DNA of 51,059 nt, from the NCBI GenBank assembly GCA_043820105.1, contig JBDREC010000104.1:1-51059 (forward strand), in the 5' to 3' direction. The notes under the pieces are model-generated. The model did no database searches. It was given only the letters and a program-made list of their open reading frames with translations, and was not told where the DNA came from. This stretch comes from Pseudomonadota bacterium. GTDB taxonomy: Bacteria; Bdellovibrionota_F; JAHFAK01; JBDREC01. Numbering within the stretch: position 1 is the first letter of the stretch; the number at the start of each line of letters is the position of its first letter. This document shows, in pieces, positions 1-51,059 of this stretch. The translations under genes and the position numbers were made by a program.

Positions 1-87
1 TTTTATCCCAATTTATTAAGAACAGTTCTTAATTTGGTCCACATTGTATCAAGTATCGTTATATCTTATTATTTAGAAACAGTGCTT

Positions 88-292
88 GCTAAAAGTTTTA
101 ACAGATCTCTTTTATAAAATGCATTAAAAGCAAGGAGATCGACTGCATGATGGAGTAAAAAGTATATTGATTTCTTTAAGTTCAGGTCTGACAGAGGAAG
201 ACATGAACTTAATGAAATCAAATACTTTTTGCGACTGAGTAAGGAGATCGGTGCTTAGCATTTTATAAAAGAGATCTGTTAAAACTTTTAGC
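88..292. mobile_element. Palindromic MITE/REP-like non-autonomous element (205 bp)
   Basis: Perfect 35-bp inverted repeat GCTAAAAGTTTTAACAGATCTCTTTTATAAAATGC (88-122 / 258-292) enclosing a second near-perfect 27-28-bp inverted repeat (157-184 / 204-230) and a direct repeat AAGGAGATCG (132-141, 241-250); no coding capacity. Mobility is inferred. Confidence 0.6.
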
Positions 293-391
293 TTGGGTAC
301 GCAATTCGGAGATGATCCTATAATATAATGTAAATTGCTTCATTATTAATAAATATTTTCTCAATAGAACCAGAAAGAGTTTTTCAAGCAT

Positions 392-640
392 ATGAAAAAA
401 TTAGTCTTTTTAATATTTTTAGCAATTTTCTTCGTGCTTTTTTCTTGTTCACAAAGCACAAATTCAGGAAAAGATGCAGATGATGAAGAAAATGTCAGCA
501 AAAATCCAATAATTTCAGGCACAATAGATATTTCATCCATCATTCCACGACAGGATATCTTATCAAGAAATAATTGTACGGAGGTAAAAAAATTTAAAAA
601 AAAGAGAAAGAAAAGAGAAAGTAGTACGGAGGTAAAATAA
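392..640 (+). pseudogene. Short, probably truncated lipoprotein
   Basis: Signal peptide with lipobox LFSC and acidic linker, then the frame runs into a purine-rich tail between two GTACGGAGGTAAAA direct repeats. Confidence 0.45.
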
Positions 641-650
641 ACATACTATT

Positions 651-1571
651 TTATTTCATTAATTCAGGCAGTGTTTGGGGAAAAATGTTATTTTCATTTA
701 GTATCTGAAAGAAACTATTAAAAACTTCAGGATCTGAATCATATTCATGTTCATGAAAAACTATTCCATATGTTGTATTTGTATCAAGACCATCATAAAT
801 AAGGCTCTCCATTTCACTTAAGTCCCAATTTATATCACTTGATAATGCTGCTAATCTTGCATGCTTAAAAATCCAAACCATTTGACTATTAATTTCTCTT
901 TCTTCTGGATTTGAGCTTAAATCATCATATTTTTCTGAACCACCTTCTGTGTTGTACATAATTTCTGTTGGCAGATCATATTGCACATCTTCTTCAGGGC
1001 CAACTGTTGATGAAATAATTTTTCCACATGATGGTAATTGATTTAATATAGTCATTGCTTCATCTATGCTTCCTAAATAATTTTTTGAAAGCTTATATTC
1101 TTCCTGATTGGTATATCCATTCCACGATCCATTGTGATTTGGACCATGATGATGAAAACCAAGTTCGTGGCCTGAGGCTTCCCATTGCCTGACAAGAGTT
1201 AATTTATCATTATCTTCAAGAATGTAAGCCCCCCATTGAGGATTAAACATTAAATTTAATTTTACATTATAGTAATCTGCACTTGCAATGAGCTCAGGTA
1301 GAATAGGCCAATATCTTTCTTGATAGTTGCCATCTTTATATCCTGTGCCAGGTTCAAGGTGAATTGCTATGAATAATTTAAAGTTTTTTTCTTCACTATT
1401 TTGATCTTGTTCATCATCCCTTTGATCATCAGTATCAGCATCTTTTGTATCTGGTGCTTCATATTCTTCACAAACTTCATCTGAATTCCTTGTTTCGATA
1501 ATTTCATTTGAACATGCTGAAATGCTAATTAATATTATTAGAATTAATAATTTGCTTAGTTTTTTGTGCAT
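651..1571 (-). CDS. Lipoprotein with polysaccharide deacetylase (NodB/CE4)-like domain
   Basis: Lipobox ISAC, acidic linker, motifs FIAIHLEP, GHELGFHHH and IVFH resembling the CE4/GH57-type barrel; ATG at 1571 chosen from GAGGAG RBS. Confidence 0.6.
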   Translation of the reverse strand: MHKKLSKLLILIILISISACSNEIIETRNSDEVCEEYEAPDTKDADTDDQRDDEQDQNSEEKNFKLFIAIHLEPGTGYKDGNYQERYWPILPELIASADYYNVKLNLMFNPQWGAYILEDNDKLTLVRQWEASGHELGFHHHGPNHNGSWNGYTNQEEYKLSKNYLGSIDEAMTILNQLPSCGKIISSTVGPEEDVQYDLPTEIMYNTEGGSEKYDDLSSNPEEREINSQMVWIFKHARLAALSSDINWDLSEMESLIYDGLDTNTTYGIVFHEHEYDSDPEVFNSFFQILNENNIFPQTLPELMK

Positions 1572-1616
1572 GTTATCTCTCCTCAAGTGAAATAATATTT
1601 ATAGATTAATTTAATA

Positions 1617-1631
1617 GCAAGCATTGTGCCA
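1617..1631 (-). promoter_or_regulatory. Sigma54 -24/-12 promoter
   Basis: Minus strand TGGCAC-AATGC-TTGC, perfect consensus, ~45 bp upstream of the lipoprotein start. Confidence 0.8.
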
Positions 1632-1848
1632 TGTCATCATCACAATTAACCCAATAATAATTGGGTGTTATGTGGTTGGATTAAAAGTATATATTAAAAA
1701 GGGCTAATTTACCTAATTTTTTAAAAATTAAATTTATCTTGAAACTAACACCCGTTTGGGGCAAGGCTCAATTAAAATTAGTCTTAAAATACTCTAACCT
1801 TTATTTATTGTGCCAGAGCAAACCTAAATATTCTAAAAAAACGACTAT

Positions 1849-2604
1849 TTAACATTTTTTCCAAATACCAAGCACATTTTTGTTCTTTAAAAGTAATTGT
1901 TCTTCATCCTCGTATTTTTTATCAATAAATTCATTGATTTTCAAATTATCTTCTTCCAAAATAAATTCCTTGGGAAATTCTATTAAAAAATCTTTAATAG
2001 CTGAAATTAATTTGTCTTTTGAACCCCTATAATCAGAAGTAACATCATGACTTAGAATTTCATTAGCACCACCTTTAAATACTTTATAAAAATTTTCAGG
2101 TGGACAATATGAACATCCTGGAATTATTTTTAACAATCTGGAGATATCAAACATTAATGTCTGCCAATCTGAGTCTCTACTAACTAGAACTACCATTAAC
2201 TGTCCATCTTTTTTCAACCAAGAAAATACCTTTTCTAATAAAGAAGTCCATTCATGAATTGGAAAATAATATAGAACATGTGATATTAGAATAAAATCAA
2301 ACTTCCCTTCATCAAAATTAACATCTAAAATAGACTCATTTTTTATACAAGCCAGTTTAAACTTTTGTTTTAATTCATCACAAAAGCTTTTTTCTTTTTC
2401 TACAATGCTAATTTCTTTGAAATTTTTCGCTATCGCTTCTGTTACAAGCCCATTACCAGCTCCAATATCTAAAAAGCTATCAAACTTATAATCTTTTAAA
2501 TAATCATTTAGACACTTAGATAATCTTTCTTTTTCATTGGAAAAGGAAAGATAGTTCTTTTTAAAACGCTCATTGTAATTATTTTGGACTGATTTGACTG
2601 GCAT
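1849..2604 (-). CDS. Class I SAM-dependent methyltransferase
   Basis: FLDIGAGNG motif I, FDFILISHVLYY, LKKDGQL. Confidence 0.85.
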   Translation of the reverse strand: MPVKSVQNNYNERFKKNYLSFSNEKERLSKCLNDYLKDYKFDSFLDIGAGNGLVTEAIAKNFKEISIVEKEKSFCDELKQKFKLACIKNESILDVNFDEGKFDFILISHVLYYFPIHEWTSLLEKVFSWLKKDGQLMVVLVSRDSDWQTLMFDISRLLKIIPGCSYCPPENFYKVFKGGANEILSHDVTSDYRGSKDKLISAIKDFLIEFPKEFILEEDNLKINEFIDKKYEDEEQLLLKNKNVLGIWKKC

Positions 2605-2756
2605 TTTTATTTCCTATGTAAATATACCGGTTAAATGAAATTAATAATTTTTATAGATCATATAATATGTCAAGTTGATAATCTTAAGTTAAAACTTTGC
2701 TCACTTGGATAGTGCCTGAGTAAAACAAGAAAACAAGAGCACAAGGGAACATAGGT

Positions 2757-2816
2757 TTTAATTTTGAATCTTGAATCTTGAATTTTGAATTATTTCTACT
2801 GCCGGCTTCAATTCAA
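2757..2816. repeat. Heptamer tandem tract (TTGAATY)x4 with short inverted partner
   Basis: TTGAATC TTGAATC TTGAATT TTGAATT at 2764-2791; AATTCAA at 2810-2816; preceded by AAAACAAG-like 8-mers at 2722-2745. Confidence 0.8.
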
Positions 2817-2955
2817 TTACACAATTAATAGGCATATTTTAAAAATAAAACCAGAACTGAGCATCATTTCACCAAAAAACATATGCAAAGAATTACGACC
2901 TTCACGTAAGCACTTAATATGAACAATAAATATTGGACTAAACATTTACAGGCCT

Positions 2956-2970
2956 TGGCATTCATCTTGC
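2956..2970 (+). promoter_or_regulatory. Sigma54 -24/-12 promoter of pilin gene
   Basis: TGGCAT-TCATC-TTGC ~50 bp upstream of the pilin ATG; pilA genes are classically sigma54/PilR controlled. Confidence 0.75.
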
Positions 2971-3022
2971 ATTTATCTTTATTCGTACGAAAACCTTATG
3001 AACTAAAATTTTTGGGGGAACT

Positions 3023-3517
3023 ATGAAACGAAAAGGATTTACACTAGTAGAATTAATGATCACAGTAGCCATCATTGGCATTCTTGGTGCACTGGCAACA
3101 TCATCTCTAATGGGTCTAATTATTAAATCAAAAAAAGCTGAAGTAAATATTCTAGTTAGCGCAATATTTACAGCTGAAGCTCAATATAATTTAGAAAAAA
3201 ATTATATTCATCCAATATCAGAAGAATTTGACCCCATTCCTGTTTGGTTTGAAAAATTAAATGGTGATAAAATATCAGGTAGCGCAGATACCATTGCCAA
3301 TGATAAAGATTGCCAAATTCTAGGATTTGTCGTTAACGCTGATATATATTCAAACTTTCATGTAAGTTCAAAAATGTCTACTAATGGCATAGATTGGGCT
3401 ATTTATGTTTCTCAAGATCTGGATGATGATGATGAGATTGAAAATTACAAACAAGGAATGAATATTTCTGCTCTTGGATTAATAAAGGATGGTGAGATTC
3501 TAAATGAGGGGTATTAA
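3023..3517 (+). CDS. Type IV pilin (PilA-like)
   Basis: Prepilin cleavage motif KG|FTLVELM, hydrophobic helix, C-terminal QDLDDD motif as in myxobacterial/Geobacter-type pilins. Confidence 0.9.
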   Translation: MKRKGFTLVELMITVAIIGILGALATSSLMGLIIKSKKAEVNILVSAIFTAEAQYNLEKNYIHPISEEFDPIPVWFEKLNGDKISGSADTIANDKDCQILGFVVNADIYSNFHVSSKMSTNGIDWAIYVSQDLDDDDEIENYKQGMNISALGLIKDGEILNEGY

Positions 3518-4395
3518 AGCTTTAGATCATTTTCACACCAAGTCATACAATCATAAGGAATTGTAAGTTCAAGATCAATTGTTCCAAAAAAACCACCAAA
3601 GGTTGTTCCATCAACCTCATTAACATTAATGATTTCTCCTTTTTTAAAACCTGGAATCTGATCTGATAAAAATTCAACTTCTACTTTTGCAGGCCGTAAG
3701 GATGCTTCCTCAAAACCCCATTGAACACGGGAACATGTTGAATCATCAATCTCATCATCCTGAAACGACATAATAGTTTCTTCAAATAATGGTTCAATTA
3801 ATTCAAGACTTTTTAACATCTCATAGCTGTCACCTAAATCATTAATTGTGAAAGTAGCCTGAAGAATATCTTCTGCACTCTCTTTTTCAACAACATGATA
3901 TGTTGTCCAATCTGATGATATTTCACCTAGAACCTTGTTGAATTTAAAAAAATCACCAACTAATTTTGCTCGTATAGATGTGGGAAATAAAATTGGATCA
4001 AAATTAAAAGGACCCTTATCTGCCTTTAAAACTAAGGACTCATCCTTAGGCATTACATTTGGAATGACCATAATAAATTCAAAATAATCATCTAGAATCC
4101 AATCAATACTAAATTCAGTATTTGGAACAAAAAGAAAAGTTTCATACATATAACCAAAGGTTAAAATAACTGGATGATGTCCATCTTTTGAATGTTCATA
4201 TTTTATAGCTTTTAGACCACGTTCTTCTAAAATTGGCAGTAATTTGGACATTTCCACATCAGCCACAACATAGGCAGCTTTATATTTTGCAGTTAATAAT
4301 TTAATATCCCAAGGACTTGAAATTGAAATTGTTGGAACAAGTAAGATAAAAAGGATTAAAACATGAATATTTTTATTAAAATTTAGCATGAGCAC
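3514..4395 (-). CDS. Secreted protein, probable acetoacetate decarboxylase-like fold
   Basis: Signal peptide; HPVILTFG, YFEFIMVIPNV and LVGDFFKFNK resemble the ADC-superfamily YxE and G-xx-x-G-x-PK motifs. Confidence 0.5.
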   Translation of the reverse strand: MLMLNFNKNIHVLILFILLVPTISISSPWDIKLLTAKYKAAYVVADVEMSKLLPILEERGLKAIKYEHSKDGHHPVILTFGYMYETFLFVPNTEFSIDWILDDYFEFIMVIPNVMPKDESLVLKADKGPFNFDPILFPTSIRAKLVGDFFKFNKVLGEISSDWTTYHVVEKESAEDILQATFTINDLGDSYEMLKSLELIEPLFEETIMSFQDDEIDDSTCSRVQWGFEEASLRPAKVEVEFLSDQIPGFKKGEIINVNEVDGTTFGGFFGTIDLELTIPYDCMTWCENDLKL

Positions 4396-4468
4396 TCTCC
4401 CGTTTCTATGACAATAATTAGTATTCTACTCCCCATTTCCTGAAAGAAACCCAAAAAAGCTCTTCCTG

Positions 4469-4484
4469 GCTGTACGCTGTACGC
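4469..4484. repeat. Heptamer (GCTGTAC)x2 just after the glnA stop
   Basis: Same unit, reverse complemented, as the GTACAGC tract at 46570-46597. Confidence 0.55.
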
Positions 4485-4487
4485 GTC

Positions 4488-6029
4488 TTAATGCTTGTGT
4501 ATATCCTTATGCATAATCCGTCTAGTTGCATGAAGCCTGTCATCTGCTGGCAAGTCAACAAGCACTTCATTCATCTTTGCGTCTTTTTCTTTTGCTAAAA
4601 CCCCAGCAACATATTCGATTATACTAGCAGGAAAAATACCTTCTCTTTCATAAAGTTCTTTTTTTTCAAGAAGAATTTTGGATGATTCTTCACAGCTTTT
4701 TGGAAGCATTGGTAAGGTTTTTAAAAGCTCAGGATTTTTAAATATATTGCCAGTTGCATAAAGATCTTTGGCTAATTTCAAAGACTCTTTTTGATTATTA
4801 ATTCCCCACTGAGCAGCCATTGTAATGCCAGCCAGCAATAAATGAATAATCGCAGACCCATCAGGGCTGCGAAGCTCAACTGTTTGTCTTTTTTGAAAGC
4901 TTGTAGAATCTAATTTTTCATTGGGATTAACAATTCTGCTAAGATTATTTTTCTTTGCCCAGCCAAGAGGTACTCTAACCATTGCTGCTCTATTTAGTTC
5001 TGACCAGCAAATATTAACTGGAGCCTCCTGATTTGGAACAAGTCTTAAATATGCTGATGATACAGTATTTCCAAAGGCTGTAAGAGTATCTGCATATTTG
5101 CATAAGCCACCAATTAATTTTAATGCATCCTGAGATAAATCGCCTTCATCATTTGTCATTATATTATCGCCATCTTTTCTTAATTGCAGATGAACGTGCA
5201 ATCCATTGCCAGCAACCCCTTCTTCAATTTTAGGAGCAAAGGAAGCTACGCAACCATATTTATGAGCGATATTTCTAATTAACCACCTGGACAAAACCAG
5301 ATGATCAGCAGCATCATGAATTGGCGTTGGTAAAAATTCTACTTCAAACTGTTCAGCGCGCTTATCTTTTATTTCAGAAATATCGGATCGAACATGTTCA
5401 ACATAACCTACTTCAGAATGAGCATATTTCACACAGCCTGTCATTTGTGTAATATAACGAACCATCTCATTTAAAATATCTCCATTTTTAACATATGGCG
5501 CAGAAGAATGATAACCTTGCTGTCTTGAGCCAAGAAAAATATCAGATTGATGCTTACTTATTAAATAAAACTCCAGTTCGCCAAGGGCATATAGTTCAAG
5601 ACCTGTGGTTTCTTTAAAATATCTGTAGGCATTTCCTAAAATATTATCCATTGCAAAGGAAGCAAAATTGCCATCCTGCTGTAAATATCTGCAGATAAAA
5701 TCTAAAGAGCCCTTGTCAAATGGATTTAAAAAAGCGGTTTTGTAAATAGGAACAACATATAAATCAGAGAGGGACTGATCAACCATTCCTTTAAATAATG
5801 AAGAGCCATCAACTCTCTCCCCTTCTGCTAGAATGGACTCAGCCTGTATTCGATTTGCAATTGGAAGTTTTAATTCTTTTAACTTACCATCAAGTGCTGT
5901 GTAATGAAAAGTAATTCTTTCAATATTATTTTCTTCAATTACTTTTATTAAATCATTTCTTGTAAATTCATCTCTTTTTTTATCAAGCTGTAATTCAAGG
6001 GGATTCGTGAGAGCGTATTTTGACAACAT
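4488..6029 (-). CDS. glnA: Glutamine synthetase, type I family
   Basis: VDGSS, ELEFY, HSEV, FAPK...GNGLHVH, RLVPNQEAP, NRAAMVRVP, ELRSPD motifs. Confidence 0.92.
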   Translation of the reverse strand: MLSKYALTNPLELQLDKKRDEFTRNDLIKVIEENNIERITFHYTALDGKLKELKLPIANRIQAESILAEGERVDGSSLFKGMVDQSLSDLYVVPIYKTAFLNPFDKGSLDFICRYLQQDGNFASFAMDNILGNAYRYFKETTGLELYALGELEFYLISKHQSDIFLGSRQQGYHSSAPYVKNGDILNEMVRYITQMTGCVKYAHSEVGYVEHVRSDISEIKDKRAEQFEVEFLPTPIHDAADHLVLSRWLIRNIAHKYGCVASFAPKIEEGVAGNGLHVHLQLRKDGDNIMTNDEGDLSQDALKLIGGLCKYADTLTAFGNTVSSAYLRLVPNQEAPVNICWSELNRAAMVRVPLGWAKKNNLSRIVNPNEKLDSTSFQKRQTVELRSPDGSAIIHLLLAGITMAAQWGINNQKESLKLAKDLYATGNIFKNPELLKTLPMLPKSCEESSKILLEKKELYEREGIFPASIIEYVAGVLAKEKDAKMNEVLVDLPADDRLHATRRIMHKDIHKH

Positions 6030-6100
6030 CTGCTTTATCCTTTCCTTTATCTAGATTCTATTTTATGGATCATCAGAGTAAGCGGGTTTTTTTAGTTTCC

Positions 6101-6376
6101 TTAAACTATTTTGTCAAAAAACTTATCAGGTGCATTAATAATTTCCACACCAAAAAATTCTTCGTTTTGATATACTTTTTTGACTTTCACAATATACTCA
6201 ACATTTGAATTTGGAACCAAGATGGAGGTATGGAATTCATCTTTAATTGCCTGACCTCTAATCTTCATTCCACCTTCAGAAATGTCAACGCAGTCAAGTG
6301 TTCTTGCTGTATCTTCGGAATGATCAATTACATGATATTCCACATTATGCCTTTCAAATTGTCTTTTTTCTTTCAT
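6101..6376 (-). CDS. Stand-alone PilZ domain protein (c-di-GMP receptor)
   Basis: RQFER (RxxxR) and DISEGG (DxSxxG) motifs. Confidence 0.85.
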   Translation of the reverse strand: MKEKRQFERHNVEYHVIDHSEDTARTLDCVDISEGGMKIRGQAIKDEFHTSILVPNSNVEYIVKVKKVYQNEEFFGVEIINAPDKFFDKIV

Positions 6377-6522
6377 ATAAGACCTCTTTTGTCTCGTTGC
6401 GTTATGGTTTTATAAACTATTTTTTATGATTTGTCTACTATTTTATTATAAAATTCATTTGACTATAATAGTTGAATCTTTTTTACTTATTTTAACTATA
6501 TTTCAAAAAGAAAGAATTCTAA

Positions 6523-7707
6523 ATGAGTAAATTTATTTTAGCGCTGAGAATTGAAAATCCTTCTAAATATCATAATCTGGAAAGAGCTGAATATGATGCG
6601 CTTTTTCAAAAGCTTATAACAGCAGAGTTTGAAAAATCTGCATCAAGCCTGCTTGATAAATATGATATTTATGAAACTAACCATAATCCTCTCAAGGGCT
6701 TGCATTATGCTATTTTTACCTTACAAGATGATTCTTTGAAGCTTGATAAAACTGAATTTATTAATACTTTAATAGGCTCTTTTCAAGATGAAATAAAGTT
6801 ATCTTTGCACACTATTCTTGGAATTAGAATTGGTTCTGCGTTAAAATATGATCTTAATATCTTTTCTTTCATTGCTAATATTGAAGAAAAAGAAAAACTT
6901 GAAACTTATATTGAAAAATCTTTTATTAATTTTCCACAACGAGTTTCTCCCACATTACAAATAAACAGAAGAGATTTTCTTGAAATTTTGTCAAAAGGTA
7001 AGATTAACACCTTTTTCCAACCAATAATATCAATGGAAAGCATGAAAACAGTTGGCTTTGAAGCTCTTTCCAGGGGTCCAATGAATTCAAAGCTTAATAA
7101 CGCTCTTTCACTATTTAAAGCAGCAGCTAACCTTGGCTTAAATCATGAATTAGAATTAATATGTATAAAAAAGGCTTTAAAATATTTAGAAAAACTTCCA
7201 CAGCAATATTGGTTATCAGTTAATGTTGGACCTGGTGTTTTAGTTAGTGCAGATTTTAAAAAAATAGCCAAAGATCCAAAGTTCAAGAAAAATAGTAAAA
7301 GAATCATTTTTGAAATTACTGAGCACCTTCCAATTCTTAATATTCCAGACATAGCAGATACAATTGATGAACTAATAGCAAATGGTTATAGTTTTGCTTT
7401 AGATGATGCAGGTTGCGGCTTCATTGATTCTGAAATAATCGGAAAATTAAAACCAAAAATCATTAAAATTTGTACTAATGTTATTAACACTATTCTTGGA
7501 AAATCAGATTCAACAGAAATAATTGAAGACATTTTAAAAGATCTCAAAAAAATGGGTTGCCAGGTTTTGGTTGAAGGAATTGAAAATGAAGAAATCGCAA
7601 AACTCTTAGAAGGCAGTGGAATCGCCTTTGCCCAAGGTTTTTTCTTTAATAAGCCAAGACATGTTAGTGAATACGAATGGTTTGCTGGTGAAACAATAAT
7701 TGAGTAA
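6523..7707 (+). CDS. EAL domain c-di-GMP phosphodiesterase with unknown N-terminal region
   Basis: FQPI, EALSR, EITE, ALDDAGCG, VEGIE, QGFFF motifs. Confidence 0.9.
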   Translation: MSKFILALRIENPSKYHNLERAEYDALFQKLITAEFEKSASSLLDKYDIYETNHNPLKGLHYAIFTLQDDSLKLDKTEFINTLIGSFQDEIKLSLHTILGIRIGSALKYDLNIFSFIANIEEKEKLETYIEKSFINFPQRVSPTLQINRRDFLEILSKGKINTFFQPIISMESMKTVGFEALSRGPMNSKLNNALSLFKAAANLGLNHELELICIKKALKYLEKLPQQYWLSVNVGPGVLVSADFKKIAKDPKFKKNSKRIIFEITEHLPILNIPDIADTIDELIANGYSFALDDAGCGFIDSEIIGKLKPKIIKICTNVINTILGKSDSTEIIEDILKDLKKMGCQVLVEGIENEEIAKLLEGSGIAFAQGFFFNKPRHVSEYEWFAGETIIE

Positions 7708-7713
7708 AACTTT

Positions 7714-8064
7714 CTAGTTTGACCAACAATCACTTTCACAAGCCAAACCTTCACTTCCATCAACACCGTCATAACAATCATCAACACATGAAACGCAAGT
7801 ATCGAATTCATCTTCTTTAACTAAAGTACACTCACCATCAACAATTTCACAGCTTGCATATTGACGGCAGCCATCTCCTTGCATGTAAATTTCTGTGCAT
7901 ACAGTTGCAACATTTGAACCGCATGTTATATCAGTTCCATGACAATTCTCTATCCCACAAGATTCAGTATTTCCATCTCCATCACCTGAGCCTGAAGACC
8001 CATCACTTTCAAGACAAGAAAATAAAACAAATAGACAAAAAGCAAATATCATTATAATTCTCAT
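7714..8064 (-). CDS. Small Cys-rich lipoprotein
   Basis: Lipobox LFSC, Gly/Asp linker, 13 further Cys-rich-domain positions dominated by CxxxC/CxxC patterns; GGAG RBS. Confidence 0.75.
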   Translation of the reverse strand: MRIIMIFAFCLFVLFSCLESDGSSGSGDGDGNTESCGIENCHGTDITCGSNVATVCTEIYMQGDGCRQYASCEIVDGECTLVKEDEFDTCVSCVDDCYDGVDGSEGLACESDCWSN

Positions 8065-8077
8065 TCTTTCTCCTTCA

Positions 8078-8162
8078 AAAATTGAAAATTGAAAATTGAT
8101 TGTTCAATGTTTGAAGAGAATGAAAATAATCAATAATCAACAATCAATTTTCAATAATCAAT
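8078..8162. repeat. Inverted pair of heptamer tracts
   Basis: (AAAATTG)x3 at 8078-8098 facing CAATAAT CAACAAT CAATTTT CAATAAT at 8131-8158. Confidence 0.8.
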
Positions 8163-8201
8163 GAGTAGTACACATAAAATACCGAATCTTCATTTTGTCA
8201 A

Positions 8202-9087
8202 CTAATAAGAACTAGCCAGCTCAAGATGATAATACCCATCATCTCGCATTTGACAGTATTCAAATCCAATGGGATCTGATCCACTTCTAAAAACAATGGT
8301 CATTGCATCAGAGTTGTCATTGTCACAAAATATAGAATCTCCATCAATTCTGTAAGCAAGGCCATTATCAAAAAAATGCCCTGAATTTTTGCCAACATCT
8401 TCTCCTGTGGCTATCCATTTTATTCCATTTTTTTGAAATAATGGTACTATTTGCTCTGCAACTGAGCCTTCTCCAGGCCACATTCTTTTAGGGACTTCGC
8501 CAAATAAGCTATAAAAAGTATCAATACCTCTTTAGTATTTGTGCTTCAGCATCTTCTGGATAAAAATATCTTTCAGGTAGCTGCAAATTAAAATAATCAT
8601 CCCCAATATTTGAATCATAAATAAGTGGTAATATTGGGTGGGAATAAGGGGTTGTAATAATTTCACTTGCTCCTATTTTAAGCAATAACCTATGTACTGG
8701 AATTACAAATTTCATTATTTGGTACTGTTCTAAAATAAAGGCTATTGACTCTTCCTGAGTGAAGTTTGATGGACCATATCCTGCATTCATGCCCTTTTGA
8801 AAAAGTTCGGGAATTACTGATAACTTAAAACTTATGTATTGGTCATTTGAATCAAGCCACTTTAATTCATATTCAGAATACTTAAAATATGCATGACACC
8901 AAGCCAGGTGATACCAAACTTTTAAATCAATAATATCTTGATCACTTATTTTTTCAGCTTTAATAGAAATTAACTTATCATAAAAATATTTATATCCAGG
9001 GAAGGGATCAATCATGGATGGCCTATAAACCATGAAAAAATTAGCAATAAGATATTCCTTTGCCTCTTTTGTAATTGCCAAAAACAT
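8202..9087 (-). pseudogene. Frameshifted, truncated GH57 amylopullulanase-like gene
   Basis: DLKVWYHLAW, IITTPYSHPILPLIYD and WPGEGSV GH57 motifs split over two ORFs; a one-base shift near 8531 restores ...QILRGIDTFYSLFGEVPKRMWPGEGSV; N-terminal HQP motif and C-terminal acid/base region absent. Confidence 0.85.
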
Positions 9088-9210
9088 GCCTCAAAGCAAA
9101 AGAATAAGGCTTTCTGTAAGTTGCTATTATTTTAGGACAAATAACTTTGATTTTGGATATAAACCAAATACAACTAGTGTCATAATGGCGGTTTAACATT
9201 TTTTTTAATT

Positions 9211-9564
9211 TTATTCATATTCTTTAGGAACAGCACAGAGAAATTTGATTGGTTTATTAGTATTATTTAGGAATTGATGCTTATCATTTGGTGGCATTAG
9301 AACAAAGCCGCCTTCATTAACAGTGGTTTCAGTTTCTTCTGTCTTTACAGTGCAATCACCTTCTAAAACCACAATTTGATGTTCAAAAGGATGCTTATGA
9401 TATGGTGTATGACCACCTGGTTCCAATCCAAAAACTCTAAAAGAAAAATTAGGGGCACCCTCTTTTGTGCCAATTGGAAGTGCTTTTGATGCGCCTTTGG
9501 CACCTTCCATTCCAATGACATCCTGAAACTGCATATCCTGTTTTTGTAGTATTTTCATTTTCAC
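9211..9564 (-). CDS. Cupin domain protein
   Basis: PGGHTPYHKHPFEH...EG and PPNDKHQF metal-binding motifs. Confidence 0.9.
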   Translation of the reverse strand: MKMKILQKQDMQFQDVIGMEGAKGASKALPIGTKEGAPNFSFRVFGLEPGGHTPYHKHPFEHQIVVLEGDCTVKTEETETTVNEGGFVLMPPNDKHQFLNNTNKPIKFLCAVPKEYE

Positions 9565-9727
9565 TCCTTTTGTACAAAATCTTTAGCAATAAAAAAATCA
9601 ATAACCTAAAAGAATCTTTTTTATCAACAAAAAAACACTAGCTTTTTTAAATTAAAAAAAGTATTTGATTTAAGTGTTATTTTTTTTATACTATACACAC
9701 TAAATAAAAATAAACTTAGGGTGAATT

Positions 9728-10486
9728 TTGAAAGTATTAAATGCAGCAATTACTGATGTTGGAAAAAAGCGCCAAATAAATGAAGATAACTTCTTTATTT
9801 CAAAGGAAGAAGGTTTATTTGTATTAGCTGATGGAATGGGTGGACACCAGGCTGGTGATATGGCTAGTAAGATAGCTGTTGATACCATTGGAGATTTTAT
9901 TAGAGCGACCTCTAGGGATAAAGAAATCACTTGGCCTTATGATAGAGATGGAAACCTGCCTTATGAAGCGAACCGACTCATTGTTGCAATAAAACTAGCT
10001 AATAAAAAGATTTTTAATACAGCTCGAGAAAAAAACTTAGATGGCATGGGAACAACTATCGCTAGCCTTATTTATAAGGAAGAAAAGGTTTATCTTTGCC
10101 ATGTAGGTGATTCAAGAATATATAGAGTTAGAGACGGTAAAATAAAGCAACTAACATCTGATCACTCCTTACTAAATGATTCTCTAAAGGCAAAATCACT
10201 TACACAAGAAGAAATAGATAATTTTCCTTTTAAAAATGTTATTACACGCGCTTTAGGAATTGAAGATAATGTTGATGTTGAAATGGACAACAAAATGGCA
10301 AAACAAGGTGATTATTATCTTGTTTGTTCAGATGGTTTATCAAACCTGGTACCAGATGATGATATTAAAGAAGTTATTACAAAGCATAAAGATAAATTAA
10401 TTGCAGCCTGCAAAGAACTAATTCAAAGAGCAAATGACGCCGGCGGCAATGATAATATAACTTGCATTTTGGTTCATCTTTCTTAA
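9728..10486 (+). CDS. PP2C-family Ser/Thr protein phosphatase (Stp1/PrpC-like)
   Basis: RQINED, LADGMGGH, GMGTT, HVGDSR, CSDGL, GGNDNIT motifs; TTG start. Confidence 0.93.
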   Translation: MKVLNAAITDVGKKRQINEDNFFISKEEGLFVLADGMGGHQAGDMASKIAVDTIGDFIRATSRDKEITWPYDRDGNLPYEANRLIVAIKLANKKIFNTAREKNLDGMGTTIASLIYKEEKVYLCHVGDSRIYRVRDGKIKQLTSDHSLLNDSLKAKSLTQEEIDNFPFKNVITRALGIEDNVDVEMDNKMAKQGDYYLVCSDGLSNLVPDDDIKEVITKHKDKLIAACKELIQRANDAGGNDNITCILVHLS

Positions 10487-10618
10487 ATAACATGCTTATT
10501 TTATTAAATAATTTCTAGTCATTTTTTATTGCTTGACCTTAAAACCAAAAATCAGTAGTGAAGCTTACAAATTTGTCATAATAATTTTAGATAGTTATTT
10601 CGTTAAAGGGAAATATAT

Positions 10619-11530
10619 ATGAAAAATATTCTCAGATACTTGAGGGCCCCATTTTTTACAGGCGTTATAATTCCGGTATTAATTGGAACAGCTACAGTAT
10701 CCTTGCAAGCACATTCTATAAATATCTGGATTTTCCTAGCCACCTTATTAGGCTGTATTTTCATGCATGGAGGAGCCAATATAATGAATGATTATTTTGA
10801 TACTCTTTCTGGAGCTGATTCAAACAATGCAAAAAGAACAATATTTTCCGGAGGTTCAGCTGTTATTATTAGTGGTGAAGTTACAAAGGAAAAAATGAGA
10901 AACCTGGCTATAATAATGTATATATTAGGTTCTTTATGCGGAATGTTTCTTATGTATAAAGCCTCAAATTTATGGTATGTTGTATTAATACTCGGCCTTA
11001 TTGGCTTTTTACTCGGATTTTTCTATACTTCACCTCCTTTAAAAATAATATATCGTGGTTTTGGAGAATTAGCAATTTTCATAGCTTTTGGCCCACTCAT
11101 TTGCTTTGGCACTTATTTTGTTCAAACATTGGAATTAAGCTTTGTTCCAATATTAATTTCTATTCCAATTGGACTTTTAATTACAATGGTACTGTGGATA
11201 AACCAATTTCCTGATATTGAAGCAGATTCTAAAGTTAATAAAAACAACTGGGTTGTTAGACTTGGTCTTGAAAAGTCAAAAGACATTTATTTAGCCATAT
11301 TTTATTTTGTATTCTTTTCAGTTCTAATTTTAACAATTTTTGGCTTTACTCCTATCAAGTCATTGTTTGTATTTGTTCTATTTCCAATTATCCTTAAAAT
11401 TAATATTGCCTTTCAAAACGACTTAACTTCAGTAAAAAATACAATTCCAATTCAGGCTAAAACAATCCAGCTTCACCTGCTTTTTGGTCTTATTTACGCT
11501 CTTTTACTATTCCTGGGAAGGACTATCTAA
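10619..11530 (+). CDS. menA: 1,4-dihydroxy-2-naphthoate prenyltransferase (UbiA family)
   Basis: NDYFD...GAD, YTSPP..YRGFGE, NQFPDIEADSKVNK motifs; multiple TM helices. Confidence 0.85.
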   Translation: MKNILRYLRAPFFTGVIIPVLIGTATVSLQAHSINIWIFLATLLGCIFMHGGANIMNDYFDTLSGADSNNAKRTIFSGGSAVIISGEVTKEKMRNLAIIMYILGSLCGMFLMYKASNLWYVVLILGLIGFLLGFFYTSPPLKIIYRGFGELAIFIAFGPLICFGTYFVQTLELSFVPILISIPIGLLITMVLWINQFPDIEADSKVNKNNWVVRLGLEKSKDIYLAIFYFVFFSVLILTIFGFTPIKSLFVFVLFPIILKINIAFQNDLTSVKNTIPIQAKTIQLHLLFGLIYALLLFLGRTI

Positions 11531-12489
11531 TGACCCTAAACTCATCAAATATACATCTTGAAAATATCTACGAAAAGATGAGTAAAATTATTTTAAACTC
11601 TGAAAATGACCTTATTAATGAAGCAATTGATCATGTTCTTTCATCAGGTGGAAAAAAAATAAGAGCCCTCTTCCCTATATATTTTGGAAGTTTTGTGGGA
11701 GCTAAAATGGATAAATCCATAAGCTTAGGAGCGATTTGTGAGATCATCCATAATGCTACTTTACTTCATGATGATGTTATTGATTCAACTCAAATAAGAA
11801 GAAACAAACCTGTGTTTAATAAGCTATGGGGAAATAAAAACTCAATCCTATTTGGAGACTATTTATTCTCAGTAGCTATTAAAGAATTAAATGTTTTTGG
11901 TCTGCAAGAGTTGTATACACTTGCAGCTGATACAATAAAAAAACTAGCTCTTGGGGAAATGCTTCAGCTCAAACATCAAAACTCCTTAGCTATTACAGAT
12001 GAAGAATATTTTAAAATTATAGAATACAAAACTGCTTCTTTGTTTATTCTTGCTTCCACATCCATGGCAATTATTGAAAAAGCTGATGATTATAAAATTG
12101 ATTTTTATAATTTCGGCCTACATTTTGGCCTTATTTTTCAAATAAAAGATGATTTAAATGATTACTTTATGGAGCTTGCAAGTAGTGGCAAAGCTAAGTT
12201 TTCAGACTTTAAAAACAAAGTCACTACATTGCCTTTAATTAAATTATTTGAACTGTCTAATAATTCCGAAAAAAAAGAAATTGAAGCTCTATTTAATAAA
12301 GAAGCAATTACTGTAAGTGATGAGATTTCAATACTAAACTTAATGAAAAAATATGAAATAAAAAAAACAATCATAGAAAATGATTTAAATAATAATCAAA
12401 TTATTTGTGAAGAAATATTAAATAAACTACCAGAAAACGAATTTAAGAATGAACTTCAAAATATCCTTAATCAAATCAGAATATTTTAA
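11530..12489 (+). CDS. ispB: Polyprenyl diphosphate synthase
   Basis: GGKKIR, LLHDDVID..RR (FARM), YKTA, FQIKDDLND (SARM); translationally coupled to menA. Confidence 0.85.
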   Translation: MTLNSSNIHLENIYEKMSKIILNSENDLINEAIDHVLSSGGKKIRALFPIYFGSFVGAKMDKSISLGAICEIIHNATLLHDDVIDSTQIRRNKPVFNKLWGNKNSILFGDYLFSVAIKELNVFGLQELYTLAADTIKKLALGEMLQLKHQNSLAITDEEYFKIIEYKTASLFILASTSMAIIEKADDYKIDFYNFGLHFGLIFQIKDDLNDYFMELASSGKAKFSDFKNKVTTLPLIKLFELSNNSEKKEIEALFNKEAITVSDEISILNLMKKYEIKKTIIENDLNNNQIICEEILNKLPENEFKNELQNILNQIRIF

Positions 12490-12571
12490 AATTAATTAAA
12501 TTTGATTTTCACATCGAAAATAATATAATATGCTTACAATTATTAAACTTATAAATAATTAGGATTTATTA

Positions 12572-13243
12572 ATGCAACTGCCAATTATTGAAAAATTCCT
12601 ATCGATCCAGGGTGAAGGAAAAAATTGTGGAAGAGTTTCTTATTTCTTGCGTCTTGCTGGCTGTAACCTAAACTGCACCTGGTGTGACACTAAGTATTCA
12701 TGGAATGAAGATTCAAAAGCTTTAATTCGCAGTGAAGATATTTTATCATTATCAAGAGAAATCAATAGCAATAAAGCTCAAACAATTGTCATTACGGGAG
12801 GAGAACCCTGCCTTTATAAACTGGATGAGCTGATTTCACGAATAAAAAATAAAACCATTGAAATTGAAACTAATGGAAGTATAATTCCATCTTTTGCTAT
12901 TAGTGGTATTGAATGGAGTGTCAGCCCAAAGCTTAAAAACGCAGGTCAAAATGTCGACGAAACAGTAATTCAATTCTGGAAAAACCAATCAAAACTGCAT
13001 ACTGTTTATTTTAAATTTGTAGCAAGAAATGATCGCCATCTAAGTGAAGATTTAAATGAGATAAAAGATCTAGCAGAAAAGTTTCAAATTGATTCTAAGC
13101 TAATCTACGTTATGCAAGAAAGCAGATCAAAAGAAAGCCAACTAAATGACATGTCTGGCTTCATTGAAAAATTATTAGAGTACAATTTCAATTACTCCCC
13201 AAGAATACATACAATTGCCTGGGATGGTATGATGGGCAAATAA
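12572..13243 (+). CDS. queE: 7-carboxy-7-deazaguanine synthase (radical SAM)
   Basis: SIQGEG, RLAGCNLNCTWCDT, ITGGEP, IETNG, VSPK, SPRIH. Confidence 0.9.
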   Translation: MQLPIIEKFLSIQGEGKNCGRVSYFLRLAGCNLNCTWCDTKYSWNEDSKALIRSEDILSLSREINSNKAQTIVITGGEPCLYKLDELISRIKNKTIEIETNGSIIPSFAISGIEWSVSPKLKNAGQNVDETVIQFWKNQSKLHTVYFKFVARNDRHLSEDLNEIKDLAEKFQIDSKLIYVMQESRSKESQLNDMSGFIEKLLEYNFNYSPRIHTIAWDGMMGK

Positions 13244-13276
13244 TAAACCAATAATAAATGAAAAGGAGACCATAAA

Positions 13277-14044
13277 TTGCCACCTAAAAATAAAACAACA
13301 AATAAAAAACCTATTAATAAAGCAAAAGTAACCACATTAAAAAAGACTGCTTTTAAAAAGGTTGAAACTAAAAAACCGCTGACTCCCAAAAAGATCCAGA
13401 ACAAGAAAAAGTTAACAGAAAAAAAACCTCGTGCTAAAAATAAAACTCTTAGTAAAAAAAAGGTGCTTATAAATAAAACTACTACTACGAAAAAAGTTAT
13501 TCTTAATAAGCCTGTGCTTAAGAAAAAACCGCTTATTAAGAAGCCAGTAAATAAAAAGAAACCTGCTTTAGTTAAACCTTTACCTAAAAAGGAAAAACTT
13601 GTTAAAAAAACAAAGCAAATAAAAAGCGCTATAAAGGAAAAAGTTCTTATAAAGAAAAAAACTGAATTGAAAAAAACAACAACCGCGAAAAAAATTACTC
13701 CCAAAAAGAAAACCAAAGAAACGAAACAATTGCCAACAAATAAAACAAAAATAAAAGAAATCAAGAAGGTGCTGCCTGCTTTTGAAATGCCTTATATTGT
13801 ACACGCAGAAGGTGTTATTCCTCAATCATTATTTAACTGGACTGATGAGCTTAAAAGTGATTTAGAAAACAATATAGATTATCTTAATGATACAATTTAC
13901 AAATTAAATGAATATGCAGATTATGATATAATTTTAGGTGTAATGGAAAAATTATATAATTTAAGAAGAAATATTGATAGAAAACTCAGGCTTTTTAGGC
14001 AGAATGAAGCTAAAAAAGAACTTGAAAAAATGTTTAAGGAATAA
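13277..14044 (+). CDS. Lysine-rich histone H1-like protein with helical C-terminal domain
   Basis: ~165 aa K/P/T-rich low-complexity region then ~90 aa ordered helical region; TTG start with AAGGAG RBS. Confidence 0.65.
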   Translation: MPPKNKTTNKKPINKAKVTTLKKTAFKKVETKKPLTPKKIQNKKKLTEKKPRAKNKTLSKKKVLINKTTTTKKVILNKPVLKKKPLIKKPVNKKKPALVKPLPKKEKLVKKTKQIKSAIKEKVLIKKKTELKKTTTAKKITPKKKTKETKQLPTNKTKIKEIKKVLPAFEMPYIVHAEGVIPQSLFNWTDELKSDLENNIDYLNDTIYKLNEYADYDIILGVMEKLYNLRRNIDRKLRLFRQNEAKKELEKMFKE

Positions 14045-14047
14045 ACA

Positions 14048-14314
14048 ATGGAAAAAACCAATATAAAAGAAAAACTTGAAAAGCTGCTTGGTGTTAGAGA
14101 AGCTCATGAAATCATCAAGCTATTAGCAAAAGTTAAATCTTCAGAAGATAACCAAGCTGCCCAGGAAGTGGATCGTATTGCCAGGATAATTAATAAAAAA
14201 ATACCACAAATAGAATATAGATACAAACAGCTTACAGCCAACACTCCTGAAGCTTTAGAAAAAATAAAGGTGCTTGCGTATCTTGTAAAAGATGTGACAG
14301 TGAATATTAATTAG
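14048..14314 (+). CDS. Hypothetical protein
   Basis: 88 aa ORF 3 bp after the previous stop, AAGGA RBS. Confidence 0.6.
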   Translation: MEKTNIKEKLEKLLGVREAHEIIKLLAKVKSSEDNQAAQEVDRIARIINKKIPQIEYRYKQLTANTPEALEKIKVLAYLVKDVTVNIN

Positions 14315-14702
14315 AAGCTGCGATGATCTGAGCCTCTTTTTCTGCTACTTTGACCTTGAAAAATTTTGTTTTTCTTAAATCAATTGTTTTATCAGAAACA
14401 GTTACAGAAACACGATATTCACCTTTTTCATCTGGTGCTATCCAAAGAGCTTTTGAATTATTGATTTCTAAAGGTTTTGGGTTATCTCCAATACTAGACA
14501 ACCACTTAAACTCAAGATTATTTATATTCTTATTTGTATCAATATAAAAGACAATTTTCTCATTTGCTTTAAAAAGTATATCTTCAGTTTTCAAAAAATC
14601 TGTAAATTCAATTAGCTTGAATTCATCAGAAGCACTGAAGGCTGTTAAAGGTATAATACTAAGAAAAAGTATCTGGCTTATCATTTTTGTAATTTTTTTC
14701 AT
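14307..14702 (-). CDS. Secreted protein, possible Ig/PKD-like domain
   Basis: Signal peptide (AFS|A); FKW...WIAPDEKGEYRVSVTVSD resembles PKD/Ig-like strands. Confidence 0.6.
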   Translation of the reverse strand: MKKITKMISQILFLSIIPLTAFSASDEFKLIEFTDFLKTEDILFKANEKIVFYIDTNKNINNLEFKWLSSIGDNPKPLEINNSKALWIAPDEKGEYRVSVTVSDKTIDLRKTKFFKVKVAEKEAQIIAASN

Positions 14703-14716
14703 AATTGCCCCTTTAA

Positions 14717-15265
14717 TCATTGCCTGATCATATTAAGTGTAAAATAACCTTCAATTTCATATCCATTATAGCTATAGATATCTATAGTGCTTTCTTGATC
14801 AGAAGCTAAACCATAAGCTGCATTATTAGGCGCTATCAATGCAACATTTGCATTATTTGAACTTGAAATATTATTAAGACCTTCATTAATTCCTTGCACA
14901 TCAAGATAAAATATAGGTCCAAAAGCATCATCACTAGCTGACATGCTTATTGTTGCATTAGAAATACTTGAATACATACCCACCATTGCATCACTTGAAG
15001 CCTGTGAATAAAATAAAACATCACTACTCATTATTGGCTGAGAATAATCATATTGATTTTCAGGAAACACATGAATATCGTAGATTTCGCCGTAGTATTC
15101 ATATGAAGAATAATAAAAACTTCCTGTTACATAAATTGAATCTCCTAAAACAGTTCCGCTTTGTGAAGCCAAGTAAGAATAATTCTCATTATTTCCGCAA
15201 CTAAATAGTCCCATTAGTACTATTAAAAATATCATGAATTTTAAAGCTATTCTAAGCATTTTCAA
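14717..15265 (-). CDS. Hypothetical lipoprotein
   Basis: Lipobox LFSC, TTG start with AAGGAGG RBS, Tyr/Ser-rich. Confidence 0.7.
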   Translation of the reverse strand: MKMLRIALKFMIFLIVLMGLFSCGNNENYSYLASQSGTVLGDSIYVTGSFYYSSYEYYGEIYDIHVFPENQYDYSQPIMSSDVLFYSQASSDAMVGMYSSISNATISMSASDDAFGPIFYLDVQGINEGLNNISSSNNANVALIAPNNAAYGLASDQESTIDIYSYNGYEIEGYFTLNMIRQ

Positions 15266-15298
15266 ATTCCTCCTTCTTTTTAGATACTAAGATATTAA

Positions 15299-15313
15299 GC
15301 AATTTCTGTGCCA
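15299..15313 (-). promoter_or_regulatory. Sigma54 -24/-12 promoter
   Basis: Minus strand TGGCAC-AGAAA-TTGC, perfect consensus, 33 bp before the lipoprotein start. Confidence 0.8.
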
Positions 15314-15459
15314 ATGAAATTTATCTTAAGTGTCTGTTTTTATTAGGCATCAAATTGAATATTAAAACAAAAGCGCTTATTTATTGCATATTTTCGCGTT
15401 TTTATATATTTTTGAGCAGATTTTACTCATTATACTAATAGGACCTTTTGGAGGAAATG

Positions 15460-18400
15460 ATGAAAAAACTTCTAGGCTTATACCTTATTTTCATGATGAT
15501 CTTTGCTTTTACACAACCATTTTTAGCCTGTCTAGGCTCAGATGACCAAGAGGATGCTGCTGAAAATGGAGAAACTGATGACATAGACACATCAATTCCT
15601 GATGGCTTTGCAAGAATTAACGGCTTTGCAATTCCAGCTGCAATTCCTGGAGCAATTCCTGGTTTATTAAAAAACGCTGAAGACACTGAAAGCTATGTGC
15701 AGGAGGCATCAGTTTATGTTATTGGCCAGGAAACATCAAAAGTTTACACAGATGAAGATGGATATTATTCATTATTAGTAGATACAACTACTAGTCCAGT
15801 AGTTACTTCAAACTATAAAGCCGCGACAGAAACACAATCTTTTGGCGTTGTAATAATAAGTCCTGATAGTAACTATGGCCGCAAATTTGAAGTTGAACTT
15901 TCAATAGGTGATAATTACGATGTTCCTGATATTGAGATTCCAACAACAGGAGTCATTGCTGGAACCGTGACTTTGCAAGGACAAAGTGATCACACTGGCA
16001 TTGATGTATACATCCCAGGAACTTCATTTTCAGCTAAAACAGATTCAGATGGCGACTTTACAATTAGTAATGTACCTGAAGGGCTTTATGATTTCCTCAG
16101 GGCAGAAAAAGACGGTTATAGATATGCTGTGCTTTCTGAAATTCAGGTTCAAAGAGAAGAAACTACCTCTACTGATTCTTTAGAATTGATTTTATCAACA
16201 GGAGCAAGTGGAGCAATTCAAATTAATAGTGGTGATAATATTTCAACATCTCTATCTTGTGAACTGACAATTGCAGCAACTGATGACGCTGTTTTAATGA
16301 TGGTCGCTGAAGATGTTAATTTTACGGGCGGCAGCTGGCAAGCAATTTCATCAACACTTGACCACACCTTTACAGATGAAGGAGAAAATACAGTTTATAT
16401 TAAGTTTGCTGATGCAAATGGACTTGAAAGCTCATATTTTAGTGATTCAATTACAATTATGACAAATCCTACAGTAACACTTTTAACACCAAGCCAAGGT
16501 CAAACAATTGCAGAAACTTTGCCATCATTTGATTGGAGTGACTCACCTCTTTCTAGTTCCACTTATACTTTTATCTTGGCTTCTGATTCAAACTTTTCAA
16601 ATGTTATTAAACAAGTAAGCAGCTTAACATCATCAACTTATACCCTAACAACAGTCCTTGATGATCTGGAACAATATTATTGGTCAGTAAAAATTGTTGA
16701 TGAAGATGCTAATAGTTATAGTTATGCAAGTGCTTATACTTTTTCAATAGACCTAAGTACTGTTACACTTTCAAGTCCAAGCTCTGCTTCAATTACAAAT
16801 GATACAACACCAAGCTTTTCATGGTCAGCAAATGCAAATGCAGCAAGCTATACATTTGTTTTATCAGAATCCTCTGATTTATCAAATCCTGTGGTTCAGG
16901 AAACAGGCATAACATCTACAAGTCACACCTTGACCTCAGCCCTTCCAGATACCACCTCAACAACTTATTATTGGGCTGTAACACCAGTTGATGAGAATGA
17001 GGTTGCAGGCACAAGATCTGATATTTGGAATTTTGAATTAGACAATACAGGCCCAACTGGTTCAGTCACAATTAATAGTGGTGATACAGAAACCTCTAAT
17101 ACTACAGTAAGTTTAACAATTTCAGCAACAGATGAAAACACTGTTAGTTATATGTATATTTCAACTGACGGAACTTTTACAGATGGAGCCTGGGAAGCCT
17201 ATTCAACTTCAGCTACCCTTACTTTTGACGAATTTGTAGCTGATGATAGTGCAACAATGACAGCTTATATAAAATTTAAAGACAATGCAGATAACCTTTC
17301 AGATTCATATAATGACAGCATTGATTTAGCCAGAACTCTTACTTCTGGATCAATTACTTTAGATGAAACCTGGGCTTTAGCTGACAGTCCATTTGTTATT
17401 ATTGGAAATGTGGGAGTAGCAAGTGGTGTTACATTAACTATTGAAGCAGGAGTAGAAGTATTATTTGATGGTGCTTATACAATATTAATATTAGGTGACA
17501 TCACAGCTGTAGGTACAGATGAAAATCCAATTACATTTACTTCAAATACAGCATCCACTTCATCTGGTGCAACAATGTTAAAATATGAACAAACTAATTT
17601 ATCTGATTCTTCTCTTAGTTATCTTGAGATGTCTTATGCAGCAAAAGCAATTCATGTTGGAGATGAAACTGAACTAGAACAAGATCCTACTGAGAATTCT
17701 GGCACCTTAACAATTGGCAATACTACCATTGATAATGCTGAAGTAAGGACTGGTGGTTATGATACAGCCGCTGCCATAGTTTTTAATACACCCACAATTT
17801 CCAACTCAACAATTATTGGTGAATCTGCAAGAAGTGAGCCAATAACTTTCAATAATGGAACAATTTCTGATTCAACTATTGTATCTGACTCATATAATAA
17901 TGGAATAACAATATCAGGTGTGATAGTTTCTGATTCTGAAATGAGAATTGGCTGCTGTGGAGGAAACATAACAATAAACAGCTCTTCAAATATTAGCAAT
18001 ACTCGAATTTATGAATATAGTGGCGCTCCAATTTCTGGTCCACTTGAAATAGATGCTTCTACACTAATTAATGTTAATATTGATTTACCCTATGCTCAAG
18101 TTAATTTTACTGATTCCATGGTTTATTATAATACTTTATATTTAACATATTCTTTTGGAACAAAAATGGGTAACGGAACAATTACTGAATCAGTTTTTGA
18201 TGGAACTTCAGGTATTACTGGCTTTGAAATTACTGGTTCTAATGGATATAGTACAAATGGAACCTGTAGTATTGATCTAGTTGATATAAATGATTTTGCA
18301 ACTGGAATTTATTTAAGCGGGGGATCCGGAGCATTTTCAATAACAGATTCAAATCTACATGACAATACAAGCTATGCTTTGAATAATGGTAAATCCATAG

Positions 18401-18549
18401 GTGTTACAGCTACTGGAAACTGGTGGGGATCAGATGATGAGGCAACAATTGAAAGTTATATTTATGATAATGATGATGATATAAGCCTTGGAGATGTTGA
18501 TTACTTAGGATATTTATCAGCTGAAAAAACCGGCACTGGCCCTCAATAA
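15460..18549 (+). CDS. Large acidic surface lipoprotein/adhesin (carboxypeptidase-regulatory-like, Ig/FN3-like repeats, C-terminal beta-helix)
   Basis: Lipobox FLAC; GIDVYIPGTSFSAKTDSDGDFTISNVPEG; duplicated INSGD...YIKFxD and PSFxWS...YYWxV modules; GVTLTIEAGVEV and ATGNWWG...IYD beta-helix signatures; GGAGG RBS. Confidence 0.85.
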   Translation: MKKLLGLYLIFMMIFAFTQPFLACLGSDDQEDAAENGETDDIDTSIPDGFARINGFAIPAAIPGAIPGLLKNAEDTESYVQEASVYVIGQETSKVYTDEDGYYSLLVDTTTSPVVTSNYKAATETQSFGVVIISPDSNYGRKFEVELSIGDNYDVPDIEIPTTGVIAGTVTLQGQSDHTGIDVYIPGTSFSAKTDSDGDFTISNVPEGLYDFLRAEKDGYRYAVLSEIQVQREETTSTDSLELILSTGASGAIQINSGDNISTSLSCELTIAATDDAVLMMVAEDVNFTGGSWQAISSTLDHTFTDEGENTVYIKFADANGLESSYFSDSITIMTNPTVTLLTPSQGQTIAETLPSFDWSDSPLSSSTYTFILASDSNFSNVIKQVSSLTSSTYTLTTVLDDLEQYYWSVKIVDEDANSYSYASAYTFSIDLSTVTLSSPSSASITNDTTPSFSWSANANAASYTFVLSESSDLSNPVVQETGITSTSHTLTSALPDTTSTTYYWAVTPVDENEVAGTRSDIWNFELDNTGPTGSVTINSGDTETSNTTVSLTISATDENTVSYMYISTDGTFTDGAWEAYSTSATLTFDEFVADDSATMTAYIKFKDNADNLSDSYNDSIDLARTLTSGSITLDETWALADSPFVIIGNVGVASGVTLTIEAGVEVLFDGAYTILILGDITAVGTDENPITFTSNTASTSSGATMLKYEQTNLSDSSLSYLEMSYAAKAIHVGDETELEQDPTENSGTLTIGNTTIDNAEVRTGGYDTAAAIVFNTPTISNSTIIGESARSEPITFNNGTISDSTIVSDSYNNGITISGVIVSDSEMRIGCCGGNITINSSSNISNTRIYEYSGAPISGPLEIDASTLINVNIDLPYAQVNFTDSMVYYNTLYLTYSFGTKMGNGTITESVFDGTSGITGFEITGSNGYSTNGTCSIDLVDINDFATGIYLSGGSGAFSITDSNLHDNTSYALNNGKSIGVTATGNWWGSDDEATIESYIYDNDDDISLGDVDYLGYLSAEKTGTGPQ

Positions 18550-18737
18550 GCAGGCAAATCAATCCCATGAGTATAGGCAATAACATCTAGATTTCTTAAA
18601 GCCTTCCATGTTTCAGCAATAGTTGTATTTACATAAGCACAAGCATGCATCCAAAGGTGCCCATCTTCACCACTTATTAAACTTAGTCTTTCTGGATATG
18701 GATTTAAATCTGAACCTTCTGAACATTGGTCAATGGA
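18543..18737 (-). pseudogene. Start-less gene remnant (64 codons)
   Basis: Open frame SIDQCSEGSDLNPYPERLSLISGEDGHLWMHACAYVNTTIAETWKALRNLDVIAYTHGIDLPAY with protein-like composition, preceded directly by a stop codon. Confidence 0.5.
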
Positions 18738-18754
18738 TTAATACTATTATTCTC

Positions 18755-19513
18755 TTAGCTTTTTTTTAATATGAGTATTTGATTAGGAGAATCAGATTTA
18801 AAACTAGAACTATCAAAAAAGCCATATTCTTTTTTAATTTCAAACCCATTATTTTCTAAAATCATCCTCAGTTCTTGAGGAAAATAATATCTAAACTTAA
18901 AACTTACATTATATTTACGTTTGGGTTTAATAAAATTATGATACCAAAAAACTTCAAAAGTTTGAGCTTTTTTTGAATAAGTTATGGCCTGAGATTTTTT
19001 AAATAATTTGCCAGATTTTGTTTTAAAAACAATTGGCCTATCATCATTTCCCCTAATAAATCCTATCTCATTTTTATCTCGGCAGAAAAATGACATGTCA
19101 AAATTTAAAACATCGACAATGAAATAACTACTATGAAACATATGCTTTTTAACGGTATTTAAACAAGCCTTAAGTTCTTTATCAGTCATTAAATGAAAAA
19201 AAGCATTAAAGGGCATTATTATTGTATGAAATTTTTGATTCAGCTTAAAATTGCACATGTTTTTAATGTAAAATTTTGGTGATTTTTTAAGGTTTTGAGC
19301 TTTTATTTTAGCGGATTTAATAAATTCTATCGAATTATCAAGGCCAACATAATCAAATCCAGTCTCACTTAATGGAATGCCAAGCCTCCCTGTTCCACAT
19401 CCAAGCTCAAGCACGGAATTGCCCGATTTTTGGCAATATTTTTTCCAGAAATTCATATCATAATCAAAGGAATACTCTGCATCATATACTTCAGAATCAG
19501 AATAGTTTTTCAT
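18755..19513 (-). CDS. Class I SAM-dependent methyltransferase
   Basis: VLELGCGTGR, GLDNS, FHTIIMPFNAFFHL, RYYFPQEL. Confidence 0.88.
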   Translation of the reverse strand: MKNYSDSEVYDAEYSFDYDMNFWKKYCQKSGNSVLELGCGTGRLGIPLSETGFDYVGLDNSIEFIKSAKIKAQNLKKSPKFYIKNMCNFKLNQKFHTIIMPFNAFFHLMTDKELKACLNTVKKHMFHSSYFIVDVLNFDMSFFCRDKNEIGFIRGNDDRPIVFKTKSGKLFKKSQAITYSKKAQTFEVFWYHNFIKPKRKYNVSFKFRYYFPQELRMILENNGFEIKKEYGFFDSSSFKSDSPNQILILKKS

Positions 19514-19569
19514 AAATTAAAGCAATCTGTTTATAAAATAAAACGACAGGAAGATTCTCAAAATATTAT

Positions 19570-19719
19570 CTATTTTTTAATTCTACTTTTTTTCTTTTTT
19601 ACTGGTTTTGCTTCTTGAGGAGGTTCAGTAATGACGACTCTCTCAAGCTTTTCTTTTTTAAATCGACCTTTATCCGTTTTTGGTTTAATGAATTTTTCAA
19701 TCAATGTAAATAGTAGCAT
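19570..19719 (-). CDS. Small basic protein (49 aa), below the ORF-track cutoff
   Basis: MLLFTLIEKFIKPKTDKGRFKKEKLERVVITEPPQEAKPVKKKKSRIKK; GGAGG 6 nt upstream of ATG. Confidence 0.65.
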   Translation of the reverse strand: MLLFTLIEKFIKPKTDKGRFKKEKLERVVITEPPQEAKPVKKKKSRIKK

Positions 19720-19916
19720 AACATTCCTCCTTCAATTATTTATTTAATAATTTTATCATACATCTGTTTTATTTGCAAATATTAAGAAGCACTTTATGTT
19801 CGCCAGTAAAAAAAATAACTGCGAGAAAGTATCAGTTTGATACTAAAAACACTTGTCAAAATTCATTATAAAGTTAATTAGCTTTTAATTACAAACAATT
19901 AAAATTAAATAAATTT

Positions 19917-19931
19917 TGGCACATAAAATGC
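19917..19931 (+). promoter_or_regulatory. Sigma54 -24/-12 promoter
   Basis: TGGCAC-ATAAA-ATGC (one mismatch, GG-N10-GC intact), 37 bp before ATG 19969. Confidence 0.7.
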
Positions 19932-19968
19932 AATTCAAATAAGAAAAATCATATTATGGAGCTATATT

Positions 19969-20616
19969 ATGAAAGTATTAACAATTACCCTAATCTTATC
20001 TTTTCTTTTTTCATTTACATTATTTGCATATGAACTTGATAGTATTAATTTAGATGATTCATTTGAATTTGAGCCAGCTTATGGTCAAGGAATCTGCAAT
20101 AACCATCAAATATACATGCCTAAATATGTTTCTTGCTGGTTTGGAACCTCAGGTGATGATGTATTCTTTGTCACTGACGACAATAAAGTCAAAATCAACA
20201 ATGAAATCGTTGGTGACTATGTATTAACATACGATTACCCAGCTGGAAGCATAGTAAGAATGCATATTTTCCTCGGGTTTTCAGGAAACGACCAAATCGC
20301 AGGGGGCCCAGGCTTTGACTTCATTGTTGGTGGACCAGGAGATGATTACTTATTTGGTGGTGACTATAAAGACAAACTTGAAGGCCGCCAAGGAAATGAT
20401 ATTTTGCAAGCAGGGGCTGGTGATGATGTATTAGAAGGTGGCTCAGGTGATGACATTTTGTTAGGGGAAGCAGGCAATGATATCTTGAGAGGTCAAACTG
20501 GTGTTGATTATTTAGACGGAGGACTTGATGCTGATATTTTAGATGGTGGAAAGCAAGAATGTAACACTATTATTACCGATGATAACGACTTATATAAAGT
20601 AAATGGTTGCGATTAA
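19969..20616 (+). CDS. Secreted protein with RTX/hemolysin-type Ca-binding nonapeptide repeats
   Basis: Signal peptide (LFA|Y); about ten tandem GGxGxDxLx repeats. Confidence 0.88.
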   Translation: MKVLTITLILSFLFSFTLFAYELDSINLDDSFEFEPAYGQGICNNHQIYMPKYVSCWFGTSGDDVFFVTDDNKVKINNEIVGDYVLTYDYPAGSIVRMHIFLGFSGNDQIAGGPGFDFIVGGPGDDYLFGGDYKDKLEGRQGNDILQAGAGDDVLEGGSGDDILLGEAGNDILRGQTGVDYLDGGLDADILDGGKQECNTIITDDNDLYKVNGCD

Positions 20617-21063
20617 TTAATACTTATCTTCTTTGCATTGGTCATCTTTATTAATTTTAAGATATAGATATTCACGTTCTCTACAAGGATTTTTGAGAAT
20701 AAAATTACCATTTATTAAAAGTTCAATTGTTAAGCTATCACAAGTATCCGTATTATAATATTTTTTATCTAATCTGCATGTATTAAAAAAACATTTATAA
20801 TATGTGCCTGGCCCAACATGCACATCATTAACATCATCATAGGCATTTGAAGTTAATCGAAAGAACTTTGAGTGTTGATTTCTTCCTGCAAAAGTTTCGA
20901 TATGCATTCCATAAAGACCCTTATCAGTACAATCATAATTTCCAGTATAAATTTCATATGAAAAATCACTTTCAACTAAGATTTCCTCTGCAAAAATACC
21001 AGATAAAAATATAGAACTAGTAAGGATAAACATGCAAAGCATTGACAATCTATTTCTCGTCAT
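20617..21063 (-). CDS. Secreted hypothetical protein
   Basis: Signal peptide (IFA|E), six Cys in the mature part, AAGGAG RBS. Confidence 0.7.
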   Translation of the reverse strand: MTRNRLSMLCMFILTSSIFLSGIFAEEILVESDFSYEIYTGNYDCTDKGLYGMHIETFAGRNQHSKFFRLTSNAYDDVNDVHVGPGTYYKCFFNTCRLDKKYYNTDTCDSLTIELLINGNFILKNPCREREYLYLKINKDDQCKEDKY

Positions 21064-21103
21064 TTTAAAACTCCTTTTTATAGCTTAACTAATGCTAATA
21101 ATT

Positions 21104-21118
21104 GCAATCATGAGGCCA
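21104..21118 (-). promoter_or_regulatory. Sigma54 -24/-12 promoter
   Basis: Minus strand TGGCCT-CATGA-TTGC, 40 bp before ATG 21063. Confidence 0.65.
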
Positions 21119-21259
21119 TGTATACCAAACTGATTAACTATTTAATTTTAAGCACTTAAGGCCATTCAATCATAAAGTCTTTTTTTCAAACAAAGGATAT
21201 TTAAGAGTTATTATAGAAAACGAGATGCAAATGTCCCAAAAATATTTTCTTTAAAGCCA

Positions 21260-22150
21260 TCAAATATCGTGAGGATTTACAGTCTTTCCCTTGAGTTGAG
21301 ATACTAACATTCCACATAACATCAATATACAACCAATGGCCATTTTAATTCCAAAAGGTTCAGACAGAAAGAAACAACCCCCAATCACAGCGAATATTGC
21401 TTCACTACTCAGAATAATAGCAGCATGACTTGGATGAGCTCTATCTTGAGCTAAAAGCTGGAGTGCATAAGCGCAGCCAGAGGATAAAATACCAGCATAA
21501 AGCAAAGGACCAATTACTAATATAATCTGATTTAATTCAATATTTTCAAAACTTAAAGCAATAATTAAACTAAAAAATGAGCATATAAAACATTGCATTG
21601 AAGCAAGAAAGATAGGATTGATCTTTGGAGCAAAAAGCCCAATTAATAAAACATGAATAGCAAAAAACAAGGCGCAAAGCAAAACCAGAAAATCACCAAA
21701 TTCTATTAAAAAATCATCATTAATACTTAATAAATAAAGACCCGCAATTGCAATCAATGCTCCAATAAAATTTGCCCAATTACTTTTCATTTTAAAAATA
21801 AAAAATCCTAAAATTGGAACAATCACAACATACATTCCTGTTATAAATCCTGCTTTACCCGCTGTTGTAAAGACTATTCCTACCTGTTGAAAAGATGAGC
21901 CTAAAAACAAGAACAAACCAAGCAATAATGCAGCTTGATAAATTTTTTTCTTTGAAAACCTTTTATACTCAGGTTTATTAAATCTAGATATTAAAGGCAG
22001 TAAAACAAGACCACCAAGAAAGAATCTTATAGCATTAAAGGTAAATGGACCTATGCTTTCCATACCTTTTCTTTGGGCAACAAAGGCAAAACCCCAAATT
22101 ATAGCGGCTGTTATTAGTAGAAAATTAGGTTTTTGAAAAAGCTTAAGCAT
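21260..22150 (-). CDS. DMT/EamA family transporter
   Basis: IWGFAFVAQ, TTAGKAGFITG, AAIILSSEAIFA; ~10 TM segments. Confidence 0.92.
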   Translation of the reverse strand: MLKLFQKPNFLLITAAIIWGFAFVAQRKGMESIGPFTFNAIRFFLGGLVLLPLISRFNKPEYKRFSKKKIYQAALLLGLFLFLGSSFQQVGIVFTTAGKAGFITGMYVVIVPILGFFIFKMKSNWANFIGALIAIAGLYLLSINDDFLIEFGDFLVLLCALFFAIHVLLIGLFAPKINPIFLASMQCFICSFFSLIIALSFENIELNQIILVIGPLLYAGILSSGCAYALQLLAQDRAHPSHAAIILSSEAIFAVIGGCFFLSEPFGIKMAIGCILMLCGMLVSQLKGKTVNPHDI

Positions 22151-22203
22151 ACTTTGTGAATATTATTTATATTAGGGTAAGTCAATGATAGAAGATTCCA
22201 GAA

Positions 22204-22710
22204 TTAATCCTCATTCTGGGTTATTAATGGTCCTTCTCTCCTAACTTCTCCACCACCATTTATTACTCTCAAAACTTCTTGATAATACTCTCCTCTTACA
22301 TTATCATCATCAAGATCCTGAAAAACTATAATAGATATTTTCCAGTTTATAATTCCGACATCATAAGCTCTTGCACAGGAATAAACATCTCCATCCGGAA
22401 CAAAGTTAATGATTGCAAAACCATTTGTATCATTTGCAAAAGCTTGTTGAGAATTAGGAATTTTGTTCCCATTTAAAAGATTTGCATTCCAATAGTCAGT
22501 AGGTATAGGGCCAGCTGCATGAAATTTTGCATTCTCGATAGCATAATCTGCTTCAGCTGCAAAAATACCACTGATTAAAGAATTAACCTCTGATTTTTTC
22601 GTTTTTTTGATATAGGACATAAAGGATGGAATCGCAATTGCGGCCAAAATACCAATAATTGCCACAACAATCATGAGTTCAACCAGGGTAAATCCGCTCT
22701 TTTTATTCAT
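22204..22710 (-). CDS. Type IV pilin (PilA-like), paralog of 3023-3517
   Basis: SG|FTLVELMIVVAIIGILAAIAIP; QDLDDD motif; GAGGAGG RBS. Confidence 0.92.
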   Translation of the reverse strand: MNKKSGFTLVELMIVVAIIGILAAIAIPSFMSYIKKTKKSEVNSLISGIFAAEADYAIENAKFHAAGPIPTDYWNANLLNGNKIPNSQQAFANDTNGFAIINFVPDGDVYSCARAYDVGIINWKISIIVFQDLDDDNVRGEYYQEVLRVINGGGEVRREGPLITQNED

Positions 22711-23030
22711 AAGTTCCTCCTCGATAAGATACTGCTTTAATTGTAATATAATTTATTCATAAAATCAATTAATAATATGAACAAAATACATAGATATTTA
22801 TTTAACTCATTTTTTTCTTGCATTTTGACATAACGCGCTATATATAGTGGTACAAATAATAGGGGTTAATTATAATGCATGATTATGAGACATATTTTTC
22901 CAATTATAGCCTTAATTTGAGAATTTTTAGTCACATATTCAAATTTATCAAACAAAACACTAAAAAGCATTTGACATTTAAGCCCATGTAATTATTTTAT
23001 TTTTGTTTTATTTTATTATGAAACTTGTTT

Positions 23031-23045
23031 TGGCACTAAACTTGC
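23031..23045 (+). promoter_or_regulatory. Sigma54 -24/-12 promoter of the four-gene secreted operon
   Basis: TGGCAC-TAAAC-TTGC, perfect consensus. Confidence 0.8.
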
Positions 23046-23123
23046 TTAAAAAAAAGAAGAACAATGCCGAACATAGACGTATTATAAGCATATTATTAAT
23101 TAATGTTTTTAGGGGGCCTAAAA

Positions 23124-24023
23124 ATGAAACGCACAGTACAAATCTTATCGTTAATCGTACTTTTCACTATTATATCAACTACACTGATTTTTGCTCAAAG
23201 ACCAGTAGACGTAAGAAAATCAATGACAAAAAGAGAAGCTTTAAGAGAATTTAAAAAGCTTAAATCTGGTGATCAAGCTATGATGTCAGAAGCTGATTGG
23301 GCAAAGTCAAACAGAGATATGCTTCTTGGTCTTACTTCTGTCAGAAGTTTTGATAAAGGAACAAGACCTTCTGAAACAGCAAGTGAAGCTGGCGAAATAA
23401 AATTCGCTAGACAATATTTAATAGATAATGTTGCAAAACTCATGGAAAATATTAATAAAGCAGAAATAAGGTTGTCTGAATTAGATGAAATTGAACTAGA
23501 GGAAAAAGATAAAATTGAGGTTACAGAAAAAAGTATTTATATTAGAGCAAAAAGATTTTTTGAAAATTGCAGTGACGATAATGTGTTGAAGTTTATATCT
23601 GTACTTTCAGCGGTTGAAGATTTTCCAAGAGAAGTTCGAAATAGTGCATTAAAAACACTTGCTATGTATGCTGAATATGCTGAGAAAACAGATGATACTG
23701 GCATTCCAGTAGAAAAGCTTATTTTTGATTTAAATGATATGCTCAAAACTGAAGAAGGCCGTGATCCAGTTGAAATAGTTGAAGTGGAAAGACATTTAAG
23801 AGAACTAAGAAAAGTTTTTGCAATAGCTGTTGCTGAATTTGCAAAAAGCACGAGCACTAATGTTGAAGCTATGAAAACATTTCAGTTTGCTTTTGGAAAA
23901 TATCATGTTCTAAAAGAAGCTAAAAAGCTTGGACTTACTTATCAAGCTGCAACCTTAGCTGAAAAAGTAAAGGAAATTGTTAGAGAAAAACTTGAAAGAC
24001 TAGAAAGATGTCTATTAATTTAA
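23124..24023 (+). CDS. Secreted helical hypothetical protein
   Basis: ATG 23124 after AGGGGG; signal peptide (IFA|Q); E/K/A/L-rich helical composition. Confidence 0.75.
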   Translation: MKRTVQILSLIVLFTIISTTLIFAQRPVDVRKSMTKREALREFKKLKSGDQAMMSEADWAKSNRDMLLGLTSVRSFDKGTRPSETASEAGEIKFARQYLIDNVAKLMENINKAEIRLSELDEIELEEKDKIEVTEKSIYIRAKRFFENCSDDNVLKFISVLSAVEDFPREVRNSALKTLAMYAEYAEKTDDTGIPVEKLIFDLNDMLKTEEGRDPVEIVEVERHLRELRKVFAIAVAEFAKSTSTNVEAMKTFQFAFGKYHVLKEAKKLGLTYQAATLAEKVKEIVREKLERLERCLLI

Positions 24024-24088
24024 AATAATTATTTTCACCTTATAATATAACTTTGGGTAGAGTTATATTTAGAGAAGGGGGAGCGCAA

Positions 24089-27016
24089 TTGAAACATTCA
24101 AAACAAAAATATAAGCTTTCTATACTTACATCCTTATTCATTATATTTTTCATAAGCTATTCTGCATTTGCTGAAAACTCATCTGATGGCACAGCAACTT
24201 CAAACTCAGATTCCGAAATAAACGGCGATGAACAAATTATTCGTTTTTATCCTATAAATGGTCAAACTCAAATGTCTGTTAAAACGATTGATGAAGAAGC
24301 AACAATGATGAATGTTGTTTCTAATCCAACACCATATCACACAATTGGCTTAACAGAAGAAGAAATTTTAAGCTTAAGCGAAAATGCTCTTGATAAAAAA
24401 ATAGAAGAAAAAATTGGAGAAGAAGAAAACGCCTTGAGAAACTTATTTGCAATAATTACCGCGAGCAAGACAAAAGATGAAAAGGCATTGAAAAAAATGG
24501 CTGAAGATGAAAGAATACCTGAACAATATAGAATCTTACTAAAAGATATTTTAAGCTCAAAAGGTGAAGACAGGGCTCTTCAATTGCACGAACTTGAAAA
24601 TCATTATAAAGTTAGAAAATATAATTTCACAGGAACTAAAAGCCTACTCCAAGATCCAGAAAGAAAAACAAATGAAGTAGCGTGGTATTCAAAAGGAATG
24701 GAAAAAGGTTATTTTCTCCAGGCTACGCCAGCTCATAATACTGGTGCACATATGGTCCAATTTTATTCAGCTGTCGTTTTATCAAGTCTTATTTCTGATC
24801 CAGCTCATTTTGACGAATCAATTACATCACTTTTAATACCAAGAACACATGCACATTTTTTAACCTTCACATATTTTGCAAATCTAGGCAGCACAGGCAC
24901 AATGTTTATGAGAAACATTATGGGCACAGCACTGGGTCTAAAGTCTTCTCCTGGAATTCTAGCACAATCAACAGCTTCATATTTAGGCTTAGTACTAGGT
25001 TCAACAATGGCAGACGTGATCTGGGAACTAGCAGCTGAACCCGAACACTGGAAAATACTCTGGAGAAGTGTATTTAATAAGGATAAAGTTAATAAAGCAG
25101 AAAACCGTTATCTACGAAATAGCATCTTGGAACATTTTGGATATAGAGCATCTTCTGGGTCTCTTAGCTTTCTTGCTGCAGTTATCTCTTCAAAAATGAT
25201 TGAAAAAGGTGCTCTATACGGAGCATTAGGTTTATTAAATGGTACTTTAAAGGGAAACATAAAAACCACACTTATTTCACCAGATGATGCATATGGCAAA
25301 GCACATAATATGAGTAGAAAAAAAATTAAGTCTAAGTTGCCTAAAAAAATGGCCCAAGTACAGAGAGTCGAAGCGCCTGTTAGTATTTTAGAAAAAAAGC
25401 TTGTTCAAGCTGGTGTGGGTGGCAAATCACAATATGTTAGATTTGGAAAATGGGGAGTAAGAAGATTAGGTGGTGAAGCCACTTTGCTTTTTGACATAAT
25501 TTCTACAACCTTCATGTTAACACTGGCCCATAAATACGAACAATGGGATCAAGGCAGACAACAGGAAAATTATGAAGAAAGATATCAAGAAGCCATTACA
25601 GACTTCAACTCAACCAGAAAAGCATATGAAATTGGTGGAAAAAGATACATTGATCTATTAATAGCCTCAACAGAAGTAGCAGATAAATTTCAGCATTTAT
25701 TAAGTAAATATCAGGAAAAACACCTTATATTACAATCAGTTTATGAACAAGAAATGTACCAAATAAGTACTAAGTATAATTCTGCTATAAATTGGATTAA
25801 ATGGATTGGGCTAAATGGTCTTAATGTAAATGATCAAGAGTTTCTTGTTGGAGAACAAACAGGATGGCATGAACCCTTTGGAACAAAGAAATTTTATGCA
25901 CAAACAATGGATTGGTTAAGAATCTTTTTCTGGGGATCATGGTATCCTGAAACAAAAAAGCATAATCCATTATCTGGTTTTAGACCTGTTTACGATATTG
26001 ATAAAGTTTTATCAACTGAGCTAAAAGATAAATTTGAAAACTATAAAGGTGATATTGGAGCAGCTCAGCAAGCAATTAATTTAATAAAACAAGTCCACGC
26101 TGGAAGAACATATCAAGAAGCCACAAGAATATATATTCAAAAACTTGAAGATCAAAGGGATCTTAAAATTCAATCTGCTTTTAAAAAGCATATGAAAAAA
26201 TCAAAAAAGACTTTAGAAGAACTTTATATTAAAGATTCAAAAATAAGTGCAACTATAAATAAGAATCTTATATACAACTACAGAGACTATATTAAATCAC
26301 TTAAAAAAGTGAAATTCCCAAGCTCATTAAAAGAAATCAAAGTAAGTCAGTCCACTCACTGTCTTGATATTCTTTTGGGTGAAGCTCCTTTTGCTCAGGC
26401 AGACAGAATATATGACATTAATTATTGCAGGGGAATTATAGAAGATGATTTTGATAAATTACTAATTTATCTTGGTATAAATAAAGAGGAGGCAATGAGT
26501 ACTAATCCAGAGAGTCAGCCTCATAACTCATCATTAACAAACTTGGCCTTATTACATGCAAACAGAATATTTAGAACACTGATTGAAGAAGAACAAATAG
26601 ATGGAGCATTAAAATTTACCGTGGGTTATGACATAACTTATGAAGACCTTGTAATGCATGAAGTATCTGGTTTTGCTGACGTTAGCAGGGCATGTTCACA
26701 GAGATCATGTAATATGATGTTCAACCCCGCTGAAGTAATGGCTGAAAGAAGAAAAGAATTAGAAGCACAAAATGGAATTGAAAGACCAATAGATGAAAAG
26801 ATAGAATTAAATGAACAAGAAAAAAGGTATATGAATTCATTAATTGTCACAGCTGATAGAATGAAAAGAGCTTTTACCGATAGAGCAACACTAGAAAATA
26901 TAAAAAAGAATTGGTCAATTTCTAGTGGGGAAAACCATGATGATGGTGGAATAAAAAAAATACCAAGAATCCCGGAAGAAAGATCTGGAAGATTAAGCAC
27001 AGGACCAGGAGTTTAA
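24089..27016 (+). CDS. Large secreted hypothetical protein with central Gly/Ala-rich hydrophobic segments
   Basis: TTG 24089 after GGGGAG gives a clean signal peptide (AFA|E); ~975 aa; no family recognised. Confidence 0.8.
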   Translation: MKHSKQKYKLSILTSLFIIFFISYSAFAENSSDGTATSNSDSEINGDEQIIRFYPINGQTQMSVKTIDEEATMMNVVSNPTPYHTIGLTEEEILSLSENALDKKIEEKIGEEENALRNLFAIITASKTKDEKALKKMAEDERIPEQYRILLKDILSSKGEDRALQLHELENHYKVRKYNFTGTKSLLQDPERKTNEVAWYSKGMEKGYFLQATPAHNTGAHMVQFYSAVVLSSLISDPAHFDESITSLLIPRTHAHFLTFTYFANLGSTGTMFMRNIMGTALGLKSSPGILAQSTASYLGLVLGSTMADVIWELAAEPEHWKILWRSVFNKDKVNKAENRYLRNSILEHFGYRASSGSLSFLAAVISSKMIEKGALYGALGLLNGTLKGNIKTTLISPDDAYGKAHNMSRKKIKSKLPKKMAQVQRVEAPVSILEKKLVQAGVGGKSQYVRFGKWGVRRLGGEATLLFDIISTTFMLTLAHKYEQWDQGRQQENYEERYQEAITDFNSTRKAYEIGGKRYIDLLIASTEVADKFQHLLSKYQEKHLILQSVYEQEMYQISTKYNSAINWIKWIGLNGLNVNDQEFLVGEQTGWHEPFGTKKFYAQTMDWLRIFFWGSWYPETKKHNPLSGFRPVYDIDKVLSTELKDKFENYKGDIGAAQQAINLIKQVHAGRTYQEATRIYIQKLEDQRDLKIQSAFKKHMKKSKKTLEELYIKDSKISATINKNLIYNYRDYIKSLKKVKFPSSLKEIKVSQSTHCLDILLGEAPFAQADRIYDINYCRGIIEDDFDKLLIYLGINKEEAMSTNPESQPHNSSLTNLALLHANRIFRTLIEEEQIDGALKFTVGYDITYEDLVMHEVSGFADVSRACSQRSCNMMFNPAEVMAERRKELEAQNGIERPIDEKIELNEQEKRYMNSLIVTADRMKRAFTDRATLENIKKNWSISSGENHDDGGIKKIPRIPEERSGRLSTGPGV

Positions 27017-27033
27017 GGAGAAAGGAATAAATT

Positions 27034-30033
27034 ATGATATTTAATGAGGACAGTTTGAAAAAACAAAAAAAGTTTATAATTCAAATATTCTTAATATTAA
27101 TGATTATTGTTTTATTATTCTCAAGTATGAGTGCGTATGACTTATATCCAGCTGATTATGATCCGGATGGGAATTCTTCTGCATCGTTAATTGCAATAAT
27201 TTTTGATAAGCTAAGTGATCATAATAAGAAAAAAGCCGAGGACCTAAGCCAACAGCATGACATTAATCCAGAACAATTCTTTGGCTTATACACTGGAAGC
27301 AAATCACAATGGCAAACAATATCAAGTGAAATCCTTGATTTAACTAAAACATATATGTTTCCAACTATTGAAAACAGTGAAAATGTGAATCTTGGTTTTG
27401 ATTTTGAAAATCAAGTTATGAGTTCAAATGACCCAAATGATAAAGGTAAAATTTTATCATATTATCTTCTTTATCACATTTTAAACAGAGTCCCTGTTAA
27501 TTTTGATAAGCAAGCAATTATTGATCAGCAATTAATAGGTTATGATTCAATGGCTCTAAGATTTAATGAGGAAGAAACTGAAGAAGATATTGATTATGAT
27601 GCCAGTGATCCATCTGATAATTATAAAAGTTCTTATGATGATGATAATTGCGATGATGGTTCTTTTTGTGAAAAAGCTGAAGAAAATAGAGAGGATGACT
27701 TTTATGAAGATAGTGATGCATGTATCCCTGATGAGGGTTGCGATGACTATACATCAGAAGAAGAAAGATATGATGAAATAAGTGAAAAGTTAACACATCT
27801 CTATAATTCAAACTTAAGAGCGTGGCACAAGGGCAGATCTGTTCTATGGAATCACTTTAATCCTGAATGGCTTCTATTTAATATTGATATAAGTGAAGCA
27901 AATGCTGAAGAAAGGCAGTATTTTGTTCAAGTAGCGGATGTTTTCAATAAAATCATTAACAAAGAATTTCCGGAAAATGACAAAGAAATGGCCAAACTAC
28001 ATGAAAATATGATGGATGGCGCTAATCTTAAGGGTCTTGCGAAATTAAGACTTAATGGAAATAAATTTCAACTTGTGATGAATAGAAAAGAGTTTTCTGA
28101 TATGAAAATTTATCCAGAAAACAAAGGTTGGAATATTGAATCTAGAGACCCCTTTCACATTGAGGGTATGCAAAAATTCGCTAAAGAACTAAAAAATGTA
28201 ATCGTTTTTGGATCAGGTTTTGCTTATGGTAGCGCGGTTGTACCTTGGTTAGATAATAATTTATTAGGCAAAAGTTTATTATTAAAACTCAGAAAAGTTC
28301 CATATTTAAAGTCCTTTCTTTTTCATCCTGTTAAAAAACCTTTTAATGTTGCTGATCCAAAAAAATCAGTAAGTGTGCTTAAAAAAATGGGGAAAGGATT
28401 ATTAAGGGTCCCAGCTAGAGGTGTCAGTGACATTGCTACTTTTGCATCAAGGTTGCCGACAATTGCAGGTGCATTGTTTTATGGATATACGGCTTTTGAC
28501 TATTATAGCACAATGAATGAAATTTCAAATGGCATGGTAGTTAATGATAACGGACTACCAGTATTTTTTAATACCTTAAATGAGCAAAACGCGATGGTTG
28601 GCGATATAACCTTTGAAGCAATGCGAGCCTTATCTTTTCAAGTGCTCATGAGAGGTCAGGTAATGAATCCTGTATCATTGGGAATATTAACAACATACAT
28701 GACAGCTGAGTTTATTCAAGGCTTATCAAAAATATCTGGATCAAAAGTTGAATTTAAAGATGCAATAGCTGGACATTATTCTACTTATCAAAGATTATGG
28801 GATAAAAAAGTCCATCCTATGTTACATCCTGAAAAAGGCGAAATAAATAGGCAAAAAAAGTTAAATGAAGCAAACAACAATTATTACTTAACTTACTATG
28901 AATTTGAAAAAGATCCGTTAGTTTGTAATGGTTTCGTTGATACTGATATACTAATGGGTCATCAAAATGAGTTTGCTATTAGAATGAACAATATAAACAC
29001 AGGTCTTGGTACAATCAAAATAATAAGTTCACTTGTTGATGAATTTGAAAATCGAAACTTAACTGAAAATGAGCAAATGAAAATCAAGCAAGGTTTAAAA
29101 GAACTTTATTGGATTTTATATGAATCGGATAATGAACTTATGCCCACAACTATACCGACAAAATTAGAGATAGAGGATTTTAAGTGGAATGACTTAGAAT
29201 ATTTGGGCGACTTAAATTTAGCCAAACAAAATGTTATTCTCTACTTAAAATCATATCTCCCGGAACTTCGATCTGGTTTGTATAATAAGCTTGAAGCTTC
29301 TTATGGAATGTATTGGAAATATATGAAAATGTCATCACTTTGTTGGATGAATTACATTTTTAATGGTTTAAGGCACACTGGAAATCCAAATTCAGTAGTA
29401 AATTATTTTTTCTTTAATCCAAGAGATGTTAGCTCAAGAGGATTAGCTGCATTAAAACAAGTTACTGTAAGTTCAATTAAAAAATTCTGGAATAAGGTTT
29501 TATCATTTGTTGGTATTGATTGGCGCTTTGAAATCAAAAGCTATCGTGACGCTTATTATAAAAAAATTGAATTAATGATGCATGAAAGTAAAAATGAATT
29601 AATTTCAGCTTTTTGGCAAACCTTTTTTCTAGATAGTCAATATTTTGAATTTAAAGAAAGATACCAATCTGCAAATATAAGAAGATCTGTAAATGATGAT
29701 GAACTATATTATGACACTGTGTTAAATGAAGATGGCAGTTTAAAGAATCCACTTTTTGTATGGCATGTAAGAGAAGCAACTTCTGAGTCTAATTGGGAAT
29801 TCATTCCTTTAGTCAAATACTATCACCTATTAAAAGATAAAATCTTGAATTATAAAGAAGTTGATATAGCACAAATTGAGGCCTTAAAAACTCGAATTGG
29901 TCAAGAAAATAAAAAAGATCAAATTGATCAGAACCGAAATGAAGATGAAGAGCTGAAAATGGAATCAGTAAGGATTTTAGAATGTTTAGTGTCTAGTGAT
30001 AATCCAGATAAATGCAATAGGAGGGATAACTAG
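27034..30033 (+). CDS. Large secreted hypothetical protein with acidic Cys insert and hydrophobic segments
   Basis: 999 aa, signal peptide (MSA|Y), AAGGA RBS; no family recognised. Confidence 0.8.
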   Translation: MIFNEDSLKKQKKFIIQIFLILMIIVLLFSSMSAYDLYPADYDPDGNSSASLIAIIFDKLSDHNKKKAEDLSQQHDINPEQFFGLYTGSKSQWQTISSEILDLTKTYMFPTIENSENVNLGFDFENQVMSSNDPNDKGKILSYYLLYHILNRVPVNFDKQAIIDQQLIGYDSMALRFNEEETEEDIDYDASDPSDNYKSSYDDDNCDDGSFCEKAEENREDDFYEDSDACIPDEGCDDYTSEEERYDEISEKLTHLYNSNLRAWHKGRSVLWNHFNPEWLLFNIDISEANAEERQYFVQVADVFNKIINKEFPENDKEMAKLHENMMDGANLKGLAKLRLNGNKFQLVMNRKEFSDMKIYPENKGWNIESRDPFHIEGMQKFAKELKNVIVFGSGFAYGSAVVPWLDNNLLGKSLLLKLRKVPYLKSFLFHPVKKPFNVADPKKSVSVLKKMGKGLLRVPARGVSDIATFASRLPTIAGALFYGYTAFDYYSTMNEISNGMVVNDNGLPVFFNTLNEQNAMVGDITFEAMRALSFQVLMRGQVMNPVSLGILTTYMTAEFIQGLSKISGSKVEFKDAIAGHYSTYQRLWDKKVHPMLHPEKGEINRQKKLNEANNNYYLTYYEFEKDPLVCNGFVDTDILMGHQNEFAIRMNNINTGLGTIKIISSLVDEFENRNLTENEQMKIKQGLKELYWILYESDNELMPTTIPTKLEIEDFKWNDLEYLGDLNLAKQNVILYLKSYLPELRSGLYNKLEASYGMYWKYMKMSSLCWMNYIFNGLRHTGNPNSVVNYFFFNPRDVSSRGLAALKQVTVSSIKKFWNKVLSFVGIDWRFEIKSYRDAYYKKIELMMHESKNELISAFWQTFFLDSQYFEFKERYQSANIRRSVNDDELYYDTVLNEDGSLKNPLFVWHVREATSESNWEFIPLVKYYHLLKDKILNYKEVDIAQIEALKTRIGQENKKDQIDQNRNEDEELKMESVRILECLVSSDNPDKCNRRDN

Positions 30034-30035
30034 TC

Positions 30036-31118
30036 ATGAACAGAAATAATTTAAAAGCATTTATTTTTTTATTTGCCTTAGCATATTCTTCCCTAATTTA
30101 TTCTCAAAGCGGTGATGATGCATTGTGGGCTTTATTAGGTGAAGTTAACCAAGTATTAGAGCAAGAGCCAGCATTACGAACAGCTGTTATAGAGGCAAAA
30201 GATGAATTTCAAAGAACCAGTATTGATTTGGAATCTGAAGTTGAAGAAGAATTTGATGTTCTATTATGGAATAACCTATTTAATGAACTTGCAACCACAG
30301 GTGAAACTTTCACTTTTGAAGATATAAATACATTATATGAAGAAGAAAATTCACCAGAAACAGTCCAAAGTCCTTCAGACATTTACGAGTTCGCAACAAG
30401 CACTGTTGATAATACAAGCACAGATGAAGCAGAACCAGAAGGCATATCCTATAAAGAAGCCAGGAATATGATTTTCAAAGAATATCTAGATAAAGTGACA
30501 AATAATGATTTTAGAGTAAAATCATTTTACTGGAGATTTGTTTTAAGGCTTGCTGATTTTTTTAATACCTCTTGGAATTGGACCGCGAGAAATATTTATA
30601 AAGAAAATATCGGGCGAGTTTATTCAAGAGACAGGCAATTATTAAAAGTAGAAGCAGAAACATTATATTTAACTAAATATCTTATGAAAAAACATGAAAA
30701 CATGTTGTTCCAGGATGGAAGCATATTATTAGAAGCTGGCTTAGCTGACTTCGCGGAAGTATGGGAAATGCTATTACGAGACGCTGGCTGGGATCCGAGT
30801 GAACTTACAGAGATGAACTTAAATAATTTTGAATCAGTCTATAGTGATGCCATATCAAATCCAAATATTGATATTGAATCTGAAGAACAATCAAATCCAG
30901 ATATAATATGTGAAGAAATAAAAAGTATATTTTTAGAAAAGATAAATAATGGTGAATATGATACTGCATTATATATTGATCTAGCTTTAGAAGAAGATAT
31001 AAGATATTTTATTGATGAAATTCCAGAAGAATATCTTTTATATGAAACTCGTAACATCTTGCTTAGTGACAAAGTAGAACCATTAATTCAAGAAATCATG
31101 TATGAGCTTGGGTATTAA
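30036..31118 (+). CDS. Secreted acidic hypothetical protein
   Basis: Starts 2 bp after the previous stop; signal peptide (IYS|Q); strongly E/D-rich. Confidence 0.75.
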   Translation: MNRNNLKAFIFLFALAYSSLIYSQSGDDALWALLGEVNQVLEQEPALRTAVIEAKDEFQRTSIDLESEVEEEFDVLLWNNLFNELATTGETFTFEDINTLYEEENSPETVQSPSDIYEFATSTVDNTSTDEAEPEGISYKEARNMIFKEYLDKVTNNDFRVKSFYWRFVLRLADFFNTSWNWTARNIYKENIGRVYSRDRQLLKVEAETLYLTKYLMKKHENMLFQDGSILLEAGLADFAEVWEMLLRDAGWDPSELTEMNLNNFESVYSDAISNPNIDIESEEQSNPDIICEEIKSIFLEKINNGEYDTALYIDLALEEDIRYFIDEIPEEYLLYETRNILLSDKVEPLIQEIMYELGY

Positions 31119-31166
31119 CAACATGAAACATAAAGCTGCCTTGCCTTGGCTTGTTTTAAATAATTT

Positions 31167-31192
31167 GAATTGGGACGAAATTATCCCAATTC
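31167..31192. promoter_or_regulatory. Palindrome: operon terminator-like hairpin or activator site
   Basis: GAATTGGGA-CGAAATTA-TCCCAATTC; 48 bp after the operon, ~80-100 bp upstream of the next sigma54 box; no strong U tract. Confidence 0.5.
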
Positions 31193-31268
31193 TATATTAA
31201 CTTACGAATCTTTCAACTCTTATATTGTTTTATTTTAAGCACTTGGAGTGACTTATTCTTTTGCAATT

Positions 31269-31283
31269 AGGCACACATTTTGC
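31269..31283 (+). promoter_or_regulatory. Sigma54 -24/-12 promoter
   Basis: AGGCAC-ACATT-TTGC, 95 bp before ATG 31379. Confidence 0.65.
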
Positions 31284-31378
31284 AATAAAATTAATTATAC
31301 TTGCCTTAAATATAATTTATTAAAAAAAACTTACAGACACCAAAATAAATATTAATATTTTCACTTTGGGAGCAAAAA

Positions 31379-32224
31379 ATGAAACAAACAATTCAAATTA
31401 TTTTGGCAATTCTAATTTTAACAATTTCCTTTTTTAGCACAAGCTATTCAAATGAAAGAATCAGTGATCAAAAGAAGGCAAAGCTTAAAGAGCTCTTTCC
31501 AAATGTCATAACATTTAATGAAGCAATTGATGAAATTTATTTTTTAGAAAGAAAAACTGAAAATGATCAAGAAATAGAATGCTTAAAAACTAATAGCTCT
31601 GATTTGCTTGATTACTATATAACATTTGGCTTAAATTATGTTTACATGGAAGAAGTTGAACCATGGCCCTCTGAAAGAAGTGAAGCAATAAAATCTACAC
31701 AAGATGAGCTTATTGATTTGTCGAAGGCAATCATTTCAAATTCTAGAAGCAATGAAGAAAAGCGTATTATATCTAATATAAATGAAATTTTAGAATTTAC
31801 AGAAAAGGCACATGATCTTACTGTAGCAGAAATTAGAGCTTCAATTGTATATGCTAATTCAATTGAAAACCAAAAGCTAAGATTAAAAATTAGTAAAATT
31901 GTATATTTATATTGGACGATTGTAGCCAAAAAAAATGAACAATTTATTGACCTTTTAGCTGTTGATATAATCAGAAATATTGAATCTAATTTTAATTTTA
32001 ATAAAAAAAGACAAAGCTCAATGGAAGATAAATTATATTCGATAATTAAAGAAAAAAATAATTTTTTAGAAGACTATATTACGATTTTCAATTTAATCTT
32101 ATCTATAGAAAGTTCAGAACAATTTTTAGATATGAGTTTATATGAGTTATTTGAAAGAGCATATAGAGAACAAAAAGGGAATGTAATTTATAAAATAGAA
32201 GAAGAGTTTATTTTGGAAAAATAA
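31379..32224 (+). CDS. Secreted helical hypothetical protein
   Basis: Signal peptide (SYS|N), GGGAG RBS, I/E/K-rich. Confidence 0.7.
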   Translation: MKQTIQIILAILILTISFFSTSYSNERISDQKKAKLKELFPNVITFNEAIDEIYFLERKTENDQEIECLKTNSSDLLDYYITFGLNYVYMEEVEPWPSERSEAIKSTQDELIDLSKAIISNSRSNEEKRIISNINEILEFTEKAHDLTVAEIRASIVYANSIENQKLRLKISKIVYLYWTIVAKKNEQFIDLLAVDIIRNIESNFNFNKKRQSSMEDKLYSIIKEKNNFLEDYITIFNLILSIESSEQFLDMSLYELFERAYREQKGNVIYKIEEEFILEK

Positions 32225-32388
32225 ATGTGCACTAATCAACAGGCTCTCTTGATTATTGCAAATGATATACCTTAATCTTAATTTTAATCTCCTAATCCTA
32301 ATCGTTTTAAAAATAACCAATAATTAATAATTAATGAGAAGAGAAAGAAGGATTTTTATTAATATTAATCATAATTCTAATCAGATGG

Positions 32389-32414
32389 GATCCTGAATCA
32401 AGTTCAGGATGACA
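32389..32414. repeat. REP-type palindrome
   Basis: GATCCTGAATCAAGTTCAGGATGACA (stem ATCCTGAA/TTCAGGAT); resembles a widespread TGTCATCCTGAACTTGATTCAGGATC REP family (recognised from memory). Confidence 0.65.
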
Positions 32415-32417
32415 CGC

Positions 32418-32515
32418 ATCACTTATCACTTATCACTTACCACTTACCACTTACCACTTACGACTTATGACTTATGACTTACCACTTACGACTTACGACT
32501 TACGACTTACCACTT
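32418..32515. repeat. Heptamer tandem tract (AYSACTT)x14
   Basis: 14 units ATCACTT/ACCACTT/ACGACTT/ATGACTT ending at the rpoZ stop codon. Confidence 0.95.
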
Positions 32516-32516
32516 A

Positions 32517-32723
32517 TCATGTAACATCTGGCGGTTCTTTAGCAAGATGCACTTTGTTATCTGCTATCTCACGAAGAGCCATAACAATTGGCTTGTTCTT
32601 TCTGCCAGTAACCAGTGGGATATCTCCTGCTAAAAGCTGTCTTGTACGTTTTGTAGCTAACATTACAAGAGCAAACCTATTTGCAACATGATCCAGACAA
32701 TCTTCAACTGTAACTCGTGCCAT
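32517..32723 (-). CDS. rpoZ: RNA polymerase omega subunit
   Basis: [38 protein letters not shown]. Confidence 0.96.
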
Positions 32724-32740
32724 TATAAAACCTTTGGTTT

Positions 32741-32773
32741 TAAGTTGTAAGCTGTAAGTGGTAAGTGGTAAGT
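32741..32773. repeat. Heptamer tract (TAAGTGG-like)x5, inverse of 32418-32515
   Basis: TAAGTTG TAAGCTG TAAGTGG TAAGTGG TAAGT. Confidence 0.85.
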
Positions 32774-32809
32774 TTAATTTTACTTCTTAAAACCTAAAGC
32801 TTATAACAT

Positions 32810-33658
32810 TTATTTTAGCAAATCTTGATTATAGCTAATCTTAGCCTTTTTTCTTAAATCTGCAATTAAATTCTTTTCTGATTCTGCTTTTTTGCTTTTA
32901 TTTAACTTACCCTTTATTAAACTCTCAACCTGTTTAATTGGTTTAAGTTGCTTTTCTTCCATTTTTATTATCTGAAAGCCAATTTTGCTTTGAAAAACCG
33001 GACTCATTTCACCCTCAGCCAGCTTTAAGGCTTCTGACCAAAGATTTTTATCAGATCTGCCCATAGAAACCCTTTCAAGCAAACCACCTTTTTTTGCACT
33101 ATGTTTTGCCTCAGATTGCTCTTTGGCAACTTTTTCAAAATCAGCACCTTTTTTAATTTTTTCTAAGATATCTTCACATCTTTTCTTGCTTGCTTGATCT
33201 TTGCCCTTAACAAGAATATGCCTAAGTTTAAGAACATAAAATTCGGGTTTATTTTTTTCATAATAGTTGGCTATTTCATTAGAAGTAATCTCAAATTTTC
33301 GTTGAACTTTTGAGGTAAGATATTTTCTAACGATTGATTTTTGAATGACTTTCTCCTCAGCAACTCCAGCTTTTTTTGCCTCTTGATATAAGAGTTCTTC
33401 ATTAATTAAGGAATCAATAATCTTCATCTTTAAATTATCATCAATAGATAAATTATTTGATAATGCTTTTTTATTTTTAATCATATCAAGCTTTGCATGA
33501 ATCATTGAAGCAGTAATAGCCTTACCATTAACTTCAGCGATAATTTCATCCACCTTTTGCTGATCATGTTTATGTTCATCCCCAGTTTCATGAGCAAAAG
33601 CAACAATAGAAATATTAATCACTATAAGACTTATTATTATCTTAATTATATTCATCAA
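32810..33658 (-). CDS. PpiC/parvulin-type peptidyl-prolyl isomerase (SurA/PrsA-like)
   Basis: Signal peptide, IAEVNGKAIT, LRHILV, GADFEKVAKEQS, SPVFQSKIGFQII. Confidence 0.88.
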   Translation of the reverse strand: MMNIIKIIISLIVINISIVAFAHETGDEHKHDQQKVDEIIAEVNGKAITASMIHAKLDMIKNKKALSNNLSIDDNLKMKIIDSLINEELLYQEAKKAGVAEEKVIQKSIVRKYLTSKVQRKFEITSNEIANYYEKNKPEFYVLKLRHILVKGKDQASKKRCEDILEKIKKGADFEKVAKEQSEAKHSAKKGGLLERVSMGRSDKNLWSEALKLAEGEMSPVFQSKIGFQIIKMEEKQLKPIKQVESLIKGKLNKSKKAESEKNLIADLRKKAKISYNQDLLK

Positions 33659-33662
33659 AACT

Positions 33663-33708
33663 CTTAATCTTAATTCTTAATCTTAATCCTTAATCTTAAT
33701 TCTTAATT
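33663..33708. repeat. CTTAAT(T/C) 6/7-mer tandem tract
   Basis: Seven units immediately upstream of the PPIase start; related degenerate tract at 32271-32303. Confidence 0.85.
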
Positions 33709-33746
33709 TCCAATATCAAGTCAGCAAAGCAAAACCGCTATAACAC

Positions 33747-34058
33747 TTAAGCCGCTTTAGTATCCTTCTTTTCCTCATTCTTTTTTTTCTTCTTCTTATC
33801 ATCTAGCTTAGGTTTTTCATATTTGCTTGCTGCCTTATCTGACAGCTCTTCTTGCTTTTGCGATGGTGGAGGAGAATTTTTCTTTGCGTAATCAGTTGCA
33901 TACCAACCAGAACCCTTTAAGTGAAAGGTCGATTGAGATATCAATTTTTTAGCTTCTGACCCACAATCAGGACACTTCTCTTCTGAATTATCAGTAATTT
34001 TTTTTAACACTTCAAATCTTTTGCCATCTCTGCAGCATTCATATTCATATATTGGCAT
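33747..34058 (-). CDS. FmdB-family zinc ribbon protein
   Basis: MPIYEYEC..G..FE, CPDCG, FHLKGSGWYATDY. Confidence 0.92.
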   Translation of the reverse strand: MPIYEYECCRDGKRFEVLKKITDNSEEKCPDCGSEAKKLISQSTFHLKGSGWYATDYAKKNSPPPSQKQEELSDKAASKYEKPKLDDKKKKKKNEEKKDTKAA

Positions 34059-34150
34059 AATTCAAAACCTCGTAAACACAAACCTTTTATCAAATCGGGT
34101 CTAAATAGCAGAAACAAAGAAAAAATCAACAAAAAAATCCTGAAATTATG

Positions 34151-35059
34151 CTAGTTTAGCATGCTCACATCCTTTTTAATTTGCTCAGTAAGTTCCATAA
34201 AAGAATGAAATTTAACCTCTTCTCTAATAAAGTTTATAAGTTCGATTTTTATTATTTGTCCATAGATTTCTTCATCAAAATCAAGAATATGCGTTTCAAA
34301 GGTAACAATATTATCCTTTACTGTTGGCCTTTTCCCAACATTAACAACTGCTTGGTATTTAAGATCACCTACAAGGCAATTAGCTTTATAAACCCCATAT
34401 TTAGGTAAAAGATAAGTAGTGTAATCAATATTAGCAGTTGGAAAACCAATTTTTCTCCCAATTCCATTGCCACGAATCACTTCTCCTTCTATTGAATAAT
34501 GACGCCCTAAAAACTTTGAAACTTCCTCAATTTTACCATCTTTTAAACAAGTCCTGATTAATGAAGTGCTAAGAACTTCACCTGAAACCTTAAAAGGCTC
34601 AATAATTGTTAGCTTAACCTTTTGGCTCTGGCACCTTGATTCGAGGTAGGCAAGGTCACCTAAGCCCTTAAATCCAAAAGAAAAATCATATCCAACAAAA
34701 AGTTTTTTTACACCGATTCTATTAAACAAAATGTCCTCTAAAAAGGTAGATCTTGATATTTTTGCAAAGTCCTTATTAAAATTTTCTACTATTACAACAT
34801 CAACTCCATAATCAGCCATAAGAGATAATTTTTCTTTTCCTGGAGTCAATACAAAGTTTCTCTTTATTCCTGAAACTATATTTAAGGGGTGTGGTTCAAA
34901 TGTATAAACTATACTTGTTCCCCCTATTTTTTCTTTTGCATCCTGCATTTTTTTAAGAATATCCTGATGTCCCAAATGTATGCCGTCAAAATTTCCAATG
35001 GTCAGGATTGGATGATCAAATTTTGTTTTAATACTTTCAAATCCCTTAATAACCTTCAT
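34151..35059 (-). CDS. ribF: Bifunctional riboflavin kinase/FAD synthetase
   Basis: IGNFDGIHLGH, TFEPHP, VGYDFSFG, GRKIGFPTAN, NVGKRPT, ETHILDF. Confidence 0.96.
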   Translation of the reverse strand: MKVIKGFESIKTKFDHPILTIGNFDGIHLGHQDILKKMQDAKEKIGGTSIVYTFEPHPLNIVSGIKRNFVLTPGKEKLSLMADYGVDVVIVENFNKDFAKISRSTFLEDILFNRIGVKKLFVGYDFSFGFKGLGDLAYLESRCQSQKVKLTIIEPFKVSGEVLSTSLIRTCLKDGKIEEVSKFLGRHYSIEGEVIRGNGIGRKIGFPTANIDYTTYLLPKYGVYKANCLVGDLKYQAVVNVGKRPTVKDNIVTFETHILDFDEEIYGQIIKIELINFIREEVKFHSFMELTEQIKKDVSMLN

Positions 35060-35262
35060 TTAGCCAAAAACTCCTTAATTTGTATAGCTTGAAAATCCCC
35101 ATTAAAATTACTCAAACATCTATCTATCCAAAAACAATTATCTTTTTTTACTTTTTCTTATGTACAATATCAACTTAAAAGCATTAATATTTATTTTTTG
35201 CATTGATTTTTTATATATAAATGTAAAAAATCATTTATTATTAAATTCCAAGAAATGATAAT

Positions 35263-36648
35263 ATGGAAATTAGAAAAAAAATATTACTATACACAATTAT
35301 TTTTGATATTGTAGGTTTTTCATTTGCATGGGTTTTTGCATATATTGCAAGATATCTGCTTAATCCAATTTTTCAAAAACCAATCAACCCCTTTCTACAA
35401 TATATTACAATTCTACCACTTATTCTTATTATTTGGATGCTGATTTTAAAGATGCTTTCATTTTATTCAAGTTTTGACTTTGATACAAGAAGCATTCTTG
35501 AAAGAAATATGAAAATATTCAAAGCTGTTTTAATGGGGATGCTAATTACAATGTCCTTTTCTTTTATGACAAAAGAATACGATTTCGGACGAAGTGTTGT
35601 TTTACTTTTTACAGTGCTAAATTTTATTTTCCTGATTCTTTCAAGAAATATGATAATCAAGAAAGTAAAAGCCTGGGATAAAAAGGGTCTATTAATAAAA
35701 CGATCTATTATTCTTGGTATAAATGAATATGGTATTAGAATTTTGCAAAAACTTGAAGACATGCCAGCTCTTGGATACATTGTTCTTGGCTTTGTTGATG
35801 ATGAAATAGTAGCAGGAAATATTGTCTGCAACAGACCTGTTCTTGGCAAAATGGAAGATTTGAAAAAAATTATCAAAGACAATAATATCAAACATGTTTT
35901 TGCTGCAAATGCTGCCTTTAACAATGAATATCTTTTTAATATTGTGGAAGAATTTGAAGGCAAGGATGTTACTTTTAACATTTTAACATCTATTTTTGAA
36001 ATGCTAAAAAACAATAAGAATGTGCACATGATTGGAGACCTGCCAATAATAACGATCAGACAGCAAATTACTGATTACCAGGTTTATGATGCTACAAAAA
36101 GAATTTTTGATGTATGCGCGTCCTTTATTGGTCTTGTTCTTGCAATACCTATAGCAATCACTGCAATTATATGCATTAAAGCAGATACTAAAGGCAAAGC
36201 TATCATCACACAGGAAAGAGCAGGCTTAAATGGTAAGCTCTTTAAAATGTATAAGTTTCGATCCATGAGAACAAACACTGATCTATATGAAAAAGCACCA
36301 GATAGCGATAGTGATGATAGAATCACAAAAGTGGGTAAGTTCATCCGCAAATATTCAATTGATGAATTACCGCAACTTTTCAATGTATTAATCGGTGATA
36401 TGAGCATCATTGGTCCTCGTCCAGAAATGCCCTTCTTAGTTGAAAAATACCTGCCCTGGCAAAGAAAAAGACTTACAATAAAACCAGGTCTCACAGGTCT
36501 TTGGCAAGTCCTGGGAAGAAAAGATATCCCACTTGATGCAAACTTAGAATATGACTTCTATTATATAAAAAACAGATCCTTTGCCCTGGATTTATCGATA
36601 TTACTAAAAACCATACCAGTGTTAATAATGAGAAAAGGTGCGTATTAA
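35263..36648 (+). CDS. Polyprenyl-phosphate glycosylphosphotransferase (WcaJ/WbaP-type)
   Basis: Four N-terminal TMs, CoA-binding-like domain, KRIFD, KFRSM, SIDELPQL, GPRPE, KPGLTGLWQV. Confidence 0.93.
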   Translation: MEIRKKILLYTIIFDIVGFSFAWVFAYIARYLLNPIFQKPINPFLQYITILPLILIIWMLILKMLSFYSSFDFDTRSILERNMKIFKAVLMGMLITMSFSFMTKEYDFGRSVVLLFTVLNFIFLILSRNMIIKKVKAWDKKGLLIKRSIILGINEYGIRILQKLEDMPALGYIVLGFVDDEIVAGNIVCNRPVLGKMEDLKKIIKDNNIKHVFAANAAFNNEYLFNIVEEFEGKDVTFNILTSIFEMLKNNKNVHMIGDLPIITIRQQITDYQVYDATKRIFDVCASFIGLVLAIPIAITAIICIKADTKGKAIITQERAGLNGKLFKMYKFRSMRTNTDLYEKAPDSDSDDRITKVGKFIRKYSIDELPQLFNVLIGDMSIIGPRPEMPFLVEKYLPWQRKRLTIKPGLTGLWQVLGRKDIPLDANLEYDFYYIKNRSFALDLSILLKTIPVLIMRKGAY

Positions 36649-36678
36649 GTGGTAAATGGCAAGCTGTAAGTGTTAAGG
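36646..36678. repeat. Heptamer tract beginning at the stop codon
   Basis: TAAGTGG TAAATGG CAAGCTG TAAGTGT TAAGG; the first TAA is the stop of the sugar transferase. Confidence 0.75.
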
Positions 36679-36713
36679 CGTTTTGTCAATCCACTCAAAA
36701 AGATTTAGGAATT

Positions 36714-37841
36714 ATGATAAAATTATTAAAAATATATTATTTAAATCTCAGAAAGCTTGTTTTATCGTTTTTAAGCAAATTTGTTAAAAATGCTGAATTA
36801 AGTAAAATTGAGATTAAAAATATTCTTGTTATAAGGCTTGACCGTTTAGGAGATTTGGTTTTGACAACAGGGATATTTGAAATGCTCAGAAAATTATATC
36901 CAAATGCAAAAATACATGCCCTAATTAATGAAAATCTTAAAGATGTCTTAAACAACAATCCATATGTCGATGAAACAATTGGTATAAACCCGTCTTTAAA
37001 GGGATTGCTAAATCTTTTAATACAGAATGAACTAAAAAAGTATAAGTTTGATTTAGCCATTGACTGCCAAGCAAACTACAAACTTTTCCCAGCCATAATT
37101 TGTTTTTTATCAAAAGCAAAGATTCGACTTGGATTCCCAATCTTTGGAAAGGAAGCTTTTTATAATCTTCAATGTACATCATCAACAGACAACAAACACT
37201 TGATTGAGCTAAATCGGGATCTTGTAAATACTGTTTCAATTGATAAATTAGAAACTCAAAGCCCTCCCTGCATTATTGCAGATCCCAAGGCTTTTGATAA
37301 AATTGAAAAGAAACTCAAAGATTTGGGAATAAATAGTAATGACAAAATTCTATGTATTCATCCTGGAGCAACTCATCAAACACAAAGATGGTTTCCACAT
37401 CGCTTTGCAGACCTTGCTCAAAGGCTTTTCAAAGAATTTGACTTAAAACCAATTCTTTTAGTTGGTAAAAATGAAGATATGATTGCACAAGAAATTATCA
37501 AAGAAAGCAAAATAGAAATTAAAATATTAAATAATTTAAAACTTTCAGAGATGATAACGCTTTTTAGAAGATCCAGCCTTTTAGTTTGCAATAATTCTGG
37601 CCCCTTGCATGTAGCAGCTGCTATTGGAACAAAAAACGTCAGTACAATGGGACCAACTATAGAATCAAGATTTAAACCGATTGGCAAGAACTCTTTGTAT
37701 ATTAGAAAAAACCTCTCCTGTTCACCATGTACACTTGTTAAATGCAATCATCATTCTTGCATGAACTTAATCAAAGTTGAAAACATGTATGAAAAATGTG
37801 TTGAGCTATTAAATCCTGAATTGACAAATGAAGATTCTTGA
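36714..37841 (+). CDS. Glycosyltransferase family 9 (LPS heptosyltransferase-like)
   Basis: ILVIRLDRLGDLVL, IHPGA...RW, CNNSGPLHVAAAIG, CSPC. Confidence 0.92.
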   Translation: MIKLLKIYYLNLRKLVLSFLSKFVKNAELSKIEIKNILVIRLDRLGDLVLTTGIFEMLRKLYPNAKIHALINENLKDVLNNNPYVDETIGINPSLKGLLNLLIQNELKKYKFDLAIDCQANYKLFPAIICFLSKAKIRLGFPIFGKEAFYNLQCTSSTDNKHLIELNRDLVNTVSIDKLETQSPPCIIADPKAFDKIEKKLKDLGINSNDKILCIHPGATHQTQRWFPHRFADLAQRLFKEFDLKPILLVGKNEDMIAQEIIKESKIEIKILNNLKLSEMITLFRRSSLLVCNNSGPLHVAAAIGTKNVSTMGPTIESRFKPIGKNSLYIRKNLSCSPCTLVKCNHHSCMNLIKVENMYEKCVELLNPELTNEDS

Positions 37842-37930
37842 ATACCTATTAAGCTTGATTTATTTTCTATAATTATTGATAATTTTGAACATATTATTTA
37901 GGTATTTATCTATTCAATATCAGTAATTTC

Positions 37931-37965
37931 ACTGAATACTGAATACCAAATACTAAATACTAATT
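37931..37965. repeat. Heptamer tract (ACTRAAT-like)x5
   Basis: ACTGAAT ACTGAAT ACCAAAT ACTAAAT ACTAATT; degenerate inverted partner at ~37895-37925. Confidence 0.75.
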
Positions 37966-37990
37966 TATTAATTCCATATATGGATAAAAA

Positions 37991-38419
37991 ATGGCTTTTG
38001 AATATTTAATAAAAGTCTTTCAAAACTCAAAACTTTTTCATGGCATTTCTCTTGATACCATTAAAGATATTGTCTCAAAGCTTCGGATTAAAAGAGTTGT
38101 TGAGGGAACGGTTATAATTAAAGAAGGCAAGTCAGCGGATAAATTTTATATTATTAGAAATGGCAAAGTAGCTGTACGAAAGAAAATTGGTTTCTTTCGC
38201 AAGAAAACAATTGCTCATTTATATAATGGGGACTGTTTTGGAGAAATGGCGCTAGTAGAAGACAGACCCAGAAATGCAACAGTTGTAGCAGAAGAATACA
38301 CAGAATTATTTACCTTGGACAAAACTGCATTTGATTCAATAATTATGACTCATCCAGAATTAAAGAAAAATATTGAATATATAATCAATGAAAGAAAGAA
38401 CGGCAAATCCCAATATTAG
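37991..38419 (+). CDS. Stand-alone cyclic nucleotide-binding domain protein
   Basis: IIKEG..ADKFYII..G.V, GDCFGEMAL...PRNATV. Confidence 0.9.
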   Translation: MAFEYLIKVFQNSKLFHGISLDTIKDIVSKLRIKRVVEGTVIIKEGKSADKFYIIRNGKVAVRKKIGFFRKKTIAHLYNGDCFGEMALVEDRPRNATVVAEEYTELFTLDKTAFDSIIMTHPELKKNIEYIINERKNGKSQY

Positions 38420-39054
38420 AAGATAGCTAAAAGCTCTTCTTCAGAGATTGCGCCTGGTCTAACAATATCAATATCATTACCCTTAAAGTCAACAATAGTT
38501 GAAGCATATTTCCTCAGAAGATCACCATCATCAATTAACACACTAATAATCCTTGAAAAGTTTTTTTTAATTGATGCAATTGAAGTTGATCCAACTTTAC
38601 CAGTTAAGTTCGCGCTTGTTATAAAAAGTGGCTTATTATAAGAGCTTAAAATCCTTTTTACTAAACTTTCAGTAGGAATCCTTACCCCGATTTTTCCAGT
38701 GCCACCAGTAATTGCTTTTGCAACGTTTTTTGAATAATTATCAGACAAGGGTAATCTAATGGTAACAGGCTTATCCCAGGAATGTCTTATTAGTTTTATG
38801 CATTTTTCTGAAACCTCCTTTGCCACTTTGTTTAAATATGATTCATCTGGAATAAACATTAATGATGGCTTTTTTGACACCCTTCTTTTTGCTTGTAGAA
38901 GATACATAATCGCATCTTCCGAGCATCCATTTACTGCTAACCTATATGTATTGTCTGATGGCAGGCAAACAACTCCATCATTTTCCAAAACATCAATCAC
39001 TTCTTTTAAAACTTCTGACTTATTAAGCACATCATCCTTTAATACAACATTCAT
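38416..39054 (-). CDS. TsaC/Sua5/YrdC-family protein
   Basis: PSDNTY, KRR, IGVRIP, TSANLTG, STIVD, RPGAI; start MNVVLK at 39054 avoids overlap with prmA. Confidence 0.85.
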   Translation of the reverse strand: MNVVLKDDVLNKSEVLKEVIDVLENDGVVCLPSDNTYRLAVNGCSEDAIMYLLQAKRRVSKKPSLMFIPDESYLNKVAKEVSEKCIKLIRHSWDKPVTIRLPLSDNYSKNVAKAITGGTGKIGVRIPTESLVKRILSSYNKPLFITSANLTGKVGSTSIASIKKNFSRIISVLIDDGDLLRKYASTIVDFKGNDIDIVRPGAISEEELLAIF

Positions 39055-39059
39055 TCTAA

Positions 39060-39935
39060 TCACCTTTTTCTTTGAATTAAAATTCCACACCATTCATTCA
39101 TAGTACAAGTATTAATAACATTAAAATCATCAATGTAATAACTTTTTATTTTATTAAGCTGCTTGTTTAAAATACCAGATAAAATAATTCTAGATTTTCC
39201 ACCTGAAAGCAGCTTTTTAATTTGCTCTTGAATATTTTCCTGAATTCTAGAAATAACATTTGCTATGATAAAATCAAATTTGCCATCAATATTCATCACA
39301 TCATTATGCTCAAAACCAATTTTCAATTCATTAATATCTGTCCTTGATAAATTCCTTTCAAGATTTTGAAATGCCTGAATTGGAGAATTTTCATCAACAT
39401 CAATACCAAATATTTCTGAAACTTTCTTTAAAGCTGCATAAATTGATAAAATACCACTACCACAGCCAATATCCAATATTTTTTTTGGAAGTGTTTGCTT
39501 AAAACTAAACTCAAGCAGCATAAGAGCTATTTTAGTTGATTCATGTGTTCCAGTTCCAAAACATAAAGCCGGCTCAATTATAATTTTATCCAGACCTGCC
39601 CTAAAATTGTCTTCCCATGGAGGTGCAACAACGATATTCTCACCAATATATTGAGGCTTAAAATATTGTTTCCAGTTGTCCTGCCAATTCTCTTCTTCAA
39701 TAAAGTCAATTGAAATTTCAATGTCATCAATCGGATATTTCTCAATTTCCTTAATTAAATTATTTCTTACCAGGTCAATATCTTTCTTGCCTTCAAAATA
39801 TGCAAAGATTATATAAGGACACAAAGATTTAACTTCAAGGCTTGTTATTCCAATCTCTTGAAGCACACAAAACAACAGCTCTTCCTGCTTCAAATCACTT
39901 TTAATTGTTATTCGAGTCCAATATTTCTTCATCAT
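39060..39935 (-). CDS. prmA: Ribosomal protein L11 methyltransferase
   Basis: ENWQDNWKQYF, IEPALCFGTGTHEST, LDIGCGSGIL, IANV, ILSGIL. Confidence 0.93.
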   Translation of the reverse strand: MMKKYWTRITIKSDLKQEELLFCVLQEIGITSLEVKSLCPYIIFAYFEGKKDIDLVRNNLIKEIEKYPIDDIEISIDFIEEENWQDNWKQYFKPQYIGENIVVAPPWEDNFRAGLDKIIIEPALCFGTGTHESTKIALMLLEFSFKQTLPKKILDIGCGSGILSIYAALKKVSEIFGIDVDENSPIQAFQNLERNLSRTDINELKIGFEHNDVMNIDGKFDFIIANVISRIQENIQEQIKKLLSGGKSRIILSGILNKQLNKIKSYYIDDFNVINTCTMNEWCGILIQRKR

Positions 39936-39940
39936 TTCAT

Positions 39941-40027
39941 TAATTATTAATTGTTATTTATTAGTTATTAATTATTCTATTTTTCGTTCACGAGCACGTT
40001 CACGATTAAAATTACCAGCAACCAGCA
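39941..40027. repeat. Three stacked short tandem tracts between smpB and prmA
   Basis: (TAATTAT-like)x5 39941-39975; (CGTTCA-like)x4 39985-40008; (ACCAGCA)x2 40014-40027. Confidence 0.85.
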
Positions 40028-40028
40028 A

Positions 40029-40487
40029 CTAATATTTATTACCTTTCCTAAATCCTCGCTCGATATCTCTTTGCATATCTTTTTTCTTAATTGTTTCTCT
40101 TTTATCATACTGTCTTTTTCCACTGGCAATTGCTATCTCAATTTTTGCTTTTCCTAATTTAAAATACATTTTCAATGGAACAATTGTTTTTCCCTTTTCA
40201 GTAATCTTTCCAATAAGCTTTTTTATTTCACGCTTATGTAAAAGTAATTTTCTATCTCTTAAAGGATCATGGTTATTTCTATTGCCGAAATCATATTCAT
40301 TAATATGTGAGTTAACTAAAAAAAGTTCGCCTGATTTGATTTTTGCATAACTATCTTTTATATTAGCTCGTCCTGCCCTGAGTGATTTTACTTCAGTTCC
40401 AACAAGCGCAAGCCCTGCTTCAATTGTCTCTTCAATATGATAATCATGCCTTGCTTTTCTATTAACGCAAATTATCTTTTCAGTCAT
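40029..40487 (-). CDS. smpB: SsrA-binding protein
   Basis: [41 protein letters not shown]. Confidence 0.97.
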
Positions 40488-40506
40488 CTTTATCTCTTTA
40501 TATATT

Positions 40507-41187
40507 TTACTTCTTTACATTAATTATATTGGCTTCAGGGGTAACTATGCCTCCTGAAATTATGGATTTAAAAGCTACATCAACTGTTATATTTAAATCA
40601 ATCATATCTTTTTCAGGTATGAATAAATAAAATCCTGAAGTTGGATTTGGAGTTGTTGGAACAAAAACAGAAAGCAACTTCTTGCCAAGTTTGCTTTCCA
40701 TTTCCTTTGAACCAACGCCAGTCACAAAAGCCATTGTATAAATTCCTTTGCGAGGATATTCGATTAATACAGCCCTTTTAAAACTATCTGCTTGGCTTGT
40801 TAAAATTGTTTCAATTATTTGCTTTATACCATTATATATTTTTCTTAGAATTGGAATTCTTTCAATTATATCTTCATAAAATTGAACAAGTTTTCTGCCA
40901 AAAATATTTCGGGCCATAAGGCCTATTAAAAAAAGAATCATTATTAAAAAAATAAGTCCCAAGCCAGGTAATGGGAAGTCTAAAACAAAACCTGGAATTG
41001 CGTCTCTTGGAATATAGGAAAAAAACTTTCCACTTATTGATTTAAAAAATTTATCTGAATAGTTCAGAAAAAATCGAACAAGTGAGAAGGTGGCTCCAAT
41101 TGGCACAAGCACCAAAAATCCAGCAATTATATTTCTTTTCAAATCACGTTTAATAGCTGAAAAAAAACTAGAAATTATTTTTCTCAT
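40507..41187 (-). CDS. DUF502 membrane protein
   Basis: [25 protein letters not shown]. Confidence 0.9.
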
Positions 41188-41190
41188 TTA

Positions 41191-42711
41191 TTATCCTTTT
41201 AAAAGACTTGTAAAACGTTTCTTTATAAAGTCATTATCTAATGTGGCTAAAAACCATCCTGCTCTTGGACCTTTTTCCTGCCCAAGCATTGAAATATATA
41301 TTGCCCTAAAAGCTTCACTTGGTTCAAGTTCAAATTTTTCTTTTCCCTCGTAGATCAGTTTGTGGAAATCATCTCCTGAATAATTCTCTTGTGCATGCTC
41401 GGCAATATATTCTAAAAACTCTTTATTTTTTTCACTCAAAGTTAAAGCTTCACTTGGAACTTCTTGCTTTATTTCAAAGCGCATGCTTTCTGGAGCGAAT
41501 CTATCAAGCCACTTCCTGGCCCAAAATGCTCTATCAGCCACTGCAGCTTTACTTACAATTTCATAGCCAGTTCTCTTTAATATATGAATGATTTGATCAA
41601 CATCATCAGCAGCAATTTGAACTAGGTTTACCATGTGTTTAAAAGGAACATTGGCTGCCTCGATCCCTCTAATTGATGATAGCTCATAAGCACGCTGATT
41701 CCTGTTAGCATTTTCTTCATCATATTCATTTATAATATTCAAAATGCCAAGACCAGGATCAAAAGTAATTGCTTTTTTAGGTTGAACTTTGAAAACCATA
41801 TATCTTAAAACTTCAGGAGGAAGTACTTCTAAGGTTTTATCAATGCTTAGAACATTTCCTTTACTTGAAGACATATCACCCTGTCCTTTTAAAGAAATCC
41901 ATTCATAAATTATTGGAACAGGAGCCTGGCAATCAAAAACTTCTTTAGCAATTTCAACCCCAGTATCATATGAACCACCGCGAGAGGCATGATCTTTTCC
42001 AAAGGGTTCAACTAATACTTTTAAAACTGACCACCTAGCTGGCCAATCAATTCTCCATGTTAACTTTCCATTCCCTGTTACATCTACTGTCTTTGCTGAA
42101 CCACATGAGCATTCATAATCAATAGAATTATTTTCTCGTGAAAATCCAACAAGTTTTGTTGTGGTCATTTTCTTGCAATCAGCACAAATTGGATTAAATG
42201 GAGACCAATCTTGAGAAATTTCTTTTCCTGTTTTCTTATTTAAAATGCTTGCAATTTCCTCTCTTTTTTCAAGAGCAGAAAAAATTGCATTATTCATTTC
42301 ACCTGATTCATAAAGTTGGCTAGATCTTTTAACTTCCACATCAATATCAAGTTTTTTTAAAGACTCAACAAAGGGAATCAAGAAGTGCTCTGAATAGCTG
42401 TCATGTTGCCCACAAGGGCAAGGAATCCTGGAAATGGGCATTCCTACATATTGTTCATAAATCTCAGCATCTAAAAAAGGGTAAACCTTTCTAAGTGGAT
42501 CAAAATTGTCTGCAATATAATGAAAGGATATTTTATCAGTTTTTTTCTTTAATGACCTAAAAACCGCATCACCAGTCAAAACTTCCCTCATATTACCAAT
42601 ATGGATTTCACCAGATGGTGTGATTCCAGTACTAATTACTATATCTTTATTCCTTGCTATAGCCTGATCAGCTACCAAATCAGCCCAAAAATTCGAATTA
42701 TCCTGTAACAT
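41191..42711 (-). CDS. lysS: Lysine--tRNA ligase, class I
   Basis: FWAD, TPSGEIHIGNMRE (HIGH), GKLTWRIDWPARW, EPFGKDH, MSSSKGN (KMSKS), GPRAG. Confidence 0.96.
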   Translation of the reverse strand: MLQDNSNFWADLVADQAIARNKDIVISTGITPSGEIHIGNMREVLTGDAVFRSLKKKTDKISFHYIADNFDPLRKVYPFLDAEIYEQYVGMPISRIPCPCGQHDSYSEHFLIPFVESLKKLDIDVEVKRSSQLYESGEMNNAIFSALEKREEIASILNKKTGKEISQDWSPFNPICADCKKMTTTKLVGFSRENNSIDYECSCGSAKTVDVTGNGKLTWRIDWPARWSVLKVLVEPFGKDHASRGGSYDTGVEIAKEVFDCQAPVPIIYEWISLKGQGDMSSSKGNVLSIDKTLEVLPPEVLRYMVFKVQPKKAITFDPGLGILNIINEYDEENANRNQRAYELSSIRGIEAANVPFKHMVNLVQIAADDVDQIIHILKRTGYEIVSKAAVADRAFWARKWLDRFAPESMRFEIKQEVPSEALTLSEKNKEFLEYIAEHAQENYSGDDFHKLIYEGKEKFELEPSEAFRAIYISMLGQEKGPRAGWFLATLDNDFIKKRFTSLLKG

Positions 42712-43165
42712 ATTAAATTCCTTTTTTAATTAAACAATTACCATTTTTTCTAAGAAAAGCCACTACAAAACAAAAAAAATCAGAAATTTCAACCATTTTC
42801 GGTGTTTTGGGCATTTATTTTCTAAAATCAGGCAAGTGCGCTCATTTTTAAGCATAGAATTTTAAGGATTTTGTTGTTAATTTTTGCTTAAAAGTAACAA
42901 AAATACTTAGAAAAGCTAACCTGAGCGTTTTTTAGGCTTTTTGATCTTTCTGTGCAATTGTTTGCAGATTCGCTAAGCTCTTATTTTTCCAAACATATAT
43001 GGATTGCTTTGCAATTTAGTTTATTAATATATTGATTCCAACAGTGTTTTAGCTTGAAATATGCTCAAAAGTCTTATTTTGATATTAAGCTCTGTTTTCA
43101 CCACAGGTTAAAATATCCAATGGATAGAAGTTTTTAGGCATTTTTTTTATGCAATAAATCCAGGA

Positions 43166-43180
43166 TGGCATTTAAATTGC
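43166..43180 (+). promoter_or_regulatory. Sigma54 -24/-12 promoter of the candidate sRNA
   Basis: TGGCAT-TTAAA-TTGC; predicted +1 at ~43192-43193, the first base of hairpin 1. Confidence 0.8.
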
Positions 43181-43192
43181 AATCGCTATATT

Positions 43193-43393
43193 ATGAATTG
43201 CTTGGGGAAGCGATATTATGAGGGTGAGCGCAATGCTTGCTCGCCCTTATATTTTTCCATGGCAATTCATTTGCGAGACTTATTTTGATGTTGATCTAGT
43301 CAGTCCTTATAGGACCGGCTATTTTAAACATAATATCTCCTTCTCTTTAATAACCTAAGTTTAAGCAGGTTCGGGTGAACCTGCTTTTTTTTT
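43193..43393 (+). ncRNA. Candidate sigma54-dependent small RNA with three stem-loops
   Basis: Hairpin 1 43193-43270, hairpin 2 43275-43339, terminator 43363-43393; several G-U pairs valid only on +; locally raised GC; no RBS-led ORF. Confidence 0.75.
43363..43393 (+). terminator. Rho-independent terminator
   Basis: AAGCAGGTTC-GGGT-GAACCTGCTT running into a T tract. Confidence 0.9.
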
Positions 43394-43485
43394 ATCTATT
43401 TATTGACTCCAAAAATTATTTTTAGTATGTAATATTTTAATTATTCAAAATCATTTCATTTTCAACTTAATCAAGGAAAGAAATT

Positions 43486-44328
43486 ATGTCATATAAAAAT
43501 GCTGACAAGCCAAAAGATATCTTTATGAATATTTTAAAAATGGCTAAATTAGAAACTCTTAGACTTTCTCCAGGCATTAAAGAATTCTTAGATGCTATTC
43601 CTATTCTAACAAAAAATATTTCAAAATTTGAAAAAATCGATCGCATTTTAATAAACCTTGCTGATTTAAAAAATCAGATGGAAAACATAAAAAGGGATCT
43701 TAGAAACCTTACTGAAAAAATTTCAAATAAAAAGGAAGAACCTAATAACCAAAGACAGCAAAACCAAAATCAAAACCAACATAACCATAAACAACATTTT
43801 TATAAAAAATATGAGCACAAAAAAAGTTTTAATAATAATGATAATTTCAGAAAAGATGATTATAAAAAAGTTGAACCTATTAAAGAATATGATAAAAAAC
43901 CTGAGAGTGCTGGCTTTATTATAGATGAGCTTGGAAACAAAGTTCCAACAAAACCACAAGCTGAAAAAAAGCCTTTTAACAATCCAAATCCTAAACCATT
44001 TCAAGCAAGAAGATGTAAGGTTTGGGGTTGTGAAAAACCAGCATTTGACATGGGATATTGTGCTGAACATTATGAAAAGTTTTATTTACCAAAAACTCAA
44101 ACACCACAACAACCTGTTGGTGCTAAAAAAGTAGAAGCGCCAAATGAAGTTGAAAACATAAAAACAGAGACAAAGATAACTGATCCAAAGACTGCTGCTA
44201 AAAAAACTGTAACTAAAAAGACGACCGCTAAAAAAACAGCAACAAAAAAAGTTGTAGCAAAAACGACAAGTGCTAAAAAACCTGCTGCTAAAAAAGCAAC
44301 AACAAAGAAAATAACAAAAAAGAAATAA
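43486..44328 (+). CDS. Coiled-coil/zinc-motif protein with histone H1-like tail (myxobacterial vegetative-protein-like)
   Basis: N-terminal coiled coil, CKVWGC-x9-CAEHY (C-x4-C-x9-C-x2-H), terminal AKK/TKK repeats. Confidence 0.7.
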   Translation: MSYKNADKPKDIFMNILKMAKLETLRLSPGIKEFLDAIPILTKNISKFEKIDRILINLADLKNQMENIKRDLRNLTEKISNKKEEPNNQRQQNQNQNQHNHKQHFYKKYEHKKSFNNNDNFRKDDYKKVEPIKEYDKKPESAGFIIDELGNKVPTKPQAEKKPFNNPNPKPFQARRCKVWGCEKPAFDMGYCAEHYEKFYLPKTQTPQQPVGAKKVEAPNEVENIKTETKITDPKTAAKKTVTKKTTAKKTATKKVVAKTTSAKKPAAKKATTKKITKKK

Positions 44329-44365
44329 TTCTATTTTTTATAATCTAGCTTCAATTCCAAATTCC

Positions 44366-46012
44366 CTATTTTCTAAATTTATTATGCACCCTAAAATACT
44401 CTTTAAAAGCATCTATCATCTCTTGTTTTTTATTATCATCCCAAAAAAGGGCGCTAGCGTGCTGATCAGCTACAAATTGGATGGAATCCAAACCTTGTGA
44501 TTTGGCACAGAGAAAGATTTGTGTTCTTCTTCTATAAAAATCAATTAAGCTATAACTCATTTCATGTTGAATTGCATAAGGAACTTCTGCCTTAATATTA
44601 GGCAGATCTTCTTCAAGCTTTTCCCCTAGACTTGGATTTTTGATTATCAGGTCAAGAATATATAAAATATTCTTACCATAATTTTTTCTTAAATAAATAG
44701 TCGTTTCACTGGTCAGCTTTGTTTTTTCAAGTTTTTCTCTATAAGAAAACTCTTCTCGAGTTTCAAGACAAGCTTCACTTGTTTTAACAGGTTTAATTAT
44801 TTTTTCTTTAAGAAAAGGAAAGTTTTTTATAACAGCATCAATAAGCTCTTTTACCATAGGTCTATAAGTAGTAAGTTTACCACCAGCTATTGTTACAATA
44901 TTATCATCAATAAATATTTTATGCTCTCTTGAAACAGCTGATTCATTTTTTCCTTTCTCATAAACCAACGGTCGTAAACCTGCATAGCTTGAAATAATAT
45001 CATCTTTGCTTAATTTTGCTTCAGGAAATAAAATATTTAAAGACTCAATAAGATATTCAATATCCTTTTTTGTAGCATAAACATTATCAAGGTCCGCATC
45101 ATAATCAGTATCCGTGGTTCCAACTAAGGTAAATTTATCCCAAGGTATAACAAAAGTTGTTCTATTATCTTTTACTGCTTTCATTACAATAGCATTATTA
45201 TTATTAATCTTATCACGCTTAACAATAAAATGAACTCCCTTTGTAGGTCTTATTTTTTTTGATTCAATCTTCTTTAAAGAACTAAGAGTTTTATCAACCC
45301 AAGGACCAGAACAATTAACAATGACCTTTGCTTTAATTTCAAATTTATCACCACTAATTGTATCAACAGCATTTATTGTGCTTAAATTTTGATTTCTTGA
45401 AAGAATAGAACTTGCTTTAATGTAGTTTGCACAAACAGCTCCATTTAGATGAGCAGAAATAGCGTTTTCAATTGTTAATCGTGAATCGTCTGCAATACAG
45501 TCATAGTAGGATGCACCTCCAACAAGACCTTCTTTATTAAGCATTGGTTCAATTACAGAAAATGATTTTCTATTATATATTTTATGAAGTCCATTGTTTC
45601 TAAATGTTGCTAAAACATCATAAAGCCACATACCACAGGAAATAAGGAATATGCCTGGTTTGCTATTCTTATAAACTGGAAAAATAAACTTACAAGGCTT
45701 TATTAAAGAAGGCATGACTTTTTGTAAAACTCTTCTTTCCTTGCTAGACTCATATATAAGCTTAAACTGATATGTTTCTAAATATCTCAAACCGCCATGT
45801 ATTAATTTAGAAGAGGAAGATGACGTTCCTGAAGAAAAATCATCTTTATCTATTAAAGCCACATTTAAACCTCGCAGAGCAGCGTCACGTGCGGCTCCAG
45901 CACCATTAATACCAGCTCCAACAATTAATAAATCAAAGGGTTTTGTTTTTAGAATTTGAAGGTTGTGTTTTCTAGTTTCATTTGAAAAAATAAAAGGATT
46001 ATTTTGACTCAC
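44366..46012 (-). CDS. glpD: FAD-dependent glycerol-3-phosphate dehydrogenase
   Basis: VGAGINGAG, SGTSSSSSKLIHGGLRYLE, DDSRL, GTTD, AGLRPL, GGKLTTYR. Confidence 0.95.
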   Translation of the reverse strand: MSQNNPFIFSNETRKHNLQILKTKPFDLLIVGAGINGAGAARDAALRGLNVALIDKDDFSSGTSSSSSKLIHGGLRYLETYQFKLIYESSKERRVLQKVMPSLIKPCKFIFPVYKNSKPGIFLISCGMWLYDVLATFRNNGLHKIYNRKSFSVIEPMLNKEGLVGGASYYDCIADDSRLTIENAISAHLNGAVCANYIKASSILSRNQNLSTINAVDTISGDKFEIKAKVIVNCSGPWVDKTLSSLKKIESKKIRPTKGVHFIVKRDKINNNNAIVMKAVKDNRTTFVIPWDKFTLVGTTDTDYDADLDNVYATKKDIEYLIESLNILFPEAKLSKDDIISSYAGLRPLVYEKGKNESAVSREHKIFIDDNIVTIAGGKLTTYRPMVKELIDAVIKNFPFLKEKIIKPVKTSEACLETREEFSYREKLEKTKLTSETTIYLRKNYGKNILYILDLIIKNPSLGEKLEEDLPNIKAEVPYAIQHEMSYSLIDFYRRRTQIFLCAKSQGLDSIQFVADQHASALFWDDNKKQEMIDAFKEYFRVHNKFRK

Positions 46013-46517
46013 TTTGTTTCATCACCTTTAGGTTTGTTTCAATTTGTTCATCATTTAGCTCAGACTCTTCTTCGCTTTTCTTTGCATTTAAAATCTTAAT
46101 GTGAGTATATAATAATGATTTTAGCGAAGTTTCGTATTGTATTCTCTGTCTTTTCATTTCATTAATATCTTCAATTACCTTTGCAAGTCTTGAATAAGCT
46201 TTTTCAAGAATCATGTCAGCTTGGCTTTCAGCTTGTGCAATTATAATATCGCCTTCTTTTTTGGCGTTTTCCTTCATATCTTCTGATATTTTTTGTGCTG
46301 CAATAATAGTGTCTTTAAGAATTTTTTCTTTATCTTTAAACTCTTCTAGTTGATTTGTTAGGCGGGTTTGCTTATCTTTTATTTCATTATTTTCTCGAAT
46401 AACTTTTTCAAGTTCACTTGAAACCATTTCCATGAAAACATCGACATCTTTAGTATCATATCCACGGAGTGTAATCTTGAATTGTTGTTGTTGAATATCA
46501 AGTGGAGTGATTTTCAC
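45999..46517 (-). CDS. divIVA: DivIVA domain protein
   Basis: ITPLDIQQQQF...RGYDTKDVDVF plus coiled coil; GTG start, AGGAGG RBS. Confidence 0.9.
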   Translation of the reverse strand: MKITPLDIQQQQFKITLRGYDTKDVDVFMEMVSSELEKVIRENNEIKDKQTRLTNQLEEFKDKEKILKDTIIAAQKISEDMKENAKKEGDIIIAQAESQADMILEKAYSRLAKVIEDINEMKRQRIQYETSLKSLLYTHIKILNAKKSEEESELNDEQIETNLKVMKQSESK

Positions 46518-46532
46518 TTTTTCCTCCTTTTT

Positions 46533-46597
46533 TTAGCTATAAGCTGTAAGGGGTAAGCTGTAAGAAATGGTACAGCGTAGGGCGTACAGCGTACGGC
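46533..46597. repeat. Two adjacent heptamer tracts upstream of divIVA
   Basis: TAAGCTG TAAGGGG TAAGCTG TAAG (46540-46564) and GTACAGC GTAGGGC GTACAGC GTACGGC (46570-46597). Confidence 0.85.
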
Positions 46598-46681
46598 GTA
46601 AAGTTCTTTATTTTTATAGGTTATTATATAAAAAAATCAGGAAAAATCAAATTATTAATATAGCTTAGTTAAAAAGTTATT

Positions 46682-48757
46682 TCAAGCTACTTGCTTTTTT
46701 TTTTCATCGAGCTCTTTTAATACTTTTTCAGTTATATCATTTGATAAAACTTCGTATCTGTAAAATTCCATTGAATAGTTGGCTCTTCCACTTGAAATGG
46801 ATCTTAGGTTGTTTGCATAGCCGAACATATCAAGCAGTGGTGCAAAGCCATTGAGTTTTTGAGAACCTTTTCTGAATCTTCTCATTGAATGGATTTTGCC
46901 TCGTCTTTTTGAAAGATCTTTAACTATTTCTCCTATATAATCATCAGGTGTATTTATTTCAACCTTCATTAAGGGTTCTAATAATACTGGACAAGCTTTT
47001 CTAAAAGCGTCTTTAAAGCATAAGGAACCAGCTGTCCTAAAAGCCATGTCTGATGAATCAACAGCGTGAAAAGAACCATCAATTAAAACCACCTTAACAT
47101 CAACAATTGGAAAACCTGCGAAAATGCCCTCTTCCATTGCAGCTACAACTCCTTTTTTAATAGAAGGAATATATTCTTGTGGAATTGCCCCACCCTTAAT
47201 TTTATCTACAAATTCAAAACCGTTCCCATGGTTTGCTTCAATTCTCATTACACAATGCGCATATTGACCTTTACCACCTGATTGTTTTGAAAATTTTGTA
47301 TCAGAGGTTGCTTCTTTGGAAATTGTTTCTTTAAAGGCAACTGAAGGTTTAGAAACATTTGCTAACACACCAAATTCTTGTTTTAATCTATCAGCGATAA
47401 CTTCAAGATGAAGTTCTCCCATTCCACTTAAAATAGTTTCTTTTGTTTCATCATCATATTTAACATTAAAAGAAGGATCTTCTAAAGAAAGCTTTCTCAA
47501 AGAAATTCCAAGCTTTTCTTCTTCTTTCTTAGTTACTGGGGATATTTTTAATTGAACAACTGAAGCAGGAATATGAATAGATTCTAACAATAGCCTTGCC
47601 TCCATATCACACAAAGTATCTCCTGTTACTGTATTTTGCATGCCTATTAAAGCAACAATATCTCCAGGACCTGCACTTGTAACTTCTACCCTATCTTTTG
47701 CATGAATTTTTAAAATTCTACCAATGCGTTCTTTTTTATTTTTCTTAGCGTTGTAAATCGTCATTCCAGATTGTAAAAGCCCAGAATAAACACGAATAAA
47801 AGTTTGCTGGCCAACATATGGATCGTAAATAATCTTAAAAGCTAAAGCTGAAAAAGGATCCTTAATGCAAGGGTGTCTTGTTTCAACCTTATCATTATCT
47901 TTTAAATTAATTCCTGTAACAACGCCAGCATCAAGAGGGGATGGAAGAAAATCAGAAACAGCATTAAGCAAGGCCTGTATGCCTTTATTTTTATATGCAG
48001 AGCCACAGAAAACAGGTGTAATCAATAAATTAATTGTAGCTTTTCTAGCTGCTGCAGTTAAAACACTGGCTTCAACATCTTCATCATTTAGGTACTTTTC
48101 CAATATTTCATCATCAAAGTCAGCCAGTTTTTCTATTAATTTTTTTCTATGAACTTTATATATTTCATTATATTCAGATGGTATTTGGCATTCAATTCTT
48201 TCAAATTCATTAAATAAAATATAGTTTTCATTTATTAAATCGATGCTACCTTGAAATTCATCTTCAGAGCCAATTGGAATATGAAAAGGCACAGGATTAG
48301 CTGCTAAATATTCATCCATTTGATTTATACAATCAAAAAAATCTGCTCCAACGCGATCCATTTTATTTATAAAGGCGATTCTTGGAACCTTGTATCGATC
48401 AGATTGATTCCACACTGCTTCACTTTGAGGCTCAACCCCTCCTACAGCACAAAATACAGCAACCATTCCATCAATAACTCGCAAGGATCTTTCAACTTCT
48501 ACAGAAAAATCAACATGTCCGGGAGTATCTATGATGTTTATCTTTTTATCTTTCCAGTCACAAGAAATTGCAGCTGAGGCAATAGTAATGCCCCTTTCCT
48601 GTTCTTGTTTCATAAAGTCCATAGTAGCTTGACCATCATGAACTTCACCTAACTTTCTTGTGGTTCCAGTGAAATAAAGAATTCTTTCAGTGACTGTGGT
48701 TTTACCAGCATCAATGTGGGCTGCTATACCTATATTTCGAATTTTACTTAGAGACAT
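46682..48757 (-). CDS. fusA: Elongation factor G (copy outside the str operon)
   Basis: AHIDAGKTT, ERGITI, DTPGH, NKMD, GMGELHLE, KQSGGKGQY, LLEP; ATG 48757 after GGGAG. Confidence 0.96.
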   Translation of the reverse strand: MSLSKIRNIGIAAHIDAGKTTVTERILYFTGTTRKLGEVHDGQATMDFMKQEQERGITIASAAISCDWKDKKINIIDTPGHVDFSVEVERSLRVIDGMVAVFCAVGGVEPQSEAVWNQSDRYKVPRIAFINKMDRVGADFFDCINQMDEYLAANPVPFHIPIGSEDEFQGSIDLINENYILFNEFERIECQIPSEYNEIYKVHRKKLIEKLADFDDEILEKYLNDEDVEASVLTAAARKATINLLITPVFCGSAYKNKGIQALLNAVSDFLPSPLDAGVVTGINLKDNDKVETRHPCIKDPFSALAFKIIYDPYVGQQTFIRVYSGLLQSGMTIYNAKKNKKERIGRILKIHAKDRVEVTSAGPGDIVALIGMQNTVTGDTLCDMEARLLLESIHIPASVVQLKISPVTKKEEEKLGISLRKLSLEDPSFNVKYDDETKETILSGMGELHLEVIADRLKQEFGVLANVSKPSVAFKETISKEATSDTKFSKQSGGKGQYAHCVMRIEANHGNGFEFVDKIKGGAIPQEYIPSIKKGVVAAMEEGIFAGFPIVDVKVVLIDGSFHAVDSSDMAFRTAGSLCFKDAFRKACPVLLEPLMKVEINTPDDYIGEIVKDLSKRRGKIHSMRRFRKGSQKLNGFAPLLDMFGYANNLRSISSGRANYSMEFYRYEVLSNDITEKVLKELDEKKKQVA

Positions 48758-48910
48758 TTTTTCTCCCAAAAAATTTTTTCTTAAATTGCTAAAAACCTTT
48801 ATTTAAAAGGACCTGGCTGTATACATAAACTTATTACGCAATGCAAGATAAAAATACTTTATTATAAAATTAACTTTTGAATTAGAATCAAGCTTAAAAG
48901 TTTTTAGGTT

Positions 48911-50062
48911 TTAAATACCATCAACTTGATCAGAAATATCTCTGGATATGCACACTATTCCACTTGCTAGACCTTCTTTATCTCGAATAATATCAATTTT
49001 AGTATCAGTCCAAATGGTAGCTCCATCTTTACATTTCATTTCCAAAACAATTGAAAGTGATTCAATTTCTTTTGCTTTGGTTTTTTTATAGTCATTTAGC
49101 TGATCAAAAACTGTGCTTTTTGCGAGATCTAAAGAATCTTGACAAAGTATTTCTTCTATATTTTGCCTAATAGCTTCTTTTACAGTAAAGCCTCTGAGCT
49201 TGAGCACTGATTCACTGACAAATTTTGTTTTAAAATCAAGGTCAGTAATCCAAACCAAATCAGAAACATGACGCGTAATAATTTTTCTAAATTCCTTAGC
49301 TTCTTGAGATTCAAGACTTAATCTTTTTTTATTAGTTGTATCTTGTATGATTACTAAAGCCACCTCGTTGCTTGCTCTCACTATCCTTGCTTCAAAATAT
49401 CTTGTTTCATTATTTATAGGAAGATTGTATTCAAACCAATCATATTTGCCTGTTTCAAACACTTGTTCAAGTCTTACCATTGTCTCTGCTGCGATTTCCT
49501 TTGGTAAAGTCTCTGTAATTTTTTTGCCTATAAATTCATCAGGAGCCAAAAACAAGTTTATCTCTTTTGAAGGCTTAAAGCTTAAAAACCTGCCTTCTTT
49601 ATCCATTTCAAAAATGAGTTCTGGAATGGCTTCTAAATACAGCTTATAAGTTTCTTCTTTTTTCTTTAAGTGTTCTTCTGCCCTTTTTCTAGTGCTAATA
49701 TCCCTAATTGTCGCCAAAGAATTCCATTTACCATGAACCTTCATAGCAGAAACAGAAAGCTCAACTTGAATTTCTTCGCCATCTTTTCTGATTGCTTCCA
49801 TTTCCATAGTTTTACCAACAGCTAAACCTTCACCTGTATCTCTAAATTTAGCAAATCCCTTTTTATAATCATTGTGGTATTTTTCCGGAGCCAAAAGCAT
49901 GTGAACATCCTTTCCTTCTACTTCTTCTTTGGAATAGCCAAACATAAGTTCAGCTGATTTATTCCACAAAGTGATTAAGCCATCATTATCAATCATAATA
50001 ACAGCATCTTTTATTTGATGATGAAGCAAGAAAGATGCTTCCTGAGTTGTCATTTTGTACAC
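48911..50062 (-). CDS. Protein made of three PAS/PAC domains with no output domain
   Basis: WNKSAELMFGYS..RKDG..RDIS; EAIPELIFEMD..QDTT; VSESVLKLRGFT..CKDG..RDIS, then stop. Confidence 0.88.
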   Translation of the reverse strand: MYKMTTQEASFLLHHQIKDAVIMIDNDGLITLWNKSAELMFGYSKEEVEGKDVHMLLAPEKYHNDYKKGFAKFRDTGEGLAVGKTMEMEAIRKDGEEIQVELSVSAMKVHGKWNSLATIRDISTRKRAEEHLKKKEETYKLYLEAIPELIFEMDKEGRFLSFKPSKEINLFLAPDEFIGKKITETLPKEIAAETMVRLEQVFETGKYDWFEYNLPINNETRYFEARIVRASNEVALVIIQDTTNKKRLSLESQEAKEFRKIITRHVSDLVWITDLDFKTKFVSESVLKLRGFTVKEAIRQNIEEILCQDSLDLAKSTVFDQLNDYKKTKAKEIESLSIVLEMKCKDGATIWTDTKIDIIRDKEGLASGIVCISRDISDQVDGI

Positions 50063-50243
50063 CTAATAAATTTTGATTAATGAAAATATAATTATTTAAT
50101 ATGGAAATGTCTAGATTTAAGATTGAGATTAGGAATAAAGATTAAGAAGTAATGTTATTGTTGAATATTTGAAATAATTATATTGATAAATTAGTTTTAA
50201 TTGTCTATAATTAATATATTGCGTCATAAAAAAGGCTAAAACA

Positions 50244-50666
50244 ATGAAAAACTTAATAATTCTATGTATTACAATGATTTTTGCTTTATCACTGTCTTTA
50301 TCCTGTTCTTCTAAAAGATCAGCATCTAAAGCCATACAAAACCCCAAAGCATCAACAAAGCCCAAAGATACTCAAGATGAAACACCAGCACCAAGTGGGG
50401 CAAGTGCTCAAGAATCTGATCAAGTAACTCAAGCAAAAGCAGAGCTTGATAATGCTGAAAATAAAAAGGATACAGACAAAGATTGTATTTCTGACTACTG
50501 GGAGGACAAACTTAGGCAAAGTAATATTGATGCAGATAAAAACAATCCACAAAAACCACAAACAAGAACAAATATTACTGAAGCGATCTGCAAAAACCCA
50601 AACCTAAGTGATGAATTAAGAGAAATAATTATTCAAGACATTTTTAAAAATTGTCCTGCAAAATGA
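50244..50666 (+). CDS. Lipoprotein with a DxDxD Ca-binding-like motif
   Basis: Lipobox SLSC, P/S/Q linker, DTDKDCISDYWE. Confidence 0.7.
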   Translation: MKNLIILCITMIFALSLSLSCSSKRSASKAIQNPKASTKPKDTQDETPAPSGASAQESDQVTQAKAELDNAENKKDTDKDCISDYWEDKLRQSNIDADKNNPQKPQTRTNITEAICKNPNLSDELREIIIQDIFKNCPAK

Positions 50667-50680
50667 AATAAATAATAAAC

Positions 50681-50894
50681 AGATCTCCTCTCTAATTTTC
50701 AGCATTTACCCTTCCCGTAAACGTTACCGTTACCGTGAGCGTTACCGATTTAACTTTATAAAATTTCAAGCACAATTAAATACAAATCTAAAAGAATTAT
50801 TAATAGAAATTGTATATAAGCTGAGTAAGTGGTTTATGAAGTATTAATAAATCGGTAACGGTAACGTTTACGGGTACGGCAAGAAAGGAGATCT
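50681..50894. repeat. Nested inverted-repeat element built from CGTTAC hexamers
   Basis: Outer AGATCTCCT/AGGAGATCT (50681-50689 / 50886-50894); inner arms 50714-50752 and 50848-50874 are perfect complements apart from a 12-bp insert in the left arm. Confidence 0.8.
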
Positions 50895-51024
50895 AGGTGT
50901 ATATTTATGGCTCATCTTCATTTTGAGTACCCACCAAGAATAATTATTCTGAAAATATAAAACACTGTTCTATCTATTCCATGATATTAAAATTGAAATA
51001 AATATTTCTATACATGAAACCATT

Positions 51025-51059
51025 GGATTAATCTTAGGATTATGATTATGATTAGGATT
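51025..51059. repeat. Hexamer tract (KGATTA-like), cut by the window end
   Basis: GGATTA ATCTTA GGATTA TGATTA TGATTA GGATT. Confidence 0.7.

Follow-up and report, generated by a model that had tools for sequence, protein, structure and literature searches.

Two adjacent genes, B and C, in the 51,059-nucleotide stretch of DNA analysed here (the window) may encode a lineage-restricted, membrane-inserting envelope complex, probably located in the producer's own inner membrane; a probability of about 0.4 is assigned to this reading. They belong to an operon of four genes, all on the + strand: A (23124-24023), B (24089-27016), C (27034-30033) and D (30036-31118), with intergenic gaps of 65 nt (A-B), 17 nt (B-C) and 2 nt (C-D) at the chosen starts. 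The four co-oriented genes and the gaps described in the original prediction were reproduced with starts at 23124 and 24089, and all seven of the peptides that it quoted were found in the translations. Its description of all four products as exported also agrees with the signal-peptide-like N-termini on A, B, C and D. Signal peptides were called by eye and with a hydropathy script (Kyte-Doolittle (KD) scale, 19 residues), and the N-terminal 19-residue KD peak is 2.0-2.8 in A, B, C and the product of the neighbouring gene E. Likewise, searches with Pfam, NCBIfam, PHROGs and PADLOC gave no match over cut-off, confirming that there is no recognisable enzyme motif.

Gene B most likely starts at TTG 24089, which is preceded by GGGGGAG and agrees with a 975-aa database record (P0001); a start at TTG 24053 (ORF 24053/24089-27016) would give 987 aa. 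Protein B carries a signal peptide (…SAFA/ENS), has a pI of 8.6, and is predicted to be all-alpha with long helical hairpins in a poor model (pLDDT 40.1). Its conserved hydrophobic helices are central, at about residues 229-495 (numbering from 24053), where 4-5 Gly/Ala/Ser-rich helices form a cluster over about 270 residues. Conservation in the B family is highest in this cluster: 43 columns are invariant across four B-family proteins, 15 of them in B 237-321, and conservation peaks at residues 211-240, 301-330, 481-510, 571-630 and 721-750. The invariant features include the motif A-x3-GL-x2-GS-x3-D (A308, G312, L313, G316, S317 and D321 in B) and His, Ser and Asp residues inside the hydrophobic helices. 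Gene C, with the RBS GGAGAAAGGA directly 3' of the B stop codon, encodes a protein, again all-alpha, of 999 aa with a signal peptide or anchor (…SSMSA/YD), a pI of 5.1, an acidic Cys-containing insert at about residues 180-250 and hydrophobic helices at residues 385-565. The original prediction had assigned B and C a shared layout, which stands as a description, since both have central helices and one loop of net charge +13 (B 396-470, C 408-462) between hydrophobic helices; as homology it does not, because profile-profile comparison of B with C gave a probability of 0.1% (E 0.66), and homology of the two was rejected.

B and C form a conserved gene pair, of which a diverged second copy, B'-C', lies in identical gene order on contig C55 of the same genome. 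The phmmer E values are 4.5e-31 for B-B' and 3.1e-15 for C-C', and the identity of the C55 copy is about 24-29% (BLASTP, 23.6% over 796 columns for B and 23.7% over 582 for C). The two genes are separated by 17 nt in B-C and 14 nt in B'-C' with an RBS in each, the pI values run in parallel (B 8.6 and B' 7.9; C 5.1 and C' 5.0), and in both pairs a small acidic exported protein is next in order. An exact sigma-54 box lies 5' of B' at C55 1483-1497, and the promoter flanks of the two pairs agree at 16 of 29 non-core positions, where the median over the 73 boxes is 10; the C55 flank score ties with one other site for the best among the other 72 boxes. Complex prediction with B 205-640 and C 370-700 gave no answer on the partnership (score 0.00, mark 0.32, partner fold uncertain).

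The outer genes of the operon behave differently from this pair. Gene A most likely starts at ATG 23124, preceded by AGGGGG, and encodes 299 aa (306 aa from ATG 23103; ORF 23103/23124-24023); the Lys/Glu-rich product has a signal-peptide-like N-terminus (…TLIFA/QRP) and no hydrophobic segment beyond it. Gene D, with the RBS AGGAGGGA inside the end of C, encodes a very acidic protein of 360 aa (pI 4.1, Trp 1.9%), in which a short hydrophobic core, AFIFLFALAY, is under the 19-residue threshold yet signal-peptide-like. Neither is conserved with the B-C pair by phmmer or BLASTP: A compared with c55_357, and D with c55_142 or c55_1032, showed no similarity (E >=0.2). No paralogue of A was found in its own genome, a search for A in 150 other genomes returned one marginal 76-residue match at chance level (E 4.5e-4), and D had relatives in none of 150 genomes sampled. 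The expectation that the genes co-occur is therefore borne out for B-C, which is found twice in the genome, and fails for A and D, so that the unit comprises the B-C pair and a small acidic protein, not four fixed genes.

In the proposed mechanism, B and C would be co-produced, would cross the inner membrane by Sec and might, judging only from the conserved gene order, act as a hetero-oligomer. The Gly/Ala/Ser-rich helix cluster, with its small-xxx-small packing motif and invariant His/Ser/Asp, would sit in the membrane, with the large helical N- and C-terminal domains of B and C in the periplasm. Four helices could insert into the cell's own inner membrane with the basic loop facing the cytoplasm, and A and D may be locus-specific periplasmic accessory proteins. 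Such a B-C complex could be a channel, a scaffold or a sensor. The helices of the second pair argue for this location: at aligned positions, those of B' have 19-residue KD values of 1.85 and 1.53, and those of C' have values of 2.29 and 1.89. In Sec substrates, segments this hydrophobic are expected to be stop-transfer anchors, and helices of KD 1.5-2.3 would favour retention in the producer's own inner membrane. In addition, the +13 loops flanked by hydrophobic helices fit the positive-inside rule for a four-helix topology. Several observations stand against the inner-membrane reading. The strongly basic loops are not conserved in relatives: the charge is +4 in B' and +1 in C', and it ranges from 0 to +6 in P0003 and P0004. 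The genome encodes four secretins, by which passage beyond the outer membrane is possible. The central helices of B and C themselves have KD values of 0.9-1.3, below the usual transmembrane strength, so that these copies might remain soluble after export.

The low hydrophobicity of these copies also suits a different view, which we regard as unlikely, that B and C are soluble helical structural proteins of the periplasm or surface (scaffold, coat, adhesin or matrix) and that the helices form a buried protein core. The all-alpha prediction for B with long helical hairpins points in the same direction, as do the fold matches, which are only coiled-coil or helical-hairpin proteins. A buried core accords less well with the helices of B' and C', which reach transmembrane strength where they align with these, or with the fact that nowhere is the family better conserved than in the hydrophobic cluster with its small-xxx-small motif; moreover, no coat- or adhesin-type repeats or low-complexity regions occur except for the acidic insert in C.

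The original prediction took the chemistry of B and C as typical of alpha-helical pore formers and translocators, including colicin-like domains and ClyA/Hbl/YaxAB toxins, and proposed a co-secreted complex for attack on prey or host membranes. No sequence or fold link to ClyA/Hbl/YaxAB, colicins or translocators was found, the models being poor. Several features do suit a multi-component alpha-helical pore former or translocator in which B and C, helped by A and D, pass both membranes and insert into the membrane of a foreign cell, prey or host. Signal-peptide-like N-termini are present on all four proteins, the genome encodes four secretins, by which export past the outer membrane is possible, and an RTX-repeat protein gene is located 3 kb upstream of the operon. 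Marginally hydrophobic helices (the KD of 0.9-1.3 in B and C) are expected of proteins that are soluble before insertion, and the conserved A308-G312-G316 is a glycine-zipper-like, small-xxx-small motif of a kind that the accessible part of the literature describes in channel-forming toxins and effectors. The pair is also duplicated and diverged, as is often the case for toxin loci. The Trp-rich amphipathic segments that had been proposed are upheld in composition (Trp 1.3-1.9% in B, C and D against a background of 0.81%), whereas their amphipathicity varies: by hydrophobic moment, the quoted segment of B ranks at the 50th percentile of its protein, that of C at the 96th and that of D at the 99th, so that two of the three are strongly amphipathic.

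Other observations count against this reading, and a role in foreign membranes is considered doubtful. Searches of Pfam and NCBIfam to E 0.1 listed no toxin family for A-E, and no gene stood out as a candidate for immunity. B and C, each of about 1,000 aa, are larger than ClyA-type components and translocators, which are roughly 300-600 aa. Helices as hydrophobic as those of the paralogues (KD up to 2.29) should lodge in the inner membrane of the producer as Sec exports them, a functional membrane core is the more usual setting for invariant His/Ser/Asp in hydrophobic helices, and the putative helpers A and D are not retained alongside the pair. A more elaborate version appears distinctly improbable: B-C would be a new two-component alpha-helical class, exported by Sec and a secretin under sigma-54 control, that forms hetero-oligomeric glycine-zipper pores in foreign membranes, is unrelated in sequence to ClyA-type toxins, colicins or translocators, and has a second diverged weapon in the C55 locus.

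The ClyA/Hbl/Nhe/YaxAB/XaxAB/AhlABC toxins resemble the present system in having several helical proteins side by side and hydrophobic helices within polar helical proteins. They differ in the lack of any sequence match, in having a single hydrophobic head hairpin, on an elongated helical-bundle tail, where a helix cluster is found here, and in that B and C carry Sec signal peptides in a diderm; B and C are also about three times the size of ClyA-family components. The colicin pore-forming domain gave no Pfam match, and it is a C-terminal domain of 10 helices with a buried hydrophobic hairpin, whereas the helices of B (229-495) and C (385-565) are central. The operons of type III translocators, which encode a chaperone, a major (IpaB/YopB-type) and a minor (IpaC/YopD-type) translocator and a tip protein, are alike in gene order (a small helical protein, two membrane-inserting helical proteins and a small acidic protein) and in the central hydrophobic helices followed by coiled-coil regions. 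In contrast to IpaB/YopB, B and C have signal-peptide-like N-termini; type III translocators lack a Sec signal peptide, leave the cell through a type III system with a dedicated chaperone, and reach only about half the length of B and C. IpaB 74-242 appeared at rank 11 among the generic helical matches of the poor B model (Z 7.3, rmsd 6.7, 148 aligned), a match within the noise band for helical models and accompanied by no sequence similarity.

The structural check that had been proposed, AlphaFold models followed by Foldseek, was carried out and gave no usable fold, because the models for B and D (AF2 pLDDT 34.9 for the latter, unusable) were too poor. With the B model, Foldseek found no PDB match at E up to 0.001. 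The wide VIA search with the same model had as its top match a phage T7 protein (Z 8.5, rmsd 4.9, 127 aligned), and its matches were all helical hairpins spanning B 520-750 that fell short of the bar of about 13 used for helical models. No toxin fold is present among the fold matches listed, which come from a model too poor for exclusion. The best ESM Atlas feature scores, 0.76 for B and 0.83 for C, are no more than leads; pLDDT is 0.40 and 0.36 in the models supplied by the Atlas itself, and all TM-scores are <0.35. By sequence, the B-family alignment (A2) retrieved nothing from the PDB at E up to 10, and the C-family alignment (A4), A and D retrieved chance rows only (E range 0.06-0.88).

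The B family is very rare, consisting of B, its paralogue B' and the distant P0003 and P0004 among 1.84 billion representatives, and the searches run for C found no relative outside this genome, only the paralogue C' on C55. B was found in 0 of 40 other genomes sampled and its family alignment in none of the three other genomes of the phylum; C relatives (A4) were detected in none of three and in none of 400 genomes sampled, and no locus for C was present in the genome contigs searched. Nor was an encoding locus found for P0003 in the genome and metagenome contigs searched, or for P0004 in the metagenome contigs searched. A word-based search with B, the B family (A2) and the C family (A3) returned the own protein only, although this search is weak and also missed P0002-P0004. 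Mobile elements gave no match either, tblastn having been run against plasmids and phages for B and against phages for C. The families, with n=4 sequences for B and n=2 for C, are too small for covariation analysis, and the source phylum has only four species genomes. If the membrane-inserting heteromer is real, B-C would be a protein architecture without a described relative, and either a new envelope machine or a new pore former. Uncultured lineages commonly encode exported proteins of unknown families, and since the novelty of B-C is based on the lack of matches with shallow alignments and poor models, a known fold may be hidden.

P0003 has three N-terminal repeats resembling helices I-II of the J-domain, and it scored 22.4 bits (E 1.3e-4) against Pfam DnaJ (PF00226), for which the cut-off is 27.8 bits. 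B and B' align with this repeat region (…TPYHTIGL… and …DPFLFLGL…). A J-domain at the N-terminus was rejected in view of the sub-threshold score, the absence of HPD in the aligned stretch and the lack of a PF00226 match to B or B'. Such a domain would be extracytoplasmic here, in a place where no Hsp70 is known.

The perfect sigma-54 box that had been reported upstream of the operon was confirmed. The box, TGGCACTAAACTTGC at 23031-23045 on the + strand, contains the -24 GG and -12 GC elements and is an exact TGGCAC-N5-TTGC located 78 nt 5' of the gene A ATG at 23124. The window contains 10 such sites with <=1 mismatch (shuffle mean 1.92; at least 10 in 0 of 100 shuffles), and 73 exact boxes occur genome-wide, where 30 permuted control motifs average 2.1. 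The genome encodes RpoN (PF04552, one match, E 1.7e-62) and has 33 matches to the activator domain PF00158. Downstream of 41 of the 46 boxes that precede an ORF of >=200 aa, the N-terminus is signal-peptide-like, the background being about 37% of 1,945 frames; the regulon is thus dominated by exported and lipoprotein-like proteins. As the box is a common promoter of exported proteins in this genome, it marks nothing special at this operon, and its generic nature counts against the pore-former reading. One report proposes that sigma-54 controls the bacterial cell exterior (PMC3162934), and the exported and lipoprotein-like regulon agrees with this proposal and with the view of B and C as soluble structural proteins. 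Known sigma-54 promoters of envelope and surface genes are alike in the canonical box, rpoN, the many enhancer-binding proteins and the exported products downstream, and differ in scale, which is unusual here in both the 73 exact boxes and the 41 of 46 larger ORFs with exported-like products. Sigma-54 appears to be the standard promoter system for exported and lipoprotein-like proteins in this genome, possibly a more useful wider point than the operon itself. No activator gene is located on C104 or C55, and a k-mer search of the 73 upstream regions for a common upstream activator site gave AT-rich k-mers only and no clear site.

Downstream of gene D, a 10-bp palindromic hairpin at 31167-31192 (assigned to neither strand) is likely to mark the end of the operon, without a clear T-run on the + strand. 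It is followed by a sigma-54-like box with one mismatch, AGGCACACATTTTGC at 31269-31283 (+ strand), 5' of gene E (31379-32224, + strand), which encodes an exported ORFan of 281 aa. With its own box, E is a neighbour of the operon, membership not being shown. No RNA run containing the window was among the sequencing runs listed; three groundwater DNA runs contained short, low-depth pieces identical to the window, in which neither variation nor expression is visible. No link was found between the operon and the divergent pilin gene beyond adjacency. The adjoining genes are ordinary chromosomal genes, and the operon has the same GC content as its surroundings. The genome as a whole encodes about 30 activators, including a family of giants of ~1,950 aa.

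The window (51,059 bases, ~31% G+C) corresponds to contig C104 in a genome of 3.8 Mb and 113 contigs with a completeness of 93%; in the collection searched, the phylum of this genome is represented by no more than four species genomes. As the original prediction had stated, a sigma-54 box (TGGCACTAAACTTGC, 23031-23045, + strand) precedes four co-oriented open reading frames, designated A (23124-24023), B (24089-27016), C (27034-30033) and D (30036-31118). Ribosome-binding sites indicate the starts ATG 23124, TTG 24089, ATG 27034 and ATG 30036, the second of which agrees with the 975-aa database record of B (P0001), and these starts give intergenic gaps of exactly 65, 17 and 2 nt, as first reported; all seven peptides quoted at that time are found in the translations. 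By eye and hydropathy, the N-termini of A to D resemble the Sec signal peptides ascribed to them, with a short hydrophobic core in D. A palindromic hairpin (31167-31192) lies 3′ of D, and the next gene, E (31379-32224), which encodes a fifth exported ORFan, has its own one-mismatch box (31269-31283). The four genes make up a sigma-54-type operon whose products are all helical, exported ORFans.

The promoter of the operon is a standard sigma-54 promoter. The window contains 10 box sites at no more than one mismatch versus 1.9 expected, and the genome contains 73 exact TGGCAC-N5-TTGC boxes, whereas 30 control motifs made by permutation averaged 2.1 and never exceeded 6. At 61 of the 73, an ORF no shorter than 60 aa lies within 200 nt downstream, and where the downstream ORF reaches at least 200 aa, a signal-peptide- or lipoprotein-like N-terminus was scored for 41 of 46 boxes, against a background of ~37% of 1,945 frames under the identical crude rule. 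Sigma-54 thus seems to be the usual promoter type for exported proteins in this genome, and the box upstream of A is genuine, yet no special mark of the A-D operon. The published proposal that the cell exterior is under sigma-54 control (PMC3162934) agrees with this link between boxes and exported genes, the scale of which is unusually large here. The genome encodes one rpoN and 33 matches to the activator domain, none of these domain matches being located on C104 or on C55, a second contig of the same genome. Seven giant frames are sigma-54 activator paralogues of 1,949-1,993 aa (33-43% identity over the full length) that carry the AAA+ domain close to the C-terminus (C10 95031-100928; C27 6560-12442; C49 19584-25562; C64 45325-51252; C88 7394-13240; C90 52121-58072 and 167683-173580), and two shorter related frames are on C54 and C108. 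Elsewhere in the window, exact boxes occur on the minus strand at 1617-1631 and 15299-15313, and one-mismatch boxes precede a type IV pilin-like gene (box 2956-2970; gene 3023-3517), an RTX-repeat protein gene (box 19917-19931; gene 19969-20616, + strand) and a gene whose Pfam match, of the histone-H1-like HC2 type, is weak and below cut-off (boxes 43166-43180 and 43260-43274; gene 43486-44328). The RTX-repeat protein (215 aa, 3 kb upstream of the operon) carries four stretches of RTX calcium-binding nonapeptides (Pfam E 2.7e-28).

Paralogues in the same genome exist for B and C alone, and these are adjacent on C55: B′ (ATG 1686 to 4577) and C′ (ATG 4592 to 7380), detected by phmmer (B-B′, E 4.5e-31; C-C′, E 3.1e-15), with 24-29% identity. 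A basic B type and an acidic C type are common to both pairs. The layout of the C55 locus mirrors that of the window: an exact box (1483-1497) lies upstream of B′, a small acidic exported protein (142 aa, pI 4.4) follows C′, and further on a one-mismatch box at 7939 lies in front of the next gene for an exported protein. The promoters of A and B′ share CTTGTTT 5′ of the box and ACTTGCTTA over its 3′ end, and 16 of 29 non-core flanking positions are identical between them (median 10), a value that ties for the highest among the other 72 sites. A, D and E lack paralogues in the genome, and the genes flanking B′ and C′ are dissimilar to them. B and C are therefore kept as a core unit in two loci, which narrows the originally proposed four-gene system to the B-C pair, A and D not being conserved with it. 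Constant order, tight spacing, paired duplication and complementary charge suggest that B and C function together. Exported proteins of ~1,032 aa are encoded at C55 8002-11100, behind a one-mismatch sigma-54-like box, and at window 15448-18549, where the protein has a CarboxypepD_reg domain and the exact box in the adjoining gap (15299-15313) is on the other strand. The C55 protein and the window protein show no mutual similarity.

Searches of A to E against Pfam, NCBIfam, PHROGs and PADLOC found no family that passed the cut-off. An exhaustive profile search with B and B′ against 1.84 billion representatives retrieved only two further proteins, P0003 (995 aa, E 1.7e-11) and P0004 (965 aa, E 6.4e-6), both with a signal peptide and a length like that of B. 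P0003 has three N-terminal repeats (~40-290) resembling J-domain helices I-II, without HPD (Pfam DnaJ E 1.3e-4, below cut-off). A, C and D gave no credible match among the genomes sampled, and homology between B and C was not detectable. Sequence tests for ClyA-type toxins, colicins, type III translocators and J-domain proteins failed, and the proteins also depart from the defining features of these systems in their size, in where the hydrophobic part lies, in having Sec signals and in lacking HPD. As far as the tools measure, the B and C families would stand apart from every described kind and hence be new, a judgement made from negative results with shallow alignments. The B-C locus forms a clean two-protein module, rare and present in duplicate, from a barely sampled phylum.

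Within the four-member B family, 15 of the 43 invariant columns fall within B 237-321 (numbered from the upstream TTG 24053), which contains AH-x-QFY, an invariant His (PRTHA in B and B′) and A308-x3-G312-L313-x2-G316-S317-x3-D321, a stretch with a small-xxx-small motif. Other conserved blocks are 481-510, 571-630 (W581, W584, W605-H606) and 721-750. Over 19-residue windows, B and C each have four to five central helices with Kyte-Doolittle values of just 0.9-1.3, and the aligned helices of the paralogues reach 1.85 and 1.53 (B′) and 2.29 and 1.89 (C′). This conserved cluster of hydrophobic helices suggests that B and C touch a membrane. We favor, at a probability of roughly 0.4, residence in the inner membrane of the producing cell itself, considering that the B′ and C′ helices are hydrophobic enough for stop-transfer during Sec export, that invariant His, Ser and Asp lie within the helices, and that the operon is part of an extensive sigma-54 regulon of envelope genes. 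Moreover, a four-helix topology would place in the cytoplasm the loops between hydrophobic helices at B 396-470 and C 408-462, each with a net charge of +13. The low hydrophobicity of B and C themselves counts against this placement, as does the lack of conservation of the basic loops (+4 in B′, +1 in C′, 0 to +6 in P0003 and P0004). A purely soluble, structural role for the pair is improbable in our estimate. The pore former originally proposed is also unlikely. A secreted membrane-inserting protein, too, would be expected to show marginal hydrophobicity and a motif like a glycine zipper, and the genome has four secretins and the RTX-repeat gene near the operon, but homology, fold and context give no positive support and conservation does not extend to all four genes. 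B, C and D are richer in Trp (1.3-1.9%) than the background (0.81%), in line with the Trp-rich amphipathic segments first described, but a high hydrophobic moment was found in only two of the three segments quoted.

AlphaFold2 modeling of B from a four-sequence alignment gave an all-helical model (mean pLDDT 40.1, pTM 0.26) exceeding pLDDT 50 only at 93-204, 552-627 and 688-719; D predicted alone reached 34.9, and the ESM Atlas models of B and C were equally poor. Of the systems compared, fold searches could address the toxin-type families. The VIA search returned only generic helical hairpins (top Z 8.5, within the noise band for helical models), and Foldseek gave no match at E up to 0.001, so that structure speaks neither for nor against residence in the producer's inner membrane or any other reading. 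C carries an acidic insert (residues ~180-250, window 27570-27790), missing from C′, with two C-x5/6-C pairs, CDDGSFC and CIPDEGC. The window also encodes a class I lysyl-tRNA synthetase (41191-42711, minus strand; Pfam tRNA-synt_1f, E 9e-123), the less common type in bacteria.

Follow-up and report, generated by a model that had tools for sequence, protein, structure and literature searches.

A candidate sigma-54-driven small RNA gene with a linker complementary to ribosome-binding sites, next to lysS in a member of the Bdellovibrionota_F

The window, that is, the whole stretch of 51,059 nt that was analysed, is one contig (C104) of an assembly with 113 contigs, a size of 3.8 Mb, a G+C content of 32%, and a completeness of 92.9%. 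The candidate RNA gene lies between two protein-coding genes. Its divergent neighbour, lysS, codes for a lysyl-tRNA synthetase of class I (PF01921, E 9e-123); the downstream gene encodes a protein of 280 aa with a lysine/alanine-rich tail. An earlier note, made from the sequence alone, had named the two neighbours as class I lysS and a histone-like gene. Both were recovered, the second by a weak match of the tail of the 280-aa protein to the HC2 histone-like family (24.5 bits, cut-off 40). The same note had estimated about 450 bp of non-coding DNA upstream of the candidate, and 454 nt were measured, in which no ORF of at least 40 aa was found. The candidate locus is single-copy in its own genome; dispersed copies, which the note had listed as the sign of a repeat, are absent. 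The sequencing runs that contain small shares of the words of the window (0.17 and 0.05) carry a groundwater metagenome label. A look-up of RNA runs for 42000-45000 listed none, and four DNA runs yielded short contig pieces of low depth, none of which extended over 43111-43312. The following features are relevant:

41191-42711, minus strand: lysS, class I lysyl-tRNA synthetase
42712-43165, no strand assigned: non-coding stretch from the lysS start to the promoter, 454 nt, with room for enhancer (activator) sites
43166-43181, plus strand: sigma-54 (-24/-12) box TGGCAT-N5-TTGCA
43192/43193, plus strand: predicted transcription start
43193-43270, plus strand: hairpin 1, 78 nt; the lower stem has 18 pairs and is interrupted by one bulge, and an internal loop of 6 nt separates it from the 14 pairs of the upper stem
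43217-43256, plus strand: upper stem of hairpin 1 with UUUUU, terminator-like in two terminator scans
43218-43358, plus strand: 46-codon ORF
43260-43275, plus strand: second sigma-54-like box TGGCAA-N5-TTGCG, a direct repeat inside the 3' arm of hairpin 1
43275-43346, plus strand: hairpin 2, with a core helix at about 43288-43331 and a GAGA/UCUC closing helix
43326-43362, plus strand: C/U-rich linker with CAUAAUAUCUCCUUCUC (43329-43345), the proposed pairing site
43363-43393, plus strand: intrinsic terminator, with a stem-loop at 43363-43386 (10-bp stem with 5 G-C pairs, 4-nt loop GGGU) followed by U9
43486-44328, plus strand: downstream gene, 280-aa protein with a lysine/alanine-rich tail and a weak HC2 match

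Four features had been overlooked in the earlier note, namely the 46-codon ORF, the terminator-like top of hairpin 1, the second box, and the full ribosome-binding-site complement of the linker.

Sigma-54 promoters have a standard -24/-12 geometry, with GG at -24, GC at -12, and a fixed spacing (TGGCAC-N5-TTGCW). The box that the earlier note had reported as TGGCAT-N5-TTGC is present and canonical: TGGCAT occupies positions 43166-43171, TTGC occupies positions 43177-43180, and the GG-to-GC spacing is 12 nt. The standard geometry places the transcription start at 43192/43193, 12-13 nt past the C of the -12 GC. This agrees with the proposal that the +1 falls on the first base of the 78-nt hairpin, which begins at 43193.

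Boxes of this type were quantified in the entire genome. The strict motif TGGCAY-N5-TTGCW occurs 153 times, compared with zero occurrences of the letter-reversed control and a median of 2 (range 0-16) for 40 permuted controls. For the looser motif TGGCA-N6-TTGC, 142 of the 198 sites are located outside ORFs of at least 90 aa, and thus in 12% of the genome as delimited by this crude ORF map. The 142 intergenic boxes are oriented towards a start codon, which follows after a median of 68 nt. The genome encodes rpoN (DNA-binding domain, 211 bits) and has 33 matches to the sigma-54 activator domain PF00158, 31 of them at E<=1e-27, which corresponds to about 31 activators. Because of the excess of 153 boxes over 0-16 in the controls, their mostly non-ORF location, and the presence of rpoN and the activators, it is almost certain that a strict intergenic box functions here as a sigma-54 promoter. 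The letters of the box at 43166-43181 are the common ones among the 142 intergenic boxes, and it is very probably real. Its distance to the next gene, 304 nt, is in the upper tail of the box-to-gene distances. In the 454 nt upstream of the box, a search for activator sites revealed no shared or dyad motif that stood out, and the 14-mers that 42712-43165 shares with the upstream regions of other sigma-54 boxes were AT-rich noise only.

The full RNA from 43190 to 43393 (204 nt) has a predicted folding energy of -72.0 kcal/mol, compared with a mean of -43.8 for shuffled sequences (z -6.97; 0 of 200 shuffles as good). When 204-nt windows of the genome's own intergenic DNA were folded, 27 of 3120 (0.9%) folded as well; this comparison covered 1560 of 2321 windows on both strands. 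On both strands, the 446 nt upstream of the box were no more structured than expected by chance (z +0.41 and +0.35), and therefore the structure starts where transcription is predicted to start. Hairpin 1, which had been described as a 78-nt hairpin, was recovered at 43193-43270 with -38.0 kcal/mol (z -5.72; none of 200 shuffles reached this value), compared with -23.9 for the minus strand. Its lower stem alone, which includes four G-U pairs, reaches -18.5 kcal/mol. One of 2000 shuffles came as low as this, and among intergenic arm pairs of equal spacing, 16 of 8242 did. Hairpin 2 folds with -18.0 kcal/mol (z -3.27, 0 of 200 shuffles as good). The interrupted second hairpin of the earlier note was thus retained in part: the GAGA/TCTC closing helix exists, whereas the TATT/AATA pairs are missing from the minimum free energy (MFE) fold. 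The GAGA at 43275-43278 is paired in more than 94% of the ensemble and switches between two UCUC partners. The terminator, which had been predicted as a 10-bp stem with a U tract, has an energy of -15.3 kcal/mol (z -4.86, 0 of 200 shuffles as good). Because lysS is divergent, it has no upstream plus strand gene to serve.

The assignment of the RNA to the plus strand on the basis of G-U pairs also agreed with our analysis. In the MFE fold, 9 of the 63 pairs are G-U pairs, 7 of them within hairpin 1, and the overall fold of the minus strand reaches -58.1 kcal/mol compared with -72.0 for the plus strand. The assignment to the plus strand holds on both grounds. The upper stem of hairpin 1 resembles a terminator, and a short isoform of about 64 nt could possibly arise there. 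The box at 43260-43275 begins 4 nt past the UUUUU of hairpin 1. It is probably weak or inactive; of the 142 intergenic boxes, only 4 have its deviating A and 8 its deviating G.

The pyrimidine-rich linker with the anti-Shine-Dalgarno (anti-SD) motif CTCCTT was found as it had been described, with the motif at 43337-43342. Its complement, AAGGAGAUAUUAUG, comprises an SD motif, a 5-nt spacer, and an AUG, and thus a complete ribosome-binding site (RBS), AAGGAG-ATATT-ATG. The minus strand across the linker contains a frame of just 11 codons, and therefore this RBS-like complement is not a gene start. The predicted probability of being unpaired is above 0.9 at 43346-43356 and 43360-43362, 0.57-0.69 at 43357-43359, and 0.5-0.98 over CUCCUU. 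The 12-mer GGAGATATTATG occurs twice in the genome, and one occurrence is the complement of the linker site itself. Duplexes of the linker with 3000 translation-start regions were calculated and had a mean of -9.1 kcal/mol (sd 3.7). The top predicted targets spanned -27.2 to -22.5 kcal/mol, headed by -27.2, -24.8, -24.8, and -24.6, and there was no outlier among the 3000 duplexes. The first four of the eight best encode an unknown protein, a Big_5 protein, FtsQ, and a TSP_3 protein; the others encode an HD-domain protein, an IS200 transposase, a GIY-YIG/exonuclease protein, and a cNMP-binding/FeeM protein. A common theme was not apparent among these eight best of the 3000 start regions scanned. 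The two neighbouring genes ranked 870 and 1021 of 3000. The best match to the Hfq domain in the 92.9%-complete genome lies in a 254-aa open frame and scores 25.6 bits, compared with the Pfam cut-off of 27, and CsrA was not found in it.

The earlier note had suggested a comparison with Rfam. No family of Rfam 15 reached its gathering score anywhere in the window, and thus no known family was matched. A permissive search of 42650-43550 yielded a best E-value of 0.37, and none of the weak matches was a sigma-54-dependent sRNA family. 6S RNA was considered and rejected, as the genome's match to RF00013 is located elsewhere (C33:15518-15725, 65.2 bits) and none exists at the candidate.

Class-level relatives comprise three other species-level genomes, two of the same order (G001 and G002) and one of the same class (G003); the relatives beyond these have only the domain in common with our genome. 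The lysyl-tRNA synthetases (LysRS) of G001 and G002 are 52-54% identical to that of our genome. When the candidate was searched against 60 relatives by BLAST, two short matches of 29-33 nt were all that appeared. A covariance model (R1) was built from the single candidate sequence and its predicted fold; against 40 relatives, including the three of the same class, it found nothing at E<=1. A first LysRS search of metagenomes did not confirm any relative, and an alignment-based search yielded four loci with LysRS identities of 54, 48, 45, and 29%. When R1 was applied to these four lysS loci and to the loci of the three relatives, the best score was 7.7 bits. At lysS, the assembled sequence of G001, G002, and one metagenome contig breaks off, either inside the gene or at most 75 nt upstream of it, and one metagenome locus begins 49 nt before lysS. 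The only metagenome contig with sequence upstream of lysS (48% identity) contains nothing similar to the candidate, and in the metagenome lysS locus with an upstream gap of 430 nt a sigma-54 box was not seen by eye. The homologue of the downstream gene in G001 has a different context, beside an N stretch, and synteny through it did not lead to a counterpart of the candidate locus. Covariation support for the helices was not obtained, as no homologue was found in the 60 (BLAST) and 40 (covariance model) relatives or in the seven loci; for this reason, the helices are based on thermodynamics and strand bias only.

The genome contains further units of this kind. Among 199 intergenic sigma-54 boxes, 15 are followed by a terminator without an intervening ORF, at unit lengths of about 59-219 nt; the unit on contig C49 holds a small lysine-rich ORF. 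Ten loci form a family of short RNAs with units of about 60-75 nt. All ten were found by nhmmer at E<=3.5e-9, and the next match had an E-value of 0.028. Two subtypes exist, CAUAAUAUG(C/U)(U/C)CCCC and UUUUUCAUAUUCCUCCUCCUUGAAAAAG, and two members are arranged in tandem on contig C105, about 310 nt apart. For the UUUUUCAUAUUCCUCCUCCUUGAAAAAG subtype, 30 nt are letter-for-letter identical in G001 and G002, where they are situated after TGGTAT-N5-TTGCA boxes and before a terminator. The short family matches two Rfam families below threshold, ar14 (RF02344; 32.9 compared with 58.8 bits) and RF02278 (21.2 compared with 50 bits). Because the family has ten copies and its core and box are conserved in G001 and G002, sigma-54-driven anti-SD RNAs are, as judged from the sequences, an established habit of this lineage. 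The prior for the candidate RNA is therefore higher.

The candidate and the short family resemble each other in layout, as both have a sigma-54 box, AAT.G.TATATTA, then CATAATAT with a C/U run, and soon afterwards a terminator. The member at C10:21360-21477 has a terminator with the same GGGU loop and flanks as that of the candidate, and R1 matched it with 31.6 bits (E 2e-4), mostly over the linker and the GGGU-loop terminator. However, the candidate contains about 135 nt of extra hairpins and is single-copy, in contrast to the ten copies of the family. A model of the family (R2) scored 6.0 bits on the candidate, over the first box and AAT.G.TATATTA, and 0 bits over CATAATAT and the C/U run; nhmmer with the short family did not yield a match at E<=1 in 43160-43400. 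Membership of the candidate in the family by sequence was rejected on the basis of these scores. Because the likeness is weak, the candidate is treated as a separate, longer RNA with a common design. Paralogy with a 178-nt unit at C46:13285, with which it has ATG.AATTGCTTGG in common, was also rejected (best local match 15 nt, E 0.11).

Several known systems were compared with the candidate. GlmY and GlmZ of Enterobacteria (Rfam GlmY_tke1 and GlmZ_SraJ) are about 200 nt long and have three stem-loops including the terminator. They are closest by design, as judged by size, the three stem-loops, and glmY's sigma-54 promoter, and a RapZ-like gene adjoins rpoN in our genome. For glmY, a sigma-54 promoter dependent on an enhancer-binding protein is described, and for GlmZ, an action by base-pairing (PMC7073468). 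The candidate differs in that it lacks an Rfam match to either, including at E<=10 in 42650-43550, and in that it belongs to an unrelated organism. In addition, its linker would mask SD motifs and thus repress, whereas GlmZ activates glmS. A GlmZ-like targeting of glmS was rejected, as the linker duplex reached -12.9 kcal/mol and 48% of 2967 genes were as good or better. The RapZ-like gene beside rpoN keeps a reading as a GlmY-like decoy alive.

The Qrr RNAs, which are about 100 nt long, are second-closest by design; they are shorter than the candidate, at which they have no Rfam match. In Vibrionaceae they are described as sigma-54-dependent, with a TGGCA-N7-TGC promoter and enhancer-binding proteins at upstream sites, and as trans-acting repressors (PMC10162802). 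V. harveyi is reported to have five paralogues, Qrr1-5 (10.1101/2021.07.01.450815). This multi-copy parallel suits the short family of our genome better than the single-copy candidate.

Small RNAs of the CCUCCUCCC type, such as alphaproteobacterial ar14 (RF02344) and the toxic sRNA of Betaproteobacteria (RF02278), carry a C/U-rich anti-SD stretch. Like the candidate, they have it before the terminator; however, neither family matches the candidate itself, and the short family matches them only below threshold. We know of no sigma-54 dependence of these two families. CJnc230 (FlmE) of Campylobacter jejuni is described as an RpoN-dependent sRNA of about 98 nt that is processed by RNase III from the 3' end of the flgE mRNA and represses target mRNAs (PMC11187230). 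It is cut from an mRNA, whereas the candidate has its own promoter. CrcZ and Pxr, which the earlier note had named, are further RNAs linked to sigma-54. Sigma-54-dependent regulatory RNAs as such are already known.

The promoter motif in its genomic context, the fold, the strand bias, the terminator, the single copy, and the lack of a match to a known family were all observed at the locus, and a terminator-bounded, strongly folded, sigma-54-driven unit on the plus strand is well supported. The earlier note had taken it for a trans-acting sRNA, possibly of a new family. The most likely reading is a non-coding RNA whose RBS-complementary linker mediates action in trans. Transcription would start at about 43192/43193 from this sigma-54 promoter and would end at the terminator at 43363-43393. 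As the promoter is sigma-54-dependent, one of the about 31 enhancer-binding activators would be needed, in answer to a signal. The RNA would fold into a highly stable hairpin at its 5' end and a second one after it, followed by a C/U-rich linker that is mostly single-stranded and directly precedes the terminator. The linker would then pair in trans with the ribosome-binding sites of target mRNAs, and translation would be lowered. This pairing appears to be the most economical mechanism. From these features we infer the start site, the production of the RNA, its action in trans, and repression, and the full reading, an independent non-coding RNA gene of about 200 nt that is driven by sigma-54 and whose linker lowers translation by pairing with RBSs, has in our view about an even chance of being correct.

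Alternatively, the transcript might be a sigma-54-dependent mRNA for a 46-aa protein, with hairpins that are mRNA structure and gate translation. The ORF fills the predicted transcript from 26 nt after its start to 5 nt before the terminator, an SD-like GGGGAAG is located 7 nt upstream of the AUG, and at least one other box-to-terminator unit, that on C49, has a small ORF. An open frame of 47 codons is also uncommon in DNA with 32% GC (about 2% per frame, by our own estimate from base composition). However, hairpin 1 (-38 kcal/mol) keeps the SD-like stretch as well as the AUG in paired regions, with an unpaired probability of at most 0.15. A word-index search with the peptide revealed no homologue, and a HMMER scan gave one match, to a 272-aa tandem-repeat ORF over FPW-FIC with a score inflated by four repeats. 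The peptide contains 1 Lys, although the proteins of this genome are Lys-rich. The codon score is ambiguous, as it is below that of 93% of real genes, and thus within the lowest 7%, and above that of 96% of intergenic windows. Taken together, we regard a translated ORF as unlikely.

It would similarly be surprising if the RNA belonged to the histone-like gene downstream (43486-44328) as its 5' leader and the terminator were a regulated attenuator. The gene is on the same strand, 93 nt separate the U tract from its AUG without an intervening gene, the box-to-gene distance of 304 nt could mean a long leader, and the linker can pair partly with its RBS. However, a duplex of this strength is nothing unusual (-10.8 kcal/mol, rank 870 of 3000). 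The terminator is strong, and the only anti-terminator option seen by eye is the 5-bp AACCU/AGGUU. Moreover, sigma-54 leaders in this genome are mostly short (median 68 nt), and no riboswitch or leader family matched at the locus. A TTGACT-N17-TATGTA past the terminator, which is absent from the promoter-scan output, could serve the downstream gene.

We also consider it doubtful that the locus consists of two tandem short units, one from the first box to the apex of hairpin 1 and its U5 (about 64 nt), and another from the 43260 box to the final terminator (about 108 nt). In favour of this arrangement, the terminator-like apex with UUUUU is followed 4 nt later by a box, the sizes would match the units of 59-101 nt elsewhere in the genome, and the tandem pair on C105 offers a precedent. 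In addition, parts of the candidate were aligned to the short family by MAFFT, namely the internal box, CATAATAT with the C/U run, and the terminator. In contrast, the 18-pair lower stem of hairpin 1 is unlikely to have arisen by chance (see the shuffles and intergenic arm pairs above), and it forms only in read-through RNA, which therefore argues against two units. Its four G-U pairs argue for an RNA rather than a DNA palindrome. Furthermore, the letters of the internal box are rare among the 142 intergenic boxes, and the short-family model scores the first box (6.0 bits) and not the second.

A function other than direct mRNA regulation, as a protein-binding decoy of the GlmY/GlmZ-RapZ type or as a sponge for the short anti-SD RNAs, seems decidedly unlikely to us. 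A sigma-54 promoter, three hairpins, and a length of about 200 nt are reminiscent of GlmY/GlmZ, and the RapZ-like gene next to rpoN (C8:1183-1644) scores 149 bits. However, RapZ-like proteins are widespread (7 of 14 control genomes), the GlmY and GlmZ models of Rfam did not match, and the predicted duplex between the linker and the glmS upstream region is of average strength (-12.9 kcal/mol, 48th percentile). With respect to a sponge, the 5' arm of hairpin 1 contains an RBS-like stretch, GGGGAAGCGAUAUUAUGA, with complementarity to the short-family core (-23.5 kcal/mol; equalled or beaten by 7 of 3000 start regions), but this putative site is buried in the stable hairpin 1. The same arm can form nine perfect pairs, as judged by eye, with the RNA's own linker (GAUAUUAUG / CAUAAUAUC). 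Because of this complementarity to both its own linker and the short-family core, the RNA might be a two-faced hub of an RNA network under sigma-54 control in this uncultured, deep-branching phylum, in which the linker masks the RBSs of mRNAs while GGGGAAGCGAUAUUAUGA titrates the ten-copy anti-SD family and also gates the activity of the RNA itself; we regard this as very unlikely. That the features are a chance arrangement or a DNA-level element (palindromes or a decayed repeat) without transcription as a unit is most improbable. Although no conservation was found in the 60 relatives (BLAST), the 40 relatives (covariance model), and the seven loci, four independent features (box, structure from the +1, G-U strand bias, and terminator) follow each other in order on one strand, and the locus is single-copy.

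If the preferred reading of an independent, trans-acting RNA is correct, the candidate contributes one more sigma-54-dependent regulatory RNA, found in a lineage of which only four species-level genomes are among those searched. The candidate alone is one unverified case, and the conserved short family is the stronger lead and the better-supported novelty. The use of sigma-54 in this lineage is unusually heavy: there are about 150 promoters and about 31 activators, and short promoter-to-terminator units number at least 15. To our knowledge, sigma-54-dependent sRNAs are so far known mainly in Proteobacteria (GlmY, Qrr, CrcZ, and others). A layer of such sRNAs in a distant phylum would suggest that the coupling of enhancer-dependent transcription to RNA regulators is widespread.

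The candidate RNA is flanked by a 36-nt direct repeat (72% identity), with one copy upstream of its promoter (43015-43050) and the other just 3' of its terminator (43386-43421); TTATTGAYTCCAA is common to both. TTGACT in the second copy could be the -35 element of the downstream gene. The motif GC.ATATTATGA is found twice, one copy being at the predicted transcript start (43185-43196) and the other within the hairpin 1 internal loop (43210-43221), and its complement, CATAATATC, lies in the C/U-rich linker (43329-43337). This complementarity could allow nine perfect internal pairs, which would mask the linker.

The downstream gene (43486-44328) encodes a protein of 280 aa. Its N-terminal part has no assigned family, a Cys/His cluster (CKVWGC...CAEH) is present, and the tail, rich in AKK, resembles HC2 only weakly. 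A homologue in the same-order genome G001 (38% identity over 94 residues) has a different gene context. On the lysS side, three independent assemblies of same-order relatives (L005, G001:C49; L006, G002:C41; L010, a metagenome contig) break off either within lysS or at most some 75 nt upstream of it. A possible explanation is that a repeat, or an element that assembles poorly, lies where the window holds the candidate RNA.

In the source genome (G000), the open frames that carry seven of the sigma-54 activator domains each span about 1950-1990 aa, and the frame around an eighth is 1670 aa long. This pattern suggests that giant enhancer-binding proteins form a family here. Just 3' of rpoN is a RapZ-like gene, the same arrangement as in Proteobacteria.

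Activator domains, rpoN region and 6S RNA of G000
C27:11540, long-frame activator domain
C90:168091, long-frame activator domain
C10:100023, long-frame activator domain
C88:12338, long-frame activator domain
C90:57173, long-frame activator domain
C49:19989, long-frame activator domain
C64:50359, long-frame activator domain
C54:15037, eighth activator domain
C8:1183-1644 (-) and C8:2212-2688 (-), RapZ-like gene/rpoN region
C33:15518-15725 (+), 6S RNA

Near-identical purine-rich leaders (GAGAACAAGAGCGCAAGGGAACAAG...) follow sigma-54 boxes at eight sites, and because several of these are at contig ends, a multi-copy element is suggested. C/U-rich RNAs, for example the linker of the candidate RNA, are complementary to such leaders. 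Many genes, including glmS (upstream region, C19:5678), have leaders with 7-nt repeat runs (of the CTTACGA, GTAAGTG or ACGCCGT type; more than 15 copies at C68) between the sigma-54 box or promoter and the SD motif.

Leaders in G000
C1:83546 (+), box and purine-rich leader
C19:1190 (+), box and purine-rich leader
C36:6102 (-), box and purine-rich leader
C46:102 (-), box and purine-rich leader
C79:6265 (+), box and purine-rich leader
C84:23291 (+), box and purine-rich leader
C108:41176 (-), box and purine-rich leader
C75:29675 (-), box and purine-rich leader
C68:3942 onward (+), 7-nt repeats
C49:29906 (-), 7-nt repeats
C41:69953 (+), 7-nt repeats
C29:58199 (+), 7-nt repeats
C75:14031 (-), 7-nt repeats

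Further single units of about 67-209 nt extend from a sigma-54 box to a terminator without a called ORF in between. Two of them, C12:77984 and C68:26559, have GTATTTTTAGCCATAA.CAAAG in common and may be paralogues.

Single box-to-terminator units in G000
C12:77984 (-), single unit
C68:26559 (+), single unit
C54:21391 (+), single unit
C102:16523 (-), single unit
C108:4370 (-), single unit
C28:31819 (-), single unit
C46:13285 (-), single unit
C4:87989 (-), single unit

A family of shorter units (about 60-75 nt) is present in ten copies, each with a sigma-54 box, a conserved core, and its own terminator.

Short-family units
C98:6164-6242 (+), member
C105:169-247 (-), member
C105:483-560 (-), member
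C80:20870-20948 (+), member
C10:21398-21476 (-), member
C10:114394-114472 (-), member
C24:8163-8241 (+), member
C1:16515-16593 (-), member
C90:207199-207276 (+), member
C90:46286-46365 (+), member
G002:C26:12179-12253 (+), relative outside G000
G001:C99:16400-16464 (-), relative outside G000

Both the GG and the GC of the box are kept in seven of the ten members, and a 30-nt core is identical in G001 and G002, two genomes of the same order. The core occurs as two subtypes, CAUAAUAUG.CCCC or UUUUUCAUAUUCCUCCUCCUUGAAAAAG, the complement of an SD motif plus AUG; in the second, the CCUCCUCC stretch could be presented in a loop if CUUUUUCA pairs with UGAAAAAG. The best Rfam match, the alphaproteobacterial sRNA family ar14, was below threshold. 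The ten copies probably represent a new family of anti-SD sRNAs.
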